Of a stretch of 64,000 nucleotides of DNA, positions 1 through 64,000 are shown piece by piece. How positions within the stretch are numbered: the first letter of the stretch is position 1; each line of letters starts with the position of its first letter. This DNA comes from an uncultured Mollicutes bacterium. Lineage in GTDB: Bacteria; Bacillota_I; Bacilli_A; ML615J-28; CAG-313. The stretch covers positions 73,855 through 137,854 of the forward strand of contig URLJ01000001.1 in the NCBI GenBank assembly GCA_900548675.1, in the 5' to 3' direction. Below the pieces are notes generated by a model. The model saw nothing but the letters and a program-made list of their open reading frames with translations. It ran no database searches and was not told where the DNA came from. Position numbers and translations under genes: made by a program.

Positions 1-140
1 ATATTACATTTAAAGCTGGAGATAGAATTGCACAAGGAGTGTTAAATATAGTACCAAGAGGGGTATTTAATCAAGTAGATGATATTTTAACTGTCGCAGG
101 TTCTAATAGACAAGGTGGATACGGCTCGTCAGGGCAATAA
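1..140 (+). CDS. dut: dUTPase, C-terminal fragment (5' end lies outside the window)
   Basis: Reading frame from position 3 translates to ...FKAGDRIAQGVLNIVPRGVFNQVDDILTVAGSNRQGGYGSSGQ*. This contains dUTPase motif IV (GDRIAQ) and motif V (R-G-x-x-G-F/Y-G-S-S/T-G). Stop codon at 138-140. Confidence 0.6.
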   Translation, partial: ITFKAGDRIAQGVLNIVPRGVFNQVDDILTVAGSNRQGGYGSSGQ

Positions 141-156
141 AAGTAGGAGGTTATCA

Positions 157-822
157 ATGAAAATAATAGAGCCATCAATAGAAGTACAAAACTTTAATGG
201 AGAACAAATAATGAAAAATATAGAACAAGCTTGTAGAACTTGTTATAGGTCAGAAGATAAGATTTCAAATGAAAGTTATAAAACTCTATTAAAAAATTGT
301 ATAACTCGTGGACACGAAAGTGTTATGGAACATGAAAAAATTACTGTAAGAATGGTTTGCGATATTGGAGTTTATAAAGATTTAACTAGACATAGAATTG
401 CATCATTTTCAATAGAAAGTACGAGATATTGCAATTACGGAAAAGATAAATTTGATAATGAAATTAAATTTATTAAACCTTGTAATATAGATGAAGATAG
501 TGATTTATATGTATTTTGGGAACATACAATGAGAAGAATAGAAATGAATTATCTTCATATGGCTGAACACGGAGCAACTCCAGACCAAATGAGAATGATA
601 TTACCACATTCAACTGCGGCAGAAGTGTGTATGACAGCTAATATTAGAGAATGGAGACATATATTAGATTTAAGAACTAAAAAAATGACACACCCCTCTA
701 TTAGACAAATTTTAATTCCGCTATTACTATTATTCAAAACTGAAATGCCAGAACTATTTGGGGATATAGAATATGACACAGATTTTGAAAAAGAAAAATA
801 TGCGACACTTACGGTGAAATAA
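157..822 (+). CDS. thyX: FAD-dependent thymidylate synthase ThyX
   Basis: RBS AGGAGG at 145-150 followed by ATG at 157. ThyX signature RHR-X7-S is present as TRHRIASFSIES. The track ORF 115..822 overlaps dut, so the internal ATG is preferred as the start. Confidence 0.6.
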   Translation: MKIIEPSIEVQNFNGEQIMKNIEQACRTCYRSEDKISNESYKTLLKNCITRGHESVMEHEKITVRMVCDIGVYKDLTRHRIASFSIESTRYCNYGKDKFDNEIKFIKPCNIDEDSDLYVFWEHTMRRIEMNYLHMAEHGATPDQMRMILPHSTAAEVCMTANIREWRHILDLRTKKMTHPSIRQILIPLLLLFKTEMPELFGDIEYDTDFEKEKYATLTVK

Positions 823-823
823 A

Positions 824-1573
824 ATGAGCAAAATTAAATATGAAGATATAAAAGATGCTGCCAGCTTTCATGGCTGGGAGCTTATAACGAAAGAATATGT
901 AAATTTACAAACTGAAATGGAATTTAAATGTCCTGAAGGTCATATTGTAAATTCAAATTGGAAAAAAGTGCGCGAAAATTTTCTATGCCCTATTTGCGAA
1001 CAAGCTAAACAACAATATGGTACAGTAGAAATAAAAAGTAAAACAAAAGGTAGTACAAGAGTGTTAGCTTTAGACCAAGCAACAAACGTAAGTGGTTGGT
1101 CAGTTTATGACAATAAACAATTAATAGCTTATGGGAAAATTAGTTTTACACAGTCTGATACTGTAGAAAGAATGAGCAAAATTCGTCAATGGTTAGTTAA
1201 TATGATAGAAAATTGGAAACCAGACAAAGTAGCTTTAGAAGACATACAATTACAAAAATTTGCAAATAAACACGGAAAAGAAGAAGGCGCAGTCACTACT
1301 TATAAAGTATTAGCGCAATTGCAAGGAACGTTAATGGTTACAATTTTTGAAAAAGGAATAATTCCAATAATCGTTCATACTGCAACTTGGCGCTCTCACT
1401 GTAAAATTGGTGCCAAATCAAGAAACGACCAAAAACGCGCAGCTCAATTATTAGTTCAAAAAAAATTTGAAAAAAATGTAACACAAGACGAAGCTGATGC
1501 AATTTGTATTGGTTTATATGTAACAGAAAAATATTTAAAAAATAACGAAATGATAGATTTCGATAGTTTATAA
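824..1573 (+). CDS. RuvC-like Holliday junction resolvase with N-terminal CxxC...CxxC zinc-ribbon
   Basis: LALDQATNVSGWSV matches the RuvC motif-I Asp. ALEDIQ and DEADAICIG match the later acidic catalytic residues. N-terminal CPEGH...CPIC. ATG starts 1 nt after the thyX stop. Confidence 0.45.
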   Translation: MSKIKYEDIKDAASFHGWELITKEYVNLQTEMEFKCPEGHIVNSNWKKVRENFLCPICEQAKQQYGTVEIKSKTKGSTRVLALDQATNVSGWSVYDNKQLIAYGKISFTQSDTVERMSKIRQWLVNMIENWKPDKVALEDIQLQKFANKHGKEEGAVTTYKVLAQLQGTLMVTIFEKGIIPIIVHTATWRSHCKIGAKSRNDQKRAAQLLVQKKFEKNVTQDEADAICIGLYVTEKYLKNNEMIDFDSL

Positions 1574-1584
1574 AGGAGAATTTT

Positions 1585-1971
1585 ATGGAAATTAGTTTAA
1601 GACAAGTGGAAGTATTAAATAACACAATACAAGAATTATTACCACTTAAATTAGAATTATCTTTAGCTTTTCAATTAGCTTCATTAGCAAGAGAAATTCA
1701 TGAAGCTTTTGATATGTTAAATACAGAAAGAACAAAAATAGTTACTAAATATGCTAAAAAAGATGACAATGGACAAATAGTAGTAGATAAAGAAAATAAC
1801 AATATGATAGAAATTCCTGATGAAGATGTGAAAAAAGTAGATGCAGAGTTAGATGAACTATTTGCAAGAAAAATAGAATTACAAAGCAATAAAATTCAAT
1901 TAGAGGCAATTAAAGATTTAGATTTAACAGTTGGACAAATTGAAGTTTTAGTGCCTTTTATAGAAAAATAA
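1585..1971 (+). CDS. hypothetical protein
   Basis: 128-aa ORF with RBS AAAGGAG upstream, followed by the bidirectional terminator at 1977-2010. Confidence 0.4.
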   Translation: MEISLRQVEVLNNTIQELLPLKLELSLAFQLASLAREIHEAFDMLNTERTKIVTKYAKKDDNGQIVVDKENNNMIEIPDEDVKKVDAELDELFARKIELQSNKIQLEAIKDLDLTVGQIEVLVPFIEK

Positions 1972-1976
1972 AAAAT

Positions 1977-2010
1977 AGGGAAGTCATTTGACTTCCCTTT
2001 ATTTTTTTTA
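1977..2010. terminator. bidirectional intrinsic terminator between convergent operons
   Basis: Stem AGGGAAGTC / GACTTCCCT (1977-1998) with T-runs on both sides. Confidence 0.6.
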
Positions 2011-2391
2011 TTCTTTATTTTCTTCAATAATTTCAGGTTCTTTTTCTTCTTCTATATCTTCATCAATTATTTCATAATTAATAACTTTTTTAGTTGTTAT
2101 AAACTTTTTATTAATTAAATTTTGGAACCATTCATATCCACCTGTTGCAGCCCATCCTAAAATTAAACCAATTGAAACTTGTTTAATAAAATCTGCCACA
2201 ATAAAAATTTCTGCTCCTGTTGCATAAATAATTCCTATTATTATAGCTCCTAAAATTGGTAACACAGTTGTTAAAAAATAATTTGGTAAAGTAGTAAATT
2301 TTTTAAACATTTCACCTAAAACTATTAATCCACCAACTATTAAAATATAATCGAATGGAATATATTCAAATACTAAATTAATTAAATCCAT
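2008..2391 (-). CDS. putative holin
   Basis: 127 aa with hydrophobic TM segments and a highly acidic C-terminus. Sits immediately downstream of the endolysin. RBS AAGGAGGA. Confidence 0.45.
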   Translation of the reverse strand: MDLINLVFEYIPFDYILIVGGLIVLGEMFKKFTTLPNYFLTTVLPILGAIIIGIIYATGAEIFIVADFIKQVSIGLILGWAATGGYEWFQNLINKKFITTKKVINYEIIDEDIEEEKEPEIIEENKE

Positions 2392-2405
2392 TAACTAAAT
2401 CCTCC

Positions 2406-3347
2406 TTAAACAACTTTTAAATATTGGCTAGAAACCCATTGATTTTCACCAATTTTTGACCAACCATCTTGTTCTTCTGTTACAGTTACAACTGTTCCAT
2501 TTTTTAAAGCTCCTACTTTTGTCCCCGCTGGTGCATTTCTAACATTTAATCCTTTAGCTGTATTAACTTTCATTTTTTTATTTGTTGTTGTAGAATGTGA
2601 TTTGCCTACTTCTGTTGTATAATCTAAACAAATCCACCCCATTCCAGATTTTAATTTACCCCAGTTGCCATTTGTTTCAACAATTGTATAAGTTCCTTTG
2701 TCTGTAATTTGTCCTGTAATTGCATATTGAGTTCCAGGTTTTTCTCTAATGTTTAAACAATTTGCAGTTACTTTTACTAAATAGCCTTCTACTGGCGCAG
2801 GAGCTGGTTCTGGTTGTGGCTCTGGTTGTGGCTGATTATTATCTAATCTTTCATTAACAATTCGAGCTAATTCCTCCATTTTACTTTTTAAGTATGGACC
2901 AGGACATGCTGTTGCCGCAAACATACTATGATATGTTAAACTTCCATTTGGTGTTCCGTCGAATTCTAATCTAAATCCGTATCTTCTACAAACGTCTTCT
3001 GCTAAATTAACTAATGAATTCCAAGCGGCTTCTGAAATAGACCAATTTCCACCAATTTCATTATTGGCAACTTCAACTGTAATTGCTTGTCTATCATTTA
3101 AAGCATTAGAAGATGTCCATCCTCTATAAGCTTCATCTACATATAAAGCTATTCTTCCATCTGTTCCTATTCCATAATTAGAACTTGCTCCTCTATTAGG
3201 ATTTTGAAATAATTTTCCACATTGTTCTACACTTAAATTACCAGCCATGTGATGAGGTGTAAATTTACATACTTTATAACCTTTTCTATCTGAATAGTTA
3301 TTAGAACTTGCAGGTACCACTACTGTAGCTAAATCAGATTTTATCAT
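2406..3347 (-). CDS. endolysin: N-acetylmuramoyl-L-alanine amidase (Amidase_2/PGRP-like) with two C-terminal SH3b domains
   Basis: N-terminal amidase-like region (FTPHHMAGN, zinc-ligand-like H/C pattern). PEPQPEPAP linker. Two repeated SH3b-like modules (GYLVKVTANCLNIREKPG..., AKGLNVRNAPAGTKVGALKNGTVV...). RBS GGAGGAAG. Confidence 0.65.
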   Translation of the reverse strand: MIKSDLATVVVPASSNNYSDRKGYKVCKFTPHHMAGNLSVEQCGKLFQNPNRGASSNYGIGTDGRIALYVDEAYRGWTSSNALNDRQAITVEVANNEIGGNWSISEAAWNSLVNLAEDVCRRYGFRLEFDGTPNGSLTYHSMFAATACPGPYLKSKMEELARIVNERLDNNQPQPEPQPEPAPAPVEGYLVKVTANCLNIREKPGTQYAITGQITDKGTYTIVETNGNWGKLKSGMGWICLDYTTEVGKSHSTTTNKKMKVNTAKGLNVRNAPAGTKVGALKNGTVVTVTEEQDGWSKIGENQWVSSQYLKVV

Positions 3348-3521
3348 TATTCTTCCTCCCCTCTATTATTTGATAATTCTTCTTCCATTTCTGGAGATAA
3401 ATAAATATCGTTTTCGTTCATTTTATTCCTCCTTGAAAAACTTATTAAAAGATATAAAATATCTTTTCTTCTTTTGTTAATGTATTATTTTCTTTTGTTT
3501 TATTCAAATTTTATAATCAAA

Positions 3522-4602
3522 TTAAGCCGTTCTTCTCCAAATATATACCGCATAATATGGTGGCATATTATTATGATTTCCTCCGTCGCACATGTAGCCA
3601 GTATTGCCTGAAACACTATGAGTATGGTCACCAACTGAACTTGCATATAAGTTACCATAGCTTGCGTTTACCCATTGATATGAATTTAAATTTAATATGC
3701 TTAATGAACCACTTTCATAAGAAACATTTAAATAACTTCCTGCGGCTCCACCATATCTAATTGTATGATAATGACTACCTCCTCCACCAGAAGTAATACT
3801 AACAGAGTGACGATGTGAAGGTATTTGCGCTGTGGTTAGAGTATGAAAATCTTCTCCACCTTTTGAACCTGCGCGCGCATTCCATGCTGTATTTTTAATT
3901 GAACCAAAATAGGTATCTGTATTTGCATCACAATTTCCTACTCCCAATAGAAATCTACCTTTAATTTGTTCCCACGTTCCACCAATTATATAAGTTGGAT
4001 TTGTATTACTAGTACTCATATAAATTGAACCAACTGGATAATGAGCTAATGCATCTCCTACATGTTGACAAGTACAAAGTACAGTAAAACCGCTCATATC
4101 AGAGACCATTGCTGTTCCCCAACCTGACCAAAGATTTTGATAACCATTAATACTCCAAGAAACATATACTTTATCAATATAAATTGTTGTATAACTCCAT
4201 TGCTGGCCTCCATTGGTAAATACTAAATAAACATAACCATCAGTCCCTGTTGCCCAATGTACATCTTTTACCATTGTTCGATTATCAATTTTACAAGTAC
4301 AATTATGATAAGCTGTATTTGTTCCATTATTACAAAAATAACAAGACGCTTCCCATTCAGTAACTCCACTATAATTAAAAAAATGTCCTTTTACTGTTAT
4401 CATAAAATTTTCATTTGATTGTTTTACATTTCCAACTTTTAATGCCAAATGTCCAGTTATACTAGGGTCTCTTGCAAACATATGACAATACAAATCAGAA
4501 AAAAATTCTGCTGTAGTTCCTACTATTTTATGGTCATTTGCGCTTCTTGGATAAAAATTATTTCCTCTTTCATCTTTTAAAGTTCCTGCATAATTTGCCA
4601 TA
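3522..4602 (-). CDS. tail fibre / receptor-binding-like protein
   Basis: Last gene of the tail-fibre run. Gly- and His-rich (GGGGSHYH). ATG (MANYAG) preferred as start; the track start is a TTG that lies inside an RBS-like AAAGGAGG. Confidence 0.3.
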
Positions 4603-4690
4603 TTTATTCTATTATTCAATTGTTGGAGGAAACAATTAAATAATTGTAACCTCCTTTTTCTCAAAAATTACTTTCATTTTAAATTTCCTC

Positions 4691-6607
4691 CTACCATGAT
4701 GATTCTACATTAAAGCCAGTCATTGGCATACCTGCTAATTGCGCAGCTCCTCCGGTTGATTCGTTATATAATCCTCCAAAACAAATCCCTTCATCTTTTT
4801 TTGCTGTAAATAAAAATTTACCAGAGGATACTGTTGTATTTTTTATTGCTCTTAAATTTGCATAACTACCACCTTCAGCGCAGAAAGCGTCGTTTATTTC
4901 AAAACGTGCATCATATTCAGTTCCTAATGTAAATTCAATTGCAGAGCCTGATGTTCCTTCTGATAATAATGGTAGGTTAGAACATCTAAAATTATTACCA
5001 TCAATTGTTAAAATACCAGAACCTAAATTATAACCTGTTTCATTAGAAGCTCCCTTTTCTTTTATCCAAACTTTCACATTTCTAATAGAATTTGCTACAG
5101 CTCCAAAATTACCATTCCAAAAAGTTCCTTCTAATGTTACGAAAGCAGATCTCCCTTCACCAGTGTTTCGAGTTATTGTTGCTACATTAATTTTAGGAAG
5201 GAAATAATCTAATAAATTAACTTCTGCAGTTCTACTCAAACCAAAATTTCTTGAATCGGTTGCGTAAATACTATAACTTTTTACAGTTACATTATTTATA
5301 GTGTGCGATGTTGCTACCGTACTAGTTTTACTTGCACTACCACCCAATGAAATATATTTATTAGTCGCATATGCTCTTGTTGTTAAAGGATTCGCTGGCG
5401 CACTTATTGTTAAACCGCTATAACCTTTAATCAAATTCAATTGTGATACATTGGTTGTTCCAGTTGCAGTATCAGAATATGATTTGGCCGCACCATTGCT
5501 CCATGAACCAGTTAAAGTTCCTATATAAGATTGAGTTTCTTTATAAGTGCATTCAGCTAATGCCGTAGGTCCACAATTTGCTTCTGATATTATTGCAACA
5601 ATTGGATAAACACTCCAAAAACTACCATAAAGACCTGTAGATTGAACAACAGCTTGTACTCCAGAAGTGGCACGTAAATCGCCATGTCCATTATATGGAG
5701 TAGTTACATTTGCATGCTCTTGGTATAATTGATTTTGTACAGTAGTATTAATAGTAAAAGTCCCTGTTTGGTCTTTCCCTTTCTTATCTCCATTAACAAC
5801 AGTCATGCCTCCAGAAGTACGTTCTAAATATGCTTTTGTCCCGCCATTGTCAGCAATTGTATAATTAGTAGTTACTGTTGCAGTTGAAGAGTTCCCTGAC
5901 CAGGCGCTCAAATAAAAATTATTTGCAGAAGCCATTCTTGCAATTTTAGATGTTGGAATTGTCCACCAAACTTCATTAAGTTGATTCGACACTGAACGTC
6001 GAATTTGCACTCCTAAACTATAATTTGTATTAGGATTTAAAGCTGACGTTCTAAAAGTGCCCGATGAAGCATTAATATCTCCTATAAAATTCCATCCATT
6101 ACCAACGCTCCACCAATGAGCATTACATGTAGCATCAGCAGTCCAATGTGCATCAATATAATCATAGTAGCCAGTCGAACCATATCCTGTAAAATTAGCT
6201 TTACGTGGCAAATTATCTAGATAAAAGGTTTTTGTACCTCCACTAACGTTAACTGCATAATCATACATTGCACCTTCAACATAGGCAGTAAAACTACCGT
6301 CTCCAGTGCTTGTATTATGATAAACAGTATAATCTCCTTCTGTAATATAAGTATCAGCATATACTTTTATATCAGATTCATTATAATATTTTTGCGCACC
6401 GTCAATTAATAACTTAATTTTTCTTCCCCAAATATAATTTCCGCTAGCAGACGAACTTCCTTTTATAGTTAATGTCCAATGAATTGTACTATAAGGAGTA
6501 TCACCATTGGCACTTCCAGTCCAATACCAGTAAAAATTTATATATCTTGAATTATTCCCGGAAGACGTTGTATAAGTGTTACTTGTAAGCGTTCCATTCG
6601 TAGCCAT
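4691..6607 (-). CDS. tail fibre-like protein (638 aa, Ser/Thr/Gly/Asn-rich)
   Basis: Composition and position within the distal tail gene run. Confidence 0.35.
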   Translation of the reverse strand: MATNGTLTSNTYTTSSGNNSRYINFYWYWTGSANGDTPYSTIHWTLTIKGSSSASGNYIWGRKIKLLIDGAQKYYNESDIKVYADTYITEGDYTVYHNTSTGDGSFTAYVEGAMYDYAVNVSGGTKTFYLDNLPRKANFTGYGSTGYYDYIDAHWTADATCNAHWWSVGNGWNFIGDINASSGTFRTSALNPNTNYSLGVQIRRSVSNQLNEVWWTIPTSKIARMASANNFYLSAWSGNSSTATVTTNYTIADNGGTKAYLERTSGGMTVVNGDKKGKDQTGTFTINTTVQNQLYQEHANVTTPYNGHGDLRATSGVQAVVQSTGLYGSFWSVYPIVAIISEANCGPTALAECTYKETQSYIGTLTGSWSNGAAKSYSDTATGTTNVSQLNLIKGYSGLTISAPANPLTTRAYATNKYISLGGSASKTSTVATSHTINNVTVKSYSIYATDSRNFGLSRTAEVNLLDYFLPKINVATITRNTGEGRSAFVTLEGTFWNGNFGAVANSIRNVKVWIKEKGASNETGYNLGSGILTIDGNNFRCSNLPLLSEGTSGSAIEFTLGTEYDARFEINDAFCAEGGSYANLRAIKNTTVSSGKFLFTAKKDEGICFGGLYNESTGGAAQLAGMPMTGFNVESSW

Positions 6608-6619
6608 TTGTTACCTCCT

Positions 6620-9600
6620 TTAGTAGAATAAAAAGTACCAATCGCCGCTTTCTGTTTGTAATTGTTTAAACACGAACGCGCCGTCTTCGCTTTTTGTTCT
6701 ATTACTAATTTTTAATTCGTCATAAATTATTGTTTTTTGTAATTGTGTTTCAGCACCAGAAATTTGAAAAACTGGATTATCCAAATCTGGTTCTTTTATT
6801 GTTTCACCCTCTACTGTTGTTGTTTCCTCTAATTGATATGCCGCAATTTGATTTTCATCAATAAACATCATATTTTGGTCTGATGAAATACTGAAACCCT
6901 TTTCATCCATTCTATATTTTTTAGAATAAGATTCATCTAAATTTTGTGTCCAATAAACACTTGTGCTATCATATTCAAGTTTTAAATCTGCAATTTCAAC
7001 ATTTCCTACAAAATTGCTTGATATTGTAGCTCCACAAATACCAATAATAACTCTAACAGTATCAATGTTAGAACTATTTGATGTATTATCATATAAATTA
7101 TTACTTAAATAATAACTTTTTGTAAAAGGATTGTAAACATAAATTTTGTTAGAACTTGAATTATAACAAATTGTAGTTTCAGCATCAGGCATAGAATTGG
7201 TTTTCGTTTGTGCGTCTGTTGTGCTTGTTGCTGTTTTAAAAGTTTCAATTGAGCGATTATAAGTTGCTGTCACAATTGTTTCTTCTAAAAGGGCGGCCGG
7301 TAATGTAACTAATCTACTATCTGATGCGCTAACAACTCCTTGAACCCCACTTGGACTTACTAAAACAATATTTGAGCCAGTTTGTGGTAAATAAGTTAAT
7401 TCTATTTGACCTTCTTCTGCGACTAAAGTTTCATTTACTTCTTTTGTTACGTGAGCTTCTGGTGTTGCTAAAGGCATTGTTTTATATATATAATCTTGTG
7501 TAAAACTTGCATTAATTTTTTTAATATTTGTTCCCTCGGCTGCCGCGTAGCAATTAATAGGTACATAATATGCATTTGTAATATATGGATTGGAACTACT
7601 TGATGTAAAACTTAATCCATTGGGTTGGTCTATTAAATGTTTATAAAAAACTAAACCAACAAAACAATTTCCTGCAGAAATATTTCCTTTTATTTTATAA
7701 GCCAATAATAAATTTTCTACATTTTCTTTTAAGTCTATTGGTGAACTTAAGATAAAGTCGTATTTAACTTCGTCTGTAGTTTTTGTACGAATTTGGAAAC
7801 TATTACCGCAGACAGTAGCTTTTCTTACTAAAGCTTCTTCATTATAATAAACATTTGAAAAATAATCTTCTTCTAAATTTTTATTTAACCAAAAATCTGC
7901 TTTAATAACTCCACTTGCAACTGCTGTTTTGTGTTGTTGCATAACGCTATTTTTTAATAAATTTACTCCTTTTGTTCTATCAAAAGAAATATCTAATGAC
8001 TCACCAGATAATAACATATTAGAAACAGTTTGTGTTAATGCTTGTGTTTTTTTTTCGTTCTCATCAACCAAAGATACTAAAGTAGTCGCTTGTTGACTAA
8101 CAACACCTAAATCTTCTTTCATTGTTTTTGTATCTGCTATTTCTTGTGCTAGTTTGTCATTAATTGCCGCAATATCATTATTTACTAAATCATTATATTT
8201 TCCAGTTAAATCTCCTTCTACTTGCGTAATTCTATCGTCTGTATCTTCTGGCGCAGGCGTCCAGTCTGTTGCTTGATTACCTTTTTCAATTTTAACTTTT
8301 TTATAAGTATTAACAACGCCATCAGAGCTTCGATAGCCAAGACGTATACCATAACAGTTTGCTGGAACTGTACAATAACCTACCAAACGAGAATATTCAG
8401 TTTTCACTGTTCCTGTTATCCATTGATAACTTGTGCGATTACCTCCTTCAACAGTAGGAAAAAATTCAATTAAACCAGTATTTCCAGTGTACTCGCTTTC
8501 ACCTTTTATATCAAAACTAATTGCCCATTGTTCTCCCGGTTCACATGCAATTAAATTAGTGCTGTTTGCCGTACCATTTAAAGCTTGGGTAAATTCTTTT
8601 AAGCTATCACGTGCGTAATTCCTTGCTCCGATTTGCAAATCATCAATACTATCGACAATACCAATTGTTAAAGTATCTAGCGCATTTGTCGTTCCTCCAG
8701 CCGCATACATTGTACATTTAACTAAATTAGTTGTTTTTGTTGGTGTATAAACTTTTGAACTTTCGTTCGCACTTGAAGTATATTTTGTTGTCCAAGAAGT
8801 TCCGTTTGAACTTTCTTGAATTATAAATCTTCCAGAATAAGCTGTTGATGTTGCACTTGTACCATCTCTATAATATGCACCAAAAGTAATTGTTGCTGGT
8901 GTTAAAGTTCCTTTCATAGAACGAGTAACTGTATTTGCGCTACTTGTTACCCAATAAGTTCTTGCAGTTGTACCATTTGTACCATTTCTACCTACACTAT
9001 AAGAAGTAGAAGTCGTATTATCTGTATAAGTAATTATTGTACGAGTCCATAAATATTGTCCCGCACTTACACTAGGTATTGATGTAACCCAGTCTCCAGT
9101 AGGAACTGTTGTTCCATTTGAAGAAACTTGATAAGTGATTGCAGTTGAACTAATACCTTTGCCTGCAGTACCTGTTTCACCCATTTTACCGATACTATAA
9201 GAAGTACTTGTTGTATTATCCGTATAGGTGATTATTGTTCTAGTCCATAAATATTGACCAGCACTTACGCTCGGTACAGTTAAACTCCATGTACCCGTTG
9301 GTGCGGTTGTTCCTGATGTTCCAACTTGATATGTTACAGTAGTTGAGCTAACACCTTTCCCTGCCGCTCCAGCAGAGCCCGTTGCACCAGTTTGCGCTTT
9401 GCTCCAGCTAAAAGTTTTATTAAATGTCTTTCCAACTACTGTAACTGGAATTGTTAAAACTCCATTATTCGCAATTGATGAAGTTAATGCAGTTGTTACA
9501 GCTACTGTAATTGAAGTATTTGTTTGTCCATTGTTATTAATTGTTGTTGTCATTCCAGCAGAGGGTTTCCCAGATATAGTACCAACTGTAGTTGCTACTT

Positions 9601-10081
9601 GTGTATTACCCTGATATCCATATACTTGAATCGTAACATTATTAGCAATAGCAGTATTATTTTTATCTGCGCGAAAAACATGTGATTCATTTGAAATAAC
9701 AACGTTGCATTCTTCATGAATTTCCGCAATTGTATATTGCGCACTTGCTTTTACCATTTCATCCCCTCCTCTATAAATTTTAAAAGTTTGTTGTTGCTCG
9801 TTGCTTAAACCATGAAATAGTAATATACGAGCATAAATATTTGTTTTTAATGTGACCGCAGCTGAATTACAACTTATACTTTCTCTATAAGTCCCATCGC
9901 TGTTATACACTCTTAGTCGCCATTCTGTAATTGTAGCGCCTTCAATTGTATAAGTGCCAGCAGGGAAGAAAATTAAATCTGAATAAATAGAATTAGGATA
10001 AGAGCTGCTGGTTTCAACAGCTCCTGTATTCAAATTTAAAAAGCCAGTGTGCCATATACCATTAAAATACTGTCTTCCCAT
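6620..10081 (-). CDS. large tail fibre/baseplate protein (1153 aa) with an internal ~62-aa tandem duplication
   Basis: Two near-identical segments (...PSVSAGQYLWTRTIITYTDNTTSTSYS...) encoded around 9010-9380. Ser/Thr-rich beta-type composition. Confidence 0.35.
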   Translation of the reverse strand: MGRQYFNGIWHTGFLNLNTGAVETSSSYPNSIYSDLIFFPAGTYTIEGATITEWRLRVYNSDGTYRESISCNSAAVTLKTNIYARILLFHGLSNEQQQTFKIYRGGDEMVKASAQYTIAEIHEECNVVISNESHVFRADKNNTAIANNVTIQVYGYQGNTQVATTVGTISGKPSAGMTTTINNNGQTNTSITVAVTTALTSSIANNGVLTIPVTVVGKTFNKTFSWSKAQTGATGSAGAAGKGVSSTTVTYQVGTSGTTAPTGTWSLTVPSVSAGQYLWTRTIITYTDNTTSTSYSIGKMGETGTAGKGISSTAITYQVSSNGTTVPTGDWVTSIPSVSAGQYLWTRTIITYTDNTTSTSYSVGRNGTNGTTARTYWVTSSANTVTRSMKGTLTPATITFGAYYRDGTSATSTAYSGRFIIQESSNGTSWTTKYTSSANESSKVYTPTKTTNLVKCTMYAAGGTTNALDTLTIGIVDSIDDLQIGARNYARDSLKEFTQALNGTANSTNLIACEPGEQWAISFDIKGESEYTGNTGLIEFFPTVEGGNRTSYQWITGTVKTEYSRLVGYCTVPANCYGIRLGYRSSDGVVNTYKKVKIEKGNQATDWTPAPEDTDDRITQVEGDLTGKYNDLVNNDIAAINDKLAQEIADTKTMKEDLGVVSQQATTLVSLVDENEKKTQALTQTVSNMLLSGESLDISFDRTKGVNLLKNSVMQQHKTAVASGVIKADFWLNKNLEEDYFSNVYYNEEALVRKATVCGNSFQIRTKTTDEVKYDFILSSPIDLKENVENLLLAYKIKGNISAGNCFVGLVFYKHLIDQPNGLSFTSSSSNPYITNAYYVPINCYAAAEGTNIKKINASFTQDYIYKTMPLATPEAHVTKEVNETLVAEEGQIELTYLPQTGSNIVLVSPSGVQGVVSASDSRLVTLPAALLEETIVTATYNRSIETFKTATSTTDAQTKTNSMPDAETTICYNSSSNKIYVYNPFTKSYYLSNNLYDNTSNSSNIDTVRVIIGICGATISSNFVGNVEIADLKLEYDSTSVYWTQNLDESYSKKYRMDEKGFSISSDQNMMFIDENQIAAYQLEETTTVEGETIKEPDLDNPVFQISGAETQLQKTIIYDELKISNRTKSEDGAFVFKQLQTESGDWYFLFY

Positions 10082-10093
10082 TTAAATCCTCCT

Positions 10094-11902
10094 TTACTCA
10101 ACTTCACAAATGAAAGTTGTTTTTGTGTCTACTTCCGCGTCACTTACATAAATAACTTTTCCAGTTTTAAATACGGCACCGTTATCTAATGCATCCCCTT
10201 CAGCATCTAATCGATACCAATTATATGTGTAATCTTGAGCCTCTGTCGCAGTTGCCCAAGTACTTCCATTATATTTCATTAAAGTTACTGTTTTAGCATT
10301 TGTATCTACTTTGTACCAAAGCGTTCCACTTGTTGGACTACTTGGCGCACTTACACTAATATCTGCTAATAAACCGTCTGTTTCATTTCCATTTGCAAAT
10401 AATCTACAAGTTAAAGTTGTATTTCCAATTCCGTTTTTGAAAATATTTCCACCTGTACTTTCAATTGTTGCAACCATCGAATCTGATTTATCTTCTAAAG
10501 TAATTACGTCTTGATAAGTTTGTGAATTATATGTCATTGTGCATCTATAAGTTGCTATGTTTGCAACTGAGCTACCATCAACAGATAAAGTCGCTGCAGT
10601 TCCAACTTGAGACCAAGAGCCAGAGGCATATTTTTCCCATTTGTATGTAGCTCCAGAGCTGATTGATGTCGCACCATCATAAGCTTGAGTAGCTAATGTT
10701 AATGTGCCACTTTGATTAATGAAAACTGTTCCATTTGGAGCATAAACTGTAAATACCACTGCATTTTCTCCATCTTGTCCCGCAGCCCCTGCTGCACCTT
10801 TAACAGCCTTTGACCAACTAAATGTTTTAGTAACTGTTTGGCCATTTGAAGTAATTACTAATGGAATTGTTCCACTATCTACATTTCCTAAAGTGGCTCC
10901 TTTTGTAATTGATAATGTTAAAGTAACTACATTATTAGAAGTTGCTTGAGTTGCTGTCATTCCGCTTGGTAAACCTGTTGGAGTTGTTAAAGTACAACTT
11001 GTAATTGCTGTTCCTTTATAAGCTGTAATTGGAATAGTAATTGTTGTGGCGGCTGAAATTGGATGATTTGTACTTGCGTCTGCAATAATAGATTGCGCTT
11101 CGTTGCCAATAATTACTGATAAACCTCCCGCGCCCGCAGCGCCATTTGTTCCTGCTTTACCATCATATAATTTACTAATTGAAATTATGTCGTAAACATC
11201 AGTATTTTCTGTTGATAGTTTAATTGTAGCAACATCGTCAACAAAAATTCCATGAGAAGGTTTAACATTTAAAGTCCCGCTTGTAATATTTGCATTATCA
11301 GATGTTGTTGGATAATCAACAAAATTCCCACTACTGTTTTTATATTGCCATCTAATTGTAGAAACACCTTGTATTTCTCCAGTTAAACTAATTGAATCTG
11401 GACCTATTAAAGTTTTATCTCCATTATATTTAAAAATTTGTGCCCCACTAATTGTAGCTAACCTTGCGCTTGAAGCATTTTTTACTAAAGAATAAGAAAT
11501 ATCAGCTTGCGCATAAACTGTTTGTCTTGTTTGTGGGTCAATATATTGTATATAACATATATAAGTAACTAATCCCGAATTTGAACTTGATAATACATTT
11601 GTATTAACAGTTAATTTTCCACCGCTTACAGTTTCTCCAGTTGTAAGAGATGCCTCTGCCCCAGAGCCATCTCTTCTTTTATAATTAATTGTTAAACCAG
11701 AGGCATTTAATTGCACTGCAGTTTGATTAAGGAAAATTGTAGGTTCAACTACTAAATTTGTAGTTGTCCAGTTAGGATTAAAAGCATTTGTATCTTGGTC
11801 TAAAATTTGTGTTTTTGGTAAATTTGATGTTAAATATACTGATAGTTGTCTGCTATCTGATAAATCAACAATCGTAATTTGACCTGAAGCTTTTATTGCC
11901 AT
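10094..11902 (-). CDS. tail/baseplate structural protein (602 aa)
   Basis: Position and composition. Repeated GAAG/TNGAAGAGG segments. Confidence 0.3.
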   Translation of the reverse strand: MAIKASGQITIVDLSDSRQLSVYLTSNLPKTQILDQDTNAFNPNWTTTNLVVEPTIFLNQTAVQLNASGLTINYKRRDGSGAEASLTTGETVSGGKLTVNTNVLSSSNSGLVTYICYIQYIDPQTRQTVYAQADISYSLVKNASSARLATISGAQIFKYNGDKTLIGPDSISLTGEIQGVSTIRWQYKNSSGNFVDYPTTSDNANITSGTLNVKPSHGIFVDDVATIKLSTENTDVYDIISISKLYDGKAGTNGAAGAGGLSVIIGNEAQSIIADASTNHPISAATTITIPITAYKGTAITSCTLTTPTGLPSGMTATQATSNNVVTLTLSITKGATLGNVDSGTIPLVITSNGQTVTKTFSWSKAVKGAAGAAGQDGENAVVFTVYAPNGTVFINQSGTLTLATQAYDGATSISSGATYKWEKYASGSWSQVGTAATLSVDGSSVANIATYRCTMTYNSQTYQDVITLEDKSDSMVATIESTGGNIFKNGIGNTTLTCRLFANGNETDGLLADISVSAPSSPTSGTLWYKVDTNAKTVTLMKYNGSTWATATEAQDYTYNWYRLDAEGDALDNGAVFKTGKVIYVSDAEVDTKTTFICEVE

Positions 11903-11915
11903 TTATATTCCTCCT

Positions 11916-14900
11916 TTACACTTGAATAGAACAGTTAAATGTTGCTTGCGAATCTACATCTGCTTGCGTTAAAGAAATTGTTGAACCCATGCCTAAATGT
12001 GATTGATTCCAAGCTTCATCTCCTTCTTCGTCTTTTGAAACTCTAGTCCAAATAAAAGCAGAAGGTGATAATGTATTAGTTATATCTTCCTGTCCTTTTC
12101 TTACAACTGCCGTTAAGACAGTGTCTATATTTCTATTTTTAAAAACATTTCCGTTTGATGAAAGAATAGTTATATTATAAGCTATTGTTCCATCTATTAT
12201 ATTATCTATTGTATCATTTTTACCTGCATAATTGATTTTAAAGCCTTCTTGAGATACTTCAAAAAAAGTATGCCCATTCTCATTTAGACCTCTAATACCA
12301 TATTTAATAACAGATTCGCCTTGTACGGTCTCTTCCCATTTACCTACCTGTACTCTTAAATTGCGGTCTTTTCCATTGATAGAAACCTCATTTGGCTGTA
12401 ATACCTCTAAACCATTTTCAGAAGTTAATCTTAAAGCACCTTCCTGTGCGTCTAAACTTAAACCGTTCCAAGCCAAACTTACTGCATCTCTATAAACTTT
12501 AAAACTTTCTGTATAAATATAATCATCAATAAAAAATGGTAATTTATCTAATTCTTCTATAGTTGTAGTTACATTTTCTCCAAAAGTTGCCGTTAAGTCA
12601 ATTAACATTGGCTGAGTTAATTTTAATTGCCAATTAGATTGAATTTCTGATAACATAGCAGAAACTTCATATAAATTTTGATTATTTGCTCCACTTAGCA
12701 TTCCACTAATTGTTATCATACCATCATTTATAAAATAACTTATTGTTTTTGAATAATTTTGTAAACCTGCAATTAATTGATGTTGAATATTTCCATCCAC
12801 ATTTTCTAAACCAATTGTCGCTCTATAATAATATTTATGTGTGCTATCAATATCAATTGTATGATGTGTAATATTTAAATTTCTACTACCTACGTTTTGA
12901 GTGCTTACAAGACAATTATAATTGCCAACTGACTCAATGTCAAGTGTTGCATTTTCATCTGTGCTCCATTGATTTGTATATGTGCCTAAAAAGTTAGGAT
13001 TTTGAATTAAATTACGGAATTGTGTACCTTCTTTGCGTTCTACTAATTGTCTAAATTGTAAACCATTTTGGTTGTATAGTACATAAGTATTAAAATCAGT
13101 TTGTTTATTTGCGTCTTCTCCATAGGCATAAATACCATTTTCATTCCATAAAAAACGCGGTTGTGAGCTATTCCAAATTTGGATTTGACGAGTATCTAAT
13201 TTACCAACGGTCATTTTACTTGCATTTATATAACTTGGTGTAATTGCTGTCTCCCATTTGTAATTACCATATTCATCATAACTATCTGCAATAAAAATAC
13301 CATTTGAAGTAATTCTCATTTTACCATAAACGCCATTTTCGTTCTTTTCTTTATTTGTTACTGTAATACCTGTTTCATCCCAAACTACATCATTAAATTC
13401 ACTTAATTTCAATTCAACTTTGTTTTGCATTAAAGTATCTTCTAATAAGTTTTTATTAATATTTCCTGTTGCATCGGTGATTGTAGTTGCATAATCATAA
13501 TAATCACCTTTATTTTGTAATTGAATTGTTGCCGCAGTAATTTTTTGGAATAAATCTTCAAACTTATCTTTAAAATTACTAATAGTAATTTCTGTATTTT
13601 GAGGCTCTAGCAAATTAAAAGACACTGAATTAATAAATCCTACTAATCCATAAAATCTTAATTCTTCATCGTAAATTGGAATACGCGTTCCTGCAACAGG
13701 TTTGAAATTGCTATAATCTTTAACAGGGTGTTCTAGTTGTGCTAAATTAGCAACTGAAATAGTATAAGTTACTTGAGGAATTGAAGATTCTTTCATTGTA
13801 TCTAAAGCATCGTTATAATAATATTTTGAAGTTACGTCATAATTACAATCTAAAATATAGCTAGAAAACGCGCTTTCTTGGTCAAAAGACATTAATGGTA
13901 CATTTGTAGTATATTGTAATTTAATTTTTGTATATACTTTACCATCAATTGTTTCTTTATAAGAATAATAATCAGTTCCATAAATTAAAGTATAAGTTGA
14001 ATGTGTTAATTCTAAAGTTTCGTCATTAATATAATTAACTCCACTTGTATTAGCAGTAACTATAATTGAAGATAAAATAACATCTTCATGGTCAATTGTC
14101 AAAATCTGTTCTAGTGGAGAATAATACATTCTCGCGCGATTACCTAAATCATCAATATAAGTTTGATTATTTAAATAACCTTCATATATATAATAATTTG
14201 TTCCACGTGCCTTCGCTCTAACATAAATTCTTGTATCTGCAGTTTGTGTAAATACAGTTCCATCTTCAGGCTCGTAGAAATTAATATAAATACCTCTATT
14301 TGTTAAACTATTCTCATCGGTATTTGTATAACCATATTCTACTGTATAATCCGTTCCTTGCGTTGCATGAGTTGGCCCTTTAACATAAACTTTAAAATTT
14401 TCGTCATACTCGCTATTAACAATACTGTTGTTCATAACTTCAATGCTTTCAATATCGATTATATCATATAAATAAACATCTCGTTGAACTCCGTCAACTT
14501 GAACTTGCCCTACAATTTCATTTGGTATTTTATAACACCAATTATCAGTTGTCCATTGTTGAGTAGGTAGTAACTGTTCTGTTGGTAATTCACTTGGAAC
14601 TACTTCAGTAAAAGTTTCAGTTTTATTCATATAGGTTGTATAACTAGTATCTTCCCAATAGCCCTCTCTTACAAAAGGAGCTAATAATGATTCGAATTCA
14701 GTTACAACCTCTTGTTTTTCTAATTGAGCTAAAAATAAATTTAGTTTTAATTGGTCAACTTCAATTTCCTTTTCATAAATTAAACCTGTTGTATCACCAT
14801 TATCACGCCCTCTTCCTAATCGCGCCAGTTCAATTGTAGCTTCTGTTACTTTTGCTAACCAATATTGTCTTAGTTTAATATAAAATTCTAATGGATAATA

Positions 14901-16505
14901 TTCTAAATCCATTCTAAACGCTGCATAATCTTGTGTGTTGCCAATTTTACCATTTACAATTGAAGCTTCTAAAATAGTTTCTGTAATAGGTTCTACTTTA
15001 TGAACTTTTAGTTGCAAATTACTAATTGTATCATTAGTATATAAAGTATCGTTTAAATCAGCAATATTATTAGGTTCTCTAAAAGTTGCGGCGTTAGGTA
15101 AGTATTTTACACCTGTTTCGCTGAAACGAATAATCGTATAACCCGCATCTTCATACAAATAAGCAATTCTATTCTCTTTCCATTGCGCACCTTTTGGAAT
15201 AAGTGCCATTTCTTCCATTGCTTTATTTGCTTGTTCTAAAGCGCTATCTCTTTGCGCCAAATAATATTCATATTGAGTTTTTAATTCAGTTAATTCTTCT
15301 TTTGCTTGATTTAATTGTTGAGAAGTTTGATTAATATATTTGTTTCTAAAACGCATATTTTGTTGGTAATCTTCAATTAAATCTTTTGTTCCCTCAATTG
15401 TGTGCTCTTCAATTGTAGGAGTAGCAAAATCAGTTACATGAAAAGTCATTGATAAATCAGGATTAATTAACTGTTTATTTTTTAAATCCGTATCTGTTCT
15501 TTCATCGCCTAAATACCAGCTGAAATCTAACAAATAGTTCTCTTTCATATAGTTTTTTTCATTATTTGCAATCGCTACAATTCCATTGTCTGTATTAGGA
15601 TTTGTTAGCGGCGTTACGTACATTTTTGTAACTATTTGCGAATCATCTACTTGACGAGAAATACTTTTTAAATTCTTTGTATATCTTACTGAAAATAAAG
15701 CATCTTCTGGAATATCATTTCTGAAAATAATTGTCTTACTTGTAACTTTCTTATTTTCATATGTAATTTTGTAGTCTGCCCAAACTTCAAAACTTTCACA
15801 TAAATCTTGTGTTAAATTCCAGCGATTTGATTTTTCAGCTTTGATAATTCTCTCTTTAATATCGTATTCATCTTTTTTAATTGGATTGTTATTATCGTCG
15901 TAATCTACAATTCTATCATTTTCGTAAAATTGATTACTTTGACGATTATCTTCAGCCATTTCTGTATCAACATCGTAATAGCTTTTAACTTCATAATTCC
16001 AATCTGTATTTTCCACAATCTTACTTGCCCAAAAATGAATATCAGAATCAGATACTCCTATTGGCTCTGAATCCGGGTCACTTGGGTCTACATTGTCAGG
16101 ATATATATAAAGAGTTTCTTCGCTAAAAGTTAAGTTGTAGCCAGTTTGGCCAAGTTCAAACTCAGCCAAACTCATACAATTTATATCAACCATCATTTGG
16201 TCACTTTCAGAATGAGATTCTGTATAATCTCTTAATACAAACTCTTCTATCTCTTCTCCTTTGCGCTCAACTCTTATTTTATATTGGTTAGTAATATATT
16301 GCCAACGAATATTATCTACATATTGATTAGTTTTAGTATCAAAATGTCTAAGTGGTAAACTTAAAGATAAGGTTTTCGCGCCGTTTGCATTTACAGTAAG
16401 AATAGGATTAGAACACTGTCCGATAAATTCTTTATCAGAACTGTAAAGTAAATCAATATATTCATCATCATGAGAATATAAAGAAATTTTTAAATCACTA
16501 TTCAT
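11916..16505 (-). CDS. large tail tip/baseplate protein (1529 aa), Tal-like position
   Basis: Second gene after the tape measure in transcription order. Size typical of tail-associated tip proteins. Confidence 0.35.
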   Translation of the reverse strand: MNSDLKISLYSHDDEYIDLLYSSDKEFIGQCSNPILTVNANGAKTLSLSLPLRHFDTKTNQYVDNIRWQYITNQYKIRVERKGEEIEEFVLRDYTESHSESDQMMVDINCMSLAEFELGQTGYNLTFSEETLYIYPDNVDPSDPDSEPIGVSDSDIHFWASKIVENTDWNYEVKSYYDVDTEMAEDNRQSNQFYENDRIVDYDDNNNPIKKDEYDIKERIIKAEKSNRWNLTQDLCESFEVWADYKITYENKKVTSKTIIFRNDIPEDALFSVRYTKNLKSISRQVDDSQIVTKMYVTPLTNPNTDNGIVAIANNEKNYMKENYLLDFSWYLGDERTDTDLKNKQLINPDLSMTFHVTDFATPTIEEHTIEGTKDLIEDYQQNMRFRNKYINQTSQQLNQAKEELTELKTQYEYYLAQRDSALEQANKAMEEMALIPKGAQWKENRIAYLYEDAGYTIIRFSETGVKYLPNAATFREPNNIADLNDTLYTNDTISNLQLKVHKVEPITETILEASIVNGKIGNTQDYAAFRMDLEYYPLEFYIKLRQYWLAKVTEATIELARLGRGRDNGDTTGLIYEKEIEVDQLKLNLFLAQLEKQEVVTEFESLLAPFVREGYWEDTSYTTYMNKTETFTEVVPSELPTEQLLPTQQWTTDNWCYKIPNEIVGQVQVDGVQRDVYLYDIIDIESIEVMNNSIVNSEYDENFKVYVKGPTHATQGTDYTVEYGYTNTDENSLTNRGIYINFYEPEDGTVFTQTADTRIYVRAKARGTNYYIYEGYLNNQTYIDDLGNRARMYYSPLEQILTIDHEDVILSSIIVTANTSGVNYINDETLELTHSTYTLIYGTDYYSYKETIDGKVYTKIKLQYTTNVPLMSFDQESAFSSYILDCNYDVTSKYYYNDALDTMKESSIPQVTYTISVANLAQLEHPVKDYSNFKPVAGTRIPIYDEELRFYGLVGFINSVSFNLLEPQNTEITISNFKDKFEDLFQKITAATIQLQNKGDYYDYATTITDATGNINKNLLEDTLMQNKVELKLSEFNDVVWDETGITVTNKEKNENGVYGKMRITSNGIFIADSYDEYGNYKWETAITPSYINASKMTVGKLDTRQIQIWNSSQPRFLWNENGIYAYGEDANKQTDFNTYVLYNQNGLQFRQLVERKEGTQFRNLIQNPNFLGTYTNQWSTDENATLDIESVGNYNCLVSTQNVGSRNLNITHHTIDIDSTHKYYYRATIGLENVDGNIQHQLIAGLQNYSKTISYFINDGMITISGMLSGANNQNLYEVSAMLSEIQSNWQLKLTQPMLIDLTATFGENVTTTIEELDKLPFFIDDYIYTESFKVYRDAVSLAWNGLSLDAQEGALRLTSENGLEVLQPNEVSINGKDRNLRVQVGKWEETVQGESVIKYGIRGLNENGHTFFEVSQEGFKINYAGKNDTIDNIIDGTIAYNITILSSNGNVFKNRNIDTVLTAVVRKGQEDITNTLSPSAFIWTRVSKDEEGDEAWNQSHLGMGSTISLTQADVDSQATFNCSIQV

Positions 16506-16520
16506 CTCCTTTTCCTCCTT

Positions 16521-19500
16521 TTATATATAAGTATGTTTCCAATCTACATACACATTTTTTAATCTATAATTTTGCGCGCTTGAAGCTACTGATAATTTGT
16601 TGAAAATAGTATTTTCAATTGCGCTATTACTTATCGCTGTTATAGATGTAGGAAAAGGTTTTAGATAGTCTACAAATTTGCAGTTAGCAAGTGAAAGGAA
16701 TGATTGTTCATCATTAAATTTGTTTAGACTAATTATTTTAGTTTTGTCTATTTTATGTTTAACATAAATTTCACAAAGCTCACTATCTATTTCAATTTGC
16801 CAATTGTCTAAATTGCCATCATAGATATCTAAGAAAGGTTTAAAATTAGCAAAGTTACTAATACTAATTAAAGACTCTTCGTTTAGTATTTGAATACCAT
16901 TATCGGTTAATTTGCAACTTTCAGTTTTTATTATTAATGGACTATTCTCGGTTGGAATAATTAAATCAAAAATTAAATTTAAGTTTGCGCGAGAAGTACC
17001 TGCATTATATAAATAAACTGGTCTATTTGTGCTAATTCCAGATTTTGTAGCGTCTCCTGTGTCTATGTCAAAATAAGATTTTTTATAAATATCATTATCA
17101 TGATAGAAACTTGAGTCATTTAATAGATTACTACAATTTACCATATAATCTATATAAATATTTTGTTGTGGAATATAAGTTAAAGCTAATTCTGCGTTAT
17201 CTACATAAATATTATTTATTCCAGTATATAAGTAAATATTTTTTAAAGCTTCTTCTTGTTCTTGAGTATATGGAATTACCTCTTCTTTTTCTAATTCGTA
17301 TTCTATCATTATTGGAGTGCCATTTTCATAACGTTCTTTAAATAAAGCTTGTAAACCTTCAATTGTTCTATTAGCAGCTGAAAAATATATATATTTATCT
17401 TCTCCCCATTGAGAAAAAGCCATATAATTATCTGAATTTACTACTTGATTTTGTGTTGTAGTTTCAAAACAATTGCTAAGTACATTAGATAAATTTCCTG
17501 TATAATCAAGCATATTTATTTTAATTTCGTTTAGCGCGGCTACTCTTTTTGACGATGTACACAATCTTGTTCCACTATCAATAGTTGTTATATATTCTTC
17601 GCCTGTAAAAATATATTGTCTTCTCGTATTGTGAATTCCATCTTCAGCCAAATAACTTCCTTCATATAATTTTTGTCCTTCAGAAAGAGGGAAAGTTACT
17701 GTTTGTGATTGATGGTCTACATATTCTGTCGCAGTTTTTCCTTGCTCTAATTGTATTTCTATTATTAAATTATCAAAACTAAAACCTGCAAGAGCATATA
17801 TAATTAATCTAGGACTATAGCCATCTTCGGTAATTTTAATAGTTGTTGATAATTCTTCATTTTTTAAATTTACCGATTGCAAACTCCAATTATCAACTGT
17901 ATCATTTTTAAAACTGGTATGCACTAATAAATAATCAGAAAAACTTCCTGAAACTTTTTTGCAAGACAAAGTGTAAAAATTATCTTTTTTATAATAAATA
18001 TCATTATTGCCTAATAAATCATAAGAAAAATTATTAGTTGCCGTACCATTTATTTTTATTCTATGTTCATCTAATATTTCTATAGTTATTCCATAAGCAG
18101 AAATAGTATGACCTTTATCATATCCAAATGGTATTAAATTTTTATTACAAATTTGAATATCTACTTTTTCTTCTGTATTCTGAATTTCACTAGGAATTTT
18201 AATACTTGGAATTGGTGTTAAATAATTATAATGTAATTTTACATTATCATTACCAATAATATTTGTTATATTTTGATATAGTGTTGAATTTTCTAAAGCG
18301 TCTAATTGAGCTATTAAAATTTCATCTGTAATTTCTTGATAAAACGGTTTTTCTAATGGATAAATTATATACATTGGATTTCCTATATTATATAATTCAA
18401 TTAGTTTAGCTTTAAAATTATCTGGATTATCATAATTTTCACATTTAAAGAAAACATTATTTCCAGTACCATACTTTTGTAATGCAAATTCATAATTTGT
18501 AAGTATATTATTAATTCCGCTTTGAACAGGATTATAAGTAAAATAATTAGAATATGCTTTACATTCAGCTTTAAAAGGATTGTCATTAAGTAAATTACCT
18601 ACGCTAAATAAATTTGTACCATAAGTATTTGCAAAATTTTCATTACCAGTAAATATATATTTATACCAATTTAATTTATAATACCATTTATTATTTCGTT
18701 TTACAATTGCATCTTTAATTATTTCATTGTCATATAATTCTCTATCTAAATAAATTGGATAGGTTTGTAATTGGTGGGGTTCGTAGTCGGTTTTTGTTTT
18801 TCTCTCTAATTGCACATCTGTTACTTCAACGTAACTATTTCCTTCTGTTACTGCTGTACCTGTACAATTACTCCAAAATCTTAAGATAATATATTTATAA
18901 TTAGATGTATTAAAACTTAATGATAATTCTCTTTGATTATTTTTAGTAATATCTACAATGCTTGAAGATATCTCTATCATGCTTGAAGTGTTCTCTTCAT
19001 CATTACCATAAACAGATATTCCCACTTTTGAAGTCGCAGCAACTGTTTCTAAAAACTTAGAAGATATAGTTAAGTCTTCATTAGGATATATATTTTCAAA
19101 TATGGAAGCACAATTTCCCCAAGTTCCAGTACTTATCATATCAAAACTATTTATTGCTCGATTTAAATATCTCGCAGCACTACCTTTTAATGTGAACACT
19201 GTTAAATCTGCTAAATTCTTATTACAAACCTCTACTTCAATACTACCTTGTCCATAAGGAGACCATGATGTTGCTTTTGTTCCTTTTTCTATTTTTATAC
19301 TATCTAATATTTCTTGTTCTGTTAAAGTATCATACTGTTGCGTATAATAATAAACACATAAATATTTATCGTTTTCACTACTTGTTATAGATAATTCGTC
19401 AACATCAGCATTTGATATACAATTAGTAAACACACTATCTTGAGATGGAACATTTTCACTAGTTCCAATAATAAATCTCTTACTGATGATTTTTGATATT

Positions 19501-20786
19501 GTATATGTTGTATTAGGTTTGCACTCTATATATATTGATTTTTGTATCGAAGCTTCCTTAAAAGTTTTACTTGATATATCAATAGACCCATTTAAAACAT
19601 TTGCATTATCTTTATCAAATTCATTAATATTACTTCCAACACCCTCAACAGGACTTTCAAATTCAAGGCTTGGCATTATTCCATATGGTTCGAATTCTGT
19701 AGTGTCTGTTATTCCATCGGCTACTAAAATACCAACTTTATAGTTTGTAAATGTTCCACCTTTTATTCCTACAACCACCCTTGTGTATGTTAAATTTGGG
19801 GCATAACTTACTATTGCACTACTTATAATCCCAGTAGCAACTATATTTGCCCAATTAACATAAGTATATATGTTAGGCTGATATGTATCACTACAACTTC
19901 CACCTAACTGGAATGCTTTTAATTTAGTTGTACTTGTTGTTGTGAATTCATTTGAAGTTAAATTAAATACACTTTCAGTTCCATTATTTGTTCCGTTAAA
20001 TGTCATTATTCCGTCTTTAATTTCTAATGTTATTCCATTACTACTAAATGTTTGATTTGGTAATTGTAATTTGTTATATCCTTTTCTAGTTTCCTGACTT
20101 GAATTACCTTCAATTATAAACTCATGTTCTTTTGTCGCATCCACATCATTCAAACTAATCATCTCACCTTCAACTGTCTCTCCTTCTTCCGCCGCTCTAG
20201 TTTCTTGACGACTAACTCCTTGAATACCAATTTCAGTTTCAACATTCATAGCATCATTAACACTAATTACACCATTTGTAGAATTAACCACTTCTGCTAA
20301 ATAATCATAATTCTCATCAAAACTTTGCCAATCACTGTATCCATAATTGTCAAAACAAACAAATTGAATATTAAACTCTCCTTTATAAATACCTTGTTTA
20401 AACTCAATTCCATTTACTACCTTAGTTTCTTCTAAAAAAGGCACAAAATTTAATTCTGGTTCACTATTTAAAGTAACCCAATAATATTTAAAAGGTTCCT
20501 CTTTAAAAGTTAACTTATCAATTTTAAAAGGATGTAACCATTCTTTTATTTGATTTAAAGTTTGCCCGTTAATATTATCAAAAGCAATATTAATATTAAA
20601 TACCTTTTCTCCTATTTGAGATTTCCATTTGTAAACCCCTACTTTACCTGCAACTGTCGTAGTATTAGGATTAACACTACCGTAAACAGGAGGAGAATAG
20701 CGGTCTCCTGAAGAAACCGCTATTAAATTAAATTCGCTTGCCCAATGGTCTCCGAATTTAAAATCTATAAAATCTCTATCCTCCAT
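16521..20786 (-). CDS. large distal tail protein (1421 aa), Dit-like position
   Basis: Immediately follows the tape measure gene (TMP stop 20789, this start 20786). Confidence 0.35.
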   Translation of the reverse strand: MEDRDFIDFKFGDHWASEFNLIAVSSGDRYSPPVYGSVNPNTTTVAGKVGVYKWKSQIGEKVFNINIAFDNINGQTLNQIKEWLHPFKIDKLTFKEEPFKYYWVTLNSEPELNFVPFLEETKVVNGIEFKQGIYKGEFNIQFVCFDNYGYSDWQSFDENYDYLAEVVNSTNGVISVNDAMNVETEIGIQGVSRQETRAAEEGETVEGEMISLNDVDATKEHEFIIEGNSSQETRKGYNKLQLPNQTFSSNGITLEIKDGIMTFNGTNNGTESVFNLTSNEFTTTSTTKLKAFQLGGSCSDTYQPNIYTYVNWANIVATGIISSAIVSYAPNLTYTRVVVGIKGGTFTNYKVGILVADGITDTTEFEPYGIMPSLEFESPVEGVGSNINEFDKDNANVLNGSIDISSKTFKEASIQKSIYIECKPNTTYTISKIISKRFIIGTSENVPSQDSVFTNCISNADVDELSITSSENDKYLCVYYYTQQYDTLTEQEILDSIKIEKGTKATSWSPYGQGSIEVEVCNKNLADLTVFTLKGSAARYLNRAINSFDMISTGTWGNCASIFENIYPNEDLTISSKFLETVAATSKVGISVYGNDEENTSSMIEISSSIVDITKNNQRELSLSFNTSNYKYIILRFWSNCTGTAVTEGNSYVEVTDVQLERKTKTDYEPHQLQTYPIYLDRELYDNEIIKDAIVKRNNKWYYKLNWYKYIFTGNENFANTYGTNLFSVGNLLNDNPFKAECKAYSNYFTYNPVQSGINNILTNYEFALQKYGTGNNVFFKCENYDNPDNFKAKLIELYNIGNPMYIIYPLEKPFYQEITDEILIAQLDALENSTLYQNITNIIGNDNVKLHYNYLTPIPSIKIPSEIQNTEEKVDIQICNKNLIPFGYDKGHTISAYGITIEILDEHRIKINGTATNNFSYDLLGNNDIYYKKDNFYTLSCKKVSGSFSDYLLVHTSFKNDTVDNWSLQSVNLKNEELSTTIKITEDGYSPRLIIYALAGFSFDNLIIEIQLEQGKTATEYVDHQSQTVTFPLSEGQKLYEGSYLAEDGIHNTRRQYIFTGEEYITTIDSGTRLCTSSKRVAALNEIKINMLDYTGNLSNVLSNCFETTTQNQVVNSDNYMAFSQWGEDKYIYFSAANRTIEGLQALFKERYENGTPIMIEYELEKEEVIPYTQEQEEALKNIYLYTGINNIYVDNAELALTYIPQQNIYIDYMVNCSNLLNDSSFYHDNDIYKKSYFDIDTGDATKSGISTNRPVYLYNAGTSRANLNLIFDLIIPTENSPLIIKTESCKLTDNGIQILNEESLISISNFANFKPFLDIYDGNLDNWQIEIDSELCEIYVKHKIDKTKIISLNKFNDEQSFLSLANCKFVDYLKPFPTSITAISNSAIENTIFNKLSVASSAQNYRLKNVYVDWKHTYI

Positions 20787-20788
20787 TT

Positions 20789-23700
20789 TTACCTCCTTCT
20801 ATTGATTTTCATATTGTTGCCGCTTGTTGCGTCTTTATAAATTGAATCTTTAACTGTTTTAACAACTTTATCAATTGAGTCTGTATCTGCAAGTTCTTTA
20901 ACATCTATTGTTAAATTTTCAATTGTAATATTGTCTCCTACACTTTTTTCTCTCGTATTAATAGAAGACACAATTGCTAAACTATTTTTTAAAGCTTCAA
21001 ATAATTGAGTTTGTTTCGCGTTTAAGAAAGCCTCTGGTTTACCAGCTTTACCATGCACCGCCGCAAGACCTGTATAATCTACGTATCCACCTTGGCTATA
21101 AGCTTTTAAATCAGATAAATTAAACCATCCAGTATACCCGCTTGAAAGTTTATGATAACGAACTAAAGCACGATTACCTAGAATTTTCAATACTGTATAA
21201 ATTGGGTCATTTGCATAATATTGCCCATAACCTGAGCCACCATTATAGCTACTATATATTCTCGCGCTTCCAGCGTTAACTCGAGAACCTACTGCAACCT
21301 GTCCTACAGAATCTCCTGTATCTACTGGAGTAGAAACTACTGGAGGAGGTGGTGGTTCTACCGGTTTCAATGTTGGCATTTGATAAATACCATTTTCATC
21401 TATTATTCCAGTATTATATCCGCCAGCTTCAGTCTTCCCAGTTAATTCATTTAAGTATTTAAATAAAGTCAACATTGTCGCTAAGAATTTTTCAGTACCT
21501 GTTTGTACTGCATCTGTAATTGCAGTAGCATTTGAAACAATTGAAGAAGGAATTTCTGAAATTGGCTCTGAAACAAAATTTTTAATATCTTGTCTTAAAT
21601 TAATGCTTTCAAATCCAATATCGTTACCTAATGTAGTATTTGCAGTTTTGATTGTATCGTTTAATTCTTCAAATTGTTTTTCTTGTGCTTGGTCACTTAA
21701 TTTACGATAATCTTCACTACTTGTTAAAATACCAATAATAGAAGCTGGCCCATTGGCAATGATGTTTAATACGTCTTGCCAATAAATACCGTTTTCATCT
21801 TTAAACGTCAATAAATTTTCCATTTGGGTAATTTGCATTTGTCTATCTTCTTCTCTTTGTTGTTGTTCTCTTGCAATTCTTTCCATTTCTAAATTAATTG
21901 CTTGGTCAGCTTGTGCTTGTAAACTTTGATTAATTTGCTCTTGTAAAGAAACAATTTCGGCATTATATTTTCCAGAATTATCTTGTTGTAAAACAGATAA
22001 TCTATTTTGCATTTGAGTTAAGTTTTGTTGGTCTTGAAGTCTTGAACGTGCGTCTCTTGCATCAGCAATTTTTTGTTGTAATTGAGAATAATACTCGTTA
22101 TCAAGCGCACTCATTTTATCATATTTTTCTTGTAAGTCTTCAATTTCTTTTTCATCCAATGCTATTAATTCTTCATATAATTGGTCTTTTAAATCTATAA
22201 TTGCATCACGTTTAGCTTCTTCCATTTCTTTAATTTGCTCTATATAATCATAAAATTTATCGTTCATTTCTTCAATTTGCTCATTTGAATCATAATATAA
22301 TTGATACAATTGTAACAAATCAGCTTTTTGACCTTCAGTTAAAGTGTCACTTTCTTCAATCGCCATTTTATTAATATAAGCTACTCCATCTACCATTTCA
22401 ACATATTGAGCATAATCTTTCATTAAAGTTTCTAATATTAATTGATTATTTTCTTTTAACTCGGCTAAAACAGCTTTTGAATGTTGTGCAACCGTTTCTA
22501 AATATTGGAATTGTTGTTCTAAATTACTTGAATCTACACCAAATAAATCATTTTCAGTGCCTAATGCTGCAATCTTATCTTCATAAATACCATAGAATTT
22601 ATTAAGTTCATCTGTTGCTTTTTCAAAAATTTCATCTATTGTAGAAATTCTTTCTTCAAGTAAATCTTTTAATGCTTCTCGCGCAGACATTAACTGTTCA
22701 TTTACTTCTTCTGTACTATCAACAATTTTTTGACTTGCTGCGGCAACTGCATTAACCCAAGTTACAATATCTTGCCAACTATAGCCTTGCTCTTCAAATT
22801 GTTTTCGGATTGCTGAGTCTTCCATTGCATCATTATTAACTAAATATTTATTTAATGTTTCATCCCAAGTTAATAGTGACTTAAATGCGCTTTTTTCTAT
22901 TATTTCGTTAAGGTCATTAAAATCTCCTTCTAATTCATTAACTCCTTTTTGCGCATTTAATAACATATCAGTTGTTGTTTTGATTTGGTCTGATAATAAT
23001 CCTAATTTTTCAATTGAGCCGAAACTCATTTCAACTTTATGTTCTGAAATACTATTTAAATATTCTAAACGTTCGCTAATGTCAGTAATTTTTTGTAAAA
23101 CTTTGTCATAAGCTGCATTTATATTTTCAACAATTGTTGCTTGAATATTGTATAATAAATTCTGATTTTCAAGCATTGTATTATATTCATTTTGATACTC
23201 TTCTAACAATTCTGAAAATGCTTCGTAACGTTTTTCTTCTTCTTCTGAATTTATGGCAAATTCTGTTTGTTTTACTTGAATAACGCCTTCGTCATTAAAA
23301 TATACCCATTCTTCATAGGTTGTTAACAACGCCTGTCTTAATGTTGCTAAATAATCAATTTCATCATCGATGTATCTGCCATATAGACTTGCTTGCTCTT
23401 TTAATAATTCATTTTCTTCTGCTAAATCTTTTATATAATAATTTTGAGTAGCATCAATTAAATTACGTTTTTCACGAATTTTATTAATTTTCTCTTCTAA
23501 TGCTTCAATTTGACGTAAATAATTATAAAAATGCTCTAATTTTTCAACCATGCTTTCATAAGCATCGTCACTTCCGCCACCTTTTGATGGTTCGTCTCCT
23601 GTAAATTTAGATAAATCCGCACCTTTCATAGATTCAATAAAATCTATTCTGCTATCATATTGTCCTACTAAAGCAGAAACAATTTCTTTTTGTTTTTGTA

Positions 23701-26700
23701 AATTTGCTAAATTTGATTCTAGTTGGCCTAATAAAGCTGTTTGTTCTTCTTGATTAAAAATATCGTTTTTATCTTTATCAAAATTAGCTAAACTATCTGA
23801 ATATTCCCAATCATTATTTTCTGATGTAATTCTTTCTGCTTCAGCTCTTAAGCTTAATAAGGCATCACCATTTCCATCTGCTACAGCTTGGTAATATTTA
23901 CCCCAAGCTTCAGCTACTGTGCTTAAATTACCTAATACAGTTTTTGACCATTGTGCTTGATTATATATGTCTGCGCCATATCCTTCCGTTAAAGCCTGTA
24001 CAGCCGTATCAAAAGAACTTGTAGTTGCTTTATTTGCCGCTTCAGAAATTTCAGAAGCTGCAATATCTGCCCCACCTTTGCTTTTAATAGCCTCAATCGC
24101 CGCGGCGGTTCCATCAATTTGAGCCTGAATATATGCTTCTTGTGTTTCGGCTTCAGCTTTTTTTGCTCTTAGGCTATTTTGGATATTAGTTAATTCTGCT
24201 TGAACTTGCATTTGTTGAATTGCCTGTAAAGATTGTAACGCTTCTCCGTTTGCTGTAATCATACCATTAGCTGCATCAAAACGTAATTTTAAATTATCAA
24301 TTGCATTAGCAAATTGTTGCACAGTATTTGTATTATGCGTTAAATCATATGAAGCAAGTGCATCCATATTAATATTGTCAAGTACTGCAGCAAGGTCCAT
24401 AAAAGTATCTAATGAAATTCCAGCATTTTCGTCAAATTCTTCAGTAATACTATTTAAAGTTCTTAAATCTGAAGAAATGCTATCAATTTCTTTTCCTAAA
24501 TCAGTAAAAGACCATGCTCGTGGTAATGTTAAATCATTAAAAGCTTCATCTCGAATTTTTTCCCATTGTTCTTTTAACTCTTTATCTGCATCTGAATCTC
24601 CCAATTCTGCAATTGCATTATTGGCATATTCTACAATAAAATTCGCACGAGATTGATTATTGTCTAAAGTTTCTAATCCCGCTTGTAGTTCTCCAAAACT
24701 ATTTGCATATCTTTCTGTTGCTTCAGCGCCTAAATTTTCAGTTTCATAAAGAGTTGCAACTGTACCCATATATTCTGCCGTCGTTGCTGACGTTGATTGC
24801 AGTATTTTTGCCATTTCTATACGAGCATTTAAAAGTTTTTCAGCTTCTGCATAAATTTTAGTTATTTCTAAAGGATTTATAAAACCATCTGTTCCTTCTA
24901 CTCCATGCTCTTTAGCATAATTCATTATAAAACCATTACGTTCTTTTAATAATAAATTGTAAGATTCAACTAAACTATCTAGCTCTTTAGCTTTTGTATC
25001 CCCTTCTTTAAAACGAAAAAGACTAGGTCCCCAATTACCATATTGAGTAGTTGCACCCTTTTTAACATATTCCATCAATTCATCTGCGTTATTGACACTA
25101 ATTTCTTCACCGTTATATTTTACTCCTACAAATGCGCTAATTGGATTATGTTTTGCTGTATTTTCATAATCTACAACTTTTTCTCTAATTTTTTGTTCCA
25201 AACCTGCTAATTGTGAATCAAATTTTTCTCCTGTCCAACTATCTTGTTCATCTTGAACTTTAGCATAAAAATCTAATAAAGGAGAATTATCAAAAACCGT
25301 CCCATTAATAGCATCTACTAATATTTTCCATTCTTCTGTAGTTAATCCTAACTCATCTCTAAATTTATTAAAGAAATTGTCTAATTCAACTTGTGCATTA
25401 CTAAAAGTTAAATTATCGCCTTGTTGTTGTAAACGATTGATTAACGTAGAAATTCTATCCCAATTATTACCTTTTTTTAAAGCGTTATTAATATTATCAC
25501 TAATTTCTCCAACAACATCTGTAACGTCTCCCGTATAAGCCAAAACATTGTTTTCTACATTAGTCATAATAGCAGTTTTTAAATTACTATTTAAATTATT
25601 AAACATATTAGCTGTTACGTTATCTGACGATTCAATTAAATCTTTATCTAAATCATTAATTAATGTTTTTAAAGTACCTTTATAATTATTTAAAAACTCA
25701 TTATAAAAGTCTTTTACATTGTTTGTATTACCAATTCCAGATAAAGCTTCGGTTAAAGTTTGTGTTTCAATTTCATCTAATTCTCGTTTTGAAGTTTCTA
25801 ATTTACTATTTAAATCATCTAACACTGAGTTTACTTCGCTAATATTAATTCGTAAATTGCCATAGGCGTCTGCAGTTGTTTCAATATTATAAGTATCTGC
25901 CATTTCTTGTATTGTAGAATTTAATTTTTCTTGTTCGGTTGTTGTTAAATATGCTTGCTGACTTAAACTTGTATAAGTACTTTTTAAATTTTCTAAATTG
26001 GTTGTTTGAGTCATTTGTTGGGAAACTTTTTCTACAGCTTCATTTAATTTAATTGCTGATTCGGTCAATCTTTTTTCTAAATTTTCTTCCCAATTTTCCA
26101 ATGTTGAAGTTATTTGTTTAAAAGCCGTTACACCACTAATAATAGCTCCCAAATAATTTCCACTAAGTGCCTGCCCAATAGCCATAACTCCAGTACCAGT
26201 TCCAGATACTAAGCTTCCTGCATTATCATCAAATTGAGAAATAGCTAAACCTGCACCACTAATTGCCATTCCCGCTGTTGTAACTTTTTGTGCCATTAAT
26301 TCTTTGCGTTGTTTATTTTGTTGTTTAATTAATTCACTTTCTTTTTCCGTTAATTTAGTTTGTTGCTCTTTTAATTTTTTAATTTGTTCTTCTAAAACAA
26401 TTTTTTCTTTTAAATTTTGTGTATTTTGCATAGAAGCAGTTAATTGTTGAATTTCAGTATTTACCATACCTTGAGCTTCTTGATTTTTTTGCAATGCAAT
26501 TTGAGTACCGTTAATTTTTTCTTTTTCTTTTCTATGTGTAATTTTATTCCAAGCAAAGTCTTGAACTTTTTTTAATTGGCCTCCCAATAGTGCAAATGCC
26601 GTTGACAATAAAGCCACTGGTTTTTGCCCTGTACTGATTAAATTTAACAATCGTGTTAAAACCGTTAATGTATCTTTAATAGTATCGCTAGAAGTTATAT

Positions 26701-28582
26701 TGGAAATAAATTCTTGCCAAGTAACACTTAATTGCTCAGCCTTAGATTCAACACTATCCATTGCTTTGGCATGCATTAATGCCTGCTGTCCCGCACTTTC
26801 TTGTGATTCGGTTGATAATTCAAGAACTCTATCCCAATTTTGCATTAACGTAATAAAACGAGATTGTTGACGAGTACCAGCAATAATAGTTCCTAAATAT
26901 GCCTGTGTATTTCTATCTAAAGAATTCCATTTTGGTCCTAATTCAGCAAATACTTCTTCTAAATCTCTTAATTCTCCATTAGCATCTCTTAACGCAATAC
27001 CAACTGATTCTAAAGCTGTTTCAACTTTATTTACATCTGTATCGCCATCTTCTGTTGTTCCTGATGTTTTAACTTGTTGCATACGAGACATAATTGTTTT
27101 CAATGAAGTACCTATATTTTCTGGAGCCTCACGAGTTGCTTCAACCATAGTAGCAATATATGCTAAATAATTATCCATCCCTATTCCGGCTTGATTAGCT
27201 TGTGCCGCAGCTTTAGAAAACGCTGTAGATAATTCATCAATATCAGCCGCAGATACTGCTGCTACCTTATTAAATTTATCTGCTACCAAAGATGCATCTT
27301 CCGCACTTAAACAATAACCATTAATAGCTGCAGTTAATTTATCAGCTGCGTCTACTGCATCAATGCCTGCAACTTTTGCAAATTCTGAAGTAACACGAGT
27401 CATTTCCATAACTTCTGCGGTATTTAAACCTTGTTGATAAAATAATACTGCGGAACGAGTAACATCGTCTAATGCCATACCTGTTTCTTTTGCCATTTTT
27501 ATAAAATCTGTTTTTAAACCATTAACTGCTTCAGATGATAAATTAGAAACTACATAAATTTCATTTAAAGCACTGTCTAAAGATTTATAAAAATCATATG
27601 CATCAGTTAACAATTGTTTAAAATAACTTGCAAAAGCCGAAGCCGATAATATGATTCCAAATTGTGATAAAATTTCATTTAAAGTAGTTTGAGTTTTTGC
27701 AAATTCTTCAGCTTCTCTTTGCCCTTTAATTAAAGCTTCTTCAAATTGGTCTCCCATTGAATCTGCAGCATTTATTGTTTGTTGTGTTTGTTGTTCTATT
27801 GCTTCAAATTGTTGTTTATCTTTTTCAAAATTTTCTGTACTATAAACTTGTAAATTAAGCTCGTCAATCATTTTAGTCGTAGTTATAATTGCATTATCAA
27901 CAGTGTTATCCCCAGTTAATGCCGCAGCTTCAGCATTTTTTGCAATAATATTATTTTGATGCTGTTCAATTTGTTGCAAATGCATAATCACATTTTTTAA
28001 TGCTTTATTATCTATTCCAGATGCTTGAAGAAAATTTTCTTGAGTTGGAGTAAGCTTTTGTTTATTTGTTTTACGTTGCTGTAAATCTAAAAGCATATTT
28101 TTATTTTTAGCATTATAACTTAAACCAGTTTCTGCTTCAAATTTTTCTGTGGCATTTTTTTTATATCTTTTAGATGTATTTTGTTCTTTACGCAATTTTT
28201 CCAATTGTTCTAATTGTTCTTTATAAGCTTTTAATTGTTTAATAGCCTTGGTATTATCACTACCTTTAAAAATGTTCGTTAATTGACTTTGTAAAGAAGT
28301 AATATTTTCTAAACTATCTTGAATTTGAGAATTTAATGTTTTAAAAATATTGGTATATTCTTTACTACTTAAACCAGGTTTATTTAAACGTTGACTCATT
28401 TTGTCTAAGTTTGTATAAACTTCTTTAAAACTTTTATTTAAAGAGGTACCAAATCCTTTAGTTAAACCACTGTCTAGTTTTAACGAAGAAGTTGATTTTT
28501 CAAGCTCTTTAACAAGATTTTTTGTGTTTGCAACAAAAGATACATCTATTTGCATATTGGCTTGAACATTCTTTTTACCCAT
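20789..28582 (-). CDS. tail tape measure protein (2597 aa)
   Basis: Very long protein rich in Q/E/K/L heptad-like coiled coil. Lies between the tail chaperone-sized genes and the distal tail genes. Pro-rich linker before a Gly-rich C-terminal globular domain. Confidence 0.65.
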   Translation of the reverse strand: MGKKNVQANMQIDVSFVANTKNLVKELEKSTSSLKLDSGLTKGFGTSLNKSFKEVYTNLDKMSQRLNKPGLSSKEYTNIFKTLNSQIQDSLENITSLQSQLTNIFKGSDNTKAIKQLKAYKEQLEQLEKLRKEQNTSKRYKKNATEKFEAETGLSYNAKNKNMLLDLQQRKTNKQKLTPTQENFLQASGIDNKALKNVIMHLQQIEQHQNNIIAKNAEAAALTGDNTVDNAIITTTKMIDELNLQVYSTENFEKDKQQFEAIEQQTQQTINAADSMGDQFEEALIKGQREAEEFAKTQTTLNEILSQFGIILSASAFASYFKQLLTDAYDFYKSLDSALNEIYVVSNLSSEAVNGLKTDFIKMAKETGMALDDVTRSAVLFYQQGLNTAEVMEMTRVTSEFAKVAGIDAVDAADKLTAAINGYCLSAEDASLVADKFNKVAAVSAADIDELSTAFSKAAAQANQAGIGMDNYLAYIATMVEATREAPENIGTSLKTIMSRMQQVKTSGTTEDGDTDVNKVETALESVGIALRDANGELRDLEEVFAELGPKWNSLDRNTQAYLGTIIAGTRQQSRFITLMQNWDRVLELSTESQESAGQQALMHAKAMDSVESKAEQLSVTWQEFISNITSSDTIKDTLTVLTRLLNLISTGQKPVALLSTAFALLGGQLKKVQDFAWNKITHRKEKEKINGTQIALQKNQEAQGMVNTEIQQLTASMQNTQNLKEKIVLEEQIKKLKEQQTKLTEKESELIKQQNKQRKELMAQKVTTAGMAISGAGLAISQFDDNAGSLVSGTGTGVMAIGQALSGNYLGAIISGVTAFKQITSTLENWEENLEKRLTESAIKLNEAVEKVSQQMTQTTNLENLKSTYTSLSQQAYLTTTEQEKLNSTIQEMADTYNIETTADAYGNLRINISEVNSVLDDLNSKLETSKRELDEIETQTLTEALSGIGNTNNVKDFYNEFLNNYKGTLKTLINDLDKDLIESSDNVTANMFNNLNSNLKTAIMTNVENNVLAYTGDVTDVVGEISDNINNALKKGNNWDRISTLINRLQQQGDNLTFSNAQVELDNFFNKFRDELGLTTEEWKILVDAINGTVFDNSPLLDFYAKVQDEQDSWTGEKFDSQLAGLEQKIREKVVDYENTAKHNPISAFVGVKYNGEEISVNNADELMEYVKKGATTQYGNWGPSLFRFKEGDTKAKELDSLVESYNLLLKERNGFIMNYAKEHGVEGTDGFINPLEITKIYAEAEKLLNARIEMAKILQSTSATTAEYMGTVATLYETENLGAEATERYANSFGELQAGLETLDNNQSRANFIVEYANNAIAELGDSDADKELKEQWEKIRDEAFNDLTLPRAWSFTDLGKEIDSISSDLRTLNSITEEFDENAGISLDTFMDLAAVLDNINMDALASYDLTHNTNTVQQFANAIDNLKLRFDAANGMITANGEALQSLQAIQQMQVQAELTNIQNSLRAKKAEAETQEAYIQAQIDGTAAAIEAIKSKGGADIAASEISEAANKATTSSFDTAVQALTEGYGADIYNQAQWSKTVLGNLSTVAEAWGKYYQAVADGNGDALLSLRAEAERITSENNDWEYSDSLANFDKDKNDIFNQEEQTALLGQLESNLANLQKQKEIVSALVGQYDSRIDFIESMKGADLSKFTGDEPSKGGGSDDAYESMVEKLEHFYNYLRQIEALEEKINKIREKRNLIDATQNYYIKDLAEENELLKEQASLYGRYIDDEIDYLATLRQALLTTYEEWVYFNDEGVIQVKQTEFAINSEEEEKRYEAFSELLEEYQNEYNTMLENQNLLYNIQATIVENINAAYDKVLQKITDISERLEYLNSISEHKVEMSFGSIEKLGLLSDQIKTTTDMLLNAQKGVNELEGDFNDLNEIIEKSAFKSLLTWDETLNKYLVNNDAMEDSAIRKQFEEQGYSWQDIVTWVNAVAAASQKIVDSTEEVNEQLMSAREALKDLLEERISTIDEIFEKATDELNKFYGIYEDKIAALGTENDLFGVDSSNLEQQFQYLETVAQHSKAVLAELKENNQLILETLMKDYAQYVEMVDGVAYINKMAIEESDTLTEGQKADLLQLYQLYYDSNEQIEEMNDKFYDYIEQIKEMEEAKRDAIIDLKDQLYEELIALDEKEIEDLQEKYDKMSALDNEYYSQLQQKIADARDARSRLQDQQNLTQMQNRLSVLQQDNSGKYNAEIVSLQEQINQSLQAQADQAINLEMERIAREQQQREEDRQMQITQMENLLTFKDENGIYWQDVLNIIANGPASIIGILTSSEDYRKLSDQAQEKQFEELNDTIKTANTTLGNDIGFESINLRQDIKNFVSEPISEIPSSIVSNATAITDAVQTGTEKFLATMLTLFKYLNELTGKTEAGGYNTGIIDENGIYQMPTLKPVEPPPPPVVSTPVDTGDSVGQVAVGSRVNAGSARIYSSYNGGSGYGQYYANDPIYTVLKILGNRALVRYHKLSSGYTGWFNLSDLKAYSQGGYVDYTGLAAVHGKAGKPEAFLNAKQTQLFEALKNSLAIVSSINTREKSVGDNITIENLTIDVKELADTDSIDKVVKTVKDSIYKDATSGNNMKINRRR

Positions 28583-28608
28583 TTTTACCTCCTTATTTAT
28601 TATTTACT

Positions 28609-29154
28609 CTATTCTTTTATTTCCTCTTCTTTCGTTTGGTTTATTACATTATTTTTTAAATTATCAGTAATTTTTGTTAATTGTTCTTGAAGTTTTTCTG
28701 TTCTATCTCGATAAGCTTGTTCAGCTATTTTTGCCGTACCATTTAAAACTTCTTTTTTATCTTCTATACCCATAGCTTCAATTGAAGTTAATAAAGCATC
28801 TAATATTCCCATAAATGAATGTTGTTTTTCATAAAGTTTTTGATAATAATCGCTAAAAATACGTTTAACGTTATTAAACATTGTTTCGTATTGACTCTCT
28901 TTTTCTATTAAATTTAAAAAGAAAGGCTCAATTTCTAACGCTACAATATTATTTAAATCTCTACCATCGTTGTTGCATTCTTGAATTAAATCTTCTTCAA
29001 TAATTGCATTAACTAAAGCAATCATTAAATAAATATCTTTTTCTGTTTCTAATGCTTCCTCCCTTCCACTCATAAGTGTAATAGCCTGTGTTAAAATATT
29101 GTGTTGTAATACTAATGATTTAGTATTTACATTCTCCTTTAAAGTTATTTTCAT
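28609..29154 (-). CDS. putative tail assembly chaperone (by position)
   Basis: 181 aa immediately upstream of the TMP. Confidence 0.3.
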   Translation of the reverse strand: MKITLKENVNTKSLVLQHNILTQAITLMSGREEALETEKDIYLMIALVNAIIEEDLIQECNNDGRDLNNIVALEIEPFFLNLIEKESQYETMFNNVKRIFSDYYQKLYEKQHSFMGILDALLTSIEAMGIEDKKEVLNGTAKIAEQAYRDRTEKLQEQLTKITDNLKNNVINQTKEEEIKE

Positions 29155-29166
29155 ATTATTCCTCCT

Positions 29167-30570
29167 TTAACTCTTATATGTAGTCAATCCTTTAGCTTGA
29201 CTAATTAATAAATTTAATTTAATTTCATTTACATAAATTTCATCGTAAGCTCGTTGTCCCATTTCGGTACCGACTTCTCTAACTTCTGGGCCATATGCTT
29301 CTGGTCTGCGCGCCGCAATACCTGCATTTATTTTAGCTTCGTGATAATATTCCTCATCTAAATCGGCCCTAGAAACAGCAGCTACATAAATTTTATTACC
29401 TTCATCTTTGATTAATTTTAATAATTTAGACATAGGTAATAAACCAATACCTTCAATTAAGAAAAAATCTACATTGTCATTAGCTGTAGTAATATCATTA
29501 ACTAATTGAACTCCAAACCACGCGGCCGCCAAACTTTTAACAATGTTTAAAAATTCAACAACTGGCTCAGATTTTTTAAAAGTTGTTTTATGCAATGCTT
29601 CATTGACTAAATTATAATAAAAATTATCTGTTGTTAATCCATCAGCAATTTCATTAACAGTGTTAGTAATAACACTATTACCTGTAACACTTCTTAAATC
29701 GCGTAAACGATTAACAAAAGTATTGAAATTAGTCCCATTGCCTCCTCCTTGTAGTGTAAATGCCAAATGCCCTGGGCTCGCAGCTTTTCTATTTACCGCT
29801 GAAAAATTAAAATCTTTTCCATTTTCTAAATGTACTGTTAAATGTGATTTTGCGCCCTTCCCACTTGTACTAAAATTCTTTAATACTTTTACATTTTTTA
29901 CATTGTCAAATTGAGTTAATAAATGACTTAAAGCATGTACCGTTGCTTGATTTTTCCACTGTGCAAATGCTTGTTCTGATAATTTGTATAATTCTTGATA
30001 TTCTAATTCTTTATCGTCTGTAAATGAATTAAAAACACTTAATAAATCACTTCGCACTGCCGATAATTGTGTTCCACCAGTATTAGCTGAAACTAAAATT
30101 TTATCAAAATTTTGAGAATAGTCAGCACCTAATTTTCGCATTTTTTGTTTCATTACTTTATCTAAACCTTCTTGTATTTGTTGGCCTTTAATCGTTCCAC
30201 TATTTTTAAATGCATCAAAATTATTTGCTCCTAAACCTGCAAGTGCGCCATCGCAAATCATTTGATAAAATTGTTCTAAATCATTTGTAACAAAATTACT
30301 AATTCCTTCATCTGTAAATAATTGTTGATTTAATTGTTTTAAACTCTTTACACCCAATTGTTTTAAAACTCCAGTTTCACGACGCGCTTGAATTGCAATA
30401 ATTTTATCGACCAAAGTGTTTATTTTTGCATAGCTAATAATTTCATCAAAGCCTACTTTTTGAGATTTAATAATTTGAAAACGCTCATAATCATTATGTA
30501 AATATCCTTCATCTACTAAATAATCACTTTGTCTTAAAGCAGACTTTGTAACTGAATTGTAATTTCCCAA
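29167..30570 (-). CDS. hypothetical tail-associated protein (467 aa)
   Basis: Position between the tail-tube paralogs and the chaperone-like gene. Intrinsic terminator upstream at 30583-30616. Confidence 0.3.
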   Translation of the reverse strand: MGNYNSVTKSALRQSDYLVDEGYLHNDYERFQIIKSQKVGFDEIISYAKINTLVDKIIAIQARRETGVLKQLGVKSLKQLNQQLFTDEGISNFVTNDLEQFYQMICDGALAGLGANNFDAFKNSGTIKGQQIQEGLDKVMKQKMRKLGADYSQNFDKILVSANTGGTQLSAVRSDLLSVFNSFTDDKELEYQELYKLSEQAFAQWKNQATVHALSHLLTQFDNVKNVKVLKNFSTSGKGAKSHLTVHLENGKDFNFSAVNRKAASPGHLAFTLQGGGNGTNFNTFVNRLRDLRSVTGNSVITNTVNEIADGLTTDNFYYNLVNEALHKTTFKKSEPVVEFLNIVKSLAAAWFGVQLVNDITTANDNVDFFLIEGIGLLPMSKLLKLIKDEGNKIYVAAVSRADLDEEYYHEAKINAGIAARRPEAYGPEVREVGTEMGQRAYDEIYVNEIKLNLLISQAKGLTTYKS

Positions 30571-30582
30571 AATATCACCTCA

Positions 30583-30616
30583 ATAAAAAAACGGGTTAGC
30601 GCAAAGGCTAACCCGT
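30583..30616 (-). terminator. intrinsic terminator
   Basis: Hairpin ACGGGTTAGC-gcaaa-GGCTAACCCGT followed, on the - strand, by a T7 run. Confidence 0.55.
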
Positions 30617-30628
30617 ATATTCTTTTCT

Positions 30629-31444
30629 TTAAATATCATTATCAATATCATCGCTCAATAAATACATTTTGCTTACAACCCATTGATTTTTCTCCTTTAT
30701 TGGTAAACCAATTACATTAAAGACCGAAATTGTCGGACTTGCCTTTTCTCCCATTACTATGTCTAAATTAGATGTAATTTTCATTTTTGGTATCTCAAAT
30801 AAAAACGTCTTATTTAGCCCAGTAACTTCATCTTTAAAATATGCTTTACCTTCTAAACAAAGAATTTCATCAATTTTTTCACTACCAATTATATAATTAG
30901 TATAAGCATTTATATATTCAAAATAATAATCAATAACGATTTGTTTATTATTGTATTGTTCTCCTACAATAATTTTTCTTCCATCAACTGTATAACTTCT
31001 TATTTCTTCTTCTGTAACTCCATCGTCATTTAAAGCATAAATGAATAATTTTTCAGTTAATGGTGCATACATTGCAGTAACATATCCGCCATAAACCGTT
31101 AAAATTTCTCTCTTTGGAACTTTCTTTATCATTTCTCCAGCTTCTCTTTCGAAAGCCCCAGCATTAGACAATATGCTAAAACTAGCTTTAGACAATACAC
31201 CTTCTGTCAATCTAAAACGAAAATCTCCAAAGTTTTCCCAAACAACGTGAGGATAGTTTCCATGTCCTCCACGTGCCATTATTAATTTTGTATTTTCTTG
31301 TAATTCACTAATTTGAATTTTTTCAAAATATAAGATTGGTTCTCCGGCTCTATAAAATTTTGTCCCAATAGTTGTATCTTTATAAGCTCTAATAACAACC
31401 GAGTTTAACTCTTTTAAACCAAAATATTGCTGTGTATTTTGCAT
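30629..31444 (-). CDS. major tail protein paralog
   Basis: N-terminus (QQYFGLKELNSV...ARGGHGN) parallels that of the 31510-32277 product (EQYGLKEVANV...ARGGWGN). Confidence 0.35.
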   Translation of the reverse strand: MQNTQQYFGLKELNSVVIRAYKDTTIGTKFYRAGEPILYFEKIQISELQENTKLIMARGGHGNYPHVVWENFGDFRFRLTEGVLSKASFSILSNAGAFEREAGEMIKKVPKREILTVYGGYVTAMYAPLTEKLFIYALNDDGVTEEEIRSYTVDGRKIIVGEQYNNKQIVIDYYFEYINAYTNYIIGSEKIDEILCLEGKAYFKDEVTGLNKTFLFEIPKMKITSNLDIVMGEKASPTISVFNVIGLPIKEKNQWVVSKMYLLSDDIDNDI

Positions 31445-31449
31445 AGTGT

Positions 31450-31496
31450 CCTCCTAAAAACAAAAAAGAGGGAATAGGATGACTCCTATTCCCTTC
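31450..31496 (-). terminator. strong intrinsic terminator after the tail tube gene
   Basis: 11-bp stem AGGGAATAGGA/TCCTATTCCCT, followed on the - strand by TTTTTTGTTTTT. Confidence 0.6.
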
Positions 31497-31509
31497 ATTT
31501 TATTTTAAC

Positions 31510-32277
31510 CTACATAGAAACTGTTGGCATATTATATTTAATCATTTTAAACATAGCACCGTTGTCGTCTCTTAAAACTCTTAATGGTAAATTAAATGTA
31601 GCTGGGTCACCTTCAGCTTCCATTGTGAATGTTACTTCAGATTGGATTTTAGCTTTTTCGATTACGAATTGGAATGGTTCGTCTTCCCCAGTTTCTTTAC
31701 TTCTTACGATTGTATCTCCAACTACTCTATATGTTCCACCGAATTTACCAGCGTCTATAGTAATTGTTAAAGCACTTCCGTTTGTTCCGTCAACTTCTGT
31801 TTTGTAGAATACTCTAATTAATTTTCCTTCATCAGCTGCTTCTCCAACTGTGATTTCAGCTGCTGCTGCAACTCTTACGTATTCTCCATTAGCTTCATCT
31901 AAGTAGCTTACAGATGTTCCTGCTTTTGGAGCATAAGATAATTTTACTTTACCAGTAGCATCGATTGTTAATTCTTCGTTAATATCGATTGTAGCTTTAG
32001 ATTCTGCAGATGCAACGTCAATTCCAGCTCCCATTATTGTTCTTAATGATGCAGCTGAGAATAAAGCATCTTCTAATGTTACATTAACTTCTTTGTTATA
32101 ATCCCAAGAAATTAATGCTGGGTTACCCCATCCACCTCTAGCTTCTACGTTTTCAGCTGTTGTTTCAATTGTAGATACTTTTAATGTGTCTAAAAATAAA
32201 ACTGGCATTCCTGTTTTTATATCATAAAAAGTAACGTTTGCAACTTCTTTTAAACCATATTGTTCAAAAATGTTCAT
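31510..32277 (-). CDS. major tail (tube) protein
   Basis: 255 aa followed by a strong terminator, the usual pattern for a highly expressed major tail protein. Paralogous to the next gene. Confidence 0.4.
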   Translation of the reverse strand: MNIFEQYGLKEVANVTFYDIKTGMPVLFLDTLKVSTIETTAENVEARGGWGNPALISWDYNKEVNVTLEDALFSAASLRTIMGAGIDVASAESKATIDINEELTIDATGKVKLSYAPKAGTSVSYLDEANGEYVRVAAAAEITVGEAADEGKLIRVFYKTEVDGTNGSALTITIDAGKFGGTYRVVGDTIVRSKETGEDEPFQFVIEKAKIQSEVTFTMEAEGDPATFNLPLRVLRDDNGAMFKMIKYNMPTVSM

Positions 32278-32290
32278 TTATTTTCCTCCT

Positions 32291-33049
32291 TTATGATTTT
32301 TCATTATTTATTGGTCTTAACCAATGTTTTAATTCGACCTTTTTAGGGTCTGCGCCTGCTAATAGTGATTGTCGAGAACTTTCAAATTCTTCAATCATTT
32401 GCATACGCTTAAATTGGTCGTTAAATGCATAATAGGTTAAATCCCATACATTTAGTGCATTTAAACCATTGCCTTTGGCCGCAAGTGAAGCAACCAAATC
32501 TACAAAAGATAAGTTAGAGTTAGAATTTTTCTTTTCTCTAATTTTTCTTCCTTCTTTAAGCTTTTTAATAATCTGCTCAGCCTTACTGTTAGCTGGATTA
32601 TTCATTTTTTCTTCAGCGCTTTCTTTATGCACCACATTTTGCGCGGCAACTATGGCACAAATTGTATTAAAATCTTCTTCCATTATTAGACGTTCTTCAC
32701 GAATATCTCCTAGGACTATAGCCTCATTACCTACAAGAATCGTAATATTTTCTTCATGCAAAAAGAATTTAAAAGCTTTTTGTAAATTATTAAAATATTG
32801 CTTATCTTCATGAGCATTTATTAAAGTAAATTGAAAAGGAGTAACTTGTACTTCCATTTTTTGCTCTTTTAAAAAATCGTCAATATCTTCTTTTTCTAAT
32901 GTAAAAAAACTAAGATAACTGTAAAAGTTTTTTGCGCCAATTTCTGCAATTTCTCTTACTGTTACTGGATAGACTTTACATATATTTTTAATTTCTGTTG
33001 GAATGCCAACAAAAAATTGTTCGGGATTAATTAAATTCTGTATGTCCAT
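32291..33049 (-). CDS. hypothetical virion/assembly protein
   Basis: ORF in the structural operon. Confidence 0.3.
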   Translation of the reverse strand: MDIQNLINPEQFFVGIPTEIKNICKVYPVTVREIAEIGAKNFYSYLSFFTLEKEDIDDFLKEQKMEVQVTPFQFTLINAHEDKQYFNNLQKAFKFFLHEENITILVGNEAIVLGDIREERLIMEEDFNTICAIVAAQNVVHKESAEEKMNNPANSKAEQIIKKLKEGRKIREKKNSNSNLSFVDLVASLAAKGNGLNALNVWDLTYYAFNDQFKRMQMIEEFESSRQSLLAGADPKKVELKHWLRPINNEKS

Positions 33050-33536
33050 ACTTTAACGAATATCCTGATAAATATGGAGATACTACCAAACGATTTGAAC
33101 TTATAAAAGATAAATTGCCAATACCAGCCAATTTCTTTTCATTAAATTCTTTATCAATCTCATTCATCATTAAATAAGGTCTTAAAGATTTTCCGTTTAC
33201 TACCCATCTATCCATTGGGCATAAAACATCAAAACGTACAGTAGCAATTTTAAAATCCGCATTTTGAGGGTCTACTATATATTTATCTAATAAAATAATA
33301 ATATAGCAATTCTTGTCTTGGTCCTCGTCTGGAATTTTTGGTGTGATTAATATATTTTTATGCAACATTTTATCTATTTCATCTTGAGGAATATCAGGAT
33401 GAGATAATGGGTCACGATCGGTATATTTTATTAACTTTAATAAATTTTGATTTTGTAATAATTTATTAACGATTTTAAAAATATCTTCCCCCATTACTTC
33501 AAATCGTCTTTGAGTGCCTATTTTTGTCTCAGCCAT
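33027..33536 (-). CDS. hypothetical head-tail joining protein
   Basis: ORF in the structural operon. Overlaps the downstream gene by 23 nt. Confidence 0.3.
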   Translation of the reverse strand: MAETKIGTQRRFEVMGEDIFKIVNKLLQNQNLLKLIKYTDRDPLSHPDIPQDEIDKMLHKNILITPKIPDEDQDKNCYIIILLDKYIVDPQNADFKIATVRFDVLCPMDRWVVNGKSLRPYLMMNEIDKEFNEKKLAGIGNLSFISSNRLVVSPYLSGYSLKYGHTEFN

Positions 33537-33544
33537 AATTCACC

Positions 33545-34762
33545 TCACATCCATAAACTTGTTACATTAACTGTTTTTGTTATAATAGAACCATCTTCAA
33601 AAGTACATTCTATCATAATTGAACCAGTTTTATTTTCTGTATTTGCTGTAATAGTTACTGACGAACTACTAACCTCATACGATTGCAATACTTCATCTAT
33701 ATCAGTTATAGTAAATGTTGCCGCACTAGGTTCTTCAACACCATTAATAACTTTCACGGCTGAAAGAACTTTTGTTCTACCCCATTTGATACTAGAATCA
33801 CCTTGTATAGTGTAATAATAGTTATCTTGAGATTCTGCGCCAATTGTAATTACTAATTCCTTATAAACTTCATTATTTTCTTCCATACAAACTCTTAACT
33901 TAACTTTTCCTTCTTTATTGCAAGTAAGTTTTAAGTTTTCATCAATTGAAACTAAATTTTTGCCTTGAATTATCTCAACAAAAATTGCATCTGAATATTT
34001 GTTACCGTTTAAGAAAATTTCTCCATTAATTTGATACTCATCTCCTACACCCAAATTAACTTCAGTTGCGCCAATTTCAACATCAAATTTATTTAAATCA
34101 ACAATATTAGCAATATTGTTGTCCAAATCATCATTATATAAATCTTTCTTATCTTCTGTTAAAGATAAGTAAATAATATTTTTTACACTAATATAATCGC
34201 TTTCTACTACAAACCATGCAGTTTCATCAACTAAGAATTTTTGTCCTAGTTGAATATCTCTACGAGAAGTAATAATTTCCATATATTTATTTGGCTGCGG
34301 TGTAATCATATTGTTCCAAGTTCTAAAATTAGCTTTAACTTTATCATCGTTTTGAGCAACCAAATAACAAGGTACTTCTTGAAGTATACCATATTGATTA
34401 ACCCATTTGATATTATGTCTACATTCAAGACCTTCAAACTTATCATAGGCATTAATTGTATCCACAGTTTTTCTTATCATCAACCAAACGGTATTATCCC
34501 AATATAAAAAGTCTCCTATTCTTATCCCATCTTCAATTGCGCATAAAAAATATCTTCTTGTAAGAGTATCACTTTCTTTACTCTCAATTGTGGCAACTCT
34601 AGTTTGTGTACCAGTTACCTTATTAATATTAACTTCTATTGCGTTTGGTGAACTTTGTAGGAAATATTTAAAATCATGGCGCGCTTGTGCTTGAACGAGA
34701 TTTTTAAATCCCTTACCATGATTTTTCCCTCTTTTTTCAAATACTTGATAATAATCAGTCAT
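33545..34762 (-). CDS. structural protein with C-terminal Ig-like repeats
   Basis: C-terminal beta-rich repeats of a kind common in head or tail decoration proteins. Confidence 0.3.
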   Translation of the reverse strand: MTDYYQVFEKRGKNHGKGFKNLVQAQARHDFKYFLQSSPNAIEVNINKVTGTQTRVATIESKESDTLTRRYFLCAIEDGIRIGDFLYWDNTVWLMIRKTVDTINAYDKFEGLECRHNIKWVNQYGILQEVPCYLVAQNDDKVKANFRTWNNMITPQPNKYMEIITSRRDIQLGQKFLVDETAWFVVESDYISVKNIIYLSLTEDKKDLYNDDLDNNIANIVDLNKFDVEIGATEVNLGVGDEYQINGEIFLNGNKYSDAIFVEIIQGKNLVSIDENLKLTCNKEGKVKLRVCMEENNEVYKELVITIGAESQDNYYYTIQGDSSIKWGRTKVLSAVKVINGVEEPSAATFTITDIDEVLQSYEVSSSSVTITANTENKTGSIMIECTFEDGSIITKTVNVTSLWM

Positions 34763-35067
34763 TAGTCCATACTATCATAGATACTTGAGATTAAATTCAT
34801 ACATTCAAAAATAGTTTTTCTAAAGTATGAAAATCTTAAATATCTTAAAGAGCTAATTTTTGCGCGCAATGTATAATAATTAATTGACGCAAGCTCATCT
34901 TCTAAACCAATTAGTTCAATTTCAATAGTACCAAGAAACTTTTCCCATTCACCACGTTTCTCACGTTCGCCTAAAAGTCCATATAATTTATCTTTAAGCT
35001 TATCTCCATAAGCTACTTTAAAAACTTTATTATCCACTATTTTCCTCCTCCTGCTAGCTGTGACCAA
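34762..35067 (-). CDS. hypothetical protein
   Basis: ORF whose start/stop overlaps its neighbour, suggesting translational coupling. Confidence 0.3.
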   Translation of the reverse strand: MVTASRRRKIVDNKVFKVAYGDKLKDKLYGLLGEREKRGEWEKFLGTIEIELIGLEDELASINYYTLRAKISSLRYLRFSYFRKTIFECMNLISSIYDSMD

Positions 35068-35489
35068 TTGAAAGGAGAGTGATTTTGCATACGACTATAA
35101 ACATTTGTCATATTTAAAACTTCTCTATTTGATAACTCAACTAAATTAATTAGTTTGGCCATATGATTAGCTTGAGATAGGAATTCAAAATCTTTAGTAT
35201 GATATTGTTGTTGAATTACTCTCCAAGTTGCTAAACATCTCTTTAACCATTCATTCTTCATTAACACAGCTAAAAATTGTATTTCTCCTTGACCTAATTC
35301 TTCAACAAAGCATTCTGACTCTTCATCATACTCTAAACTTATTTTTGGAAACATAAAACGTGCGATAGCCATTTTCATTAATTCAAACCAATCTCTTTTC
35401 AAATCAGCTAAATCAGTTGTTAATGACCACTCATCTTGTTCTATTCTTCCAAGAAAAGCTTCATTTACCACTTTGAATGGAGTGCCCAT
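35037..35489 (-). CDS. hypothetical head-tail connector-region protein
   Basis: ORF in the structural operon. Confidence 0.3.
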   Translation of the reverse strand: MGTPFKVVNEAFLGRIEQDEWSLTTDLADLKRDWFELMKMAIARFMFPKISLEYDEESECFVEELGQGEIQFLAVLMKNEWLKRCLATWRVIQQQYHTKDFEFLSQANHMAKLINLVELSNREVLNMTNVYSRMQNHSPFNWSQLAGGGK

Positions 35490-35505
35490 TTTACACCTCC
35501 ATTAA

Positions 35506-35979
35506 TTATTGGTCATTGTTTTTAACTAAAGTAATAATATCTACTCCTAATACATCTTTTATAATTTTTTGTTTATTATAATCTACATTTTTTAATGTAT
35601 AAGCTGTACTAATTAATGTTTCGATACTTCCAGGTCTTAAAGAACGAACTTTATTTTCAAAAACTGTTAAATCAGTTTCATCTACTAGTAATCTTCTTGC
35701 ATCTGCTACTGAAAATGGTACAACCATATCTCCGCCTTCGTATTCTAAACCAACTAGTTTACGATGGTCTGGATTAACAATTCCTAAATAACCTTGAACA
35801 AATAAATTGTATGTTCCTTGGTCATATATAGCCTCTTGTAATTCATCAGCTGGGATAGGAATTTGTTGACCTTGTCTTTTCCATTCTCTTCTAACGTGTC
35901 TAGCTTCGCAATTGTACACTACTGAACCTGGTACTAAGCTTTCAACAACCACTCTAATTTTTCTTAAATCTTCTTCCAT
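35506..35979 (-). CDS. hypothetical head-completion protein
   Basis: RBS AAAGGAGGAA sits 6 nt before the internal ATG (MEEDLRK). The track ORF extends further to 36030. Confidence 0.3.
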   Translation of the reverse strand: MEEDLRKIRVVVESLVPGSVVYNCEARHVRREWKRQGQQIPIPADELQEAIYDQGTYNLFVQGYLGIVNPDHRKLVGLEYEGGDMVVPFSVADARRLLVDETDLTVFENKVRSLRPGSIETLISTAYTLKNVDYNKQKIIKDVLGVDIITLVKNNDQ

Positions 35980-36059
35980 TTTGTTTCCTCCTTTAAACTC
36001 ATTCGCGTGTGGGCTCGGCGCCCACCGCAAACCTATTTTGAACTATTCTCAAATTCAAA

Positions 36060-37070
36060 TTACATACTTAAAACATCTTCAGAAATTGAAGTGTCTTTAT
36101 AAATTCCCCAGTTGTTGTAATATAACATTCCTACACCATATTTTTTGTAGAATTGCATTTCTAATGACCAGTCTTTATTTACCCAATCATTCATTTGTAA
36201 TTCTCCTTCTAATACGATTTTAACAACTTTTTCTTTTCCTGCTGGCATAACGAAAGCGTATGCTGGGTCATAAGCCCATTTTAAGTTAGCTTCTGTTTCT
36301 GTAGCCATAGGTAATACTACTACTGGTGTTCCATGATAGATACCAATATAACCTTGTGTTCTTACTTCCATTTTGTCTGTATCATTTAAATAAGTTCCTT
36401 TAACTTCATTGTCAATGTTTCTAGCAAATAATGGTGTACAGAAGATTATAGCGTTATCTCCATATGATTTAACAACAGATATTAATCTATCCATTCCTAA
36501 TTTATCGAATCCATTAGCTGTAACTTTATTAGCTGAAGGCATTTTTACTGATGTATAAGCAGCTATTAATTGTTCATAAACAGCTTTATATATAGCATCT
36601 TCTAATCCTTCCATAATAATGTCAACTAAATCAGCCATATCATCTAAACCATCTAAATATCTTTCCCAGTCGATGATTGCAGCTGCACCAACAGCTTGTG
36701 TTGTGATTTCGATAGTTTCGCTATCTAATCTGAAAGCTTCATATGTACCAGCTGGTGATACTTTTGTTATGAAACTTTTAGCTCTTTGTTTTCCAAGTCT
36801 TTTCTTGAATGTTGCTTTATTTCCTTGTCCAACTTGTTGTACTTCAGCAAATTGTCCCATTATATCAATTACTCTTGTAGGGATTATTTCATCTGCTGTT
36901 TGTTGGATTAATTCAAATAAATCCCATTTATTTTTTTGATAATCTTTCATTGAACCAGCTAATTTTCTGATTTCTTCTCTTAAAGCGAATTCAGAATCTT
37001 CTCTAGTAAAGTTTGCAACTGCTTTACCTGTAGCTGCAGCCAATGCTAATTCTCTTAAATTTTTATCCAT
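36060..37070 (-). CDS. major capsid protein (putative, HK97-fold size class)
   Basis: 336 aa. Lies downstream of the portal and scaffold-like genes and is followed by a GC hairpin at 36008-36030. Confidence 0.45.
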   Translation of the reverse strand: MDKNLRELALAAATGKAVANFTREDSEFALREEIRKLAGSMKDYQKNKWDLFELIQQTADEIIPTRVIDIMGQFAEVQQVGQGNKATFKKRLGKQRAKSFITKVSPAGTYEAFRLDSETIEITTQAVGAAAIIDWERYLDGLDDMADLVDIIMEGLEDAIYKAVYEQLIAAYTSVKMPSANKVTANGFDKLGMDRLISVVKSYGDNAIIFCTPLFARNIDNEVKGTYLNDTDKMEVRTQGYIGIYHGTPVVVLPMATETEANLKWAYDPAYAFVMPAGKEKVVKIVLEGELQMNDWVNKDWSLEMQFYKKYGVGMLYYNNWGIYKDTSISEDVLSM

Positions 37071-37099
37071 TATTGTTTCCTCCTTTAAAAATTAACTGA

Positions 37100-37657
37100 C
37101 TAGTCAGCTTTGATTACTGCAAATTTAATTCCAGCGTCTCCGTTTGGTATTGTTGTAACTTTAACAACTTTTAATACTACTTTTCCTGTTGGAGCTGTTT
37201 TTGTTAATTCAATGCATCCTTTGAATCCAGCAACTTCACATGGTTTTCCATAAACTGCTGTTCCAGCTTCTACTGTTGCAGCGATTGCATCAACATCAGC
37301 AAATACTGCGTTGTCATATACTACTGTAGAAGTAGTGAATCTATCATTAACTTCTAATTTACCTAATCTTGGCATATATCCATATTCAGGTGATAAGTAA
37401 TGTTGGTCTAAACCAACTACGTTTACATCATATTCTTTTTCTGCGCTATCTAAAATCATTATAGCGTCAGCGCTTGTAGATGGATATTCAATTACACCTT
37501 TAGCGTAATTAACTCCTAATAACATCCCGTTTTCAGCTTTTGTAACTGATTCATCTAATGGATACATAGCCATTATGTTTCCTGTTCTTGGGTATGTTAC
37601 AGCATTTTTTTCTAAAACACCGTTAGCGTTAGCTACTAATCTTGTATTAACTGTCAT
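37100..37657 (-). CDS. head protein (decoration or scaffold-associated?)
   Basis: Position between the scaffold-like gene and the capsid gene. Confidence 0.25.
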   Translation of the reverse strand: MTVNTRLVANANGVLEKNAVTYPRTGNIMAMYPLDESVTKAENGMLLGVNYAKGVIEYPSTSADAIMILDSAEKEYDVNVVGLDQHYLSPEYGYMPRLGKLEVNDRFTTSTVVYDNAVFADVDAIAATVEAGTAVYGKPCEVAGFKGCIELTKTAPTGKVVLKVVKVTTIPNGDAGIKFAVIKAD

Positions 37658-37673
37658 TTTGTTTCCTCCTTAA

Positions 37674-38978
37674 CTATTTTTTAACATATTGAGCTACTAT
37701 TGCAGCCGCACCTGTTAAACTATCTTTGTGGTTATTAACCAAACTGTATTGTGATGTTTCATCTTCTAATTCTTCGTTGCTTTCTTTATCTAATATGCAA
37801 ATTGCAATATCTTTTTTAAGTTCAACTGCAGAATCATAAGAATCCATTTTAGATTTAAAGCTTTCAATTTCTTCTTCTGTTAATTTGTTAGAATAAGAAT
37901 TTAAAACAGTTTCTTTTTCTTCTTTAATTTTTTGAGCTTTATAAGATTTTAAACCTTCTAATTCTTCTTTTAAACTAGCGATTTCTTCATCTTTTTTAGC
38001 TAATTCAGCATTTAAGTCAACTTCAGGTTCTTCTTCAGACTCTTCTTCTTCAGATTCTTCGTCTTCTTCTTCACCTTCTTCTTCGTCAGACTCTTCATCA
38101 GATTCTTCTTCTGGTTCTTCTGAACCTTCTGTTTCTTCTTCTTCAGATTCTTCCTCAGATTGTTCCTCAGAAGCAGCTCCTTCTTCAACTTCTTCTTCAG
38201 GTTTAGCTTCTGCCGCACCATCTTCTAATTCATTGTTTGCAGGAACTTCTTTTTCTTGTTCTTCTTCAGGAGTGATAGTAGACTCTAAAGCATCTTTGTT
38301 TTCTTCTTCCATTTCTTGACCTCCTGTTGATTTTTTGTCTACGCCGTCTAATGTATTATATAAACTGAACATTTCTACTAACTCTTTACTAAATTCAGCT
38401 TTTTTATCAGCTTTATTGTTTAATTCATAGAAAGATGACCCTTCAAAACAAGGTTCATATTCTTCTCCTAAAACACATAAACCAAAAAATTCTGCATTTG
38501 TAAATTGATAATAGAATTCATCATCTTGTTCAACCCATTCACCTTCAATAGTGTTTGGATTTAATTCCATTGAATGACTTTTACCAACTATCCTTGAGGC
38601 TATAGGATAGCGCCCAGTCCATAAGATTATATCTGTGCAGGCATATGTTCTATATACTCCATCTGGGTCTAAATTCATTTCCCAGCTAAAGTTCATTGTT
38701 TCTGGCACAAATCCATAGGCTTTTAATTCTTCAGGAGCCCATGGTGAATGTCCTTCAAAATCATCTTTTTCTCCTTGAAAATTTCCAACAATTGGAGTTC
38801 CAGGTAAAGAAGCGATTAATTTCTCAGCGATTTCTTCAGTAATATATGAACCATTTCTGTTAAGTCCTTTATAAAATATTTTTAATCTTGCTTTTGAAAA
38901 AGCAGAATTATTCAATGGAGTTAAGTTTCCATAGACTGTCGCAACAAAATTTGTTGGAGTAGATTTATTATTTGACAT
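37674..38978 (-). CDS. scaffolding-like protein with an extremely acidic Glu/Asp-rich region and a C-terminal coiled coil; possible protease fusion
   Basis: EEEESEEE-type low-complexity stretch and LKEELEGLK coiled coil. RBS TAGGAGGAAG before ATG (MSNNKSTP). The track start at 39098 overlaps the portal gene. Confidence 0.3.
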   Translation of the reverse strand: MSNNKSTPTNFVATVYGNLTPLNNSAFSKARLKIFYKGLNRNGSYITEEIAEKLIASLPGTPIVGNFQGEKDDFEGHSPWAPEELKAYGFVPETMNFSWEMNLDPDGVYRTYACTDIILWTGRYPIASRIVGKSHSMELNPNTIEGEWVEQDDEFYYQFTNAEFFGLCVLGEEYEPCFEGSSFYELNNKADKKAEFSKELVEMFSLYNTLDGVDKKSTGGQEMEEENKDALESTITPEEEQEKEVPANNELEDGAAEAKPEEEVEEGAASEEQSEEESEEEETEGSEEPEEESDEESDEEEGEEEDEESEEEESEEEPEVDLNAELAKKDEEIASLKEELEGLKSYKAQKIKEEKETVLNSYSNKLTEEEIESFKSKMDSYDSAVELKKDIAICILDKESNEELEDETSQYSLVNNHKDSLTGAAAIVAQYVKK

Positions 38979-38988
38979 ATTCTTCCTC

Positions 38989-40563
38989 CTATTTAGACTC
39001 TTCGTTCTGACGAGTCTTATCTGATTTTTCCTTGTCTTTCTTCTCCGGCGCACCACCATTATCAGATTTAAGAGTGTTGCCCTCTCCTTCTTTTCCACTT
39101 GTCGTGTGAGAAGATTGTAGTGGTACCATTCGAGATGCTAAATCTAAGAACTCATTTTCAAGAGTTATTAAATTCAATAAGTTACTTTGTTTTATACCTG
39201 ATGCAATTCCGGCTAATATTTTACTATAACCATATTGAGCACCTTTCAAATATAAATCAAACATTTCCTCTCGATTATAATGTGTTATTGGTAATATAGT
39301 AACTTCAAAAAAAATCTTTTTGTCAGCAAATTTTTTGTTAACGTGATATGTTAAAAATGCATCAAACATTTTTGCTATATCTAATACTAATGCCATGTCT
39401 ACTTTTTGAGAATATTCTAATGCGGTTGTTCCATCTGAAGCAAATAAGTTTTTACTTACTCCGGCTTCATTATAAACTGAACGTTCCATTTTTTCTAGAT
39501 TATCTCTATTAGCTTGTTTACTATCTTGTAATTCTAACATTTCAACTTCCGCAAAAGTGGTTAAAACATCAACGTCAGGATTGTTTTTTAACATTTTTAC
39601 AACTGCTTTATGTATTTCTAACGCTTCGTCAGTTGTAAACAATAATTCTCCGTTATCATCCATTGGAATTTTTTGCAATAAAATTTTCTTTAATTCTTGT
39701 TTGTCTAAAGCTTTTTCTATTCCTTTGTAATCATTTAAATCTTCAATAGCTTTAATTGTACTTGCGAATAAAGGTTTTGTATCTTTATAATAAAACACAA
39801 TTCCTAAATTATCTGGTATAAGCATCCATCTACTATTTAATTTTTTATTTTTTAAATAAGTTTTACCGTTTGATGCTCTATCAGTAATCTCATTAAAATA
39901 TTTATAATATTCGTTTCTTACAATTTTAGGATAAAGTTTTAATTCATCAACGTTAGTCATTACTTCTCTTCCTTTTAATACTATAAAATAATTTAAATCA
40001 AATTCCAATACAGGTAAATCATTCATAGATTTGTATCTGCTACGACAATAAGTTGGGTCTAAATCTTGGAAAATAAATTTTCCATTTGAGCATTCTTTAA
40101 AAAATCCATAATATGCACCATCTACTAATACAGATGCCACAATTCTAGATAATTCTTTTTCAAGATGTAAGTCATCAATAAAATAACATGCGTCATTTAA
40201 AACTTTAATTGTTTTAGTTTTGTCTCCATCTTTTCCTGCTTTAATTTTTGGTGTTACTAACACATCATAAGTTAACATAGTAGCTAAATAGATGATTAAA
40301 CGTCTATAAAGGCCACTAATGTCCCAATATAAACGAGAAAGTGTTCTTAATTCTGTTTCGTTTCCGCGCTGTAAAATATCTTCAATTTCTTCTGATGTTT
40401 TTCTAACATTAAATCTTTGTTTTTTGTTAGTTCCATTGTAATAAGTATTTAAGCTTTCTGCCGCAATGTCTTCAAGAGCTTTTTTAAAAGTAGTAAAGTC
40501 TCTTTTACCTGCTACGACTACCGCATTTTCTGGCGCAGATTTTTGTGTTTTTTCTTCGTTCAA
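38989..40563 (-). CDS. portal protein (putative)
   Basis: 524 aa immediately downstream of the terminase large subunit. TTG start abuts the terL stop (TAATTG), with RBS GAGGAGGTG 8 nt upstream. Confidence 0.45.
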   Translation of the reverse strand: MNEEKTQKSAPENAVVVAGKRDFTTFKKALEDIAAESLNTYYNGTNKKQRFNVRKTSEEIEDILQRGNETELRTLSRLYWDISGLYRRLIIYLATMLTYDVLVTPKIKAGKDGDKTKTIKVLNDACYFIDDLHLEKELSRIVASVLVDGAYYGFFKECSNGKFIFQDLDPTYCRSRYKSMNDLPVLEFDLNYFIVLKGREVMTNVDELKLYPKIVRNEYYKYFNEITDRASNGKTYLKNKKLNSRWMLIPDNLGIVFYYKDTKPLFASTIKAIEDLNDYKGIEKALDKQELKKILLQKIPMDDNGELLFTTDEALEIHKAVVKMLKNNPDVDVLTTFAEVEMLELQDSKQANRDNLEKMERSVYNEAGVSKNLFASDGTTALEYSQKVDMALVLDIAKMFDAFLTYHVNKKFADKKIFFEVTILPITHYNREEMFDLYLKGAQYGYSKILAGIASGIKQSNLLNLITLENEFLDLASRMVPLQSSHTTSGKEGEGNTLKSDNGGAPEKKDKEKSDKTRQNEESK

Positions 40564-42345
40564 TTATTTTCCACCTCCTCTTGATGAAAATAACATAAAT
40601 TGTTTTAAATCTCTTTTTTGCCTAGATTTTCGTTTCATATATTGCATTTCATGTTCTTTAATTCTATATAAACCATATTCAAAAGCTGAAAATTTATCCT
40701 TACTCATACCTGTATTAATACGTTCTAAAGTTAAATTATTTTGATTAATATTCCCATCTTTAATACGCATATTTAAAATTTCTTCAATTAAAATTCCTTG
40801 TAAAGTATAAGGGCGTAATTTTCTAATTCTCATTTCAATCGGCATTTTCATTCCTTTTTCAGTTGCTAACAATCTATCTTTAGCATCTTGCTCTCTAATT
40901 AAGAAATGAACTTTTCCACTAACCAGTTCAGAAAAACAAGTACTGTTAATAACTCCTTGATTAGTTGCTCCTGCTTTCATTACATAAATTAATTTTTGAC
41001 AATCTCTAGGCTGTTTTTGTAAATAATCTTCATCGTTAAAAGAGCCATAAGGCGGATAAACTTGTTTAGTTAAATCGTGTCTACTATATTGTATCATATA
41101 GTCCATTAAACCAACACCCAAACCATTACCGTCTATTACAACCTCTTTAGGTTGATATGCTACAATCATTTCTTTAATTCTTGCAGCTTGATGTTCAAAG
41201 TGTAGTTTTTCTGGTAAAACTTCTAAATTAACCAATTTTTTAGTAAATCCGTTTTCGTGCGCTAAAACTTTAAACACACAAATCGTGGTTTCCGCGCAAA
41301 GTCTGGCTACATCTATACTTAAGATGTAAAATTGTTCAGTATTATATCCAAGTTTTTGCGCATTATTCTTTGCTTTAAATTCTGTATTAACAACAACTCT
41401 ATGTCTTACAAGTGTGTCGAAGTTAATCCAGCTATCAGATGAACCTCCGGTCCATATTGACATATACTCACGAGCAAAATCGTCTTCTTTAAACGTCCCA
41501 CTCATTTTTAATTCAGATACATATGTCTTAGGTATAAGTCCTGCCATTACAGGAATCCTATAATCACAGCCCCATACAAAAGCTTGACTCGCATCAATTA
41601 CCGAATTTACCATTAATTCTTTCATTCTTTCATATGCATATGAATTTTTACTTCCCGCAGATGAAATATAAATTTGAGCTTGATGCGGTTCATTGTTATT
41701 AAGTTCTCCATTAACAGTTCTTCTATTAACGTTCATCAGTGGTAATACAACTGAGTTAAGCATGTCTCCGTCATGGTCACGAACTTCGTCTATAATTCCT
41801 GCGTGTCTACGACCACCACGTTGTGCATCTTGTGCAGCAACTATATCAAATACAGAACCGTTACGAAAAACTATACGTACTAAAGTGGCTTGAAAGTTTT
41901 TACTAATAACTTCCTTTTCTAGAATTGGGAATAAGTCCCACAATTCTGTTAATTTTTCCATTGCAATTTTAGTACCTTGTTCTTTACCTGGCGCACAAAT
42001 AAACACTTTTGAACGAGGTAAGAATATACATCTTAAATACAAAGCTAAAATTGATAAGAATGATTTGGCGAACGCTCTAGGCGCCGTACAATAATGATAA
42101 CGATATCTCATGCAAGCGCGCAAGAATATTCTTTGATATGGGAATAATTTAAAGTTTGAGTCTTTAGGTGTAATCATATCAACAAATAAATCTGGGTAAG
42201 CAGTAAAGAAATTAACATACCAAGTATATAAATCATAATTCTTATCAATACGGTCTTCGGTTAAAATAACACCTTTGTCAATTTTAATACCTTCGCGTGT
42301 ATCTTCTTTGTCTACTACAATTTCTTTAGTCAGTTGAATAGCCAT
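40564..42345 (-). CDS. terL: terminase large subunit
   Basis: Deviant Walker A (TAPRAFAKS), Walker B (AGIIDEV), and a C-terminal RNaseH-like nuclease segment (VIDGNGLGVGLMD). 593 aa. Confidence 0.55.
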   Translation of the reverse strand: MAIQLTKEIVVDKEDTREGIKIDKGVILTEDRIDKNYDLYTWYVNFFTAYPDLFVDMITPKDSNFKLFPYQRIFLRACMRYRYHYCTAPRAFAKSFLSILALYLRCIFLPRSKVFICAPGKEQGTKIAMEKLTELWDLFPILEKEVISKNFQATLVRIVFRNGSVFDIVAAQDAQRGGRRHAGIIDEVRDHDGDMLNSVVLPLMNVNRRTVNGELNNNEPHQAQIYISSAGSKNSYAYERMKELMVNSVIDASQAFVWGCDYRIPVMAGLIPKTYVSELKMSGTFKEDDFAREYMSIWTGGSSDSWINFDTLVRHRVVVNTEFKAKNNAQKLGYNTEQFYILSIDVARLCAETTICVFKVLAHENGFTKKLVNLEVLPEKLHFEHQAARIKEMIVAYQPKEVVIDGNGLGVGLMDYMIQYSRHDLTKQVYPPYGSFNDEDYLQKQPRDCQKLIYVMKAGATNQGVINSTCFSELVSGKVHFLIREQDAKDRLLATEKGMKMPIEMRIRKLRPYTLQGILIEEILNMRIKDGNINQNNLTLERINTGMSKDKFSAFEYGLYRIKEHEMQYMKRKSRQKRDLKQFMLFSSRGGGK

Positions 42346-43364
42346 TAATCATCCACCTCGAATTCTTCATTTAATTCATCTGCTAATTCATCATCAATTG
42401 TCACACCATTATATTTCTCATCTTCAAAATTATCATCTTCTTCAATTCTATTCATTTGTTGAATTTGTTCTAACTTATTATTAAGCTCTTCCGCAATGTT
42501 GGTTTCTCCAATAACAATACGTTTTGTATATTTTTGAAGGTTTTGCATAACCTTATCAATCTCATCTCTTGGCGCCCAATCGTAAAATTTATTTTTATAA
42601 CCACGTTTTTCAAGGAACGCGCATAATTCACCAATTGATTCGAAATCTCCAACATTCTTTGCAGTTTTTGGAGTAAAATCGGCAGCTTTAGCAAGTTGGT
42701 CATATGCTCCAATAAGAGCTTTAACTTCAGTTCCAGTTTTGTTATATCCTTCTTCCTCTTTCCAAATTGCTTTCTCAATTTGATAAGATAACATACACAT
42801 TTTTCGCGCGTTATCTCGTTGAATAGCAGTTGTAATAGATTGAGTTTTATCAATTTCATTATACATATTTTCAAAATATAATAATTGTTCTTGAGTAAAA
42901 TCTCTTCCCCATTTTTCTTGCAAGTCTTTAAAATCTTCTTGACTTAAAAGTTTAATACGAGAACGAGTTTCATTATTTTGAATAATCATATCCCACTCGC
43001 GCTGAACTTCTTTCCAATTAATAGTTTCATAAATTTTACCCCAGTTTTGAGTTGCATACAACTTGAATGCACCTTGACCATTGCTATCAGCAAGTGTCAT
43101 CCAAACATTTGGGTCGAATGGTAAATCCGCATACTGACAAAACTTATCGGCTTTCTCAATATCATGACAATCTCCAAAATATTTATCTAAACACTCATTA
43201 CAAATATCAATATAACCGTCTGGAAAGAACCAAGAAGTACTGGCTAAATAACCATCTTGTCTGCGGTATTCACCACATTTACGGCAATTCTTGCCGACAA
43301 TTCGTGTTGCTTTTAAAGGTTCTACTCTATTACTATTATCACTAATCAAATCTTTAAAATCCAT
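42345..43364 (-). CDS. hypothetical protein with CxxC...CxxC zinc-ribbon (terminase small subunit candidate)
   Basis: Translationally coupled upstream of terL. Confidence 0.25.
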   Translation of the reverse strand: MDFKDLISDNSNRVEPLKATRIVGKNCRKCGEYRRQDGYLASTSWFFPDGYIDICNECLDKYFGDCHDIEKADKFCQYADLPFDPNVWMTLADSNGQGAFKLYATQNWGKIYETINWKEVQREWDMIIQNNETRSRIKLLSQEDFKDLQEKWGRDFTQEQLLYFENMYNEIDKTQSITTAIQRDNARKMCMLSYQIEKAIWKEEEGYNKTGTEVKALIGAYDQLAKAADFTPKTAKNVGDFESIGELCAFLEKRGYKNKFYDWAPRDEIDKVMQNLQKYTKRIVIGETNIAEELNNKLEQIQQMNRIEEDDNFEDEKYNGVTIDDELADELNEEFEVDD

Positions 43365-44644
43365 TATTTAGTCCCCTCCTTAGCTTTCTTTTCTTTCCTT
43401 TTCTCTCTATCACAAATCTTACATCTGGCGGCAAGGCCATCTCGTGAGTTTTGTTTCTGCGTAAAATTACGAATATCACGTAATAAGGTTTTCCCGCAAG
43501 TTGAACAAACTTTAAACTTTGATGGGTCATTTCTAGCTTCCCATGCATCTCGCGCCAACTGAGCAGTCTTTGCAATTTGGCCGCAAATCATTTTGGTATA
43601 AATTGTGCTAATATAGTTGTCACTATAATTTAAACCAAATTTTTGTTGTAATTCTTCTCTAATATATTCGTTTGTTGTTTTGTCAATTTTCCTAATTAAA
43701 ATATAACGACGAGCTTCACTTAAGTCAGCTTGGTCAATATAGTCCTCAAGTTCCCAAACTAAATACTTAAGGTCAGAATTCAGTTGCTCATAAGTTAACT
43801 GTTTAAGCTCTCCATAAAATTCTAAAAACCAATACACATGTGTCGGATTAGTAAAGTCAATATAATTCTTACTAACCTCAACCCATTCCCAACCATCAAT
43901 GCCGTTTCGTAGTTGTTCGGCAAGTTCCTCTTGCTCATTCGCATACCATGTTTCCCCAAAATGCTTACGGTAATGGTCTGCGCGCCAACTTTTATAACAC
44001 CAATCTGTGTAAAGGTCTTTTACATAACCCGTATCAGATGTATAAACAAATGGCACAGCACTACTAAAACTGAATTTTGCGCGAAGAGGTTCAACGTATG
44101 CGTCCTTAAGCGCAAATTGTTCTTGTCTAAGTTGAATTAGTAAGTGATTTTTCTTATAAAACTCAAGTCCAAGTTTTTGTTTCTCCTTAAGTTCCTTAAC
44201 TCTAGCAGCCAAAGGGTCAATAATGTCCCATAAGCCTCTCATACCAGGAATTTTAGCGTCAGGTCCGTCAGGGTTACGACTAATTGTCGGTTTAACTTTT
44301 TTGTAACAGTTGCGTTGGACAGGCTTAAACTGGGTTTCGTTTGTTAAGGGGTCTTCCAGTAGGGCGTCTAACGACTCAGCTTTCTTACGTTGGTAAGCGC
44401 TGTGAGCTTGCTCAATTTGAATTTCTTTAGTCTGGCAAAAGTTTTTGTCAGTTTTAGGGTCTTTGCCGTAAAGTATAAAGTTAGCAATTTTTTCTAAGTC
44501 AGCTTGAACAGACGGACTATCATAATTGGCTTCGTAGTAGTTGGCGGCGGAACCATTATTTTCTGAAAAAAGGTCGGAAACTTGGTTGGCACGGTCAACG
44601 TTCGAATAAAGGTTATAGTCTAAGTTTTTACTAATTAAGTCCAT
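43364..44644 (-). CDS. hypothetical protein with C-terminal zinc-ribbon; first gene of the leftward late operon
   Basis: 426 aa ending CSTCGK...CKICDREKRK. Confidence 0.25.
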   Translation of the reverse strand: MDLISKNLDYNLYSNVDRANQVSDLFSENNGSAANYYEANYDSPSVQADLEKIANFILYGKDPKTDKNFCQTKEIQIEQAHSAYQRKKAESLDALLEDPLTNETQFKPVQRNCYKKVKPTISRNPDGPDAKIPGMRGLWDIIDPLAARVKELKEKQKLGLEFYKKNHLLIQLRQEQFALKDAYVEPLRAKFSFSSAVPFVYTSDTGYVKDLYTDWCYKSWRADHYRKHFGETWYANEQEELAEQLRNGIDGWEWVEVSKNYIDFTNPTHVYWFLEFYGELKQLTYEQLNSDLKYLVWELEDYIDQADLSEARRYILIRKIDKTTNEYIREELQQKFGLNYSDNYISTIYTKMICGQIAKTAQLARDAWEARNDPSKFKVCSTCGKTLLRDIRNFTQKQNSRDGLAARCKICDREKRKEKKAKEGTK

Positions 44645-45081
44645 AGGCTGTCATATTCTCCTTTATAAATTTATATTGTGTCATAGTTGTGTCTCCTTTT
44701 AAGTTTAGTAGACAAGTAATTGTCTATAATTAAAGTATAAGGGAAAGTTGACGAAAAGTCAAGTAGGGGAGTTAGTATTAAAATAAGTGTAATTTCTGAA
44801 AAAAATTTTGGTCGGTAGGTGTAATTTTTAAAATAAAAATTAGTCAGTAGGTGTAATTTCCAGGTGACCCCGATACAATTTTGTCAAAAAGTAAAAGTCC
44901 CAAAACCCTTCCCCCAGTAGGATTTGCGGGCTCGCCTTTGCACCCCTTGTCAGAAAGACAACCGTTTGTCTGAGGTATAGCGTTTGTCAGAAAGTCAAAA
45001 AAAAGTTTGTCAAAAAAACAACTTTGTAATAATTTTGTAATATTGTAATATAAATGTAATGTAAATGTAATGTAAATGTTC

Positions 45082-45110
45082 TTGTATTTTCGACAGTTTT
45101 CGCATATAAT
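45082..45110 (+). promoter_or_regulatory. sigma-70/SigA-type promoter (TTGTAT-N17-TATAAT) preceded by TGTAAT x6 tandem repeats
   Basis: -35 at 45082-45087 and -10 at 45105-45110, in the divergent region. Confidence 0.4.
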
Positions 45111-45365
45111 AACATCATCAGGAGAAGGAAGGCGAAGGACTGAACCAAAAAGACAAAATATAATTATGTAAACCGTTCAGGTATTATGTAAACTATAAAT
45201 AAAATATGGCGTTTTGTCAAAAGGTCAAAAGGAGCTGGGTTTTGGTCGAAAAAGCTGGACTTCACCAGATGCAAAAAATTTAAAATTTTTTTCAAAAAAA
45301 AGCAGGAATTTTAAATTTTTTATAGAATATTATAATATAAAGATATGAAAGGAAGGAAGAAAAAA

Positions 45366-45860
45366 ATGGACGAAAAACAACTTTTTTTAGGAATAAGTAA
45401 AGAAAAATGGCTTGAATTATTCGAAGGGCTAGGAGGTTGCAACTGCTACGAGTTGTACTTTATATTTAAACATAATCTATATAAAATCGAATTGAAAGAA
45501 CTAGAGAACGATATAGTAAAAGTAGGAAGAGAAAGCAGTTCAAAAGGAGGACACTTAAAACTTAGACTTTATGTAAACAGTGCAAAGAAGCAACAATGGA
45601 TAATCAGCAACAAAGCAAAAAAAATTATGTCAGAAGAGAAAATGATAACATCAGCTAAAGAATTAAATTTAAACAAAGGGCAATTTTGTGAATACCTTTC
45701 AGCCAAAGCTAGAAAACAAGAATACACCCTAGATAATGTAAGATTTGACAAAGCTGGAGACGTAAACTTAAAAAGAAAAAAGATACAAGTAAAATTCGAG
45801 AACGCAAGTCTAACACAATTAAGAACAATAGCAAAGGTTGCTAAGCTAAACTTAGCTTAG
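45366..45860 (+). CDS. hypothetical early protein
   Basis: RBS GAAAGGAAGGAAG before ATG 45366. The upstream ATG at 45345 has no RBS. Confidence 0.4.
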   Translation: MDEKQLFLGISKEKWLELFEGLGGCNCYELYFIFKHNLYKIELKELENDIVKVGRESSSKGGHLKLRLYVNSAKKQQWIISNKAKKIMSEEKMITSAKELNLNKGQFCEYLSAKARKQEYTLDNVRFDKAGDVNLKRKKIQVKFENASLTQLRTIAKVAKLNLA

Positions 45861-45911
45861 TACCTTGCAAATATGATATAAAATAAATAAATAAAAAGGA
45901 GCTGTATTATT

Positions 45912-46094
45912 ATGAAAAAATTATTAGGTATGTTATTAGGAAGTATATTATTAGGAAGTGTTTTAATGTTAATATTAGGAGCTATAAACTGGTTCATTGA
46001 CTGGGCTACTATGGACGAAGGAAGGTTTATCCTATCAATGATAATCATAGGATATGTAGTTGTTAAAATGATAAAAAGAGAGCTAGAACTATAA
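45912..46094 (+). CDS. small hydrophobic membrane protein (60 aa)
   Basis: RBS AAAGGAG. Two predicted TM helices. Confidence 0.4.
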   Translation: MKKLLGMLLGSILLGSVLMLILGAINWFIDWATMDEGRFILSMIIIGYVVVKMIKRELEL

Positions 46095-46102
46095 CTAGCT
46101 CT

Positions 46103-46137
46103 TTATGTAAACCGCTTCTCGCGGCAAGTTTACATAA
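46103..46137. repeat. gene-terminal inverted-repeat element, family member A (TTATGTAAAC-GC core-GTTTACATAA)
   Basis: Arms at 46103-46112 and 46128-46137 flank CCGCTTCTCGCGG. Confidence 0.6.
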
Positions 46138-46225
46138 ATACTTTACTAAATTAATGAATTAATTAGTAGACTTATAAGTTTACATAATAACTTTACAAAT
46201 AAATAAATTATTTTTGTATAAACTA

Positions 46226-46254
46226 TTGACTTCTGGATAAAATAATGATATAAT
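46226..46254 (+). promoter_or_regulatory. consensus early promoter TTGACT-N17-TATAAT
   Basis: -35 at 46226-46231 and -10 at 46249-46254. One of roughly 38 near-identical promoters in 45-61 kb. Confidence 0.55.
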
Positions 46255-46281
46255 ATAAGAGTAGAAAGGAAAGGGATAAAT

Positions 46282-46473
46282 ATGGCAAATAAATTTATTA
46301 ATCATTTTACAGTTGCAGAATTGGAAATAATAAATTGGTACTTAAAACAAGCCCAAGAACAAGAAAGTAAAAGACTAAATGAAATGGGAGAAATAGCAAA
46401 AAAGAGATATATTGACTTAAGGTTTATAATTGTTAAAAACAAAAACTTAATTAAAAAATACAAAAAAGTTTAG
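46282..46473 (+). CDS. hypothetical small protein (63 aa)
   Basis: RBS AAAGGAAAGGG before ATG. Confidence 0.35.
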   Translation: MANKFINHFTVAELEIINWYLKQAQEQESKRLNEMGEIAKKRYIDLRFIIVKNKNLIKKYKKV

Positions 46474-46754
46474 CAAAATGCTAAACTTAATATAAAACAA
46501 TTATAATGGCATTTATTTACAAAGTAATTTTATTTTTCAATTTTATTTTAATTTTAATTTTGATTTTGATTTTATTTTGATTAACCCCAGCCCCTAAAAT
46601 AGAATTGCTTTAACCCCTATTTTGATTATAACCCCAAAATAATTTTAAAAAAATGTATAAAAACACTTGACAAAGGTTATAATATATAGTATAATATATA
46701 TATAATAAATAAGACAGATGATAAAGTCTTTAAAACATAGAAGGAGAGATGTTT

Positions 46755-47108
46755 ATGGAAAAATTAACAATTGCAAAGAAAAATGAAATTTTAAGAGAAA
46801 GAGCATTTGATATGCTAATTAAGGAAGGTTTACTAAATGACAAACTATTTAAGGTTGCAGGTTCAAAATTTATGGTAAATGTTGAATTTGAAGGAGAACA
46901 AGTTCCAGTAAGAATTGATTTTGTAGTTCCAAAAATTGACCCAGAAGATACTTGTCAATTTGCAGAAGATTTTGCAGAACTTTATGAACAAGAACAAGAA
47001 GGAAAAAGAATTGCAAAAGAAGAAAAACAAAAAGCAAAAGAAAAGAAAATTGCAAGAGATAAAGCATTAAGAGAGAAAAAGAAAAAAGAAAAAGAAGAAG
47101 GACAATAG
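46755..47108 (+). CDS. hypothetical protein, paralog family A (lysine-rich C-terminal tail)
   Basis: RBS AAGGAGAG 6 nt before ATG 46755. Paralogous to the 49575-49946 product (shared L-x-AK-E, VRIDxVVPK, AEDxxxL, K-rich tail). Confidence 0.45.
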   Translation: MEKLTIAKKNEILRERAFDMLIKEGLLNDKLFKVAGSKFMVNVEFEGEQVPVRIDFVVPKIDPEDTCQFAEDFAELYEQEQEGKRIAKEEKQKAKEKKIARDKALREKKKKEKEEGQ

Positions 47109-47120
47109 TCCTTCTTTTTT
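47091..47120 (+). terminator. intrinsic terminator
   Basis: GAAGGAC-aata-GTCCTTC followed by T7. Confidence 0.5.
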
Positions 47121-47138
47121 TATTTTATTGTAAAGATA

Positions 47139-47200
47139 TTATGTAAACCTTTATGTAAAGGTATTATGTTAACCGCTTCCGGCGCCCGAAGTTTACATAA
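47139..47200. repeat. gene-terminal inverted-repeat element B (three left-arm copies, GC core CCGGCGCCCG, right arm GTTTACATAA)
   Basis: Left arms TTATGTAAAC at 47139 and 47151 and TTATGTTAAC at 47165. Right arm at 47191-47200. Confidence 0.55.
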
Positions 47201-47313
47201 CAACTTACAAATAATTTAAAAATATTTTAATTTTTTTTGCATATTTTACTTGACATTTGGAAATAATTATAGTATAATATAATTACAAAAGGGAAAGGTA
47301 AAAGGTGGTTAAT

Positions 47314-47790
47314 ATGAAAAAAATATTTTTAGATTTAGATGGAACATTAGCAAAATTTAATGTAAGAAATGCTTTACAAAGATTTGATAAAGAAATTGGC
47401 TTTTTTGCAAAACTTGGAGCATATAAAGGAATTGAAACAATAAACGAATTAGCAAAAAATGGAAATGTATATATAATTTCAGCAAGTCCAAACACACAAG
47501 CAGATTTTGACAAAATAGTTTGGATAGAAAAATATTTAAACAATATACCAAAAGCAAATAGGCTAATTTGTAGAGTTGGAGAAAACAAAGCAGAATATTT
47601 AAAAACAAAAGGAATACAAATTGACAAAAATTGTTATTTGTTAGATGATTACACAAAAAACTTAACAGAATGGGAAACAGTTGGAGGAGTAGGCATTAAA
47701 AGAATTACAAAATGTGCTGATAATTCAACAAAAAAATGGTTAGGTTTAGAATTAAAAGATTTATGTAAACTAAGCGAAGTTTTGGCTTAG
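47314..47790 (+). CDS. HAD-superfamily 5'(3')-deoxyribonucleotidase-like protein (paralog 1)
   Basis: HAD motif I DLDGTL at the N-terminus. Later DD and K motifs. Paralogous to the 60875-61378 product. Confidence 0.5.
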   Translation: MKKIFLDLDGTLAKFNVRNALQRFDKEIGFFAKLGAYKGIETINELAKNGNVYIISASPNTQADFDKIVWIEKYLNNIPKANRLICRVGENKAEYLKTKGIQIDKNCYLLDDYTKNLTEWETVGGVGIKRITKCADNSTKKWLGLELKDLCKLSEVLA

Positions 47791-47825
47791 TTTTTCTTTT
47801 TGACAACCCGCTTCTGGTAAAGTTA

Positions 47826-47865
47826 TTATGTTAACTTGGCGCGCCGTCCAAAAAGGTTTACATAA
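47826..47865. repeat. gene-terminal inverted-repeat element C
   Basis: TTATGTTAAC (47826-47835)...GGCGCGCC...GTTTACATAA (47856-47865). Confidence 0.6.
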
Positions 47866-47958
47866 TATGTTGCAAATAAATTAAAAAATTTTTGCATAAA
47901 CTATTGACAAAAGGGAATAATAGTAGTATAATTAATACAACAAAGGGGGAATATAAAA

Positions 47959-48273
47959 ATGAAATTTATAAATATGATAAGAGAAATTATGCAAATGGAT
48001 ATTGAAAAAGGATTTAAAAGAAAAATGTTATTTTTGGGTTGTTTAGAGGCAATTTTAGGAGCTTATAAACTATTAATAAAATTACCAGTATATTTTTTTG
48101 GTTTACCTTTTAATATTTTACACAAAATTGGTGAATTTGTTGCTGATGGTTGTATGAATATAATGTGGGCTATTGATGAGTTACCAGATGTCAAATTGGC
48201 TAAAAAAGAAGACAAAGATATATTAGTTCAAAAATTAAAAGAAAAATATAATAGAAAAGTATTGACAAAATAA
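47959..48273 (+). CDS. hypothetical protein with hydrophobic segment
   Basis: RBS AAAGGGGGAA. 104 aa. Confidence 0.4.
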   Translation: MKFINMIREIMQMDIEKGFKRKMLFLGCLEAILGAYKLLIKLPVYFFGLPFNILHKIGEFVADGCMNIMWAIDELPDVKLAKKEDKDILVQKLKEKYNRKVLTK

Positions 48274-48322
48274 AATGTATATGTTATAATATAATTAAGT
48301 TAAGAGAAGGGAAGAGATTAAA

Positions 48323-49021
48323 ATGAAAATTGATAAAAGAAAAAAATATTTAATGGTGTTAGATGTTGAAACTGCAAACTCAAATGTAGAAAAAGGTGCA
48401 AAAAACGATGGTTTAGTTTATGATTTAGGACTAACAGTAATTGATAAAAAAGGACAAATTTACGAAAAGAAAAGTTTTGCAATAAAAGAAATTTTTGACT
48501 GGTCTGAGCTTATGTCAACTGCTTATTATAAAAATAAATTACCAAAATATTATGAGAAATTAAAAAACAAAACAATGGAAAAAGTAAGTATTTGGACTGC
48601 ACGAAAAATAGTTAAAAATTTAATAGAAAAATATAATATAACAGAAGTTTATGCTTTTAATGCTTTATTTGATTATACAACATTAAATAACACAGTTAGA
48701 TATTTAAGTGGTTCAGGTTGTAGATGGTTTTTCCCTTATGGTACAAAAATATGTGATATTTGGCACATTGCTTGTCAAGTGTTAGGAACACAAAAAACTT
48801 TCCAATGGGAAAATGTTAGAAATGCAAAAGGAAATCTAATAACAAACGCAGAACGAATGTTTGGTTATATAGACCAAAATGAAGATTTTGAAGAAGAACA
48901 CACAGGACTTGCAGATACACTAATTGAGGGGCAAATACTTGTTCGTTGTTTTAATAATCATAAATCAATTGATAAAAAAATCAATAGAAGTTGTTGGAGA
49001 ATACCACAAAAAGTTGCTTAG
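48323..49021 (+). CDS. DEDDh 3'-5' exonuclease (DnaQ-like), paralog 1
   Basis: Exo I LDVETAN, Exo II YAFNALFD, Exo III HTGLADT. Paralogous to the 57683-58447 product. Confidence 0.55.
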   Translation: MKIDKRKKYLMVLDVETANSNVEKGAKNDGLVYDLGLTVIDKKGQIYEKKSFAIKEIFDWSELMSTAYYKNKLPKYYEKLKNKTMEKVSIWTARKIVKNLIEKYNITEVYAFNALFDYTTLNNTVRYLSGSGCRWFFPYGTKICDIWHIACQVLGTQKTFQWENVRNAKGNLITNAERMFGYIDQNEDFEEEHTGLADTLIEGQILVRCFNNHKSIDKKINRSCWRIPQKVA

Positions 49022-49049
49022 GCAACTTTTTCTTTTTGACAAAATAATA

Positions 49050-49116
49050 TTATGTTAACTTATCCCGCCGGCGCGAAAACGAACAAATGTTTGGTGTAAC
49101 CTTCAGGTTTACATAA
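49050..49116. repeat. gene-terminal inverted-repeat element D, enclosing a Cheo-box-like site
   Basis: TTATGTTAAC (49050-49059)...CCGCCGGCG...CGAACAAATGTTTG...GTTTACATAA (49107-49116). Confidence 0.6.
49080..49093. promoter_or_regulatory. LexA Cheo-box-like site CGAACAAATGTTTG
   Basis: GAAC-N4-GTTT matches the Gram-positive SOS box CGAACRNRYGTTCG with one mismatch. Confidence 0.4.
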
Positions 49117-49224
49117 TAACTTACAAATAATTGTCAAAAAGAATTTTAAAAAATTTTGTATATTCTCTTGACTTTTGCATATAATAGTAGTATAATAAAT
49201 ATATAAAGAAAAGGGGATGATAAT

Positions 49225-49362
49225 ATGAATGAAATAATTAATAGGTTAGTTGAAAATGCAATACAAAAATATGGATTTGAACACAAAAAGACAATAGCAA
49301 TTGTAAAAAATGCTGAAAACTTAAAAGAAAAATATGAGTTAGGAATTTTAAAAATTTGTTAA
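49225..49362 (+). CDS. small hypothetical protein (45 aa)
   Basis: RBS AAAGGGGATGA before ATG 49225, behind its own TTGACT-N17-TATAAT promoter at 49167-49196. Not in the ORF track because it is under 60 aa. Confidence 0.3.
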   Translation: MNEIINRLVENAIQKYGFEHKKTIAIVKNAENLKEKYELGILKIC

Positions 49363-49574
49363 AAAACTATTGACAAGATAAACAAAGTATGTTATAATAT
49401 AAGTACAGTAAGAAAAGAAGTCAAGACAAAATAAAAATAAAAAGTTTTAAAAAAGTCTTGACAAACACAATAAAGTATGTTATAATAAATACATAAAGAG
49501 AAGTAAAAAATCTTGAAAATTCTCTGAAAAGATTTATAAAAAAATTAAAATTTGAAAGGATTAGGTGATGTTTT

Positions 49575-49946
49575 ATGGCAAAATTAACAGTAGCAAAAAT
49601 CAATGAAATGGCAAGAGGAGTTGCAATGGAGGAAATAGCAAAAAATGGCTTAGTAAACTTCCTACAAATAGAAGGAACTAAATTTGCAAAAGATTTTGAA
49701 TTTGAAACAGAAGAAGGCAAAATGACAAAAACTGTAAGAATTGATGTAGTTGTTCCAAAATTAGAAGAAGGGGAAAATGCTGAATTTCTAGCAGAAGATT
49801 ACCAATTAAGACTAAAAGAAAAAAAAGAAAATGCTAAAGCAAAAGCAGAAGCAAAGGCTAAAAAAATTGCAAGAGATGAAAAAAGAAGAGCAGAAAAAAA
49901 GGCAAATGAAACAAACCCAGTAATTAAGAGAACTATAAAAGAATAG
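49575..49946 (+). CDS. hypothetical protein, paralog family A (second copy)
   Basis: Shares MxKLTxAK, VRIDVVVPK and AEDY motifs and a K-rich tail with the 46755-47108 product. Confidence 0.45.
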   Translation: MAKLTVAKINEMARGVAMEEIAKNGLVNFLQIEGTKFAKDFEFETEEGKMTKTVRIDVVVPKLEEGENAEFLAEDYQLRLKEKKENAKAKAEAKAKKIARDEKRRAEKKANETNPVIKRTIKE

Positions 49947-49949
49947 TCA

Positions 49950-49978
49950 AAAGGGCAAAATGCCCTTTTGTTTTTTGT
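49950..49978 (+). terminator. intrinsic terminator
   Basis: AAAGGGCAAAATGCCCTTT followed by TGTTTTTTGTTT. Confidence 0.55.
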
Positions 49979-49990
49979 TTGGTAAAGATA

Positions 49991-50035
49991 TTATGTAAAC
50001 CAAACATTTGTTCAGGCCGGCACAAGTTTACATAA
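49991..50035. repeat. gene-terminal inverted-repeat element E, enclosing a Cheo-box-like site
   Basis: TTATGTAAAC (49991-50000)...CAAACATTTGTTCAG...GGCCGGC...GTTTACATAA (50026-50035). Confidence 0.6.
50001..50015. promoter_or_regulatory. LexA Cheo-box-like site (reverse complement CTGAACAAATGTTTG)
   Basis: GAAC-N4-GTTT. Confidence 0.4.
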
Positions 50036-50127
50036 AATTCCAAAAATTTTTTAATAAAATTAGTATAAACTATTGACATTTGCACATAATAGTAGTATAA
50101 TATAAATATAGAAGGGGAGTTGATAAT

Positions 50128-50562
50128 ATGAAAAATAAAAAACTTATGGAGGCTAAAAAGTTAATTAAATCAATAGATAATGATATTCAAATCATTGTAG
50201 AAAGACACAAATATACAAGAGGGTTAACCTGTGAACCAACAGAAAAAAGAATTTATTTAGGTTTTAGGGCTACAAAAATTGAAAACCAAACATTCATAGA
50301 TTTAGTTAATGAATTAGAACCTAATTTCTTCCAGAAGTACAAAGTTAGTTTATGGCTATTAAGTGTATTACACGAAATAGGACACATTCAAACCCACGAT
50401 GAAGAACTTGAAGACGATTACAATTTTTGTGTTGATTTTCTTAATGAGTTGAAATTAAACAATGAAATTACAGAAAAAGAACAAAACGAATATTATGTAA
50501 GGTTAGACTTAGAACAAATGGCAACACAATGGGCAATAGATTATGTAAAGAAGGCATTTTAG
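50128..50562 (+). CDS. putative zinc metallopeptidase (HExxH; ImmA/IrrE- or SprT-like)
   Basis: HEIGH motif inside LLSVLHEIGHIQTHDEE, with a downstream Glu. 144 aa. Confidence 0.4.
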   Translation: MKNKKLMEAKKLIKSIDNDIQIIVERHKYTRGLTCEPTEKRIYLGFRATKIENQTFIDLVNELEPNFFQKYKVSLWLLSVLHEIGHIQTHDEELEDDYNFCVDFLNELKLNNEITEKEQNEYYVRLDLEQMATQWAIDYVKKAF

Positions 50563-50591
50563 CCTTCTTTTTTTATACCATAATTACCATT

Positions 50592-50627
50592 TTATGTAAA
50601 CTTGGCTTGCCGGCGCGGTTTACATAA
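50592..50627. repeat. gene-terminal inverted-repeat element F
   Basis: TTATGTAAAC (50592-50601)...GCCGGCGCG...GTTTACATAA (50618-50627). A degenerate Cheo-like CAAACATTTGTTTG follows at 50649-50662. Confidence 0.55.
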
Positions 50628-50689
50628 CAACTTTACATAATGCCGCACCAAACATTTGTTTGTCAAATTTCAACTCTTTATTGCCGGCA

Positions 50690-50835
50690 CGCTCGCAGCC
50701 TACTGTCAAATTTCTACCACCCTCGCCGCCTCCTAAGGAGCTGCAAAGGAGCTGGGAGCTGCGTTGTCAAATTTTCGCCAGGAGCTGCGTTCAACCTCCC
50801 AGGTTTACATAATATGTTTACAGGAGCTGCAAAGC
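50690..50835 (+). repeat. GC-rich GGAGCTGC repeat island with TGTCAAATTT x3
   Basis: (A/C)AGGAGCTGC occurs 5 times and TGTCAAATTT(C) 3 times. The track ORF 50640-50852 is judged a spurious product of these repeats. Confidence 0.5.
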
Positions 50836-50906
50836 CAACGTTTGACTTTTAGTACAAATTCATGTATAATTATATTATAGAAAAAATAAAGAAAGGGTTG
50901 ATTTAA

Positions 50907-51212
50907 ATGGGTAATAGAGATAGAATAATTAGATGGGACGACGAAAACAATGCACACAGATATTTTGTTAATGGCAGATTAGTAGGATGTGGATATGACT
51001 TTTTAGAAGTATTCGAGAAAGCTGCACCATTCTTACACATTGGCAGAGAAATAGTAACTCGTCAAGTTTGTCTTTGTGATATTGACAGCGACTTATCAGA
51101 TACAAAAACAGGTATGATAGTAGATTTCTTAAACGAAGCTAAAAGATTAACAGAATTTCAAGAAAAAGCATTATACGAATTTGACTTCACATCTTTGTTA
51201 GAATTGATATAA
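50907..51212 (+). CDS. hypothetical protein (101 aa)
   Basis: RBS AAAGGGTTGA. Promoter at 50845-50875. Confidence 0.4.
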   Translation: MGNRDRIIRWDDENNAHRYFVNGRLVGCGYDFLEVFEKAAPFLHIGREIVTRQVCLCDIDSDLSDTKTGMIVDFLNEAKRLTEFQEKALYEFDFTSLLELI

Positions 51213-51219
51213 CGCACAT

Positions 51220-51248
51220 TTGACTTTTAGTTAAAAGTGTTATATAAT
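51220..51248 (+). promoter_or_regulatory. promoter of the tRNA/ncRNA operon (TTGACT-N17-TATAAT)
   Basis: -35 at 51220-51225 and -10 at 51243-51248. Confidence 0.55.
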
Positions 51249-51280
51249 ATTATTATAGAAAATAAATAATATTTTCTTAG

Positions 51281-51612
51281 CGATGAAAACCACCGTATCA
51301 GTGGCTAGTCGCACACAAATCCTTAGGTCAGTAATTAAGCGCAGTCATGATGGGCTTAGTGAAGGATAAGGTTGACTGTTAGTGAACGAGGACTATCAAG
51401 TTATCAGTAGGAAGAAACTGTTCCCAGGTTGTTGGAATCGGGGTGAGAGAACCAACCAGACCGAAACTGAAAGAGGCTCCGCACCTATGCGTTAAATGGC
51501 GATAGCAGAGATTAGTTATCTGCGAGTAAGAGACATATTATTTAATTAGTGCACACTCTCTTGCGTGCGGGGTTTGTATCATTTAGAACTATAGTCGCCC
51601 CGCAATTTATAT
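51281..51612 (+). ncRNA. structured RNA with group-I-intron-like core motifs (R-like GAACGAGGACTATCA, S-like AGAACTATAGTCGCC); no exons recognised
   Basis: P7-like pairing between GACTA (51392-51396) and TAGTC (51592-51596). Many nested hairpins. Lies between the promoter and tRNA-Leu(TAG). No ORF. Confidence 0.3.
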
Positions 51613-51689
51613 GCATTAGTATGCAAACTGGCAAAGCAGCTGGTCTTAGAAACCAGTGTATGAAAGTTCGACTCTTTCCTAATGCACCA
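51613..51689 (+). tRNA. tRNA with anticodon TAG (Leu by codon table) but class-I architecture (5-nt variable loop)
   Basis: Acceptor GCATTAG/CTAATGC, A73, CCA encoded. Anticodon stem CTGGT/ACCAG around loop CTTAGAA. T-arm GAAAG-TTCGACT-CTTTC. Confidence 0.6.
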
Positions 51690-51757
51690 AATTATGGTTT
51701 GCGAGGCACCCATCGGTGAGAGCTGCACATCTCACATGAGAAAACCTCGGTGCATAT

Positions 51758-51844
51758 GCACCTTTGGCGGAATAGGCAGACGCGTGGGACTTAAAATCCC
51801 ATGGACGAGAGTCCGTCCCAGTTCGATTCTGGGAAGGTGCACCA
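51758..51844 (+). tRNA. tRNA-Leu(TAA), class II with long variable arm
   Basis: Acceptor GCACCTT/AAGGTGC. Anticodon stem TGGGA/TCCCA around loop CTTAAAA. Variable arm TGGACGAGAGTCCGT. T-arm CCCAG-TTCGATT-CTGGG. CCA encoded. Confidence 0.7.
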
Positions 51845-52002
51845 GCAGGGCGAACCCGTAACGTCCCTTTGCAAATAGAATATCGGGTGGTGTGGATAAG
51901 CGAAGCTACAATGCTCAATAATAGTAGTTCTTGTTATTTATTTTTTCGTATACCATTTGGGTATACAGAACGCGCGGCGTCGCAAGCGACAGCCGTTTAT
52001 AT

Positions 52003-52089
52003 GGGTCTTTGGGTGAGCTGGCTAAAACCGCCAGACTGTAAATCTGGTCTCTTCGGAGTACCCTGGTTCGAATCCAGGAGGGCCCACCA
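52003..52089 (+). tRNA. tRNA-Tyr(GTA) with long variable arm
   Basis: Anticodon stem CCAGA/TCTGG around loop CTGTAAA. Variable stem CTC-TTCG-GAG. T-arm CCTGG-TTCGAAT-CCAGG. Acceptor GGGTCTT/AGGGCCC. CCA encoded. Confidence 0.65.
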
Positions 52090-52095
52090 TTATAT

Positions 52096-52171
52096 TCGCG
52101 GGTGGTGTAATTGGTAACACGACGGACTTTGACTCCGTAGAGTGTTGGTTCGAGACCAGCCCCGCGAGCCA
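52096..52171 (+). tRNA. tRNA-Gln(TTG)
   Basis: U1-A72 acceptor TCGCGGG/CCCGCGA. D-stem GTGT/ACAC. Anticodon stem ACGGA/TCCGT around loop CTTTGAC. T-arm GTTGG-TTCGAGA-CCAGC. G73 then CCA. Confidence 0.65.
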
Positions 52172-52254
52172 CAGCTACGCAAGTAGCGAAACACACCCCT
52201 TTCTTTTGTAGGTCAGCTGTCTCGTGTAGACCTGACAGCTGGCTAATTTCAAAT

Positions 52255-52283
52255 TTGACTTTTAGTGTGAATTTTGATATAAT
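52255..52283 (+). promoter_or_regulatory. internal promoter TTGACT-N17-TATAAT upstream of tRNA-Val
   Basis: -35 at 52255-52260 and -10 at 52278-52283. Confidence 0.5.
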
Positions 52284-52306
52284 ATTATTATAGTAAAAGT
52301 AAATAT

Positions 52307-52382
52307 AGTCCGTTAGCTCAGCTGGTAGAGCATCGCCCTTACAAGGCGGAGGTCGTTGGTTCGAACCCAACACGGACTACCA
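52307..52382 (+). tRNA. tRNA-Val(TAC)
   Basis: Acceptor AGTCCGT/ACGGACT. D-arm GCTC-AGCTGGTA-GAGC. Anticodon loop CTTACAA. T-arm GTTGG-TTCGAAC-CCAAC. CCA encoded. Confidence 0.7.
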
Positions 52383-52550
52383 TTCGAGGATAACTAACTG
52401 GTCTCACCTCTTTAAAAATGAGAACTCTGCTGCGGAGCGCGTACCATCGCAGGGACAAATAAATTAGGCGGAGCAATGCCCTAAATGCTCTGAACAAATA
52501 TGGGCACTTATATAGCGGGGTGGAGCAGTTGGCAGCTCGCCAGGCTCATA

Positions 52551-53111
52551 GAAAATTGTGGCTCCATGTAGAAATACATAGATGAACTGTGGATGAATTC
52601 AGAGGAGGCTAAGTCTTTTGGAAAAGAAAATTATAGGTTATGATGATGTATATACAATAGATACTAATGGTATTGTATATAGAAATGGTAAACCAATGTC
52701 CCCAAGGGATAATGGTATAGGTTATCAGCAAATAGGATTGCGTTTAAATCGCAGACGATACAATGTTTATATTCACAGATTGGTTTGGGAAACTTTTAAA
52801 GGAGATATACCAAATGGATATGAGATTAACCATATAGACCATAATAAACATAATAATAACTTAGATAATTTAGAGTTAGTATCTCACTCTACCAATTTAA
52901 AAAAATCAGTAGAAAGATATGGATACTATGGTTCTATGAATAGACCAAAAGATATGCGAACTTTGAGCCAAGCCGAAGATACATCTTCGGAAGGTGCAGA
53001 GACTACTGGAGAGGTATAGTCCTCTTAATAACCAGTTTAAGTATCCACTACCTAAGTCGTAAGATATGGTAAAGACATAGTCCACTCTATAATGAAAATT
53101 ATAGGTAAGTA
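52551..53111 (+). mobile_element. group-I-like intron carrying an HNH homing endonuclease ORF
   Basis: R-like TTCAGAGGAGGCTAAGTC (52598-52615) and S-like AAAGACATAGTCC (53071-53083) could pair to form P7 (GGCTA/TAGTC). The ORF lies between them, and its RBS GAGGAGG (52602-52608) is embedded in the R element. Confidence 0.45.
52618..53019 (+). CDS. intron-encoded HNH homing endonuclease (TTG start)
   Basis: Layout typical of phage HNH homing endonucleases (HNH_3/NUMOD-like): conserved YIHRLVW, then EINHIDHNKHNNNLDNLELVSHSTN. RBS 9 nt upstream of the TTG start. Confidence 0.55.
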   Translation: MEKKIIGYDDVYTIDTNGIVYRNGKPMSPRDNGIGYQQIGLRLNRRRYNVYIHRLVWETFKGDIPNGYEINHIDHNKHNNNLDNLELVSHSTNLKKSVERYGYYGSMNRPKDMRTLSQAEDTSSEGAETTGEV

Positions 53112-53177
53112 AACCCGAAGGTCGTAGGTTCAAATCCTACTCCCGCAACCAATAGAAGATCATAGAGGTTGGTAAAA

Positions 53178-53459
53178 ATGGCAATTATCTATTATATAGA
53201 CAACAAAGCAAACTGGAAAGGATATGTTGGTTGTTCTAAAACTCCACTATCTCATAGATGGGGGAAACATAAATATTTATTAAGGCATAACCTACATTCT
53301 AACAAGGAACTGCAAGATGACTGGAATAAATATGGAGAGCACAGCTTTAGTGCTTTTGTTATAGAAACCTGCCCAGATAGTAAGATGCTAGAGAGAGAAA
53401 AGTATCATATAAACAGATTACAAACAAATGTCAGAGGGGTTGGGTACAACCAGAAGTAA
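53178..53459 (+). CDS. GIY-YIG endonuclease, catalytic-domain-only (93 aa)
   Basis: IYYIDNKANWKGYVGCS...R...KH...E...N is the classic GIY-YIG motif set. Starts 27 nt after the tRNA-Met 3' exon. No DNA-binding extension. Confidence 0.5.
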   Translation: MAIIYYIDNKANWKGYVGCSKTPLSHRWGKHKYLLRHNLHSNKELQDDWNKYGEHSFSAFVIETCPDSKMLEREKYHINRLQTNVRGVGYNQK

Positions 53460-53748
53460 CTGATTTTTAAGAGGGATAGTTTGGTGGGCACCTCACCATT
53501 AAGAGCTGGTGCTGAATTGGACAACTATTATTTGCTACCAATTATTTGAAAAAAGTTTTAAAAAAGACTTGATTCAAGGTAGCAACATAGTTTATAATAT
53601 AAATGTAAAATGAAAAAGGAAAAATAAAAAAGACTTCTAATCCTTTACCATTTAGCGTAATAGCTCTGGTTTATTAGAAGCAAAAAATATTTATTTTAGA
53701 AAGGGTATCCAATTGGCTGCTATAAGGTTGGATATTAGGGTGAAAATT

Positions 53749-54000
53749 ATGGCTAAAGAAAGATTTAATGTAATGGGAAAAGAACTTACTGCAAATGAAA
53801 AAGCAGTATATGAATTCGTAAGGGACAACGGAGTAGTTGATTACAAGATGGTTGCTGAAAAACTAAATATCAGTCCAAAGAGTGCATCAAGCACACTAGC
53901 AAGACTAGAAGCAACTCATTCACTATTAAAGAAAAATGCTCCAAAAGTTGCTACAACTTATGAAGTAGAAGCTGAAGCTGACGAAGTTGAAGCTGAATAG
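53749..54000 (+). CDS. small winged-helix-like protein, family W paralog 1
   Basis: MAKERFNVMGKELTANEKAVYEFV...SPKSASSTLARLEATHSLLKK aligns with four other copies. Acidic C-terminus. Confidence 0.4.
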   Translation: MAKERFNVMGKELTANEKAVYEFVRDNGVVDYKMVAEKLNISPKSASSTLARLEATHSLLKKNAPKVATTYEVEAEADEVEAE

Positions 54001-54002
54001 TA

Positions 54003-54040
54003 ATAGGAGTATCGGCTTAGCCGAGCTCCTATAATATATT
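54003..54040 (+). terminator. hairpin terminator (weak T-tract)
   Basis: ATAGGAG-TATCGGCTTAGCCGA-GCTCCTAT. Confidence 0.35.
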
Positions 54041-54366
54041 AAGGTTTTTATTCTTCACAATATAAAAGGGGTTGCTTGTGGTTGCCCCAACCAAAAACAT
54101 AAGTGGTGGTAGGTTTGCTCGTTAGGGGCTGCGAGGGTAAATAAAGAACAGCAGAACTGGTTGCATAATACGAGTGGCAAGGCAAGAGCCTTGTCTTTTT
54201 TTTATTTTTTAATTTTAGACTTGACAAACGGTACTTGCATATGATAAAAAAACTTTTTTATTTTTTTTTGCAAAAAAGACTTGACGAGATCCCTTAAAAT
54301 GAATTATAATTATTATAATGGGAGTGATATATATAAAAAAAAAGAAAAATTTACGGAGATGATATT

Positions 54367-54858
54367 ATGTGGAAATCGTATGATGATATATATGAGATAA
54401 GCACTGGTGGTAAGATAAGAAATAAGAAAAGTCCTGATAAGATATTAAAGACATATGTTAATAATTGTGGATATGAGAAATTCAAGGGCCACAATGTACA
54501 TCAGTATGTACATAGAATGGTAGCGGAGACATTCATACCTAATCCATCTGGTAAAGAACAAGTGAACCATAAAAATGGGGATAAGCTGGATAACAGGGCA
54601 GAAAATCTTGAATGGGTAACTCGTAGTGAGAACGTATCTCACGCTTATAAGTGCCTAGGAAGAAAACGTAGTTACTGTGGTTCAAAAGGACATAATGCTA
54701 AAAAGGTATATCAGTATTCATTAGAAGGTCAGCTCCTTACTACCTATAATTCGGTGGGTGCAGCTGCAGAAGCTGTCGGAGGTGCAAGTCCTAACATCAG
54801 CAGATGTTGCAATGGGCATATTAAAACATACAAAAACTTTGTATGGAAAAATGAATAA
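54367..54858 (+). CDS. HNH homing endonuclease (free-standing)
   Basis: YVHRMVAETF and NHKNGDKLDNRAENLEWVTRSEN follow the same pattern as the intron-encoded HNH. Own promoter TTGACG...TATAAT at about 54287-54320. Confidence 0.5.
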   Translation: MWKSYDDIYEISTGGKIRNKKSPDKILKTYVNNCGYEKFKGHNVHQYVHRMVAETFIPNPSGKEQVNHKNGDKLDNRAENLEWVTRSENVSHAYKCLGRKRSYCGSKGHNAKKVYQYSLEGQLLTTYNSVGAAAEAVGGASPNISRCCNGHIKTYKNFVWKNE

Positions 54859-54913
54859 AAATACTTGACTTGTCCTTCCTTAAAGATTTATGATATAATG
54901 GGAGAGTATTATT

Positions 54914-54927
54914 AAAAAAAAAAAAAA
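54914..54927 (+). repeat. A14 homopolymer at the 5' end of an ORF-less transcript
   Basis: 14 consecutive A immediately after TATAATGGGAGAG. Confidence 0.7.
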
Positions 54928-55345
54928 TAGATCCCAGCTCCCTTAGCCTGATCCAGCTCCAAATCCCAGCTCCCACCTAAGGGGTTAGCTATGAGGGCGC
55001 AGCTCCAGATTGCTACCAGGGGATAGGTGGCAATGAATTATTTCCTGGGAAATATTTGCTAGCAAAAAATGGGTAGACTCCCCCCTCCCCTTCTTCTGGC
55101 AGTTAGATCTCATTACACGGCTCGGGTCTAACTATCGCCCACATAATTAATTTTTCTTTTCCTCCTTTCTTTATAATATAATTATACATCTTTCAGCTCC
55201 CAATAGTCAAGTATTTTTTGAAAAATTTTAGCAGCTCCCATTGCCCCCCACCTTCCAGCTCCCATAGCGCAGCTCCGGTAGGTAAAGCGCAGCTCCCACC
55301 CAGCTCCCAATAGGTGGCAATGCCAGCTCCCTGCTACCAAATTAT
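54928..55345 (+). repeat. CCAGCTCC(C) / ATAGGTGGCAA repeat island (the minus strand reads GGGAGCTGG)
   Basis: At least 10 copies of CAGCTCC and 3 copies of ATAGGTGGCAA in two blocks (54928-55010 and 55193-55345). Promoter-driven with no credible ORF; the track ORF 55182-55433 (-) is judged a spurious product of these repeats. Confidence 0.5.
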
Positions 55346-55492
55346 AGGTGGCAACACCTGATCTGATCCACCTTGACCGGATCTCTTGCCCTTGGGATAA
55401 TTTTTGCAATAAATTTTTAAAAAAGACTTGCATTTTACTCCATAATTTGATATAATTATATTGTAAATAAAAAAGAAAGGAAGAGTGGTAAA

Positions 55493-55672
55493 ATGAAACA
55501 AAAACTAATTAAAAAATTGCACGATCTAATGCTACAAATAATTACTTGTAATGATGCTGAACTTGACAAGATAGGAATTGAACTTGCCGAAATAGAAAAA
55601 CAATTAATTAATTGGCAAGAAAAAAATCTCAAAAAAAATAAAAAAATACTTGACTTTAAGGACAAGATGTAG
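55493..55672 (+). CDS. small hypothetical protein (59 aa)
   Basis: RBS AAAGGAAGAGTGG before ATG 55493. Its 3' end overlaps the next promoter. Confidence 0.35.
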   Translation: MKQKLIKKLHDLMLQIITCNDAELDKIGIELAEIEKQLINWQEKNLKKNKKILDFKDKM

Positions 55673-55740
55673 TATAATTAATATATCAAATGAAGAAATA
55701 AAAGAAAAGTAAAAAAAGTTAAAAAAATTAAAAAAAACAC

Positions 55741-55769
55741 TTGACTTTTAAATCTGAATTTGATATAAT
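55741..55769 (+). promoter_or_regulatory. consensus promoter TTGACT-N17-TATAAT
   Basis: -35 at 55741-55746 and -10 at 55764-55769. Confidence 0.55.
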
Positions 55770-55833
55770 ATATATGTAAATAAAAAAAGAAAGGGCATTA
55801 ACAAATTAGTCGGTTAATGTAATGGTGATTAAA

Positions 55834-56079
55834 ATGGCTAAAACAAAAGAATTATTTAATGTTAGAGGAGTAAACTTAACTGCTCACGAAAAAAATGTTT
55901 ACGACAAAGTAAAGGAATTAGGCACTGTTGACTACAACCAAGTAGCAACTGCTTGTAATGTATCTACTAAGTCTGCTATTGCAACATTAGCAAGATTAGA
56001 AAAAACTCACGGTTTATTAAGAAAAAATGAACCAGTAAAAGTAACTACTTATGAAGTTGCTGATGTAGAGGGCGAATAG
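55834..56079 (+). CDS. small winged-helix-like protein, family W paralog 2
   Basis: MAKTKELFNVRGVNLTAHEKNVYDKV...STKSAIATLARLEKTHGLLRKNEPVKVTTYEV. Confidence 0.45.
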   Translation: MAKTKELFNVRGVNLTAHEKNVYDKVKELGTVDYNQVATACNVSTKSAIATLARLEKTHGLLRKNEPVKVTTYEVADVEGE

Positions 56080-56092
56080 TCCTCTTTTTTTA
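56063..56092 (+). terminator. intrinsic terminator
   Basis: AGAGG-gcgaatagt-CCTCT followed by T7. Confidence 0.5.
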
Positions 56093-56104
56093 TTTACTGT
56101 AAAG

Positions 56105-56118
56105 CGAACAAATGTTTG
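56105..56118. promoter_or_regulatory. LexA Cheo-box-like site CGAACAAATGTTTG
   Basis: GAAC-N4-GTTT, 8 nt upstream of a TTGACA. Confidence 0.4.
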
Positions 56119-56207
56119 TCAAATACTTGACAAAAAATTTTTTTATTTTTTTTATTAAAAATACTTGACTTTGTGGGGGAAAGTGTGATATAATTAAAGG
56201 GGAAGTA

Positions 56208-56227
56208 TTTTTTTTTTTTTTTTTTTT
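56208..56227 (+). repeat. T20 homopolymer
   Basis: 20 consecutive T directly downstream of promoter 56170-56198, at the 5' end of an ORF-less GC-rich transcript. Confidence 0.7.
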
Positions 56228-56271
56228 AGTAGCTTCGCAGCTGCCACAGCAGCAGCTCAGCTCCCAGCTCC

Positions 56272-56291
56272 GACACACCCGGGTGCGTTGT
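56272..56291 (+). repeat. conserved 21-nt motif copy 1 (GACACACCCGGGTGCGTTGT)
   Basis: Member of the 7-copy family with consensus TGATACGCCCGGNTGAGTTGTA. Confidence 0.5.
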
Positions 56292-56352
56292 TGCCCCCCG
56301 TTAGGGGGTAAGGGGCTAGGTGGTTGCCCCTGGGTTGGGTTAACCCAAGATC

Positions 56353-56374
56353 TGATACGCCCGGTTGAGTTGTA
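56353..56374 (+). repeat. conserved 21-nt motif copy 2 (TGATACGCCCGGTTGAGTTGTA), flanked by AGATCT and preceded by the GGGTTAACCC palindrome
   Basis: Direct sequence match. Confidence 0.55.
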
Positions 56375-56403
56375 AGATCTTTTTGATCCGGGAGAGGATC
56401 TCA

Positions 56404-56425
56404 CGATACGCCCGGATGAGTTGTC
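56404..56425 (+). repeat. conserved 21-nt motif copy 3 (CGATACGCCCGGATGAGTTGTC)
   Basis: Direct sequence match. Confidence 0.55.
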
Positions 56426-56535
56426 TTTCATTATTATAATATAAAAAAACTTGAAAAACTTTTATAAAAATGCTTGACTTCTTTTTCTTTATTTGGTATA
56501 ATTAAGATGTAATAAAGAAAGGAAAGGTGTTAAAA

Positions 56536-56727
56536 ATGACTGAAACACAAGAATTGATTTTAAATAAGTTAGGGGAATTATGTAGAATTTATCCACAACA
56601 AAGATTAGGACAAATAATCTATAATTATATTTTAAGGTATTGTCCTAATAACGATTGTTTCTTTATAGAAGATACTAAACTTTTAGAATTATTAGAAACA
56701 ATTACAAAAGAAATTGAAGAAAAGTAA
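56536..56727 (+). CDS. hypothetical small protein (63 aa)
   Basis: RBS AGGAAAGGTG before ATG 56536. Promoter at 56473-56503. Confidence 0.4.
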   Translation: MTETQELILNKLGELCRIYPQQRLGQIIYNYILRYCPNNDCFFIEDTKLLELLETITKEIEEK

Positions 56728-56797
56728 AAAAAATACTTGACTTTAATTTCTACCTATGATATAATTAAGATGTAATAAAGAAAGGAAAGTGATAAAA

Positions 56798-56920
56798 ATG
56801 GCAATGACACCTGCAAAAAGACATCAAATAAGAGCAAAGCAAGAGGCAATGCAAAAAGCAAGAAAAGAGGAAAGACTTGGACTTGCTAAAAAAACAGCAA
56901 AGAAAAAGGGAAGAAAATAA
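56798..56920 (+). CDS. small basic protein (40 aa, Lys/Arg-rich)
   Basis: RBS AAAGGAAAGTG before ATG. Own promoter. Followed by the hairpin GGGAAGAAA-ataa-TTTCTTCCC. Confidence 0.35.
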   Translation: MAMTPAKRHQIRAKQEAMQKARKEERLGLAKKTAKKKGRK

Positions 56921-56964
56921 TTTCTTCCCCCCTCAAAAAAAATTAAAAAAAGTTAAAAAAGGTA

Positions 56965-56993
56965 TTGACATTTGACCTAATAAATGTTATAAT
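56965..56993 (+). promoter_or_regulatory. consensus promoter TTGACA-N17-TATAAT
   Basis: -35 at 56965-56970 and -10 at 56988-56993. Confidence 0.55.
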
Positions 56994-57045
56994 TAATATG
57001 TAAATGAGAGATAGCCACTCTCAAAAAGAAAGGAAAGTGATAAAA

Positions 57046-57291
57046 ATGGCAAAAACTAAAGAAACTTTTAATGTAAGAGGTGTAGAACTAACTGCACACG
57101 AAAAAAATGTTTATGAAAAGGTTGTAGAACTTGGAAAAGTTGACTATAATCAAATTGCTACAAGTTGTAATGTAAGTCCTAAAAGTGCGATAGCAACACT
57201 TGCTAGACTTGAAAAAACACACGGACTTCTAAAGAAAAATGAACCTGTAAAGGTTACAACTTACGAAATCGCCGAAGATATAGAGGACTAG
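57046..57291 (+). CDS. small winged-helix-like protein, family W paralog 3
   Basis: MAKTKETFNVRGVELTAHEKNVYEKV...SPKSAIATLARLEKTHGLLKKNEPVKVTTYEI. Confidence 0.45.
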   Translation: MAKTKETFNVRGVELTAHEKNVYEKVVELGKVDYNQIATSCNVSPKSAIATLARLEKTHGLLKKNEPVKVTTYEIAEDIED

Positions 57292-57308
57292 AAACCTCTA
57301 TATTTTTT
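57270..57308 (+). terminator. intrinsic terminator
   Basis: TATAGAGG-actagaaa-CCTCTATA followed by T7. Confidence 0.5.
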
Positions 57309-57320
57309 TATGTTCTAATA

Positions 57321-57334
57321 CGAACAAATGTTCG
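57321..57334. promoter_or_regulatory. LexA Cheo-box, perfect match CGAACAAATGTTCG
   Basis: Exact fit to the Gram-positive SOS box consensus CGAAC-N4-GTTCG. Confidence 0.5.
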
Positions 57335-57465
57335 CTTTTGGCCCCCCCAAAAAAAATTAAAAAAATTACAAAAAACTATTGACTTTCACTTGCATTTTTG
57401 CTATAATTATGTTAGAGGTGGAGGAGAGCCCCTTATAAAAAAGATCTTCCTTTAGATCATCTGAT

Positions 57466-57487
57466 GATACGCCCGGATCAGTTGTAT
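57466..57487 (+). repeat. conserved 21-nt motif copy 4 (TGATACGCCCGGATCAGTTGTA)
   Basis: Sits in an ORF-less unit behind promoter 57383-57412, preceded by the AGATCT...AGATC inverted repeat. Confidence 0.55.
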
Positions 57488-57682
57488 GGGTTGGGATGCT
57501 CCCAAAAAAATTAAAAAAAATATAAAAAAAGTATTGACTTTTGATTTGGTCTATGATATACTTAATATGTAATCAAGGAAAGACACCAAAGAAAAAAAAT
57601 AAAAAAAATTATAAAAAAGTGTTGACACTGATTAGAAAGTATGTTATAATAAATATGTAATTAAGAAAGGAAAGTGAATTAA

Positions 57683-58447
57683 ATGGAAACAAAAGGTTAT
57701 CCACAAAAACAAAAAAATATCAATGTTAGAAAGGTTAAAAATGTTTTAGGAATTGATACTGAAACTATAATGGACTTACAAAATGCAATGCCATTTGATA
57801 TCGGTTATGTTGTTTACAATAACAAAGAAGATAAAATCGAAAAACAAGGAACTTATCTTGTTAGAAAGTTTGTAAATAATAAATACATTATTTTATCAAG
57901 TTGGAGTGCTAACAAGTACGAAAGATATTATAAACCACTTTTAAACACTAAAACAAAAGATGTTAAAGTTGAAAGTGTAGAAAAAATAGCAAAAGAATTT
58001 GCTAAAATAATTAAAAAATATGATATCAAATATATGTTTGCACACAATGGACAATTTGATTATCAAGCACTTAAAAGATTATTTGAAGATGTTGGAGTTA
58101 AAAACCCTTTTGAAAATCTTGATATAATTGATACAATGATGTTAAGTTATAAAACTATTACAACTACAAAAGAATATGAAAACTTTTGTAAAGAAAATAA
58201 AAACATCACAAAATTACAAGATAAAAAAGTTGTTAGTCGTTTTATTACTGATAGTAATAGAGTAAGACAAACTGCCGAAAGTATCTTCGCATTTATAGAT
58301 AAAAATATTGATTTTGAAGAAAATCACACAGGACTTGAAGATATAAAAATTGAATTAGAAATCTTTAAGTATTGCAAGGGTAAAAAAGCAATTTTCCCTA
58401 TCAATACACAACCAACTTGGCGTGATTTTGCAAAATTAGAAAGTTAA
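57683..58447 (+). CDS. DEDDh 3'-5' exonuclease (DnaQ-like), paralog 2
   Basis: Exo I GIDTETI, Exo II HNGQFDY, Exo III HTGLEDI. Confidence 0.5.
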   Translation: METKGYPQKQKNINVRKVKNVLGIDTETIMDLQNAMPFDIGYVVYNNKEDKIEKQGTYLVRKFVNNKYIILSSWSANKYERYYKPLLNTKTKDVKVESVEKIAKEFAKIIKKYDIKYMFAHNGQFDYQALKRLFEDVGVKNPFENLDIIDTMMLSYKTITTTKEYENFCKENKNITKLQDKKVVSRFITDSNRVRQTAESIFAFIDKNIDFEENHTGLEDIKIELEIFKYCKGKKAIFPINTQPTWRDFAKLES

Positions 58448-58585
58448 AAAAACTTTCTTTTTTTTGTAAAAAAGTATTGACTTTATACCAAAACAATGCT
58501 ATAATTATAATGGGGGTGGATGATGATGATATATATAACAACGCCGCCTGGCGTGTCATAAACGTCCCCCTTGGGTTAACCCAAA

Positions 58586-58607
58586 TGATACACCTGGATG
58601 AGTTGTA
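58586..58607 (+). repeat. conserved 21-nt motif copy 5 (TGATACACCTGGATGAGTTGTA), preceded by the TTGGGTTAACCCAA palindrome
   Basis: Sits in an ORF-less unit behind promoter 58477-58505, whose transcript starts ATAATGGGGGTGG. Confidence 0.55.
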
Positions 58608-58745
58608 GACAAAAGCCTAGAATAAAAAAGTTAAAAAAGTTTTAAAAAACTATTGACAATGACCTAATACTATGCTATAATATATATGTAAGATAAAGAA
58701 AGATATATCTTACAAATGATTATTTAAGAAAGGAAAGTGATACAA

Positions 58746-58976
58746 ATGAATAATCAAAAAACTAAAAAAAGAGTATTAAAGAAAGGTGTTGAAAAGGTAT
58801 TCAGTACAATTGTTGCTATTTGGTTTTTTTGGATAATGACTACAATTGACACAATAGACAACCCATTTAATGAAATTAAAAGTTATTTAATCATTACTGG
58901 AATATTAACAATACTTGCCTTATTTAGTTTCATAATGCTAATGAAATACTCTAATTTATTTGAAGATGCCGACTAG
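58746..58976 (+). CDS. small membrane protein (two TM helices)
   Basis: RBS AAAGGAAAGTG. Hydrophobic segments FFWIMTTI and ITGILTILALFSFIML. Confidence 0.4.
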   Translation: MNNQKTKKRVLKKGVEKVFSTIVAIWFFWIMTTIDTIDNPFNEIKSYLIITGILTILALFSFIMLMKYSNLFEDAD

Positions 58977-59119
58977 TGCATCTTTTTTTATTATTGCATC
59001 AGGTATAAAAAAAATAAAAAAAAATTGCAAAAAAGTATTGACTTTTGTTTCACAAAATGATATAATTATAATGGGAGAGAATAATAATAATATAAAAAAA
59101 GATCTAGGGGTGGATCTGA

Positions 59120-59141
59120 TGACACGCGTGGGTGAGTTGTA
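59120..59141 (+). repeat. conserved 21-nt motif copy 6 (TGACACGCGTGGGTGAGTTGTA)
   Basis: ORF-less unit behind promoter 59036-59064. Preceded by AGATCTAGGGGTGGATCT. Confidence 0.55.
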
Positions 59142-59238
59142 AGAAAGTTAAAAAAAATTAAAAAACTTTTAAAAAAGTATTGACTTTAATCTAATAAAGT
59201 GGTATACTTAATATGTAATCAAGAAAGGAATGAAAAAA

Positions 59239-59601
59239 ATGAATTATAGAAACTTTAAAATTGAAATGGAAGAAAAGGACTTAAAGAAAACAAACTTAAT
59301 CTATAAATGGTTAATAACTATGAAAGATGGAAAAGTTGCTACTTATGTTGGAATATCAACAAGACCACTTGATGAAAGAACAAAAGAACACATAAGAGAT
59401 AAAAGAACATATTTTGATAAGTTCTTAACTGAAAATGAAAACAATATCAAAAGTATTAAAATTGAGGTTGTAAAAGAGTTAAAAAGAAACTTTAAAGATA
59501 TGAAAACACAACTTGAAAAAAGAGAAACTAAACTTATAATAAAAGATAAGTTAGAAAATGCTTTTAATCTTAATAGTAAAATTGATAAAAGATTTGCATA
59601 A
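59239..59601 (+). CDS. GIY-YIG-like endonuclease (divergent)
   Basis: LIYKWLITMKDGKVATYVGIS...R...EH fits the GIY...YIG...R...H/E spacing loosely. Confidence 0.3.
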   Translation: MNYRNFKIEMEEKDLKKTNLIYKWLITMKDGKVATYVGISTRPLDERTKEHIRDKRTYFDKFLTENENNIKSIKIEVVKELKRNFKDMKTQLEKRETKLIIKDKLENAFNLNSKIDKRFA

Positions 59602-59780
59602 AAAGTATTGACTTTTAAAAAGATATTTGATATAATAATATTGTCAATAGGAAATGAACTTAATAAAAAAAATTAAAAAAGTTAAAAAAACTATTGACAA
59701 TATCAATTATATTTGATATAATAAATATGTAAATAAGAAAAGAACTTATTTACAAGTAGCAAAGAAAGGAAAGTGATATT

Positions 59781-60026
59781 ATGGCTACAAAAAAAGAATT
59801 ATTTAATGTAAAGGGTGTTGAAATGACAGCACACGAAAAAATGGTTTTTGATAAGGTTGTTGAACTTGCAAGACCAGTAAGTTATAAGGAAATTGCAAAA
59901 GAGTGCAACATTAGTGAAAAAAGTGCTTGTGCTACACTTGCAAGATTAAATGCTACAAAGGGAGTTTTGAAGAAAAACGAACCTATCAAAGTTACAACTT
60001 ATGAAATAAATGAAGATATCGATTAA
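59781..60026 (+). CDS. small winged-helix-like protein, family W paralog 4
   Basis: MATKKELFNVKGVEMTAHEKMVFDKV...SEKSACATLARLNATKGVLKKNEPIKVTTYEI. Confidence 0.45.
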   Translation: MATKKELFNVKGVEMTAHEKMVFDKVVELARPVSYKEIAKECNISEKSACATLARLNATKGVLKKNEPIKVTTYEINEDID

Positions 60027-60040
60027 GATATCTTTTTTTT
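60008..60040 (+). terminator. intrinsic terminator
   Basis: AAGATATC-gattaa-GATATCTT followed by T9. Confidence 0.5.
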
Positions 60041-60251
60041 TAGTGCAAAAAAAAATTAAAAAAATTTGCAAAAAAGTATTGACTTTATACTTAAAGAGTG
60101 ATATAATTATAATGGGGGAGAATAATAATATATAAAAAAAACGATCTACTTTTGGATCACAAAAAAATGAAAAAACTTTAAAAAAAATATTGACTTTATA
60201 CCATTTATTTGGTATAATATATATGTAAGATAAAGAAAGGAATGATTAAAA

Positions 60252-60464
60252 ATGAAAAAGAAAAGAGTGTTAAAAAGTTGGGTTAAGGAAACATTATTAT
60301 TTATTGCTTGTGGTATTGCTTTATTTGGTTGTTTCAAGTTATTACAATTACAAGACCAACACGAATACAATAAAGCAATTGAAAGATGTGGAAGTGTTGA
60401 AAACCTAAACACACACTACACACAACAAGGCGACAAATACTACACTTGCAAGGTTGAAAAATAA
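60252..60464 (+). CDS. small secreted/membrane protein with N-terminal signal-like segment and a conserved Cys pair
   Basis: MKKKRVLKSWVKETLLFIACGIALFGC... resembles a signal peptide; a lipoprotein reading is uncertain. Confidence 0.35.
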   Translation: MKKKRVLKSWVKETLLFIACGIALFGCFKLLQLQDQHEYNKAIERCGSVENLNTHYTQQGDKYYTCKVEK

Positions 60465-60571
60465 CCTTGTAAGTGATAGAAAAAAAACTTAAAAAAGTTT
60501 TAAAAAAGTGTTGACTTTATACCAATAGTATGATATACTATATATGTAATCAAGGAAAGGAAAGTGATAAA

Positions 60572-60841
60572 ATGATTACTAGAAACCATAAAAACATTAT
60601 GAAATATGCAAACATAATGACAAACATTAAAGATATTGCAAAAGCAACTAAACAAACTGAAAGTCAAGTTGAAAGTGCAATAATCACACTTGCAAGAAAA
60701 GACTTAATGACAAAGTCAAAAGCAAAAGAACTTTTGAAAGACAAGAAGTCAGTTAAGTTCATAGACTTGCCATTTGGAAGTAGACTTGCAAAACCACTTC
60801 CAGTATCAACTGAAAAAGTAAAGACTATTTATTGCAAATAG
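60572..60841 (+). CDS. winged-helix-like protein, distant family W member (paralog 5)
   Basis: ATKQTESQVESAIITLARKDL parallels the (S/T)xKSAIATLARLEK core. Own promoter at 60512-60540. Confidence 0.35.
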   Translation: MITRNHKNIMKYANIMTNIKDIAKATKQTESQVESAIITLARKDLMTKSKAKELLKDKKSVKFIDLPFGSRLAKPLPVSTEKVKTIYCK

Positions 60842-60874
60842 TCTTTACAAAAAAAATGAAAGGAATTGATTAAA

Positions 60875-61378
60875 ATGAGAAAAGCCGATAACCTACCTAT
60901 TAAATGGGTGTTAGATATGGACGACACACTAGCACACTTTCACGAACAAAAAAACGCACTTGAAAGATTTGCTACTGAAAAAAACTTCTTTAATATTTTG
61001 AAACCTAGTAAAATGACAAAGTTTATCAAACAACTTGTTGAACGCAACGAACTTGACGCAAAAGATATTTTTATTGTTAGTGCTTCACCTAATGAACAAG
61101 CCGACAAAGATAAACTACAATGGATTGAAAGACACTTGCCTGAAATACCAAAAAGTAACATTATGTTTACAAGACTTGGAGAAAATAAAGCCGAATTGTT
61201 TATCAATAAATACCACTTATCAAAAGATGACTTCAAGTATTTTATGCTAATTGATGACTACACAAAAAACCTTATTGAGTGGAAAAACTTTGGTGGAATT
61301 GCTAAAAAGTACATCAATGAATACAACAACACAACAAAGAACTATCTTAACTACAACATCAGTACAATAGTATTATAA
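60875..61378 (+). CDS. HAD-superfamily 5'(3')-deoxyribonucleotidase-like protein (paralog 2)
   Basis: DMDDTLAHF (HAD motif I). Collinear with the 47314-47790 product (ISASPN, WIEKYL/WIERHL, GENKAE, LLDDYTKNL/LIDDYTKNL). Confidence 0.5.
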   Translation: MRKADNLPIKWVLDMDDTLAHFHEQKNALERFATEKNFFNILKPSKMTKFIKQLVERNELDAKDIFIVSASPNEQADKDKLQWIERHLPEIPKSNIMFTRLGENKAELFINKYHLSKDDFKYFMLIDDYTKNLIEWKNFGGIAKKYINEYNNTTKNYLNYNISTIVL

Positions 61379-61391
61379 ATGATAAATCAAA

Positions 61392-61417
61392 AGACTAATA
61401 ACAAAGTCTTTTTTATT
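61392..61417 (+). terminator. intrinsic terminator
   Basis: AAGACT-aataaca-AAGTCTT followed by T6. Confidence 0.5.
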
Positions 61418-61428
61418 ATAATAACTAT

Positions 61429-61500
61429 AACACAAACAACACAAACACAAACACAAAGTCAAACACAAACAACACAAAGTCAAAGACAAAGTCAAACCAA
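61429..61500 (+). repeat. CA-rich microsatellite-like tract (ACACAAAC / ACAAAGTCAA units)
   Basis: Generates the low-complexity TQTQSQ track ORF 61379-61579, judged non-coding. Confidence 0.5.
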
Positions 61501-61733
61501 AATACTTAAAACACTATCTGTACCACCTAGCATAGCACGATACGAACAAAACGGAACAAAAAGACCAATTATATTATAAAGATAAAACACGCCTAAAAAC
61601 GCCCTTAAAATGCGTCTAGTGGTGTATTAAAAAAATAGGGTTGGATCGATAGGAAATAAAAAAAGACTTTTAGAAATTAAAAAGTCTTTTGCTACAAACT
61701 TATGTTTGCTATTTCTTGCAAGTTGCCAAACAC

Positions 61734-61747
61734 CGAACAAGTGTTTG
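61734..61747. promoter_or_regulatory. LexA Cheo-box-like site CGAACAAGTGTTTG
   Basis: GAAC-N4-GTTT. Confidence 0.4.
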
Positions 61748-61790
61748 AGTCTTAGCATTCTAATCCCGAGAGTGCCAACATAAACACGAA

Positions 61791-61805
61791 CGAACAAGCG
61801 TTCAG
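61791..61805. promoter_or_regulatory. LexA Cheo-box-like site CGAACAAGCGTTCAG
   Basis: GAAC-N4-GTTC with both half-sites perfect. Confidence 0.45.
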
Positions 61806-61829
61806 CTGAAGGGGGGATATGTTTAGTAA

Positions 61830-61850
61830 TGATACGCCTGGGTGCGTTGT
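61830..61850 (+). repeat. conserved 21-nt motif copy 7 (TGATACGCCTGGGTGCGTTGT)
   Basis: Direct sequence match. Confidence 0.5.
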
Positions 61851-61865
61851 TATGGGTGCATGCGT

Positions 61866-61980
61866 CCTATACGAAATCACATATTCAATTTTCTGTACCT
61901 ATACGAAATCACTTACTCAATTTCTGCTAGTTCACTCACTCAATTTCTCATTCCCGAAATCACTTACCCAGTTTCTACTT
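61866..61980. repeat. four iteron-like direct repeats (~30-bp period; core ATCACTTACTCAATTTCT)
   Basis: CCTATACGAAATCACATATTCAATTTTCTG, CCTATACGAAATCACTTACTCAATTTCTG, TTCACTCACTCAATTTCTC, CGAAATCACTTACCCAGTTTCTAC. Confidence 0.6.
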
Positions 61981-62259
61981 CTCGGGCTCTCCCTTTAGTA
62001 TTTTCAGAATACTTTCCTCTCTGTGTATAGCTATGTTACATTTTTCGTAAGCGCCTTGGCTATCATTTTCACAAAAAGTAATTCCTCTTTCAAGTTCATG
62101 AACTGCTTTCGCTATTATATCTTTCAATTCTTGGTTTTGTCTAGTCAAAATTCTTACTTTTCTTTCCAAGTCTTCTATTTTTTCATTTATTTGATAACCG
62201 CTAGCTACATCTCCATCAGGACTTGTGACTAAACATCCAGATTCATAATCATAAAACAT
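61975..62259 (-). CDS. hypothetical protein with coiled-coil segment
   Basis: 94-aa ORF. Last gene of the leftward operon. Confidence 0.35.
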   Translation of the reverse strand: MFYDYESGCLVTSPDGDVASGYQINEKIEDLERKVRILTRQNQELKDIIAKAVHELERGITFCENDSQGAYEKCNIAIHREESILKILKGEPEK

Positions 62260-62649
62260 TTAATCCACCAATCCGTAATCTTTTAATATTTTTACTAATT
62301 CCTGTCCAATTGCACGTTGCATTGGGTCGGGACTGCTTTTTAATTCATTTGCCTTATGCACCATTCCATCAATTTTGTCTTTTTGCATAAAATATCTACC
62401 ATAGTCGCCAGTCATATCGTTAAGCGGTGCGATTGGAATTCGTTTTTCTTTTGAAACAAGAAAAAGTGCCCTGTCATCAGCTTCTAGAGTTAGTTTCTCA
62501 TTTGGCTCGATTGCAAAATCTTCAACTCTGCCGCCAATAGTCTCTATCTTAACACTAACATTAACTTTGTAACTAGTAGTGGTAAAATCCATTGCTTGCC
62601 AATTATGAGTGTCGAAGTTTACATAAGTTGTATTAAATCCATTATTCAT
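62260..62649 (-). CDS. hypothetical protein
   Basis: 129-aa ORF translationally coupled to its neighbours. Confidence 0.35.
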   Translation of the reverse strand: MNNGFNTTYVNFDTHNWQAMDFTTTSYKVNVSVKIETIGGRVEDFAIEPNEKLTLEADDRALFLVSKEKRIPIAPLNDMTGDYGRYFMQKDKIDGMVHKANELKSSPDPMQRAIGQELVKILKDYGLVD

Positions 62650-63328
62650 TTAAGTCCTCCTCAAAAAATTTTTTTAGCCTTTCTTGGCACATACGCTCGA
62701 TTGGGTCGTTTGTTTCTTTCGTAATAAAATTAAAAAGTTTTCGGCAAAAATCATTACCATAAAGCCCAAGCATTTGCGTTGGTGTTGCAATTACACGTTT
62801 GTACCAACCTCCAGAATATTTTTCTATATATTCAATTCCATTTGGCGTAATACTAAGCTCGCCCGAATTTTGTATCACATAGTCATTAAGGTTATTTGTC
62901 ACATAAAACTGGTGTTCATCTTTTAGGTCGCATGCGGCAATAGATTTTCTTGGAACAACTTTAATTACAGGACTTGAGCTAAATATCGTAAGGACGTCAC
63001 TGTTTTGGACATTATCAATTGTGCCCATATAATCACGTACAGCGAAACCATTATAAGTACGCATTATAAGGCCACCTGCTCTATAAATATTGTTCATATA
63101 TCTAGCTAAACGGCATTCGTCTTTGTTATAGCAAAAAACAGGGATAGCACGCCATGGATTTTCATTAGTGATAAACAAAAAGTTGTCGGCATCCAAAATA
63201 CTAAATACAGGGTGATGGTAAGGAAATCCTTCACGATAGAATTTTTCTATGTCTTCTGGCGTTGATACGTCTGCCCATTTTTGCAATTCTATTAGGGCGT
63301 TGCGGATTTGATAGTCCAAACTAATCAC
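62642..63328 (-). CDS. hypothetical protein (228 aa)
   Basis: Long ORF overlapping its neighbours by 8 nt on each side. Confidence 0.35.
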   Translation of the reverse strand: MISLDYQIRNALIELQKWADVSTPEDIEKFYREGFPYHHPVFSILDADNFLFITNENPWRAIPVFCYNKDECRLARYMNNIYRAGGLIMRTYNGFAVRDYMGTIDNVQNSDVLTIFSSSPVIKVVPRKSIAACDLKDEHQFYVTNNLNDYVIQNSGELSITPNGIEYIEKYSGGWYKRVIATPTQMLGLYGNDFCRKLFNFITKETNDPIERMCQERLKKFFEEDLNE

Positions 63329-63665
63329 CTTGCTTTCCGGCTGCCATTGTGCGGATTTTGTCTAGTCCCCACATATGCTTCATAAACTCAATAATACACC
63401 AATTAACTTCAGTAATTTGGGCATCGGGTTTGTCTTTTTTATAATTAGCCCATATGTTGCATAAGCCCAAACTATATACAAGCAAATCATATAGCGTGTC
63501 TGTGTCATTTGAATAAACATATGTATTTTGGTCAAATGCCTTACATTTTTCGGCAAGGTCAAACACTTCATTGACCGTAAGCTCGGGTTTGTCTGTATCT
63601 ATTTTACCGATTAGGTCTTGCATAAGGGCATCTAATTCTATTTTAAGAGTTTCTCTTACTTTCAT
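63321..63665 (-). CDS. hypothetical protein (114 aa)
   Basis: RBS AAGGAGG upstream. Confidence 0.35.
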   Translation of the reverse strand: MKVRETLKIELDALMQDLIGKIDTDKPELTVNEVFDLAEKCKAFDQNTYVYSNDTDTLYDLLVYSLGLCNIWANYKKDKPDAQITEVNWCIIEFMKHMWGLDKIRTMAAGKQGD

Positions 63666-63689
63666 AACATAAACCTCCTTAGCTTTTTA

Positions 63690-63724
63690 AGAAAAAAACC
63701 TGCAAATTTTTATTCTTCTGCAGG
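63690..63724 (-). terminator. intrinsic terminator / attenuator
   Basis: CCTGCA-aatttttattcttc-TGCAGG followed, on the - strand, by T7. Confidence 0.45.
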
Positions 63725-63943
63725 CTTTTCTACTTTGGCATTTTTAGAGTCGAATTCGGCTTTAAAAACGGGATCTAATAAGCAAAGTAAATTTGCATAA
63801 GAATTAGCATAGCCGCTTTCAAATCCATTTTGGAAATTATCATAAGGACTAGCTTCCACATCTTCTTTTGTGAATAAGTCATTATCACTAATGTTTTCAC
63901 GAAGATAATTTGCTAAGTCTTTTAAGTTTTCTATTTTTTCCAT
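63710..63943 (-). CDS. hypothetical small acidic protein (77 aa)
   Basis: ORF with RBS GGAGTGAAG upstream. Confidence 0.3.
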   Translation of the reverse strand: MEKIENLKDLANYLRENISDNDLFTKEDVEASPYDNFQNGFESGYANSYANLLCLLDPVFKAEFDSKNAKVEKPAEE

Positions 63944-64000
63944 TTCTTCACTCCCTGTTAGTTAAGACTAACACCAATTATTGCATATCTATATCCTAAA

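Follow-up and report, generated by a model that had tools for sequence, protein, structure and literature searches.

The analysed window, a 64,000-nucleotide stretch of DNA, is AT-rich phage sequence with a GC content of approximately 30%. Within the promoter-dense early region of the phage four ORF-less islands of higher GC content (0.48–0.54) were distinguished; they are genuine non-coding clusters of a single short DNA word, CAGCTCC (GGAGCTG on the opposite strand). Counted over both strands, the window contains 28 copies of the heptamer GGAGCTG, versus 2.0 on average and at most 5 in dinucleotide-preserving shuffles, and 18 of the 28 copies are located in the islands, which bears out the GC-rich repeat islands reported in a preliminary description of this DNA. 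Outside the islands, 10 copies (4 on the plus and 6 on the minus strand) were observed versus 5.0 expected under a third-order Markov model; the heptamer is thus unremarkable there, and the signal is one of local clustering, not of genome-wide enrichment. The copy-to-copy spacings range from 7 to 42 nt and are not multiples of three. Judging from the sequences, the core word is most likely SCAGCTCC, i.e., GGAGCTGS on the opposite strand.

Island 1 (50737..50829, plus strand) contains five GGAGCTG copies (at 50737, 50748, 50755, 50781 and 50823); the fivefold repeat described earlier is correct for the heptamer, but only four copies read GGAGCTGC, the fifth being GGAGCTGG. The motifs TGTCAAAT and GTTTACATAA are also present within this island. 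A promoter (TTGACT-17-TATAAT; 50842..50870, plus strand) drives a 101-aa ORF (50907-51212), and relative to its −35 box the copies are situated upstream, at −19 to −105; the −10 box and leader of this promoter (50862-50885) constitute a 92% inverted copy of the minus-strand promoter of islands 2/3. Since island 1 is placed behind a terminator and upstream of the promoter, it is not part of a leader RNA.

Islands 2 and 3 follow a distal "GGG-type" promoter (TTGACT-18-TATGAT / TATAAT; 54865..54899, plus strand), whose transcript start GGGAGAGTATTATTA (GGGAGAG) precedes an A14 run (54914-54927), as previously described; the GGGAGAGTATTATTA leader is kept even in the distant relatives L156 and L178. 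Array X1 (island 2; 54935..55006, plus strand) carries four CAGCTCC copies (54935, 54954, 54967 and 55000), with spacings of 19, 13 and 33 nt, while array X2 (island 3; 55194..55330, plus strand) carries seven (55194, 55232, 55256, 55270, 55290, 55301 and 55324), spaced by 38, 24, 14, 20, 11 and 23 nt. These 11 copies, together with three of ATAGGTGGCAA (55023, 55310 and 55344, the last two at X2), agree with the at least 10 and three counted earlier. In alignments with relatives, the motif columns of X1 are 68–71% identical to L134/L133 (versus 35–48% for spacer columns), and those of X2 are 59–65% identical (versus 38–52%).

The best conserved stretch of the region (66–88% identity) is a minus-strand mini-unit (55064..55210), composed of a promoter (TTGACT-18-TATAAT, 55210->55181) with GGGAGCTG in its spacer, the leader AAAGAAAGGAGGAAAAGAAAAA, a hairpin (AGTTAGA...TCTAACT), a G-run, GAGTCTACCC and a T-run. 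It occurs in two paralogous versions, both present in L154, and the version-B hairpin shows compensatory changes (CAAGC/GCTTG in L004 vs. CAGAC/GTCTG in L133); no peptide encoded in it is conserved across relatives. GGAGCTG is found within the spacer of the mini-unit promoter in 20 loci and in the window, and the heptamer also lies within the −35/−10 spacer of a second, plus-strand conserved promoter in 12 loci. A frame-conserved ORF in relatives, named beforehand as counter-evidence to the non-coding nature of the islands, was sought and not found: similarities show up simultaneously on either strand and in more than one frame, and in L133 the 82-aa stretch that is stop-free on the minus strand of the window is split over two frames, in line with the initial judgement that the ORFs on the minus strand are spurious.

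Island 4 is organised like the distal-promoter locus at 54865, with a second "GGG-type" promoter (TTGACT-18-TATAAT; 56165..56194, plus strand), a transcript start (GGGGAAGTA), a homopolymer (a T20 run, 56208-56227) and an array (56238..56271, plus strand) with CAGCTG at 56238, CAGCTC at 56253 and CAGCTCC at 56258 and 56265. The placement of islands behind consensus promoters, proposed in the preliminary description, is supported. In relatives the T-run comprises 14–35 nt (a hairpin plus T5 takes its place in L156), and this position carries 2–4 copies, down to 58–61% protein identity (L164, L178). The array adjoins a GC-rich element (56272..56425, plus strand) bounded by three copies of the 20-mer GAYACRCSYGGNTGMGTTGT (at 56272, 56354 and 56405), which contains GATC-stem hairpins (RNA fold z = −2.5) and is nearly identical in L004, though the flanking genes are only 73–86% identical.

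By sequence match, a near-consensus binding site for the host protein Noc, as well as LexA-type boxes, is present in the islands. The former, TATTTCCTGGGAAATA (55039..55054), matches 15 of the 16 positions of the consensus TATTTCCCGGGAAATA (PMC7383237), with one match found versus 0.02 expected, and it is kept in 24 related loci (16/16 in the L134 copy). It is directly followed by the palindrome TTTGCTAGCAAA (55055-55066). These palindromic, operator-like sites in X1 suggest that the islands are used as protein-binding DNA. The tetranucleotide GATC occurs 24 times in the window versus approximately 109 expected; 20 of these sites fall within 54.2–61.7 kb and four elsewhere (5148, 33416, 53158 and 63772), and the islands carry nearly all GATC sites of an otherwise GATC-avoiding genome. 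A cluster of three (55360..55383) marks the right edge of X2, upstream of a promoter (55428-55456) and a 59-aa gene (55493-55672), and equivalent clusters are present in L133, L134 and L178. DnaA boxes showed no enrichment.

Four paralogous 80-aa proteins are encoded beside the islands in the window, and an array follows only two of the four genes. A winged-helix/HTH fold was predicted for these proteins (pLDDT 83.5), the nearest structural matches of the model being the DNA-binding domains of Lrp/AsnC, MarR and MntR, and among 32 homologues conservation is highest in the predicted recognition helix (KSAIATLARL). The proteins are single domains and gave no match to a Rep family.

More than 50 related loci recovered from human-gut metagenomes carry arrays at homologous positions; to judge from their sequences, these loci represent the early region of human-gut phages that form one uncultured family. 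This conservation reaches down to approximately 58% identity of the neighbouring winged-helix protein. In all 54 loci bearing a winged-helix gene, taken together, CAGCTCC is present 385 times on the strand of early transcription and 23 times in the opposite sense (approximately 94% in the transcribed sense), while the seven loci without this gene lack CAGCTCC and have CAGCTG arrays in its place, a co-occurrence count that is biased, since most relatives were retrieved via the winged-helix protein. Copy number and spacing vary between relatives and the spacers are poorly conserved; a fixed word at fixed places with decaying spacers is as expected for redundant binding sites and not for a gene or a folded RNA.

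The orthologous island 1 of six relatives (L166, L169-L173) contains 7–11 copies of CAGCTG (some CAGCTA), a palindrome, and is devoid of any GGA. All five copies in the window are GGAGCTG, every alignable copy differs from its orthologs by the same C->G change, and the resulting word is exactly what GCAGCTCC of islands 2–4 in the same genome reads on the opposite strand. This concerted change argues for recognition of double-stranded DNA by a trans-acting factor, and comparison of the sequences points to the conclusion that only a reader of duplex DNA would see GGAGCTG and its reverse complement as the same word. The window is a mosaic, the left part resembling CAGCTG-type phages and the right part CAGCTCC-type phages, which gives a reason for the conversion.

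We therefore tentatively consider the islands, in the likeliest reading, though one somewhat short of probable, to be clustered recognition sites on double-stranded DNA, at which a sequence-specific DNA-binding protein is predicted to dock and time transcription. The factor is probably phage-encoded, and the winged-helix paralogs are the obvious candidates, the link being co-occurrence. Short-repeat arrays bound by small regulators include the heptads recognised by the omega repressor of inc18 plasmids and, in lactococcal phage TP901-1, the direct repeats to which the Alt activator binds upstream of the late promoter. With these, the islands share a 7–10 bp word in one orientation around and inside promoters, a variable copy number and a (predicted) small DNA-binding protein encoded nearby. 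They differ in that the spacing is irregular (7–42 nt) instead of contiguous or phased, arrays also lie downstream of start sites, and the candidate binder would be a winged-helix protein of an undescribed family. Such spacing, lacking helical phasing, is unusual for cooperative binders and counts against protein docking. The near-uniform orientation is not needed by a simple operator model; it may reflect common descent and could indicate a polar process. Retention of GATC and the A14 and T20–T35 tracts are not accounted for by transcriptional control.

A second reading is a transcription-activated phage replication origin, which we regard as unlikely. An initiator would bind the heptamers as iteron-like arrays, the A14 or T20–T35 tract would serve as the unwinding element, strong promoters would open or prime the region, and the antisense unit would act as a copy-control-like countertranscript, with precedents in ColE1 and the origin of Lactococcus phage c2. 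Direct repeats in one orientation do adjoin long dA:dT tracts, consensus promoters read into the arrays, the conserved antisense mini-unit has its own promoter, winged-helix genes are adjacent (iteron systems of theta plasmids and phages employ winged-helix Rep initiators), GATC sites are retained only here, and RNA in the minus-strand sense across X1 would be rich in G (GGGGAGGGGGGAG, GGGAGCTGGG) and hence R-loop-prone. The heptamers, judged by sequence, behave like protein-binding sites beside A/T homopolymer tracts, but they differ from classical iterons, iterons of an origin having been suggested earlier: the word is far shorter (7–10 bp, irregularly spaced, vs. 17–22 bp phased iterons), at least three separate arrays are dispersed along the DNA in addition to copies in promoter spacers, and the 80-aa proteins lack a Rep match. 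Moreover, island 1 simply precedes a small gene, DnaA boxes lack enrichment, and a scan of the early region found no replication gene. X2, the largest array, has no detectable upstream minus-strand promoter and would be transcribed only in the C-rich sense, which disfavors R-loops, and another repeat block (61.4–62.0 kb, at the strand switch) is at least an equal origin candidate.

A function at the RNA level appears quite unlikely. The islands would be untranslated leaders whose C-rich CAGCUCC is read in the transcript, as a sponge offering many sites to either an RNA-binding protein or a complementary RNA, or as a Rho loading platform terminating distal transcripts. Islands 2–4 directly follow consensus promoters with a conserved initial transcribed sequence, the strong bias of family copies to the transcribed sense agrees with this, the stretches are C-rich and unstructured, as for exposed single-stranded sites (z = +0.5 and −1.5, the plus-strand fold of X2 giving z = −1.5), and two hairpins use a G-U pair possible only in plus-strand RNA (TGCTACC...GGTGGCA). 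Island 1, however, lies outside a leader and carries the reverse-complement word, with a palindrome in its relatives; the islands are united by one duplex DNA word and by no single RNA word. Copies within promoter spacers would be left unexplained, the U-run of 14–35 nt (a terminator-like hairpin in L156) before the island 4 array should lower transcription into it, and no Rfam match was found. The CsrA/RsmA sponge originally put forward shares with CsrB/RsmZ a many-copy word, GGA on one strand and an ORF-less region after a promoter, but found no support: the GGA strand of islands 2–4 is the minus strand, mostly untranscribed, with only the array at 54935-55006 downstream of a minus-strand promoter; minus-strand RNA of that stretch folds no better than shuffled sequence (z = +1.5) and does not present the word in hairpin loops; and the orthologous island 1 arrays lack GGA.

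It is very unlikely that the islands are cis elements serving the genome ends, in the entry of DNA, the protection of ends or the processing of concatemers. In phage T7, irregular heptamer arrays adjoin the terminal repeats. The terminal repeat of phage T5 holds untranslated repeat regions and an injection stop signal (bioRxiv 10.1101/866236), and the islands share with it blocks rich in repeats and free of ORFs in the region expressed first, interrupted in some members by the insertion of an HNH endonuclease (54350-54893 here, absent from L001-L003), inverted copies kilobases apart, boxes for host DNA-binding proteins and nearby dmp-like genes, two 5'-nucleotidase paralogs of this kind (NT5C matches) being present in the window. 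The putative Noc site could tether DNA to the membrane, and many assemblies stop at the T-run of island 4; however, long homopolymers ordinarily cause contigs to break as an artefact of assembly. A terminal repeat was not demonstrable, the terminase gene is 12 kb away, and the phage differs from T5 in lineage and host phylum, its portal and terminase being related to those of Firmicutes phages (Enterococcus, Lactococcus 949 group, Bacillus), as well as in host boxes (Noc-type and LexA-type here, without enrichment of DnaA boxes).

Slippage-prone or mobile GC clusters without a function of their own, as known from AT-rich yeast mitochondrial DNA, are a highly improbable explanation. Copy number and spacing do differ among close relatives, L178 has four contiguous CCAGCT units, and island 1 is far more variable than its flanks, but the word and its positions persist family-wide while spacers decay, the word has not spread to other genome parts, and the parallel C->G changes in separate island 1 copies argue for selection on the word itself. 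Scarcely credible is the suggestion of Chi-like sites, i.e., oriented heptamers attenuating a host AddAB/RecBCD nuclease that enters from a DNA end between islands 1 and 2: in its favour are an asymmetric word with one G-rich strand, arrays that flank 50.8–54.9 kb in the window and face each other, and the oriented Chi sites of phage P1, which are concentrated near packaged ends, but there is neither enrichment nor skew outside the islands, the palindromic CAGCTG arrays of six close relatives cannot be an orientation-dependent signal, L001-L003 have no opposite-sense array within 9 kb upstream, and the word is unlike every experimentally defined Chi listed in bioRxiv 10.1101/2021.07.08.451572.

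Returning to protein docking on duplex DNA, we infer control of transcription rather than of replication. The candidate protein would bind the arrays with avidity and, once bound, would occlude promoters with a site in the spacer (the minus-strand mini-unit promoter at 55210 and the plus-strand promoter of many relatives), sit just 3' of the points where the distal "GGG-type" promoters at 54866 and 56165 start transcription, and sit upstream of the promoter class TTGACT...TGTATAATTATATTATA at 50842 and 55210. A subset of the immediate-early transcription units in the host-takeover region of these gut phages would thereby be timed or shut off.

The window (GC content of approximately 30%) is a segment of a phage genome, in which a structural module encoded on the minus strand (2.4-44.6 kb) and an early, host-takeover-like region on the plus strand (45-61 kb) were distinguished. 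The structural module, which also encodes tail proteins, contains minus-strand genes for the portal protein (38989-40563), the large terminase (40564-42345) and a sigma-like protein (43364-44644). The early region carries approximately 30 near-consensus TTGAC(A/T)-17-TATAAT promoters, together with many small ORFs, five tRNA genes and homing-endonuclease genes. The portal protein shares only 27-35% identity with those of Enterococcus, Lactococcus 949-group and Bacillus phages, and the sole megablast match among GenBank phages was a 44-bp stretch shared with Roseobacter phages; the phage is thus without a close cultured relative. Related loci were retrieved with an 80-aa winged-helix protein encoded beside the heptamer islands described below (7 IMG/VR loci, 31 metagenome loci and further contigs), and their sources are overwhelmingly human-gut metagenomes. 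A host search in genome contigs gave a single match, to a contig of 6.7 kb that had been assigned to a Christensenellaceae MAG; the binning of this short, presumably phage-derived contig is weak evidence for Christensenellaceae as the host.

Several other features of the early region were noted. Two gene pairs are duplicated: (i) HAD-type 5'-nucleotidase-like genes (47305-47790 and 60866-61378; NT5C matches in relatives), reminiscent of dmp of phage T5, and (ii) DEDD exonuclease-like genes (48323-49021 and 57683-58447). A tRNA(CAT) gene of initiator/elongator type (52515-53150) is interrupted by a group I intron, which scores 40.8 bits against Rfam RF00028 (under the family threshold) and contains an HNH endonuclease ORF (52618-53019), with a GIY-YIG ORF downstream (53169-53459); the same tRNA gene is uninterrupted in the related loci L133 (501-577) and L134 (8532-8608). 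A free-standing HNH/NUMOD endonuclease gene (54350-54893), which is an insertion relative to loci L001-L003, has its own copy of a promoter whose transcript starts with GGG, and divides the non-coding region in two; the terminal repeat of T5 is likewise split by an HNH gene. A GC-rich, ORF-less stretch of approximately 320 nt (51280-51600), located downstream of a promoter (51220-51248) and upstream of the tRNA cluster, had no match in Rfam and could be a structured RNA of a new kind.

The heptamer GGAGCTG occurs 28 times in the window against 2.0 copies expected, and 18 of these copies fall inside the four islands of GGAGCTG or, on the opposite strand, CAGCTCC named in the preliminary description, which also correctly characterized them as local GC peaks in an AT-rich genome. 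Island 1 (50737-50829) carries five copies of GGAGCTG on the plus strand, island 2 (54935-55006) four copies of CAGCTCC, island 3 (55194-55330) seven copies of CAGCTCC, and island 4 (56238-56271) CAGCTG, CAGCTC and two copies of CAGCTCC; an exact-position listing of the island motifs gave three occurrences of ATAGGTGGCAA. The earlier judgement that the islands hold no credible ORF was upheld, as the window shares no conserved reading frame with loci L133, L134, L156 or L004; its similarities to these relatives are spread over several frames and both strands, the pattern expected when conservation is at the nucleotide level. A Pro/Ala-rich coding repeat was rejected on the missing conserved frame and on the copy spacings of 7-42 nt. 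All unrelated IMG/VR matches with three spaced CAGCTCC words that were inspected, among the matches listed, are coding Pro/Ala repeats whose spacings, unlike those of the window arrays, are multiples of 3. Matches to an exact 26-mer from island 4 were confined to the same phage family, and Rfam searches at gathering and permissive thresholds gave no match to the islands. A G-quadruplex or i-motif was dropped, because G3 tracts are inconstant (single GGG runs in L133, none in the CAGCTG arrays of other relatives).

All functional statements that follow are drawn from comparison of sequences, all of them assembled contigs. The reading that we favour, tentatively and at somewhat less than even confidence, is that the islands are operator-type arrays of a DNA-binding regulator. 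The arrays are kept in all loci covering the homologous places, down to approximately 58-61% identity of the winged-helix protein (L164, L178), and their orientation in islands 2-4 is uniform, with CAGCTCC on the early-transcription strand 385 times and on the opposite strand 23 times (54 loci, 505 kb, a redundant set). The extended consensus is T-Y-S-CAGCTCC-M-A, with the conserved word TYSCAGCTCCMA and about 7-10 informative positions. Copy number varies across relatives (3-5 in island 2, 3-7 in island 3 and 2-4 in island 4), and motif columns of the alignment are 59-71% identical versus 35-52% for the spacer columns, the spacers being poorly alignable. The word is selected independently of its flanks, as seen from these column identities and from parallel CAGCTG to GGAGCTG changes in island 1. 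Folding of the transcripts of islands 2 and 3 is no better than that of shuffled sequences (z = +0.5 and -1.5; +1.5 for the minus strand of island 2). Variable copies, decayed spacers and a kept word fit redundant short recognition sites, not a folded RNA.

The position of the arrays relative to promoters points in the same direction as the operator reading. The order of genes and elements across the array region is fixed in all relatives: (i) winged-helix gene A, a terminator, and a distal promoter (54866) with transcript start GGGAGAGTATTATTA followed by an A-run; (ii) island 2, a Noc-site-like palindrome and the palindrome TTTGCTAGCAAA; (iii) a minus-strand mini-unit, island 3 and a GATC cluster; (iv) a proximal promoter, a 59-aa gene and winged-helix gene B; (v) a LexA-type box and a second distal promoter (56165) with transcript start GGGGAAGTA followed by a T-run; and (vi) island 4 and copies of the 20-mer GAYACRCSYGGNTGMGTTGT. 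The word lies at about +35 to +110 from the 54866 start (island 2), at about +40 to +70 from the 56165 start (island 4), and at -19 to -105 from the -35 box of promoter 50842 (island 1). It is also found within the -35/-10 spacer of the minus-strand promoter of the mini-unit (in the window and 20 loci) and within the spacer of a plus-strand promoter (in 12 loci). The repeated word is therefore placed at, inside or adjoining core promoters, in the manner of operators.

The mini-unit (55210 to 55064, minus strand) is the best conserved stretch (66-88% identity) and consists of a consensus promoter, the leader AAAGAAAGGAGGAAAAGAAAAA (a perfect Shine-Dalgarno-like sequence), a hairpin and an end formed by a G-run (GGGGAGGGGGGAG) and a T-run. 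It exists in two paralogous versions, both of which are held by L154 as array-unit-array-unit-array, and its hairpins show one compensatory double change and one G-U-compatible change. A peptide gene was rejected, as neither the ATG nor the frame of the 13-aa ORF is kept in L134, L152 and L154; the mini-unit, a small antisense unit, is a candidate small RNA. Four more short ORF-less units (57379-57500, 58477-58610, 59038-59145 and 60079-60165) have one common layout: a consensus promoter, a GGGRGAG(A/T)AT(A/T)AT(A/T)A start, an A-run, a GATC hairpin, the 20-mer GAYACRCSYGGNTGMGTTGT and the next promoter. Six exact-pattern copies of this 20-mer were found, all on the plus strand (56272, 56354, 56405, 58587, 59121 and 61831). 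The T-run after the island 4 promoter (56208-56227) is T20 in the window and 14-35 nt long across relatives (e.g., L133 at 2841, L134 at 10555 and L145 at 6381); many metagenome contigs start or stop exactly there, which is probably a homopolymer assembly break and less probably a real DNA end.

Island 1 is absent from all relatives retrieved with the winged-helix protein, and its own relatives (L166 and L169-L173; 81-97% protein identity to the window) were retrieved with the flanking 144-aa and 101-aa proteins. In these six loci an island occupies the same place, between the same terminator and promoter, and contains 7-11 copies of the palindrome CAGCTG and some CAGCTA, without GGA. Orthology can be followed copy by copy in the alignment (window caGGAGCTGcaaag versus ccGCAGCTGcaaag; window ggGAGCTGcgt versus ggCAGCTGcgt), and the window thus has the same C to G change in separate copies, plus a fixed preceding G. 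CAGCTG has thereby become GGAGCTG(C), which on the opposite strand reads exactly as the (G)CAGCTCC that islands 2-4 of this genome carry. The most economical interpretation is that island 1 has been re-tuned to the factor predicted to read the other islands; GGAGCTG and CAGCTCC are one word only to a reader of duplex DNA. The window is a mosaic: 42-52.4 kb resembles the CAGCTG-type phages (L166/L171; 93-95% identity) and 53.4-64 kb the CAGCTCC-type phages (L001-L003; 95-98% identity), with the junction in the tRNA and homing-endonuclease region. Among the relatives, no second locus with both island 1 and islands 2-4 was found. Island 1 lies downstream of a terminator and upstream of a promoter whose -10/leader region matches the mini-unit promoter at 92% in inverted orientation, so that GGAGCTG arrays at both places face the same promoter class. 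Island 1, with the stretch 50571-50735, has TTTGTCAAA and ATGTAAAC / GTTTACATA in common with the divergent late/early control region (44650-45350), and these may constitute a further family of binding sites.

Candidate readers of the arrays are the four paralogous 80-aa winged-helix proteins encoded at 53749, 55834, 57046 and 59781; the link is one of co-occurrence, biased by the way the relatives were retrieved. The family is confined to these phages; it comprises 69 clusters, almost all of which share 60% identity or more with the query. The AlphaFold model is a winged helix or HTH (pLDDT 83.5), whose closest structural matches are the DNA-binding domains of Lrp/AsnC, MarR and MntR, all weak and generic to the HTH fold (E of at least 0.027), and a PDB profile search gave the same families; no particular relative, for instance a Rep or centromere-binding protein, emerged from the fold search. 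When the small early proteins were searched against PHROGs, Pfam and PDB, nothing informative was found past a weak MarR/DtxR-type HTH. Conservation within the family is highest in the predicted recognition helix (KSAIATLARL), which fits an invariant DNA word. The winged-helix gene was not found in the available parts of the CAGCTG-type loci.

The region also contains predicted sites for host proteins. The sequence TATTTCCTGGGAAATA (55039-55054) matches the consensus Noc-binding site TATTTCCCGGGAAATA at 15 of 16 positions; the site is 16/16 in L134 and is kept in 24 related loci. Noc is confined to Firmicutes (PMC7383237), and the match points to a Firmicutes host, with Noc possibly recruited by the phage DNA. 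In the literature library that was searched, no paper on Noc-binding sites in a phage genome was found. Boxes of the form CGAACnnnnGTTYG, the type bound by LexA in Gram-positive bacteria (Cheo boxes), occur at 49080, 56105, 57321 and 61734 (5 matches against 0.08 expected), usually just past the terminator of a winged-helix gene and ahead of the next promoter, and are kept in L133, L134, L174 and L178. GATC is strongly depleted in the window (24 sites against approximately 109 expected). Twenty of the 24 sites lie within 54.2-61.7 kb, nearly all in non-coding DNA and in clusters (54288-56400, 57443-57479, 59101-59116 and 60143-60158), and there are only 3 in the approximately 50 kb of mostly coding DNA outside the early region; the sites that survive are often paired in GATC-N8-GATC hairpins, after which the 20-mer follows. 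CATG is depleted as well (63 against 152). These features show the islands to be dense in predicted protein-recognition DNA and suggest, without proving, that they recruit host chromosome-organising proteins.

That the islands are iterons of a replication origin, as the preliminary description had also proposed, is a less likely reading and the alternative that we take most seriously. The homopolymer tracts (A14 adjoins island 2 and T20 adjoins island 4), the retained GATC sites and the antisense unit fit an origin better than pure transcription control, whereas the word length, the irregular spacing and the copies in promoter spacers fit it worse. Iterons are at least three direct repeats of approximately 17-22 bp at regular spacing, and the word here has about 7-10 informative positions, with copies spaced at 7-42 nt; the neighbouring winged-helix proteins have no Rep family match. 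An alternative origin candidate is the repeat block at 61400-62000, at the switch from plus-strand early to minus-strand genes, which contains runs of ACAAAC / ACAAAGTCAAA, four CGAAATCACTTACTCAATTTCT-like units, one copy of the 20-mer and one LexA-type box; ACAAAG clusters recur in relatives.

An RNA-level role of the arrays is rather improbable. The GGA in the repeats had suggested a sponge for CsrA/RsmA, and this proposal found no support: islands 2-4 have GGA on the minus strand, the island 1 orthologues lack it, and only island 2 lies downstream of a minus-strand promoter (55210), with none before island 3 or island 4. Presentation of the motif in hairpin loops was also absent from the predicted foldings of the arrays.

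A cis element related to genome ends or DNA entry, as in T5 or T7, is still less probable. The injection stop region of T5, which belongs to a long terminal repeat of a phage with two-step DNA transfer, has ordered DnaA boxes within inverted repeats, a feature that the islands do not share; TTATCCACA with at most one mismatch gave 23 matches in the window against 21 expected, none of them clustered in the islands. Comparably remote is the idea that the islands are a phage platform mimicking host chromosome-organisation signals by means of a functional Noc-binding site, the LexA boxes, the retained GATC pairs and the oriented arrays. Host nucleoid-occlusion and repair proteins would then be loaded early in infection onto the first-expressed phage DNA, and this could tether that DNA to the membrane and/or block cell division; such a platform would be to Firmicutes what the proposed DnaA-box model of the injection stop signal is to T5. 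The remaining probability falls to an absence of function or to the Chi-like role raised earlier. The Chi-like role is unlikely: although islands 2-4 are uniformly oriented, as for an asymmetric word that acts in one orientation, outside the islands the word occurs 10 times against 5.0 expected (third-order Markov; rank 412 of 6232 heptamers) with neither strand skew (4 plus, 6 minus) nor a genome-wide signal, the island 1 orthologues of close relatives are palindromic, and the word matches no known Chi word, differing from those of E. coli, B. subtilis, S. aureus, L. lactis and H. influenzae (bioRxiv 10.1101/2021.07.08.451572).

The phage family occurs widely in human-gut metagenomes, and none of its members has been cultured. 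In large virulent phages, the early 'host-takeover' region is usually interpreted as a series of tiny genes. A large share of the early region analysed here is conserved non-coding DNA with a clear grammar, composed of consensus promoters whose initial sequence is fixed, of homopolymer tracts and oriented heptamer arrays, of a small antisense unit and of boxes matching Noc and LexA sites. A functional Noc site would be, to our knowledge, the first example of nucleoid-occlusion recruitment by a phage. Should the arrays serve as operators for the winged-helix proteins encoded beside them, they would define a new regulatory circuit, and the switch from CAGCTG to GGAGCTG in this mosaic genome would illustrate, compactly and in nature, the re-tuning of cis sites to a new trans factor.

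Follow-up and report, generated by a model that had tools for sequence, protein, structure and literature searches.

A conserved structured RNA in the leader of a tRNA operon of uncultivated gut phages

We identified a conserved folded structure in the + strand RNA of a phage tRNA operon, at a fixed position downstream of a promoter and upstream of the first tRNA gene. It spans 51257–51612 of the window (the whole 64,000-nucleotide stretch of DNA analyzed here), a length of ~356 nt, and its homologs measure 303–386 nt. With moderate confidence, we read this element as a stable, structured noncoding RNA that folds independently, forms the 5′ leader of the tRNA operon and would act through its loops; its existence, size and stability as an RNA are what we infer from sequence. 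The family was found neither in Rfam 15 nor in GenBank phage records. An initial annotation had described the region as an ORF-less RNA resembling a group I intron, with a P7 helix formed by R-like and S-like strings. The leader is very probably neither an intron nor a ribozyme of the group I type, and of the three possibilities listed in that annotation, a stable operon-leader RNA comparable to those of phage T4 fits best.

Genomic setting of the tRNA cluster

The window is a phage-like genome with ~30% G+C. Its large terminase shares 45% identity with that of Geobacillus virus E3 and is related to SPbeta-like phages, and the phage is a gut Clostridia-type phage. Across 51000–53000, where the G+C content climbs to ~41%, lie five tRNA genes and three near-identical sigma-70-like promoters. 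The gene that always follows the leader, tRNA(UAG) (51613–51689, + strand), has the anticodon UAG and is 77 nt long without a long variable arm. Besides this Leu anticodon it has a variable loop of 5 nt, A73 as its discriminator and a CCA encoded in the gene, and similar short genes are annotated as ‘tRNA-Leu(tag)’ in Cronobacter, Vibrio and mycobacterial phages.

The leader is preceded by a sigma-70-like promoter on the + strand (TTGACT-17-TATAAT, 51220–51248) that matches the consensus at 11 of 12 positions and is conserved in the homologs. We predict that transcription starts at ~51255–51257. The promoter is present as initially described, and so is tRNA(UAG), whose first nucleotide is 51613. 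This promoter belongs to a repeat family of four ~55-nt copies (50841–50895, 51219–51273, 52254–52308 and 55427–55481) of the form TTGACTTTTAG...TATAAT...TTATAG, with 64–76% identity to the reference copy, which suggests that one early or middle promoter class drives the repeat-bearing region. Two spacers between tRNA genes (51845–52002 and 52383–52513) are unusually long and G+C-rich, contain hairpins such as CGCGCGGCGTCGCAAGCGACAGCCG, and end in TTATAT right before the next tRNA; they may contain further small structured RNAs or processing signals. Farther downstream, a segment with only short ORFs (54927–55339) contains a cluster of short direct repeats based on CCCAGCTCCCA (families D2, D6 and D10).

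Homologs of the leader

Leader homologs fall into about eight lineages on uncultivated phage and MAG contigs, all from one clade of uncultivated gut phages. Gene order is the same in every homolog: an ORF of ~100 aa, the promoter, the leader, tRNA(UAG), and then further tRNAs. Searching with the 101-aa upstream ORF of the window (50907–51212) yielded many contigs identical over the element and a mosaic relative, L012. Further homologs were found in L015/L016, L017/L018 and L019–L021, in L027 and L030, whose leaders come from Clostridia MAGs, and in a microdiverse L030-type group together with L046/L047. A profile search with the ~100-aa ORF family extended the set to the much more distant L053/L054, L052 and L055. 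The element is carried by all 17 of the 17 distinct homologs, and no element-free allele was found among them.

The ORF family that accompanies the leader, always just 5′ of its promoter, gave 45 matches (E ≤ 0.001) when cluster representatives of public data, clustered at 50% identity, were searched. Most are proteins of ~100 aa, and family members precede the same tRNA cluster. An AF2 model of the protein (pLDDT 75) had no PDB fold match at E ≤ 0.001. Phages related to the window through a 232-aa neighboring protein (L031–L038 and Enterococcus phage H1) had no tRNA cluster, leader or ~100-aa ORF. BLAST against 50,697 GenBank phages left the leader unmatched, and only the tRNA part found matches, to short tRNA-Leu genes in phages of Vibrio, Cronobacter and mycobacteria.

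String searches were less productive. An exact scan of viral contigs for the 17-nt R-like string returned six loci (L001–L006) that we attribute to chance; all are in coding DNA, and neither tRNAs nor Rfam matches were found there. Scans of metagenome and genome contigs for the S-like pattern likewise gave chance matches (L022–L026, L028 and L029), with only L027 and L030 being real.

The mosaic relative bears on how the element evolves. L012 and the window share identical sequence in the upstream ORF, the promoter and tRNA(UAG), but the 5′ two-thirds of the L012 leader (L012:10351–10580, corresponding to window 51257–51502) is replaced by a version close to those of L017 and L027. This pattern indicates that recombination occurs inside the leader.

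Architecture of the leader RNA

Compared across homologs, the RNA is built from a 5′ core (stem A, an invariant junction and hairpin B), a freely evolving middle, and a 3′ domain in which hairpins C, D and E follow one another; all coordinates below refer to the + strand. The unit begins at ~51257, earlier than the start given in the initial annotation, and includes the 5′-terminal A/U hairpin H0 (51257–51277, AGAAAAUA/UAUUUUCU). This hairpin is present in most lineages, is extended on both strands to a 10-bp stem in the L030 type and in L053, and is missing from L052 and L055. The hairpin that follows it in the window, H1 (51280–51312, GCGA..UCGC), is variable, and other lineages have unrelated hairpins or none at this position.

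Stem A (51319–51373, AUCCUUA/UAAGGUU) encloses a variable insert of 4–41 nt. It is present in all five of the lineages tabulated, and its pairs 5–6 covary. The invariant junction GGUUGACU (51370–51377) lies between stem A and hairpin B and reads GGUUGAC in L053 and GUUUGAC in L052/L055. Hairpin B (51378–51397, GUUAGU/ACUAUC, loop GAACGAGG) holds the R-like string, and three of its six pairs covary (GGCAGU/ACUGCC, GAUAGU/ACUAUC and CGUAGU/ACUAUG). In L052/L055 the corresponding stem reads CAGAGU/ACUCUG versus UAGAGU/ACUCUA. The variable middle (51398–51502), which, like L052/L055, was aligned by eye, includes hairpin F (GUUGG at 51431–51435 with CCAAC at 51452–51456) and a GGCUCCGCACCUAUGCG... 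hairpin that is missing in several lineages.

In the 3′ domain, hairpin C (51505–51523, GCAGA/UCUGC) is closed by either an A-U or a C-G pair. Hairpin D (51526–51564) has an 8-bp stem, with four of its eight pairs altered on both sides among homologs, and a near-invariant 23-nt loop (51534–51556) containing the palindrome GUGCAC at 51549–51554. Hairpin E (51567–51603) consists of a 7-bp G+C stem with an irregular interior (ΔG −9 to −13 kcal/mol) and holds both the S-like string and the palindrome ACUAUAGU (51588–51595). An A/U-rich tail (51604–51612 in the window, 9–14 nt across homologs) abuts the 5′ end of the tRNA; it reads AAUUUAUAU in the window and UUCUUAUAU in most homologs. No conserved ORF is evident in the leader.

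Conservation and covariation

Conservation of the 3′ domain equals that of the tRNA beside it: hairpins C, D and E are 81–85% identical between the window and L030 or L017, compared with 79–88% for tRNA(UAG) between lineages, and block recombination, an exchange of the kind that L012 displays, could explain part of this conservation. The flanks of the domain reach 42–57%; identity is 55–58% in the 5′ part of the leader and 42–44% in the spacer 3′ of the tRNA. The flanking ~100-aa ORF retains 55–83% nucleotide identity, and its protein is 28% identical between the window and L030.

Hairpins C, D and E were paired in 99.2% of alignment cells across 14 distinct sequences, and 7 of their 26 pairs were altered on both sides, values reached by none of 500 shuffles; this covariation rests on few independent events within one phage clade. 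Control helices slid along the alignment had 0–2 double-sided pairs. The 110-nt 3′ domain folded alone into the same three hairpins, with a z-score of −3.6 that none of 200 shuffles equaled. The minimum free energy of the whole element was unremarkable (z = −1.2), and 11 of 100 shuffles folded equally well. Compensatory changes occur in at least five helices, and many conserved G.U pairs assign the structure to the + strand RNA. Covarying helices and conservation above that of the flanks are the generic hallmarks of a conserved structured noncoding RNA, and the leader has both. Our judgment that the leader is real derives from this comparative evidence, since neither the strings nor the whole-element folding energy rise above chance on their own; the S-like core TATAGTC, for instance, has 10 occurrences in the window where 7.8 would be expected.

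These data bear directly on the view that the region is a nonfunctional spacer or decaying intron remnant that is merely G+C-rich. The poorly conserved, indel-rich middle and H1, like the unremarkable folding energy of the whole element, are what such a view would predict. However, the 3′ domain keeps pace with the tRNA whereas the true spacer after the tRNA does not, helices change by compensation, and no lineage with the tRNA cluster lacks the element. We give this view very little credence, and the intron remnant raised as one possibility in the initial annotation is contradicted by purifying selection.

The leader and the group I introns of the cluster

Group I introns resemble the leader in size (~300–400 nt), in carrying short R-like and S-like strings, and in occurring in phage tRNA clusters. 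The S-like string AGAACTATAGTCGCC lies at 51585–51599 exactly as first described, and the R-like string GTGAACGAGGACTATCA is also present, at 51382–51398, 1 nt from the 51383–51399 originally given. Both resemble the RF00028 consensus and the true intron nearby, and GACUAU and AUAGUC can pair over 6 bp in the window. The same tRNA cluster is, moreover, populated by group I introns and homing endonuclease genes. On this reading, the leader would be a group-I-derived ribozyme or degenerate intron whose P7-like and J8/7-like parts support guanosine- or water-mediated cleavage beside the tRNA. We regard it as highly improbable on several grounds, and nothing positive speaks for the ribozyme suggested in the initial annotation, whose cleavage would help to define the tRNA 5′ end.

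First, covariance models did not recognize the leader as a group I intron. At gathering thresholds, Rfam 15 identified no family but tRNA, and RF00028, whose gathering score is 50 bits, returned nothing at E ≤ 10 on 51150–52500 or on the 386-nt input 51240–51625, the latter scanned with the laxest filters. The only non-tRNA entry at E ≤ 10 on 51240–51625 was a chance Bacillus-plasmid match (13.6 bits, E = 3.7). Homolog loci gave nothing with RF00028 at E ≤ 1, and homolog leaders matched no Rfam family at all. The same model matched 52853–53104, ~1 kb 3′ of the leader, with 40.8 bits (E = 1.8e-8), within an intron of tRNA-Met; the model is thus able to see group I introns in this cluster and sees none in the leader.

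Second, the proposed P7 is not maintained. The pairing that forms 6 bp in the window is reduced to three Watson–Crick pairs and one G.U pair in L012 and L017, the G of the would-be G-binding pair is replaced by A or C in most lineages, and the AGUC of the S-like string reads AACC in L053 without compensation, so the helix predicted in the initial annotation can form in the window and is uncompensated in the homologs. An alternative P7, UGACU with AGUCG, was also rejected: it is invariant in 14 sequences, and the same AGUC-to-AACC change in L053 is uncompensated.

Third, both strings belong to other helices. The R-like string comprises the loop and 3′ strand of hairpin B, and its changes are compensated in the 5′ strand of that hairpin and not in the S-like string, which is itself enclosed by the covarying hairpin E. 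In a group I fold, P8 precedes J8/7 and P9 follows P7′, with no helix joining those two flanks. An R-like string in hairpin B and an S-like string in hairpin E are therefore incompatible with the group I topology (P8–J8/7–P7′–P9). The 5′ side offers no better accommodation, because L030-type leaders have only H0 5′ of stem A, which leaves no room for P1–P5. P1, P3–P5 and splice sites were not evident in the leader.

Fourth, the leader differs from the introns in its distribution and surroundings. Genomes with 100% identity over the leader differ in whether they carry the tRNA-Met intron, whereas the leader element was present in all homologs and no element-free allele was seen. As the initial annotation had noted, no tRNA or protein exon halves are evident around the leader, and the downstream tRNA is intact. 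What group I introns have and the leader lacks thus extends from a covariance-model match through P7, P1, P3–P5, splice sites and exons to presence/absence polymorphism.

The intron itself lies in an apparent tRNA-Met(CAU) gene at 52514–53150, which is split after anticodon-loop position 37 by a group I intron of ~560 nt with an HNH endonuclease ORF (52618–53019) inside it; its 3′ splice site is located approximately. In L007 and L012, both of which match the window over leader sequence, tRNA-Met has no intron. The 3′ half of the window tRNA-Met (ACCCGAAGGTCGTAGG...) differs from the intron-less allele and would give two anticodon-stem mismatches. Two free-standing homing-endonuclease-like genes follow at 53169–53459 and 54367–54858, one GIY-YIG and one HNH with NUMOD1, the last assigned from Pfam matches on the homolog in L008. 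The block of intron and homing-endonuclease-like genes stands where the otherwise identical L007 has tRNA-Asn and tRNA-Thr. For annotation, the lesson is that R-like and S-like strings alone do not identify group I introns; the genuine intron of this cluster is elsewhere, in tRNA-Met.

Transcription, processing and possible regulation

Under the reading that we favor, a stable structured RNA, the leader would be transcribed from the promoter at 51220–51248, as its consensus match suggests. Its 3′ end would arise when RNase P cuts at 51612/51613 to release the 5′ end of tRNA(UAG), when transcription terminates at hairpin E and its tail, or in both ways, a proposal drawn from the anatomy of the locus and the established course of tRNA processing. 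The hairpins at its two termini should shield the RNA from exonucleases, and the molecule would most likely act as a stable RNA via the near-invariant loops of hairpins D and E.

The arrangement of promoter, leader and terminator-like hairpin suits a cis-regulatory leader equally well. An attenuator, riboswitch or processive-antitermination element would sense a signal or factor and control read-through past hairpin E into four tRNA genes. The anatomy is classical for Firmicutes, with a promoter, a long conserved leader, a G+C hairpin, the U-rich UUCUUAUAU tail and promoterless genes. In addition, the second tRNA promoter of the cluster, at 52255, manages with a leader of only ~20 nt, from which it follows that a long leader is unnecessary merely for tRNA expression. 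The features expected of regulation by read-through are less apparent. Inspection of leader alignments revealed no conserved antiterminator pairing, and one candidate, CUCCGCAC with GUGCGGGG, was rejected, being confined to the window and L012 with its hairpin missing from L017 and L030. There was no match to a T-box or other riboswitch. In most lineages a U-rich tail follows hairpin E, but the window tail AAUUUAUAU is a poor U-tract, and a simple terminator scan left hairpin E unflagged because its loop is larger than 8 nt. Conservation, moreover, favors the apical and large loops over the junctions. We consider cis-regulation rather unlikely on this balance.

T-box and attenuation leaders of Firmicutes provide the closest comparison for such a role, as they share with this leader the order of promoter, long structured leader, G+C hairpin with U-rich tail, and genes. 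They differ from it in that no T-box sequence, RF00230 or other Rfam match, or conserved antiterminator is present here, and in that T-box leaders precede aminoacyl-tRNA synthetase or biosynthetic genes, whereas this leader precedes tRNAs.

Palindromic loops and self-association

The loops through which a stable leader RNA would act contain self-complementary motifs that change in concert. In L053, the same alignment columns read UCGCGA in place of GUGCAC in hairpin D and GUUAUAAC in place of ACUAUAGU in hairpin E, four coordinated substitutions that leave each motif in perfect self-complementarity; the covariation of the palindromes rests essentially on this one divergent lineage. L042 and L048 carry GCUAUAGU, in which self-pairing is retained as G.U. 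The matching region of L052/L055 has UCGCGA together with CAAUAGCUAUUG, a palindrome of 12 nt. Palindromes overall are no commoner than in shuffles.

Self-complementarity could also reflect a function of the DNA, with GTGCAC, ACTATAGT and the inverted repeat at +1 serving as protein operators or recombination sites. Perfect palindromes and an inverted repeat at the transcription start site have typical operator shapes, and a small HTH-like ORF lies downstream of the leader (its homolog in L008 has a weak Fe_dep_repress Pfam match). The manner in which the motifs evolve speaks against this interpretation. The change from GTGCAC to TCGCGA alters the site wholly while leaving it self-complementary, unlike the evolution of protein sites; the L042/L048 variant pairs only as G.U in RNA; and the opposite strand would have A.C mismatches wherever the stems contain one of their many conserved G.U pairs. 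We judge a DNA-level function to be very unlikely.

As parts of an RNA, the two halves of each palindrome are adjacent and unable to pair intramolecularly without a loop, which suggests either intermolecular loop–loop pairing or tiny alternative hairpins. The motifs in hairpins D and E are thus suggestive of loop–loop contacts, either in self-association or in binding of a partner. For partners, no antisense targets of the D and E loops were found within the window. In each lineage the D loop could pair with the 5′ acceptor strand of the tRNA at 6–7 of 7 positions, an idea that is not backed by covariation. RNAcofold of single hairpins was uninformative. Among known RNAs, the HIV-1 dimerization initiation site forms a kissing loop with GUGCAC or GCGCGC. 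The leader resembles it in having a 6-nt palindromic loop (here GUGCAC) that is swapped in relatives for a CG-rich palindrome (UCGCGA); molecule and context are unrelated, and the likeness would be an analogy of mechanism only.

We tentatively raise the possibility, speculative at this point, that the leader represents the first member of a new class of self-associating phage RNAs, in which two contacts per monomer would yield dimers or closed homo-oligomers. An RNA of this kind would be made together with the phage tRNAs. The covarying palindromic loops offer a concrete and cheap prediction, namely dimer or oligomer formation.

Comparison with other phage RNAs

GOLLD and ROOL are large, ornate noncoding RNAs of phages and prophages that are often located beside tRNA genes and form RNA-only homo-oligomers (PMC12286853, PMC5737381). 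The leader is likewise a phage-borne, large, structured noncoding RNA adjoining tRNA genes. Its self-complementary loops hint that it might homo-oligomerize as GOLLD and ROOL do, although oligomerization is here a prediction from sequence. It has no Rfam match to these families even at E ≤ 10 and is smaller, at 303–386 nt, than ROOL (roughly 580 nt) or GOLLD (roughly 800 nt). OLE RNA also forms dimers or closed homo-oligomers, like ROOL and GOLLD.

The tRNA cluster of phage T4 encodes two stable RNAs, ‘species 1’ and ‘species 2’ (rnaC and rnaD), of roughly 120–140 nt, which are co-transcribed with the tRNAs and freed by tRNA-processing enzymes. These too are non-tRNA RNAs of a phage tRNA cluster; they are shorter than the leader and belong to a phage of another host clade, and a sequence relationship to the leader is not expected.

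Phage tRNA clusters have thus repeatedly come to host large structured RNAs, as GOLLD, ROOL and the T4 stable RNAs illustrate, and the leader described here would be a further, unrelated and compact example. Only ~100 nt of it are under strong constraint, its promoter is well defined and its 3′ end defined, and it would be a tractable model for such RNAs in infection.

Follow-up and report, generated by a model that had tools for sequence, protein, structure and literature searches.

The short variable loop of tRNALeu(TAG) has been remarked on in mycobacterial tRNA clusters (Behra et al. 2019, PMC6582537), and the LeuRS of Streptomyces coelicolor has been found to charge a tRNALeu(CAA) of type I, that is, one with a short variable loop (Fan et al. 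2019, PMC6614811). According to the latter study, the minimum effective variable loop comprises 5 nt including N48, U8:A14 is important, and the enzyme (ScoLeuRS) ignores A73 and needs a particular leucine-specific domain. In vitro, the S. coelicolor type I tRNALeu was not a substrate of the E. coli LeuRS, and the authors know of no prokaryotic LeuRS besides ScoLeuRS that charges both types (PMC6614811).

Leucine identity in E. coli comprises A73, U8:A14, A15:U48, G18G19 and A20a, together with the D/T-loop contacts G18:U55, G19:C56 and U54:A58, as reviewed by Giegé and Eriani (PMC9976931). The E. coli LeuRS can do without the anticodon and the long arm, variants without both arms staying active; C2-G71 serves as an antideterminant against SerRS, and the identity of mitochondrial tRNALeu also rests on A73 and A14 (PMC9976931). 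A literature search for type I tRNALeu combined with bacteriophage found no paper. Here, we analyse a tRNA gene with the anticodon UAG and a short variable loop that lies in a phage tRNA array, together with its relatives in viral and metagenomic contigs.

A type I tRNA-Leu(UAG) gene

Five tRNA genes were detected by ARAGORN in the window (the whole stretch of 64,000 nucleotides that was analysed), all of them on the + strand. The one examined here, whose parts are listed below with the evidence for each, was called tRNA-Leu(tag) with the anticodon at raw position 35. It was matched at full length by the Rfam tRNA model RF00005, which aligned to 51613-51686 with 60.2 bits against a gathering score of 29 (E = 7e-12).

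51613..51689, + strand: type I tRNA-Leu(UAG), with a short variable loop; 77 nt, of which the last three are the encoded CCA (ARAGORN, Rfam, near-identical copies, family covariation)
51620..51639, + strand: D-arm UAUGCAAACUGGCAAAGCAG, from U8 to G26, the family signature (same 20-mer in relatives; positions nearly all invariant in alignment A3)
51647..51649, + strand: anticodon UAG in the loop CUUAGAA, with A37 and not G37 (sequence, ARAGORN, Rfam alignment)
51657..51661, + strand: variable loop UGUAU of 5 nt, whose last base, U48, is paired with A15 (sequence, Rfam alignment; U48 invariant in alignment A3)
51686..51689, + strand: discriminator A73 and encoded CCA (sequence; A73 in 18 of 18 family members)

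The acceptor stem (GCAUUAG/CUAAUGC) is joined by Watson-Crick pairs in seven of seven positions and is followed by U8 and A9. Three pairs (U10-A25, G11-C24 and C12-G23) and an A13.A22 mismatch make up the D-stem, whose loop reads A14 A15 C16 U17 G18 G19 C20 A20a A21, with G26 coming next; the anticodon stem is CUGGU/ACCAG with a 7-nt loop, and the T-arm has the stem GAAAG/CUUUC and the T-loop UUCGACU. A preliminary description of this DNA, made from the letters alone, had reported here a perfectly folding tRNA with the anticodon UAG, a short variable loop and A73. The gene, its anticodon, its 5-nt loop and the A at 51686 are all borne out by the present calls, but to call the fold perfect goes a little too far, as the D-stem consists of just three pairs and a mismatch. 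The folding energy of the single sequence is unremarkable as well (z = -1.9). With a variable loop of 5 nt, the tRNA falls outside class II, which is defined by a long, stem-forming variable arm of more than 10 nt.

No minus-strand tRNA was called by ARAGORN, and the Rfam match is confined to the + strand. An amber suppressor or minus-strand gene was also considered and rejected, since the + strand anticodon is UAG and no CUA anticodon is encoded, in agreement with the preliminary description.

The tRNA array and its phage

The other four tRNA genes called in the window and a promoter-like site upstream are as follows.

51220..51248, + strand: promoter-like site TTGACT-17-TATAAT, 11 of 12 consensus matches (consensus scan; putative function)
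51758..51844, + strand: class II tRNA-Leu(UAA), 87 nt, its D-loop geometry (AAUAGGCAG) being that of the tRNA-Leu(UAG) (ARAGORN, Rfam)
52003-52089, + strand: tRNA-Tyr(GUA) (ARAGORN, Rfam)
52096-52171, + strand: tRNA-Gln(UUG) (ARAGORN, Rfam)
52307-52382, + strand: tRNA-Val(UAC) (ARAGORN, Rfam)

The class II tRNA-Leu(UAA) begins 68 nt 3' of the tRNA-Leu(UAG), which agrees with the spacing of about 70 nt given in the preliminary description. The promoter-like site lies 365 nt 5' of the tRNA-Leu(UAG) and has two further copies, at 50842 and 52255, all three being contained in repeats of about 55 nt; on the strength of this site, the array may be expressed. In the 358-nt, GC-richer leader between the site and the tRNA, Rfam gave no match, folding was not significant (z = -1.2) and none of the ORFs was convincing.

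The window has a G+C content of about 30%, and its minus-strand block encodes a terminase large subunit, tail proteins, an amidase-type endolysin and a capsid-like protein whose kin are found in Phage Phass-1 (human gut), in Enterococcus phages of about 140 kb, and in SPbeta-like and Clostridioides phages. Nucleotide identity to the window is about 94% for the IMG/VR contig 3300045988_164539 and about 73% for the 118-kb contig 3300031555_004349. The array order Leu(UAG)-Leu(UAA)-Tyr-Gln-Val-Met-Asn-Thr is common to both IMG/VR contigs (L080 and L095) and to the short contig L106, whose bin is a Clostridia MAG from goat rectum. L109, which is binned with a Clostridium sp. MAG, has a partial array in the same order without Tyr, ending at the contig end. 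Based on this binning and on the Gram-positive type of the relatives, the phage host probably belongs to gut Clostridia. Mobile endonuclease genes and an intron-split tRNA-Met indicate that the array is in flux. Against GenBank phages, megablast of the 2-kb region gave zero matches, and blastn of the remaining array gave scattered single-tRNA matches and no homologous array.

A family of arm-less tRNA-Leu

Identical or near-identical copies of the window tRNA are present in L080, L106, L095 and L109. When viral contigs were scanned with the anticodon stem-loop, 97 tRNA(UAG) genes were returned, and five of these combine a length of 77 nt with a variable loop of 5 nt: that of L080, which is identical to the window tRNA, that of L095, and three more whose D-arm is typical of Leu. 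By blastn against GenBank phages, positions 7-66 aligned without gaps to annotated tRNA-Leu genes in 81 Mycobacterium and 40 Vibrio phage records. Such annotation in phage relatives, which the preliminary description had named as part of what would refute its reading, thus exists for short genes: Mycobacterium phage EniyanLRS has a tRNA-Leu(tag) of 75 nt adjoining a tRNA-Leu(caa) of 74 nt, Mycobacterium phage Whirlwind has an annotated tRNA-Leu(tag) of 75 nt, and Vibrio phage 6E35.1a has an annotated tRNA-Leu of 77 nt.

An identical 20-nt D-arm is carried by the window tRNA and by those of L095, L106, L109, EniyanLRS and L108, a Pirellulaceae-binned contig with 14 tRNAs. Scanning metagenomes with this D-arm (one degenerate position) yielded 13 further tRNAs, all with short variable loops and mostly located in arrays of 20-29 tRNAs; the 20-mer also occurs without a tRNA in L107, and in 596 Gb we would expect roughly one match by chance. 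The window tRNA fits the resulting family in its D-arm (UAUGCAAAYUGGCAAAGCA), UGUNU variable loop, UUCGACU T-loop, A73 and Leu anticodon.

Two alignments of 8 (A2) and 18 (A3) sequences were analysed for covariation. All stem cells of A2 are paired and 15 of 20 pairs show compensatory changes. Standard pairs occupy 99.4% of the 360 stem cells of A3, where compensatory changes affect 17 of 20 pairs and all four helices vary freely. None of 500 shuffles reached any of the measures observed for A3, and sliding the partners by 1-3 columns reduced pairing to 38-54%. The D-arm, U48, most of UGUNU, the T-loop and A73 are invariant or nearly so in this alignment. It is the covariation among homologues, rather than the single-sequence folding energy, that points to a selected structure consisting of the cloverleaf and a specific tertiary core; judged from these alignments, the family tRNA is a functional RNA under selection for both.

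This D-arm is combined with Leu anticodons in 17 of 18 members (UAG, UAA, CAA, CAG and GAG, which span both Leu codon boxes), the single exception being L123 with the Pro anticodon UGG. Another arm-less family in the viral loci, with the D-arm UAGCCCAA..GGCAGAGG, has only the anticodons UAA, CAA and GAG. The family of the window tRNA circulates in phage genomes and tRNA arrays with an almost frozen core, while its helices and its anticodon, the latter among Leu anticodons, vary.

Probable leucine identity of the window tRNA

The whole recognition set of the E. coli LeuRS and C2-G71 are present in the window tRNA, and those members of the Leu set that are invariant in A3 are A73, U8, A14, A15, U48, G18, G19, A20a, U54 and A58. 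A15:U48 alone is not Leu-specific in phage tRNAs (it is found in 6-45% of other isotypes, and the indexing of N73 is noisy), and a stricter stand-in was used, namely a D-arm geometry consisting of U8, a purine13.A22 mismatch, A14A15, G18G19 at raw positions 18-19, A20a and a 9-nt loop. Among 987 unique phage tRNAs, this geometry was found in 56 of 142 Leu tRNAs (48 of 118 class II and 8 of 24 type I) versus 3 of 845 non-Leu tRNAs, and the window tRNA has it.

The possibility of a switched identity, which the preliminary description had raised, has to be weighed against these features. It would mean that a non-leucine synthetase charges the window tRNA, so that CUA is mistranslated or recoded in infection, as modelled by the yeast mitochondrial tRNAThr(UAG) and the yeast tRNAAla(CAG). 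Reassignment of sense codons through class I tRNAs with Leu anticodons does exist in mitochondria and yeasts, and the window tRNA likewise joins a class I architecture to a Leu-box anticodon. However, the identity rules, part of which are covered by the review cited at the outset, speak against it. All synthetases able to accept a class I tRNA with A73 (Val, Ile, Met, Lys, Phe, Pro, Thr and Arg) need anticodon bases that U34-A35-G36 does not provide, AlaRS requires G3:U70, and SerRS requires the long arm and G73. The window tRNA has A3-U70 in place of G3:U70 and lacks both the long arm and G73; its anticodon suits none of the synthetases that read this element, and its anticodon loop has 7 nt instead of 8. 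Furthermore, the same body occurs with UAA, CAA, CAG and GAG, and one body with anticodons across both Leu boxes implies a leucine identity that is blind to the anticodon, which is the only identity that explains this set.

When the acceptor, D and T parts of the window tRNA were compared with their nearest neighbours among 972 phage tRNAs, no isotype stood out clearly. Nor was an isotype assigned by a crude body-only position-weight (naive-Bayes) classifier built from phage tRNAs without the anticodon arm and variable region, whose leave-one-out accuracy is 64% and which recovered 109 of 114 class II Leu tRNAs: the top score for the window tRNA was 0.9 nat for 'Cys', with Leu outside the top six. 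That this classifier does not group the window tRNA with class II Leu may be counted in favour of a switched identity. It also suggests that the window tRNA is, in primary sequence, not simply a class II tRNA-Leu minus its arm. Five or six other arm-less Leu tRNAs (L006, L015, L086, L066, L008) are clearly Leu-like by the same classifier, and this split suggests at least two kinds of arm-less tRNA-Leu, namely recent arm deletions of class II tRNAs and older, self-contained families such as that of the window.

Meaning of the CUA codon in the phage

The Leu codons of 67 ORFs comprise 1015 TTA, 194 CTT, 142 TTG, 120 CTA, 30 CTG and 16 CTC (1517 in total), as counted in a first ORF set that included a spurious ORF over the tRNAs. 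When 69 CTA codons of the window were aligned with relatives of about 73% identity, 74% of them faced a Leu codon (TTA 26, CTA 12, CTT 8, TTG 3, CTG 1), and Leu was retained to a similar extent for TTA (76%), TTG (76%) and CTT (80%) in the same comparison. The non-Leu partners of the CTA codons were Ile, Val and Met. Against the relative of about 94% identity, 40 of 77 CTA codons were changed, 28 of these 40 to TTA, CTT or TTG. A search for more distant kin of the 1529-aa protein, which was meant to widen the codon test, gave only the near-identical contig. As far as such alignments can tell, CUA is leucine in this phage lineage, its standard meaning, with no sign of recoding; because CTA is on a par with TTA, TTG and CTT in how often it faces Leu, and shows no non-Leu pattern, these data argue against a switched identity of the tRNA. 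The decoding of CUA as Leu could also be performed by host tRNAs, and the codon test excludes mis-charging of the window tRNA only indirectly.

Per 1000 codons, CTA occurs 13.3 times in the small genes of the + strand block that holds the array and 4.3 times in the structural block; this difference is a correlation only, and not every small ORF of the + strand is certain. CTA is absent from the capsid-like gene (36060-37070). The higher frequency in the + strand block fits a supply or decoding role for the tRNA.

Arm loss across isotypes

Variable loops were surveyed in the unique tRNAs of 99 viral loci. These loci had been picked by a particular Leu(UAG) stem-loop, and the anticodons other than UAG are therefore less biased in the following counts of tRNAs with a variable loop of at most 6 nt.

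Leu(UAG): 5 of 76 unique tRNAs
Leu(UAA): 8 of 40 unique tRNAs
Leu(CAA): 8 of 19 unique tRNAs
Leu(GAG): 2 of 3 unique tRNAs
Leu(CAG): 1 of 2 unique tRNAs
Ser: 1 of 56 unique tRNAs
Tyr: 0 of 31 unique tRNAs

Pooled, short loops were found in 24 of 142 Leu tRNAs and in 19 of 66 Leu tRNAs with anticodons other than UAG. Some arrays, such as that of L114, contain UAA, GAG, CAG and CAA Leu isoacceptors all with short loops. TyrRS presumably depends on the long arm, and for SerRS this dependence is known from the literature. Phage tRNA-Leu would then often be arm-less, and tRNA-Ser and tRNA-Tyr not, because LeuRS tolerates the loss, whereas SerRS (and presumably TyrRS) does not. The simplest reading is that arm deletions are tolerated only in tRNA-Leu, and this tolerance would also explain why the arm is missing here.

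The preliminary description had offered, besides a switched identity, a Leu isoacceptor of unusual architecture. The leucine part of that proposal is supported by the identity set, the D-arm geometry, the five Leu anticodons of the family and the meaning of CTA, but the architecture is less unusual than supposed, given the 19 short loops among 66. Bacterial tRNA-Leu is held by textbooks and by a 2019 biochemical study to be almost always of class II, whereas approximately 15-30% of the tRNA-Leu in the phage contigs examined are arm-less, and the core of one arm-less family is identical in contigs tied to Clostridia, Actinobacteria and other bacteria. These observations raise the questions of how widely type I tRNALeu is accepted among bacterial LeuRS enzymes and whether the loss of the arm brings any benefit.

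Probable function of the tRNA

Taken together, the gene probably encodes a functional phage type I tRNA-Leu that would be expressed and charged with leucine. What weighs against this reading is that the E. coli LeuRS did not accept the S. coelicolor tRNA, that the body-only classifier assigned no isotype, that the anticodon loop has A37, and that one tRNA with the family D-arm (L123) has a Pro anticodon. The array would be transcribed from sigma-70-like promoters, and host enzymes would process the transcript to a 77-nt tRNA with the genome-encoded CCA. By E. coli rules, the host LeuRS would leucylate this tRNA through A73 and the tertiary core while leaving the anticodon unread; competence of the Clostridia LeuRS for type I tRNALeu is assumed. 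By wobble of U34, the tRNA would then decode CUG besides CUA and perhaps the whole CUN box, which accounts for 360 codons of the first ORF set; UUA and UUG would be read by the class II tRNA-Leu(UAA) next to it, and the pair would cover the Leu codons of the phage. We suggest that the gene be annotated as tRNA-Leu(UAG); the labels class II, suppressor and recoding tRNA do not apply to it.

It is unlikely that the window tRNA is instead poorly charged or uncharged and non-decoding, whether as a decoy for a host nuclease or toxin that targets tRNAs or as a decaying, hitch-hiking relic. Such a role would accord with the failure of the E. coli LeuRS to charge one bacterial type I tRNALeu, with the flux in the array, and with the minor use of CUA, which makes up 120 of 1517 Leu codons in the ORF set with the spurious ORF over the tRNAs and is absent from the capsid-like gene. 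However, a relic would hardly retain 99.4% stem pairing with 17 of 20 pairs compensated and an invariant A73 and core across 18 diverged copies. The intact anticodon loop, the restriction of anticodons to the Leu set, the encoded CCA and the threefold higher frequency of CTA in the + strand block of the array also speak for a tRNA that decodes.

Loss of the arm could also be adaptive, in that an arm-less tRNA-Leu, still charged with leucine, would evade toxins or nucleases that dock on the class II arm. The M. tuberculosis toxin MenT3 anchors on the long variable arm of tRNASer, whose length and orientation decide targeting (PMC11541572), which is a suggestive precedent. Whole sets of arm-less Leu isoacceptors in some arrays (L114) and a family core that is kept across contigs binned to very different bacteria point in the same direction. 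We consider this explanation very unlikely, given that a class II tRNA-Leu(UAA) is retained beside the arm-less tRNA in the window and that the Leu-only pattern of arm loss is equally explained by the tolerance of LeuRS. To our knowledge, there is no Leu-specific, arm-dependent defence, and none was found in this analysis. One may go further and speculate that the arm-less tRNA-Leu forms a horizontally spreading phage lineage that is chargeable across phyla and whose arm loss was selected against such a toxin or nuclease handle. This is an improbable scenario, which, if true, would make the claim that bacterial LeuRSs outside Streptomyces cannot use type I tRNALeu wrong for many hosts. Finally, charging by a non-leucine synthetase is hardly credible in view of the identity elements, the range of anticodons and the codon alignments described above.

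Comparison with known systems

The closest relatives of the functional type I tRNA-Leu proposed here are members of the same family in Mycobacterium phages (the Wildcat-like EniyanLRS as well as the Lumosvirus Whirlwind and its relatives) and mycobacterial tRNA clusters. The mycobacteriophage tRNA-Leu(UAG) genes share with the window gene the UGUNU variable loop, the T-loop UUCGACU, A73, the anticodon loop CUUAGAA, a length of 75-77 nt, a location in arrays and the annotation as tRNA-Leu, and in EniyanLRS the identity extends to the whole 20-nt D-arm. The four helices of the window tRNA, which are AT-rich, differ from theirs by compensatory changes, and the window gene encodes the CCA whereas theirs do not. 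Their hosts are Actinobacteria, whereas the window phage probably infects gut Clostridia.

The S. coelicolor type I tRNALeu(CAA) is the closest characterised analogue and the only experimentally charged precedent, and was compared with the window tRNA by its published features. The window tRNA shares the 5-nt loop including N48, U8:A14, C74 and the coexistence with a type II isoacceptor. The two differ in anticodon (CAA in S. coelicolor, UAG in the window), in variable loop (ACAGC with C48 versus UGUAU with U48) and in location, the former being chromosomal and the latter phage-borne. Since A15:U48 is required by the E. coli LeuRS, the difference between U48 and C48 might matter for that enzyme.

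With canonical class II tRNA-Leu (E. coli, Aquifex), the window tRNA has in common A73, U8:A14, A15:U48, G18G19, A20a and C2-G71, as well as a 3-bp D-stem with a purine13.A22 mismatch and a 9-nt D-loop. Unlike these tRNAs, it has no long arm, and apart from the identity positions, a simple profile does not recognise its primary sequence as Leu-like. The CUN-reading tRNALeu of E. coli (leuW) has G37 (m1G37), whereas the window loop has A37.

Animal mitochondrial tRNALeu and the yeast mitochondrial tRNAThr(UAG) resemble the window tRNA in being class I tRNAs with a Leu-box anticodon; however, mitochondrial tRNALeu and reassigned CUN decoders are organellar and have dedicated synthetases. The yeast mitochondrial tRNAThr(UAG) has an enlarged anticodon loop and alters the meaning of its codons, whereas the window tRNA has a 7-nt loop and CUA stays Leu, which sets it apart from a reassigned decoder. 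The window gene thus joins the known family of arm-less tRNA-Leu from phages and tRNA clusters, and what is new is its setting, a low-GC gut phage in which the helices of the tRNA are AT-rich.

Arm-less tRNA-Leu genes in phage arrays

Arm-less tRNA-Leu genes, i.e., those with a short variable loop in place of the long arm, are common in phage tRNA arrays. Among the unique tRNA genes of the 99 viral contig loci (L001-L099), 24 of 142 tRNA-Leu lack the arm, or 19 of 66 once the pattern-selected UAG set is excluded, and these genes fall into at least three sequence families; the long arm is absent from one of the 56 unique tRNA-Ser and from none of the 31 unique tRNA-Tyr of the same loci. Three metagenome loci found by a D-arm scan (L114, L115 and L119, with 27, 11 and 29 tRNAs, respectively, in the stretch examined) each encode a set of arm-less tRNA-Leu isoacceptors, comprising UAA, GAG and CAG in L119 and these three plus CAA in L114 and L115, and all of their variable loops are 3-5 nt long.

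Leu-type D-arms were also observed under other anticodons. A tRNA of another metagenome locus (L123, positions 722-798) combines the Leu-type D-arm of the window's tRNA-Leu(UAG) family and a short variable loop with a Pro anticodon (UGG), which is the sole non-Leu anticodon in the 18 tRNAs sharing this D-arm. In addition, a short variable loop occurs together with a Leu-like D-arm (GAUGGAAUUGGUAGACA) in two phage tRNA-His(GUG) genes, in the viral loci L029 and L067; they look as if they were derivatives of tRNA-Leu bodies.

Genomic surroundings of the array

Features of the window that are discussed here are as follows:

43364-44644, minus strand: 426-aa protein matching the phage sigma-factor family phrog_5767 (E = 1e-23)
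50842-50870, 51220-51248 and 52255-52283, plus strand: three copies of a promoter-like site, TTGACT-17-TATAAT, near-consensus (11/12 matches)
51645-51651: anticodon loop CUUAGAA of tRNA-Leu(UAG), with A37
52514-52550: 5′ half of tRNA-Met, same as the uninterrupted gene of L106 (a short contig with the same array order) as far as ...CUCAUA
between the two tRNA-Met halves: insertion of approximately 561 nt
52618-53019, inside the insertion: HNH_3 endonuclease ORF (Pfam, 62.9 bits)
52853-53104, inside the insertion: sub-threshold Rfam match to a group I intron (40.8 bits; gathering score, 50)
53113-53151, downstream of the insertion: diverged 3′ half of tRNA-Met
53169-53459, 3′ of the tRNA array: GIY-YIG endonuclease ORF
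54367-54858, 3′ of the tRNA array: HNH and NUMOD endonuclease ORF

The tRNA-Met(CAU) gene of the window (52514-53151) is interrupted. Changes in the T-stem of its 3′ half are compensated, and two mismatches are expected in the anticodon stem (CCAGG versus CCCGA). The diverged 3′ half could reflect exon co-conversion upon intron homing or else a damaged gene. The tRNA-Asn and tRNA-Thr genes that follow tRNA-Met in the relatives L080, L095 and L106 are missing from the window.

Each of the promoter-like copies sits within a repeat of approximately 55 nt; the phage probably uses them as its early or middle promoters. The C-terminal part of the sigma-factor-like protein gives weak matches to endonuclease VII and Lar-like families.

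CTA codons and position 37

Of the Leu codons, 5.4% are CTA in the structural block (2000-44700, minus strand) versus 16% in the small-gene block (44700-61700, plus strand), and a capsid-like gene (36060-37070) contains no CTA and a single CTN codon in total. All UAG members of the family that were examined have A37. In Escherichia coli, the tRNALeu species reading CUN codons carry G37 (as m1G37), whereas the window tRNA-Leu(UAG) has A37.

Follow-up and report, generated by a model that had tools for sequence, protein, structure and literature searches.

A group I intron with a 3′-terminal A in a phage-encoded initiator-type tRNA-Met gene, with an apparent co-conversion footprint in its exons

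We analysed a 64,000-nt stretch of DNA (hereafter the window; contig URLJ01000001.1) in which a phage-encoded, initiator-like tRNA-Met(CAU) gene at 52514–53151 of the forward strand is interrupted directly after U36. The locus is probably a mobile, IA-like group I intron inserted between tRNA positions 36 and 37, with splicing, homing and a co-conversion scar as proposed below. The features are collected in Table 1, with positions numbered from the first letter of the window.

Table 1. Features of the interrupted tRNA gene, its intron and the neighbouring gene.
Feature	Position	Strand	Details
tRNA 5′ exon (positions 1–36)	52514–52549	+	AGCGGGGTGGAGCAGTTGGCAGCTCGCCAGGCTCAT; ends in anticodon CAU
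Anticodon-stem 5′ strand CCAGG	52540–52544	+	within 5′ exon
P1	52546–52561	+	exon UCAU 52546–52549 pairs with internal guide GUGG 52558–52561
Group I intron, 562 nt, between tRNA positions 36/37	52550–53111	+	RF00028 match, family alignment
P2 hairpin, GAAA tetraloop	52564–52581	+	7/7 pairs changed on both sides in family
P3 5′ strand GUGGAUG	52589–52595	+	pairs with 53042–53048; family pair counts
P4 5′ strand UCAGAG	52599–52604	+	pairs with CUUUGA 52961–52966; 4/6 pairs compensatory
Shine-Dalgarno GAGGAGG	52602–52608	+	9 nt before TTG; overlaps P4 and J4/5
P5a 5′ strand UCUUUUGG	52614–52621	+	pairs with CCAAAAGA at 52945–52952; contains TTG start codon
HNH homing-endonuclease gene, 133 aa, TTG start	52618–53019	+	Pfam HNH_3 (PF13392), E 2.1e-17
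P4 3′ strand CUUUGA	52961–52966	+	family pair counts
P6 hairpin CCGAAGA UACA UCUUCGG	52973–52990	+	7/7 pairs compensatory
P7 5′ strand, true R	52999–53005	+	G52999, bulged A53000, GACUA 53001–53005; invariant 20/20
P7.1/P7.2 extension	53006–53035	+	CUGG AGAGG uauagu CCUCU uaauaa CCAG; between P7 and P3′; compensatory changes
P3 3′ strand UAUCCAC	53042–53048	+	family pair counts
P8	53049–53071	+	CCUAAG...UAUGG 11-nt tetraloop-receptor motif (read from sequence), GUAA-capped tip; family pair counts
P7 3′ strand UAGUCC	53078–53083	+	family pair counts, RF00028 alignment; part of S element
P9.0	53084–53110	+	J7/9 ACU 53084–53086 pairs with AGU 53108–53110; encloses P9
P9 hairpin, GAAA loop	53087–53104	+	family pair counts
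Last intron nucleotide (omega position), A	53111	+	alignment column 244
tRNA 3′ exon (positions 37–76)	53112–53151	+	AACCCGAAGGTCGTAGGTTCAAATCCTACTCCCGCAACCA
Free-standing GIY-YIG gene, 96 aa, catalytic domain only	53178–53459	+	Pfam GIY-YIG, E 1.7e-7

The split tRNA gene and its relatives

Both halves of the gene lie where the first-pass annotation had placed them. The 5′ exon is defined by the sequence, by ARAGORN run on the in-silico spliced product and by alignment with at least 20 homologous split tRNAs; the 3′ exon supplies AA, the anticodon-stem strand CCCGA, the variable loop AGGUC and the T arm, and closes with the acceptor strand UCCCGCA, the discriminator A and an encoded CCA. When U36 is joined to A37 in silico the product is a 76-nt cloverleaf with a 7-nt anticodon loop, called as tRNA-Met(cat) by ARAGORN; the interrupted gene is detected neither by ARAGORN nor by the Rfam tRNA model. 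Position 1:72 lacks a Watson-Crick pair, A1 (52514) standing opposite A72 (53147), which bears out the initiator-type mismatch described earlier, and the relatives have A·A, A·C, A·G or C·A there. A11:U24, a mark of initiator tRNAs, is also present (D stem GAGC/GCUC).

The same intron occurs in at least 20 other tRNA-fMet-type genes, every one with a fully paired anticodon stem; seven different stem sequences are represented. Copies without an ORF are found in chromosomal tRNA-fMet genes of uncultured Clostridia. That such 'bacterial' copies might be binned phage contigs was rejected for two of them (L214 and L219) from their neighbour genes, a DacB-type carboxypeptidase, a sortase, a signal peptidase and ComEA, identified by eye from translations. 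The presence of a 36/37 intron in both phage initiator tRNAs and clostridial chromosomes points to exchange of the intron between phage and host by way of an essential target common to both. Among cultured phage genomes, BLAST matched tRNA 3′ halves and short stretches of HNH sequence but no relative of the intron itself. Pattern scans of IMG/VR, using either the S element with the tRNA 3′ half or the P1 junction, gave mostly chance matches to uninterrupted tRNA-fMet genes or unrelated coding DNA, and a degenerate P3–P4 pattern recovered a single relative, L159.

Fold of the intron

Covariation across the family shows a complete P1–P9 fold for the predicted intron. In the family alignment (A2, 20 sequences), 41 of 67 pairs are compensatory, with changes on both sides, and 98.3% of cells are paired; slid-partner controls reached 34–47%, and none of 500 shuffles reached the observed value. 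Thirteen helices are supported by covariation, the P3/P7 pseudoknot among them. At the 5′ splice site the wobble between U36 (52549) and G52558 is U·G in 20 of 20 sequences, with C–G and A–U alongside it equally constant (20/20 each), and a P10 can be read from the sequence between UU 52556–52557 and A37 A38. The guanosine-binding pair of P7 is canonical, G53001:C53082 beside the bulged A53000, and is likewise invariant (20/20; pair 123:215). P5a was read from the sequence and compared with homologues by eye (UUU/AAA, UUC/GAA, UUAU/AUAA); GC 52608–52609 additionally pairs with GC 52956–52957, and the UAAG/UAU internal loop that remains looks like a tetraloop receptor. Apart from one C·A mismatch in P2, common to relative L239, the window copy has no broken pair. 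The architecture is called IA-like from its P7.1/P7.2 extension, an element typical of subgroup IA and present in 44 IMG/VR introns.

Of the two Rfam models, that for tRNA misses the interrupted gene, and the group I model RF00028 matches 52853–53104 with 40.8 bits (E 7.8e-9 in a 901-nt search). This match is under the gathering score of 50 and well aligned in its 3′ half only; at the gathering threshold there is none, and when the whole window was scanned with Rfam by E-value the intron match disappeared and no other RNA was detected. The low score is attributable to the 330-nt ORF in L5, which breaks the model. Failure to reach the gathering threshold would fit a plain insertion of an endonuclease gene that killed the tRNA gene and contains no ribozyme, but the covariation-supported helices contradict this reading and versions of the insert without an ORF exist, making it extremely improbable. 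The earlier proposal that an initiator-like tRNA(CAU) is split by a true group I intron is upheld by the RF00028 match, the family fold and the ARAGORN call after in-silico splicing.

The endonuclease gene and its neighbour

The HNH ORF lies in the P5 loop (L5), from which it reads through P5′–P4′–P6–P7–P7.1 to a TAG stop (53017–53019) in the loop of P7.2; its last ~25 codons are ribozyme core. The first-pass annotation had instead bracketed it with an R element at 52598–52615 and an S element at 53071–53083, pairing the two as P7. The S element is correctly placed, but the upstream segment is J3/4, the 5′ strand of P4 and J4/5, with its partner at 52961–52966, and the proposed P7 does not form. 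R proper is GCAGAGACTAC at about 52997–53007, inside the 3′ end of the ORF. Since 52598–52615 is P4, R and S do not flank the ORF, which sits in L5 and overlaps R. The ribosome-binding site reported within R overlaps P4 and J4/5.

The TTG start is borne out by the upstream Shine-Dalgarno sequence and by homologues that begin at the same residue (M-x-K-x-I-x-GYD). The Shine-Dalgarno sequence is kept as AAGGAGG in L221 and L223, and as AAGGAG followed by ATG in L213; an ATG at 52593 within P3, which is the start codon in L159/P0007-type homologues, is out of frame in the window. Start position and core-encoded tail are common to 53 HNH homologues, which have 27 invariant columns and keep the tail GSMNRPK..LSQA..EGAETTGEV, and N71, H72, D74, H75, N79, N80 and N84 are invariant among 22 homologues. 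The protein aligns with I-HmuI (PDB 1U3E; E 5.2e-7) over residues 3–100, and the match stops at residue 103 of 174. A C-terminal DNA-binding module (NUMOD or helix-turn-helix) was not found, with no NUMOD at E ≤ 0.01. The GIY-YIG gene, also correctly recognised in the first reading, adjoins the intron and lies outside it.

The last nucleotide of the intron

G is the near-universal last nucleotide of group I introns. In column 244 of the 20 aligned sequences, 15 rows have A and four relatives (L213, L231, L235 and L237) have G; the A of L159 is a 1-nt misalignment, its own 8-nt tail giving G. With L238 and L239, which also end in A, the tally is A in about 17 relatives and G in five. By eye, no nucleotide in P7 or J8/7 of alignment A2 covaries with terminal A versus G. 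The missing G before the 3′ exon had gone unremarked in the first-pass annotation.

The terminal position is fixed as A53111 by covariation in P9.0, where pair 218:242 is GC in 14 sequences, CG in three, GU in one and UA in one, and pair 217:243 is AU in 18 and GC in one. On the alignment, the exon junction is the expected U36|A37 (A53111|A53112). Placing the end of the intron at G53109 or G53104 would enlarge the anticodon loop by 2 or 7 nucleotides. The Rfam model alignment does end at G53104, and related tRNA-Leu and tRNA-Asn introns end in ...GGUAAG|, resembling 53105–53109. Against these junctions, which we rejected and consider quite improbable, the clostridial copies have a 7-nt tail (AUAACUA) without any G; L231, L235 and L237 carry G exactly in the column where others have A; the two or three nucleotides that precede the terminal column are paired in P9.0; and in ARAGORN the +2 product is mistaken for tRNA-Asn(att) and the +7 product yields no tRNA call. 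A 5′ splice site after U33, as in the cyanobacterial fMet intron, was also rejected: a P1 can be drawn (GGCU/GGCU), but no candidate 3′ site is followed by CAUAA.

In the literature searched, no natural tRNA intron is described whose terminal nucleotide is other than G; the sole exception class in Williams 2020 is C at −1. In the tRNA introns tested, an omega G-to-C change abolished ligation and the intron–3′ exon intermediate accumulated (PMC13011429). A lineage ending in A would imply that exon ligation is either unusually tolerant, with help from P9.0, P10 and the exon–exon stem, or inefficient.

The mismatched anticodon stem

Two of the five pairs in the anticodon stem CCAGG/CCCGA are mismatched, C27·A43 and A29·C41, a condition unique to the window copy. 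The first-pass annotation had counted these correctly, but its statement that the stem has none of the GGG:CCC initiator signature went too far: the three consecutive G:C pairs at 29–31:39–41 are absent through A29·C41 alone, G30:C40 and G31:C39 are intact, and several phage relatives have A29–U41, hence only two G:C pairs there.

Comparison with L239 suggests where the A29·C41 mismatch came from. Two ribozyme segments of the window, 52541–52668 and 52889–53115 (tRNA position 28 to 40), are identical in L239, whereas the exons differ at 12 positions, of which 27 and 41 lie nearest, and the L239 stem (UCAGG/CCUGA) is perfect. Two different tRNA alleles thus hold identical ribozyme segments, which lends indirect support to the predicted site-specific cleavage of the intron-less allele by the HNH protein. 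Given these identities, the different exons beyond them and the perfect L239 stem, the best reading of A29·C41 is a trace left when homing co-converted only part of the exons. The donor allele, carrying an A29–U41 stem, would have supplied a converted tract reaching only from position 28 to 40, bringing in donor A29 and leaving recipient C41, with a hybrid stem as the result. C27·A43 is not accounted for by co-conversion, U27 being present in both L239 and L236. None of the earlier explanations of the stem (a degenerate tRNA, a different junction or a drifted exon) is quite right: the junction is the expected U36|A37 and the stem is best read as a hybrid.

Splicing, homing or a dead end

In the mechanism that we favour, the ribozyme would fold in the transcript and exogenous G would cleave after U36; the exons would then be joined at A53111|A53112, restoring the loop CUCAUAA. 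The HNH protein would nick or cut intron-less tRNA-fMet alleles of co-infecting phages, and possibly of the clostridial host, and repair of the damaged allele would copy the intron in. The weakened anticodon stem of the window copy may lower both splicing and tRNA function. For the 36/37 tRNA-fMet lineage of Clostridia and phages as a whole, we propose more tentatively, and with some doubt, that splicing is completed with a 3′-terminal A and an unchanged guanosine-binding pair in P7, and that HNH-driven homing carries the intron between phage and chromosomal initiator-tRNA genes.

A less likely but serious alternative is that the intron is real and the window copy, perhaps along with all A-ending copies, cannot ligate its exons. 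The tRNA would then be a pseudogene, tolerated through an initiator tRNA of the host or of another phage, with selection acting on the endonuclease gene only. The terminal A, the behaviour of the omega mutant and the two stem mismatches seen in no relative all favour this view, as does the finding that intron-bearing genomes can have a second tRNA-fMet gene (L217; L238). However, the A-ending copies keep the whole fold (98.4% paired with 37 compensatory pairs in the 15-sequence subset), seven ORF-less bacterial or metagenomic copies alone give nine compensatory pairs, the exons of A-ending copies are flawless, and P9.0 covaries directly beside the A. Of the two L217 copies, the one with the intron is canonical and the one without it has the mismatches; the window ribozyme itself is unbroken save for the P2 mismatch found also in L239.

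If the A-ending introns splice, they are a natural exception to the indispensable terminal G for exon ligation; if they do not, a well-preserved ribozyme silently disables many tRNA-fMet genes of bacteria and phages, and that would need explaining. Read as proposed, the window and a 929-nt metagenome contig together give a nucleotide-resolution picture of a homing event, and the hybrid mismatched stem is a concrete cost of intron mobility to the host gene. In practical terms, standard tRNA finders miss these split genes.

Comparison with known systems

The Azoarcus sp. BH72 pre-tRNA-Ile(CAU) intron (class 'Ile2.5Ug'), about 205 nt long, occupies the same 36/37 site after a CAU anticodon. Like the window intron it has a U·G wobble in a short P1 (CAU/GUG), P2 and P9 capped by GAAA tetraloops, and CCUAAG...UAUGG-type receptors in P8 and P5, and its R (GNAGAGACUA) and S (AUAGUCC) sequences are identical; L119 is an Azoarcus-like example. 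It is a minimal IC3 intron that has neither P7.1/P7.2 nor an ORF and ends in G, whereas the window intron includes both the P7.1/P7.2 extension and an L5 HNH gene, ends in A and interrupts an initiator-type tRNA.

The cyanobacterial tRNA-fMet intron with I-Ssp6803I (class 'fMet.2Ug') resembles the window intron in that an initiator tRNA gene houses a self-splicing-type intron encoding a homing endonuclease, and I-Ssp6803I targets the anticodon region of tRNA-fMet genes, as is predicted for the window endonuclease. Its site is 33/34, not 36/37 (PMC13011429; Williams 2020), no other tRNA-fMet group I site being named in the literature searched. It differs further in being IC3, in ending in G and in residing in a bacterial rather than a phage host, and I-Ssp6803I is a PD-(D/E)XK enzyme (PF11645) where the window endonuclease is HNH_3.

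The DNA-polymerase introns of Bacillus phages SPO1 and SP82 (I-HmuI / I-HmuII) share with the window a Firmicutes phage, a group I intron and an HNH nicking-type homing endonuclease. They interrupt a protein-coding gene rather than a tRNA gene, and I-HmuI, at 174 aa, carries a DNA-binding domain at its C terminus, whereas the 133-aa window protein ends in ~25 residues of translated ribozyme core. The tRNA-Asn and tRNA-Asp introns of Patescibacteria likewise belong to group I, interrupt the anticodon loops of bacterial-type tRNAs and escape annotation tools (mSystems 2026, PMC13011429), and a few of the Patescibacteria tRNA introns carry HNH-family endonuclease genes (PMC13011429). They differ in site (35/36), in the tRNAs interrupted, in the HNH family (PF01844, not PF13392) and in ending in G, which is experimentally required (PMC13011429). 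The kind of element is known; new here are a lineage ending in A and a copy with the apparent scar of a recent jump.

A group I intron in an initiator-type tRNA gene

The window is a segment of a tailed-phage genome of ~30% G+C, with a long structural module on the minus strand and a large terminase sharing 45% identity with the Geobacillus virus E3 protein. The split tRNA lies 130 nt downstream of the end of a tRNA cluster, and the interrupted locus goes undetected by ARAGORN and by the Rfam tRNA model. Both tRNA halves are exactly where the first-pass annotation had placed them; joined in silico they give a 76-nt molecule which ARAGORN identifies as tRNA-Met(cat), with an A1·A72 mismatch, A11:U24 and an encoded CCA. 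The 3' half is of the initiator type and is the same as bacterial tRNA-fMet through the variable loop. Two further endonuclease genes follow, making the region after the tRNA cluster a homing-endonuclease hot spot. A metagenomic phage contig (L213, 7050-10131) has the same tRNA order (Leu-UAG, Leu-UAA, Tyr, Gln...) and carries a homologous intron with an HNH gene in a different CAU tRNA, with the stem UCAGU/GCUGA; this intron has a 4-bp P9 followed directly by the terminal G.

The intron was delimited by hand and then by comparison. Against the Rfam group I model, 52853-53104 scores 40.8 bits (E 7.8e-9), which falls short of the gathering score of 50; P6, P7, P7' and P9 are well aligned, and the 5' part is forced into the ORF. 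The fold was tested by counting a hand-drawn structure on an alignment of 20 sequences with their ORFs cut out. Over 67 pairs in 13 helices, 98.3% of cells are paired, against 34-47% in a control with the 3' partners slid by 1-3 columns; both-sided changes occur in 41 of the 67 pairs, and no shuffle out of 500 gave values as high. Every pair of P2 and P6 varies, while P7 is invariant, its guanosine-binding G:C pair and bulged A included, and all 20 sequences have the U·G at the 5' splice site. This covariation bears out the group I intron proposed from the sequence and refutes the alternative that an endonuclease gene had merely inserted and killed the tRNA, with no ribozyme present.

Features of the interrupted tRNA locus and its surroundings (window positions)
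Feature	Position	Strand	Details
tRNA cluster	ends 52382	+	Leu-UAG, Leu-UAA, Tyr, Gln, Val; ARAGORN / Rfam tRNA model
tRNA 5' half	52514-52549
Intron	52550-53111		562 nt
P1	52558-52561		exon UCAU with GUGG
P2	52564-52581		hairpin, GAAA cap
P3	52589-52595 with 53042-53048
P4	52599-52604 with 52961-52966		UCAGAG with CUUUGA
P5/P5a	52608-52621 with 52945-52957		GC + UCUUUUGG with CCAAAAGA + GC
HNH ORF	52618-53019		HNH_3, E 2.1e-17
P6	52973-52990
P7	G52999 + 53001-53005 with 53078-53083		G + GACUA with UAGUCC
P7.1/P7.2 extension	53006-53035
P8	53049-53071		CCUAAG/UAUGG receptor motif inside
P9.0	53084-53086 with 53108-53110		ACU with AGU
P9	53087-53104		GAAA hairpin
tRNA 3' half	53112-53151
GIY-YIG gene	53178-53459		93-96 aa, catalytic domain only; directly after intron locus
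HNH_3 + NUMOD1 gene	54367-54858		163 aa; after GIY-YIG gene

The endonuclease gene overlaps the ribozyme core

These comparisons establish how the ribozyme folds, the context of its splice sites, which family the endonuclease belongs to and where the ORF is placed. The locus is real and the earlier interpretation was mostly right, but its 'R element' (52598-52615) is J3/4-P4-J4/5, and the true R lies within the 3'-terminal part of the ORF. This reading frame does encode an HNH protein, as had been annotated, and residues 3-100 resemble the solved I-HmuI (1U3E, E 5.2e-7). The gene is inserted in the P5 loop, with its Shine-Dalgarno sequence (GAGGAGG, 52602-52608) and TTG start both buried in P4/J4-5/P5a, while its last ~25 codons form P5'-P4'-P6-P7-P7.1 and the P7.2 loop supplies its stop, a UAG. 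Translation and folding would be mutually exclusive, given that both the ribosome-binding site and the start codon lie in P4-P5. HNH homologues begin at the residue matching the window TTG (M-x-K-x-I-x-GYD), and the tail GSMNRPK..LSQA..EGAETTGEV, which is translated ribozyme core, is common to most of them; the TTG start and the overlap of ORF and core are therefore features of the family and not decay. Among the homologues, those of the phage contig L159 and P0007 are translated from an ATG inside P3, the window's equivalent of which is out of frame.

Orthologous introns in phage and clostridial genes

A P7-P7.1 pattern found 44 IMG/VR introns of the same architectural class, hosted by DNA-polymerase, psbA-like and tRNA genes. 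The true orthologues came from a P1-P3 pattern, which matched a single phage contig (L159), three contigs from metagenomes and seven from MAGs of uncultured Clostridia/Clostridium. The HNH protein search gave 53 homologues at E<=1e-10, whose genomic context supplied further loci (L221-L239). In every case found, the gene that hosts the orthologous intron is an initiator-like tRNA, interrupted after CAU. The clostridial copies, ~250 nt long, have no ORF, and the genes they interrupt are canonical tRNA-fMet genes (CGCGGGG...). ORF-less copies of this length occur in L214-L220 (GTDB MAG contigs) and in L211 and L212 (metagenome), and ARAGORN calls none of the intron-bearing tRNA-fMet genes in these loci. 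By-eye reading of translations gave L214 and L219 similar flanks (DacB-type carboxypeptidase, sortase, signal peptidase, ComEA), which indicates a chromosome, not a phage; the intron is present in both phage and host-type genes. On the Clostridia MAG contig L217, a second tRNA-fMet-like gene (6393-6468), intron-less, lies 4.2 kb downstream and has A7·C66 and A27·A43 mismatches; the intron-bearing copy is canonical. Locus L046 (6330-6660) has an intron with a window-like P1 (GGCUCAU^..UUGUG, where ^ marks the splice site) and a G^UAAAUCGAU 3' flank. Here ~75 nt of unrelated sequence divides the 5' portion of the tRNA, with its acceptor and D arm, from the P1 exon piece, and the insertion may be ectopic or the product of rearrangement.

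A hybrid anticodon stem as a probable homing footprint

The two anticodon-stem mismatches noted at first pass, C27·A43 and A29·C41, are real and, among family members, unique to the window, leaving three of five pairs in its hybrid stem. The stem is fully paired in all other members, in seven versions (UCGGG/CCCGA, UUGGG/CCCAA, UUAGG/CCUAA, CAAGG/CCUUG, CUGGG/CCCAG, UCAGU/GCUGA and UCAGG/CCUGA). L239, a 929-nt gut-metagenome contig with 641 bases aligned to the window, has the last of these stems. It shows no differences from the window over 52541-52668 and 52889-53115, which comprise every ribozyme segment, but differs at 12 exon positions, the nearest being 52540 (position 27) and 53116 (position 41). 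The same intron therefore occupies two tRNA alleles, and the block common to both runs from tRNA position 28 to 40. In our reading, A29·C41 is the trace left by recent homing in which the co-conversion tract was short and asymmetric: A29 would have been carried in with the intron while its partner, position 41, kept the recipient's C. Such homing, into intron-less tRNA-fMet genes, would be driven by the HNH protein. Co-conversion leaves C27·A43 unexplained, because position 27 is U both in L239 and in L236, the locus with the most similar tRNA; this mismatch reflects either a further T-to-C change or an unsampled recipient allele. P2 of the window also has a C·A mismatch (C52565·A52580), shared with L239, and all three broken pairs of the locus are C·A. 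In L239, whose intron is otherwise nearly identical, the ORF is destroyed by 14 substitutions in the HNH motif region (~460-520, window 52842-52888), each replacing T, C or G with A; either the endonuclease gene is decaying or the assembly may be at fault.

An adenosine at the intron terminus

The base following CAU in the 5' flank varies among relatives (A or G), so A37 has to come from exon 2, which by tRNA logic starts at A53112. The nucleotide before it is A (window tail GGUAAGUA^AACCCGA), and the clostridial tails (AUAACUA^AACCC) have no G at all. A G occupies this column in L231 (AUAACUG^), L235 (GAAAUCG^) and L237 (GUAGCAG^), and L159 and L213 likewise end in G; in the sampled members the terminal position is thus A in ~17 and G in 5, with the G-binding site unchanged. 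The 2-3 nucleotides preceding it form pairs with J7/9 in the way that P9.0 does ahead of the omega G, and these pairs covary (AG:CU, ACU:AGU, GGU:AUC). Within the A-ending subset alone, pairing stands at 98.4% and 37 pairs are compensatory; the 7 ORF-less bacterial or metagenomic copies alone have 9 such pairs.

Splicing would begin with GTP-initiated cleavage after U36, and the exons would be ligated at A53111^A53112, aided by P9.0, by P10 (A37A38:UU) and by the anticodon stem that the two exons form. Given the hybrid stem and the A terminus, we put the chances that the window copy splices and yields a functional tRNA at roughly even. IMG/VR loci L051, L087, L137, L152, L155 and L168 hold P7.1/P7.2-class introns in tRNA-Leu(UAA) genes. 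With their 3' junction at G^CUUAAAAUCCCU, the entire anticodon loop belongs to exon 2, and exon 1 must end at A31. L137 and L168 have no U at or beside the 5' splice site, which would make a second type of departure from the canonical splice-site nucleotides.

The main value of the locus lies in an A-terminated intron lineage and a nucleotide-level homing footprint, both directly testable. Conservation argues that the A-ending introns may well ligate their exons, whereas the chemistry as currently understood argues for poor ligation. Changing the omega G to C in tested tRNA introns abolished ligation (PMC13011429). Of the 5,292 split bacterial tRNA genes covered by one survey, 98.5% have U(-1)/G(omega), with a C(-1) class as the sole real exception reported (bioRxiv 10.1101/2020.01.27.920355), and 33/34 is the only fMet site that either paper names.
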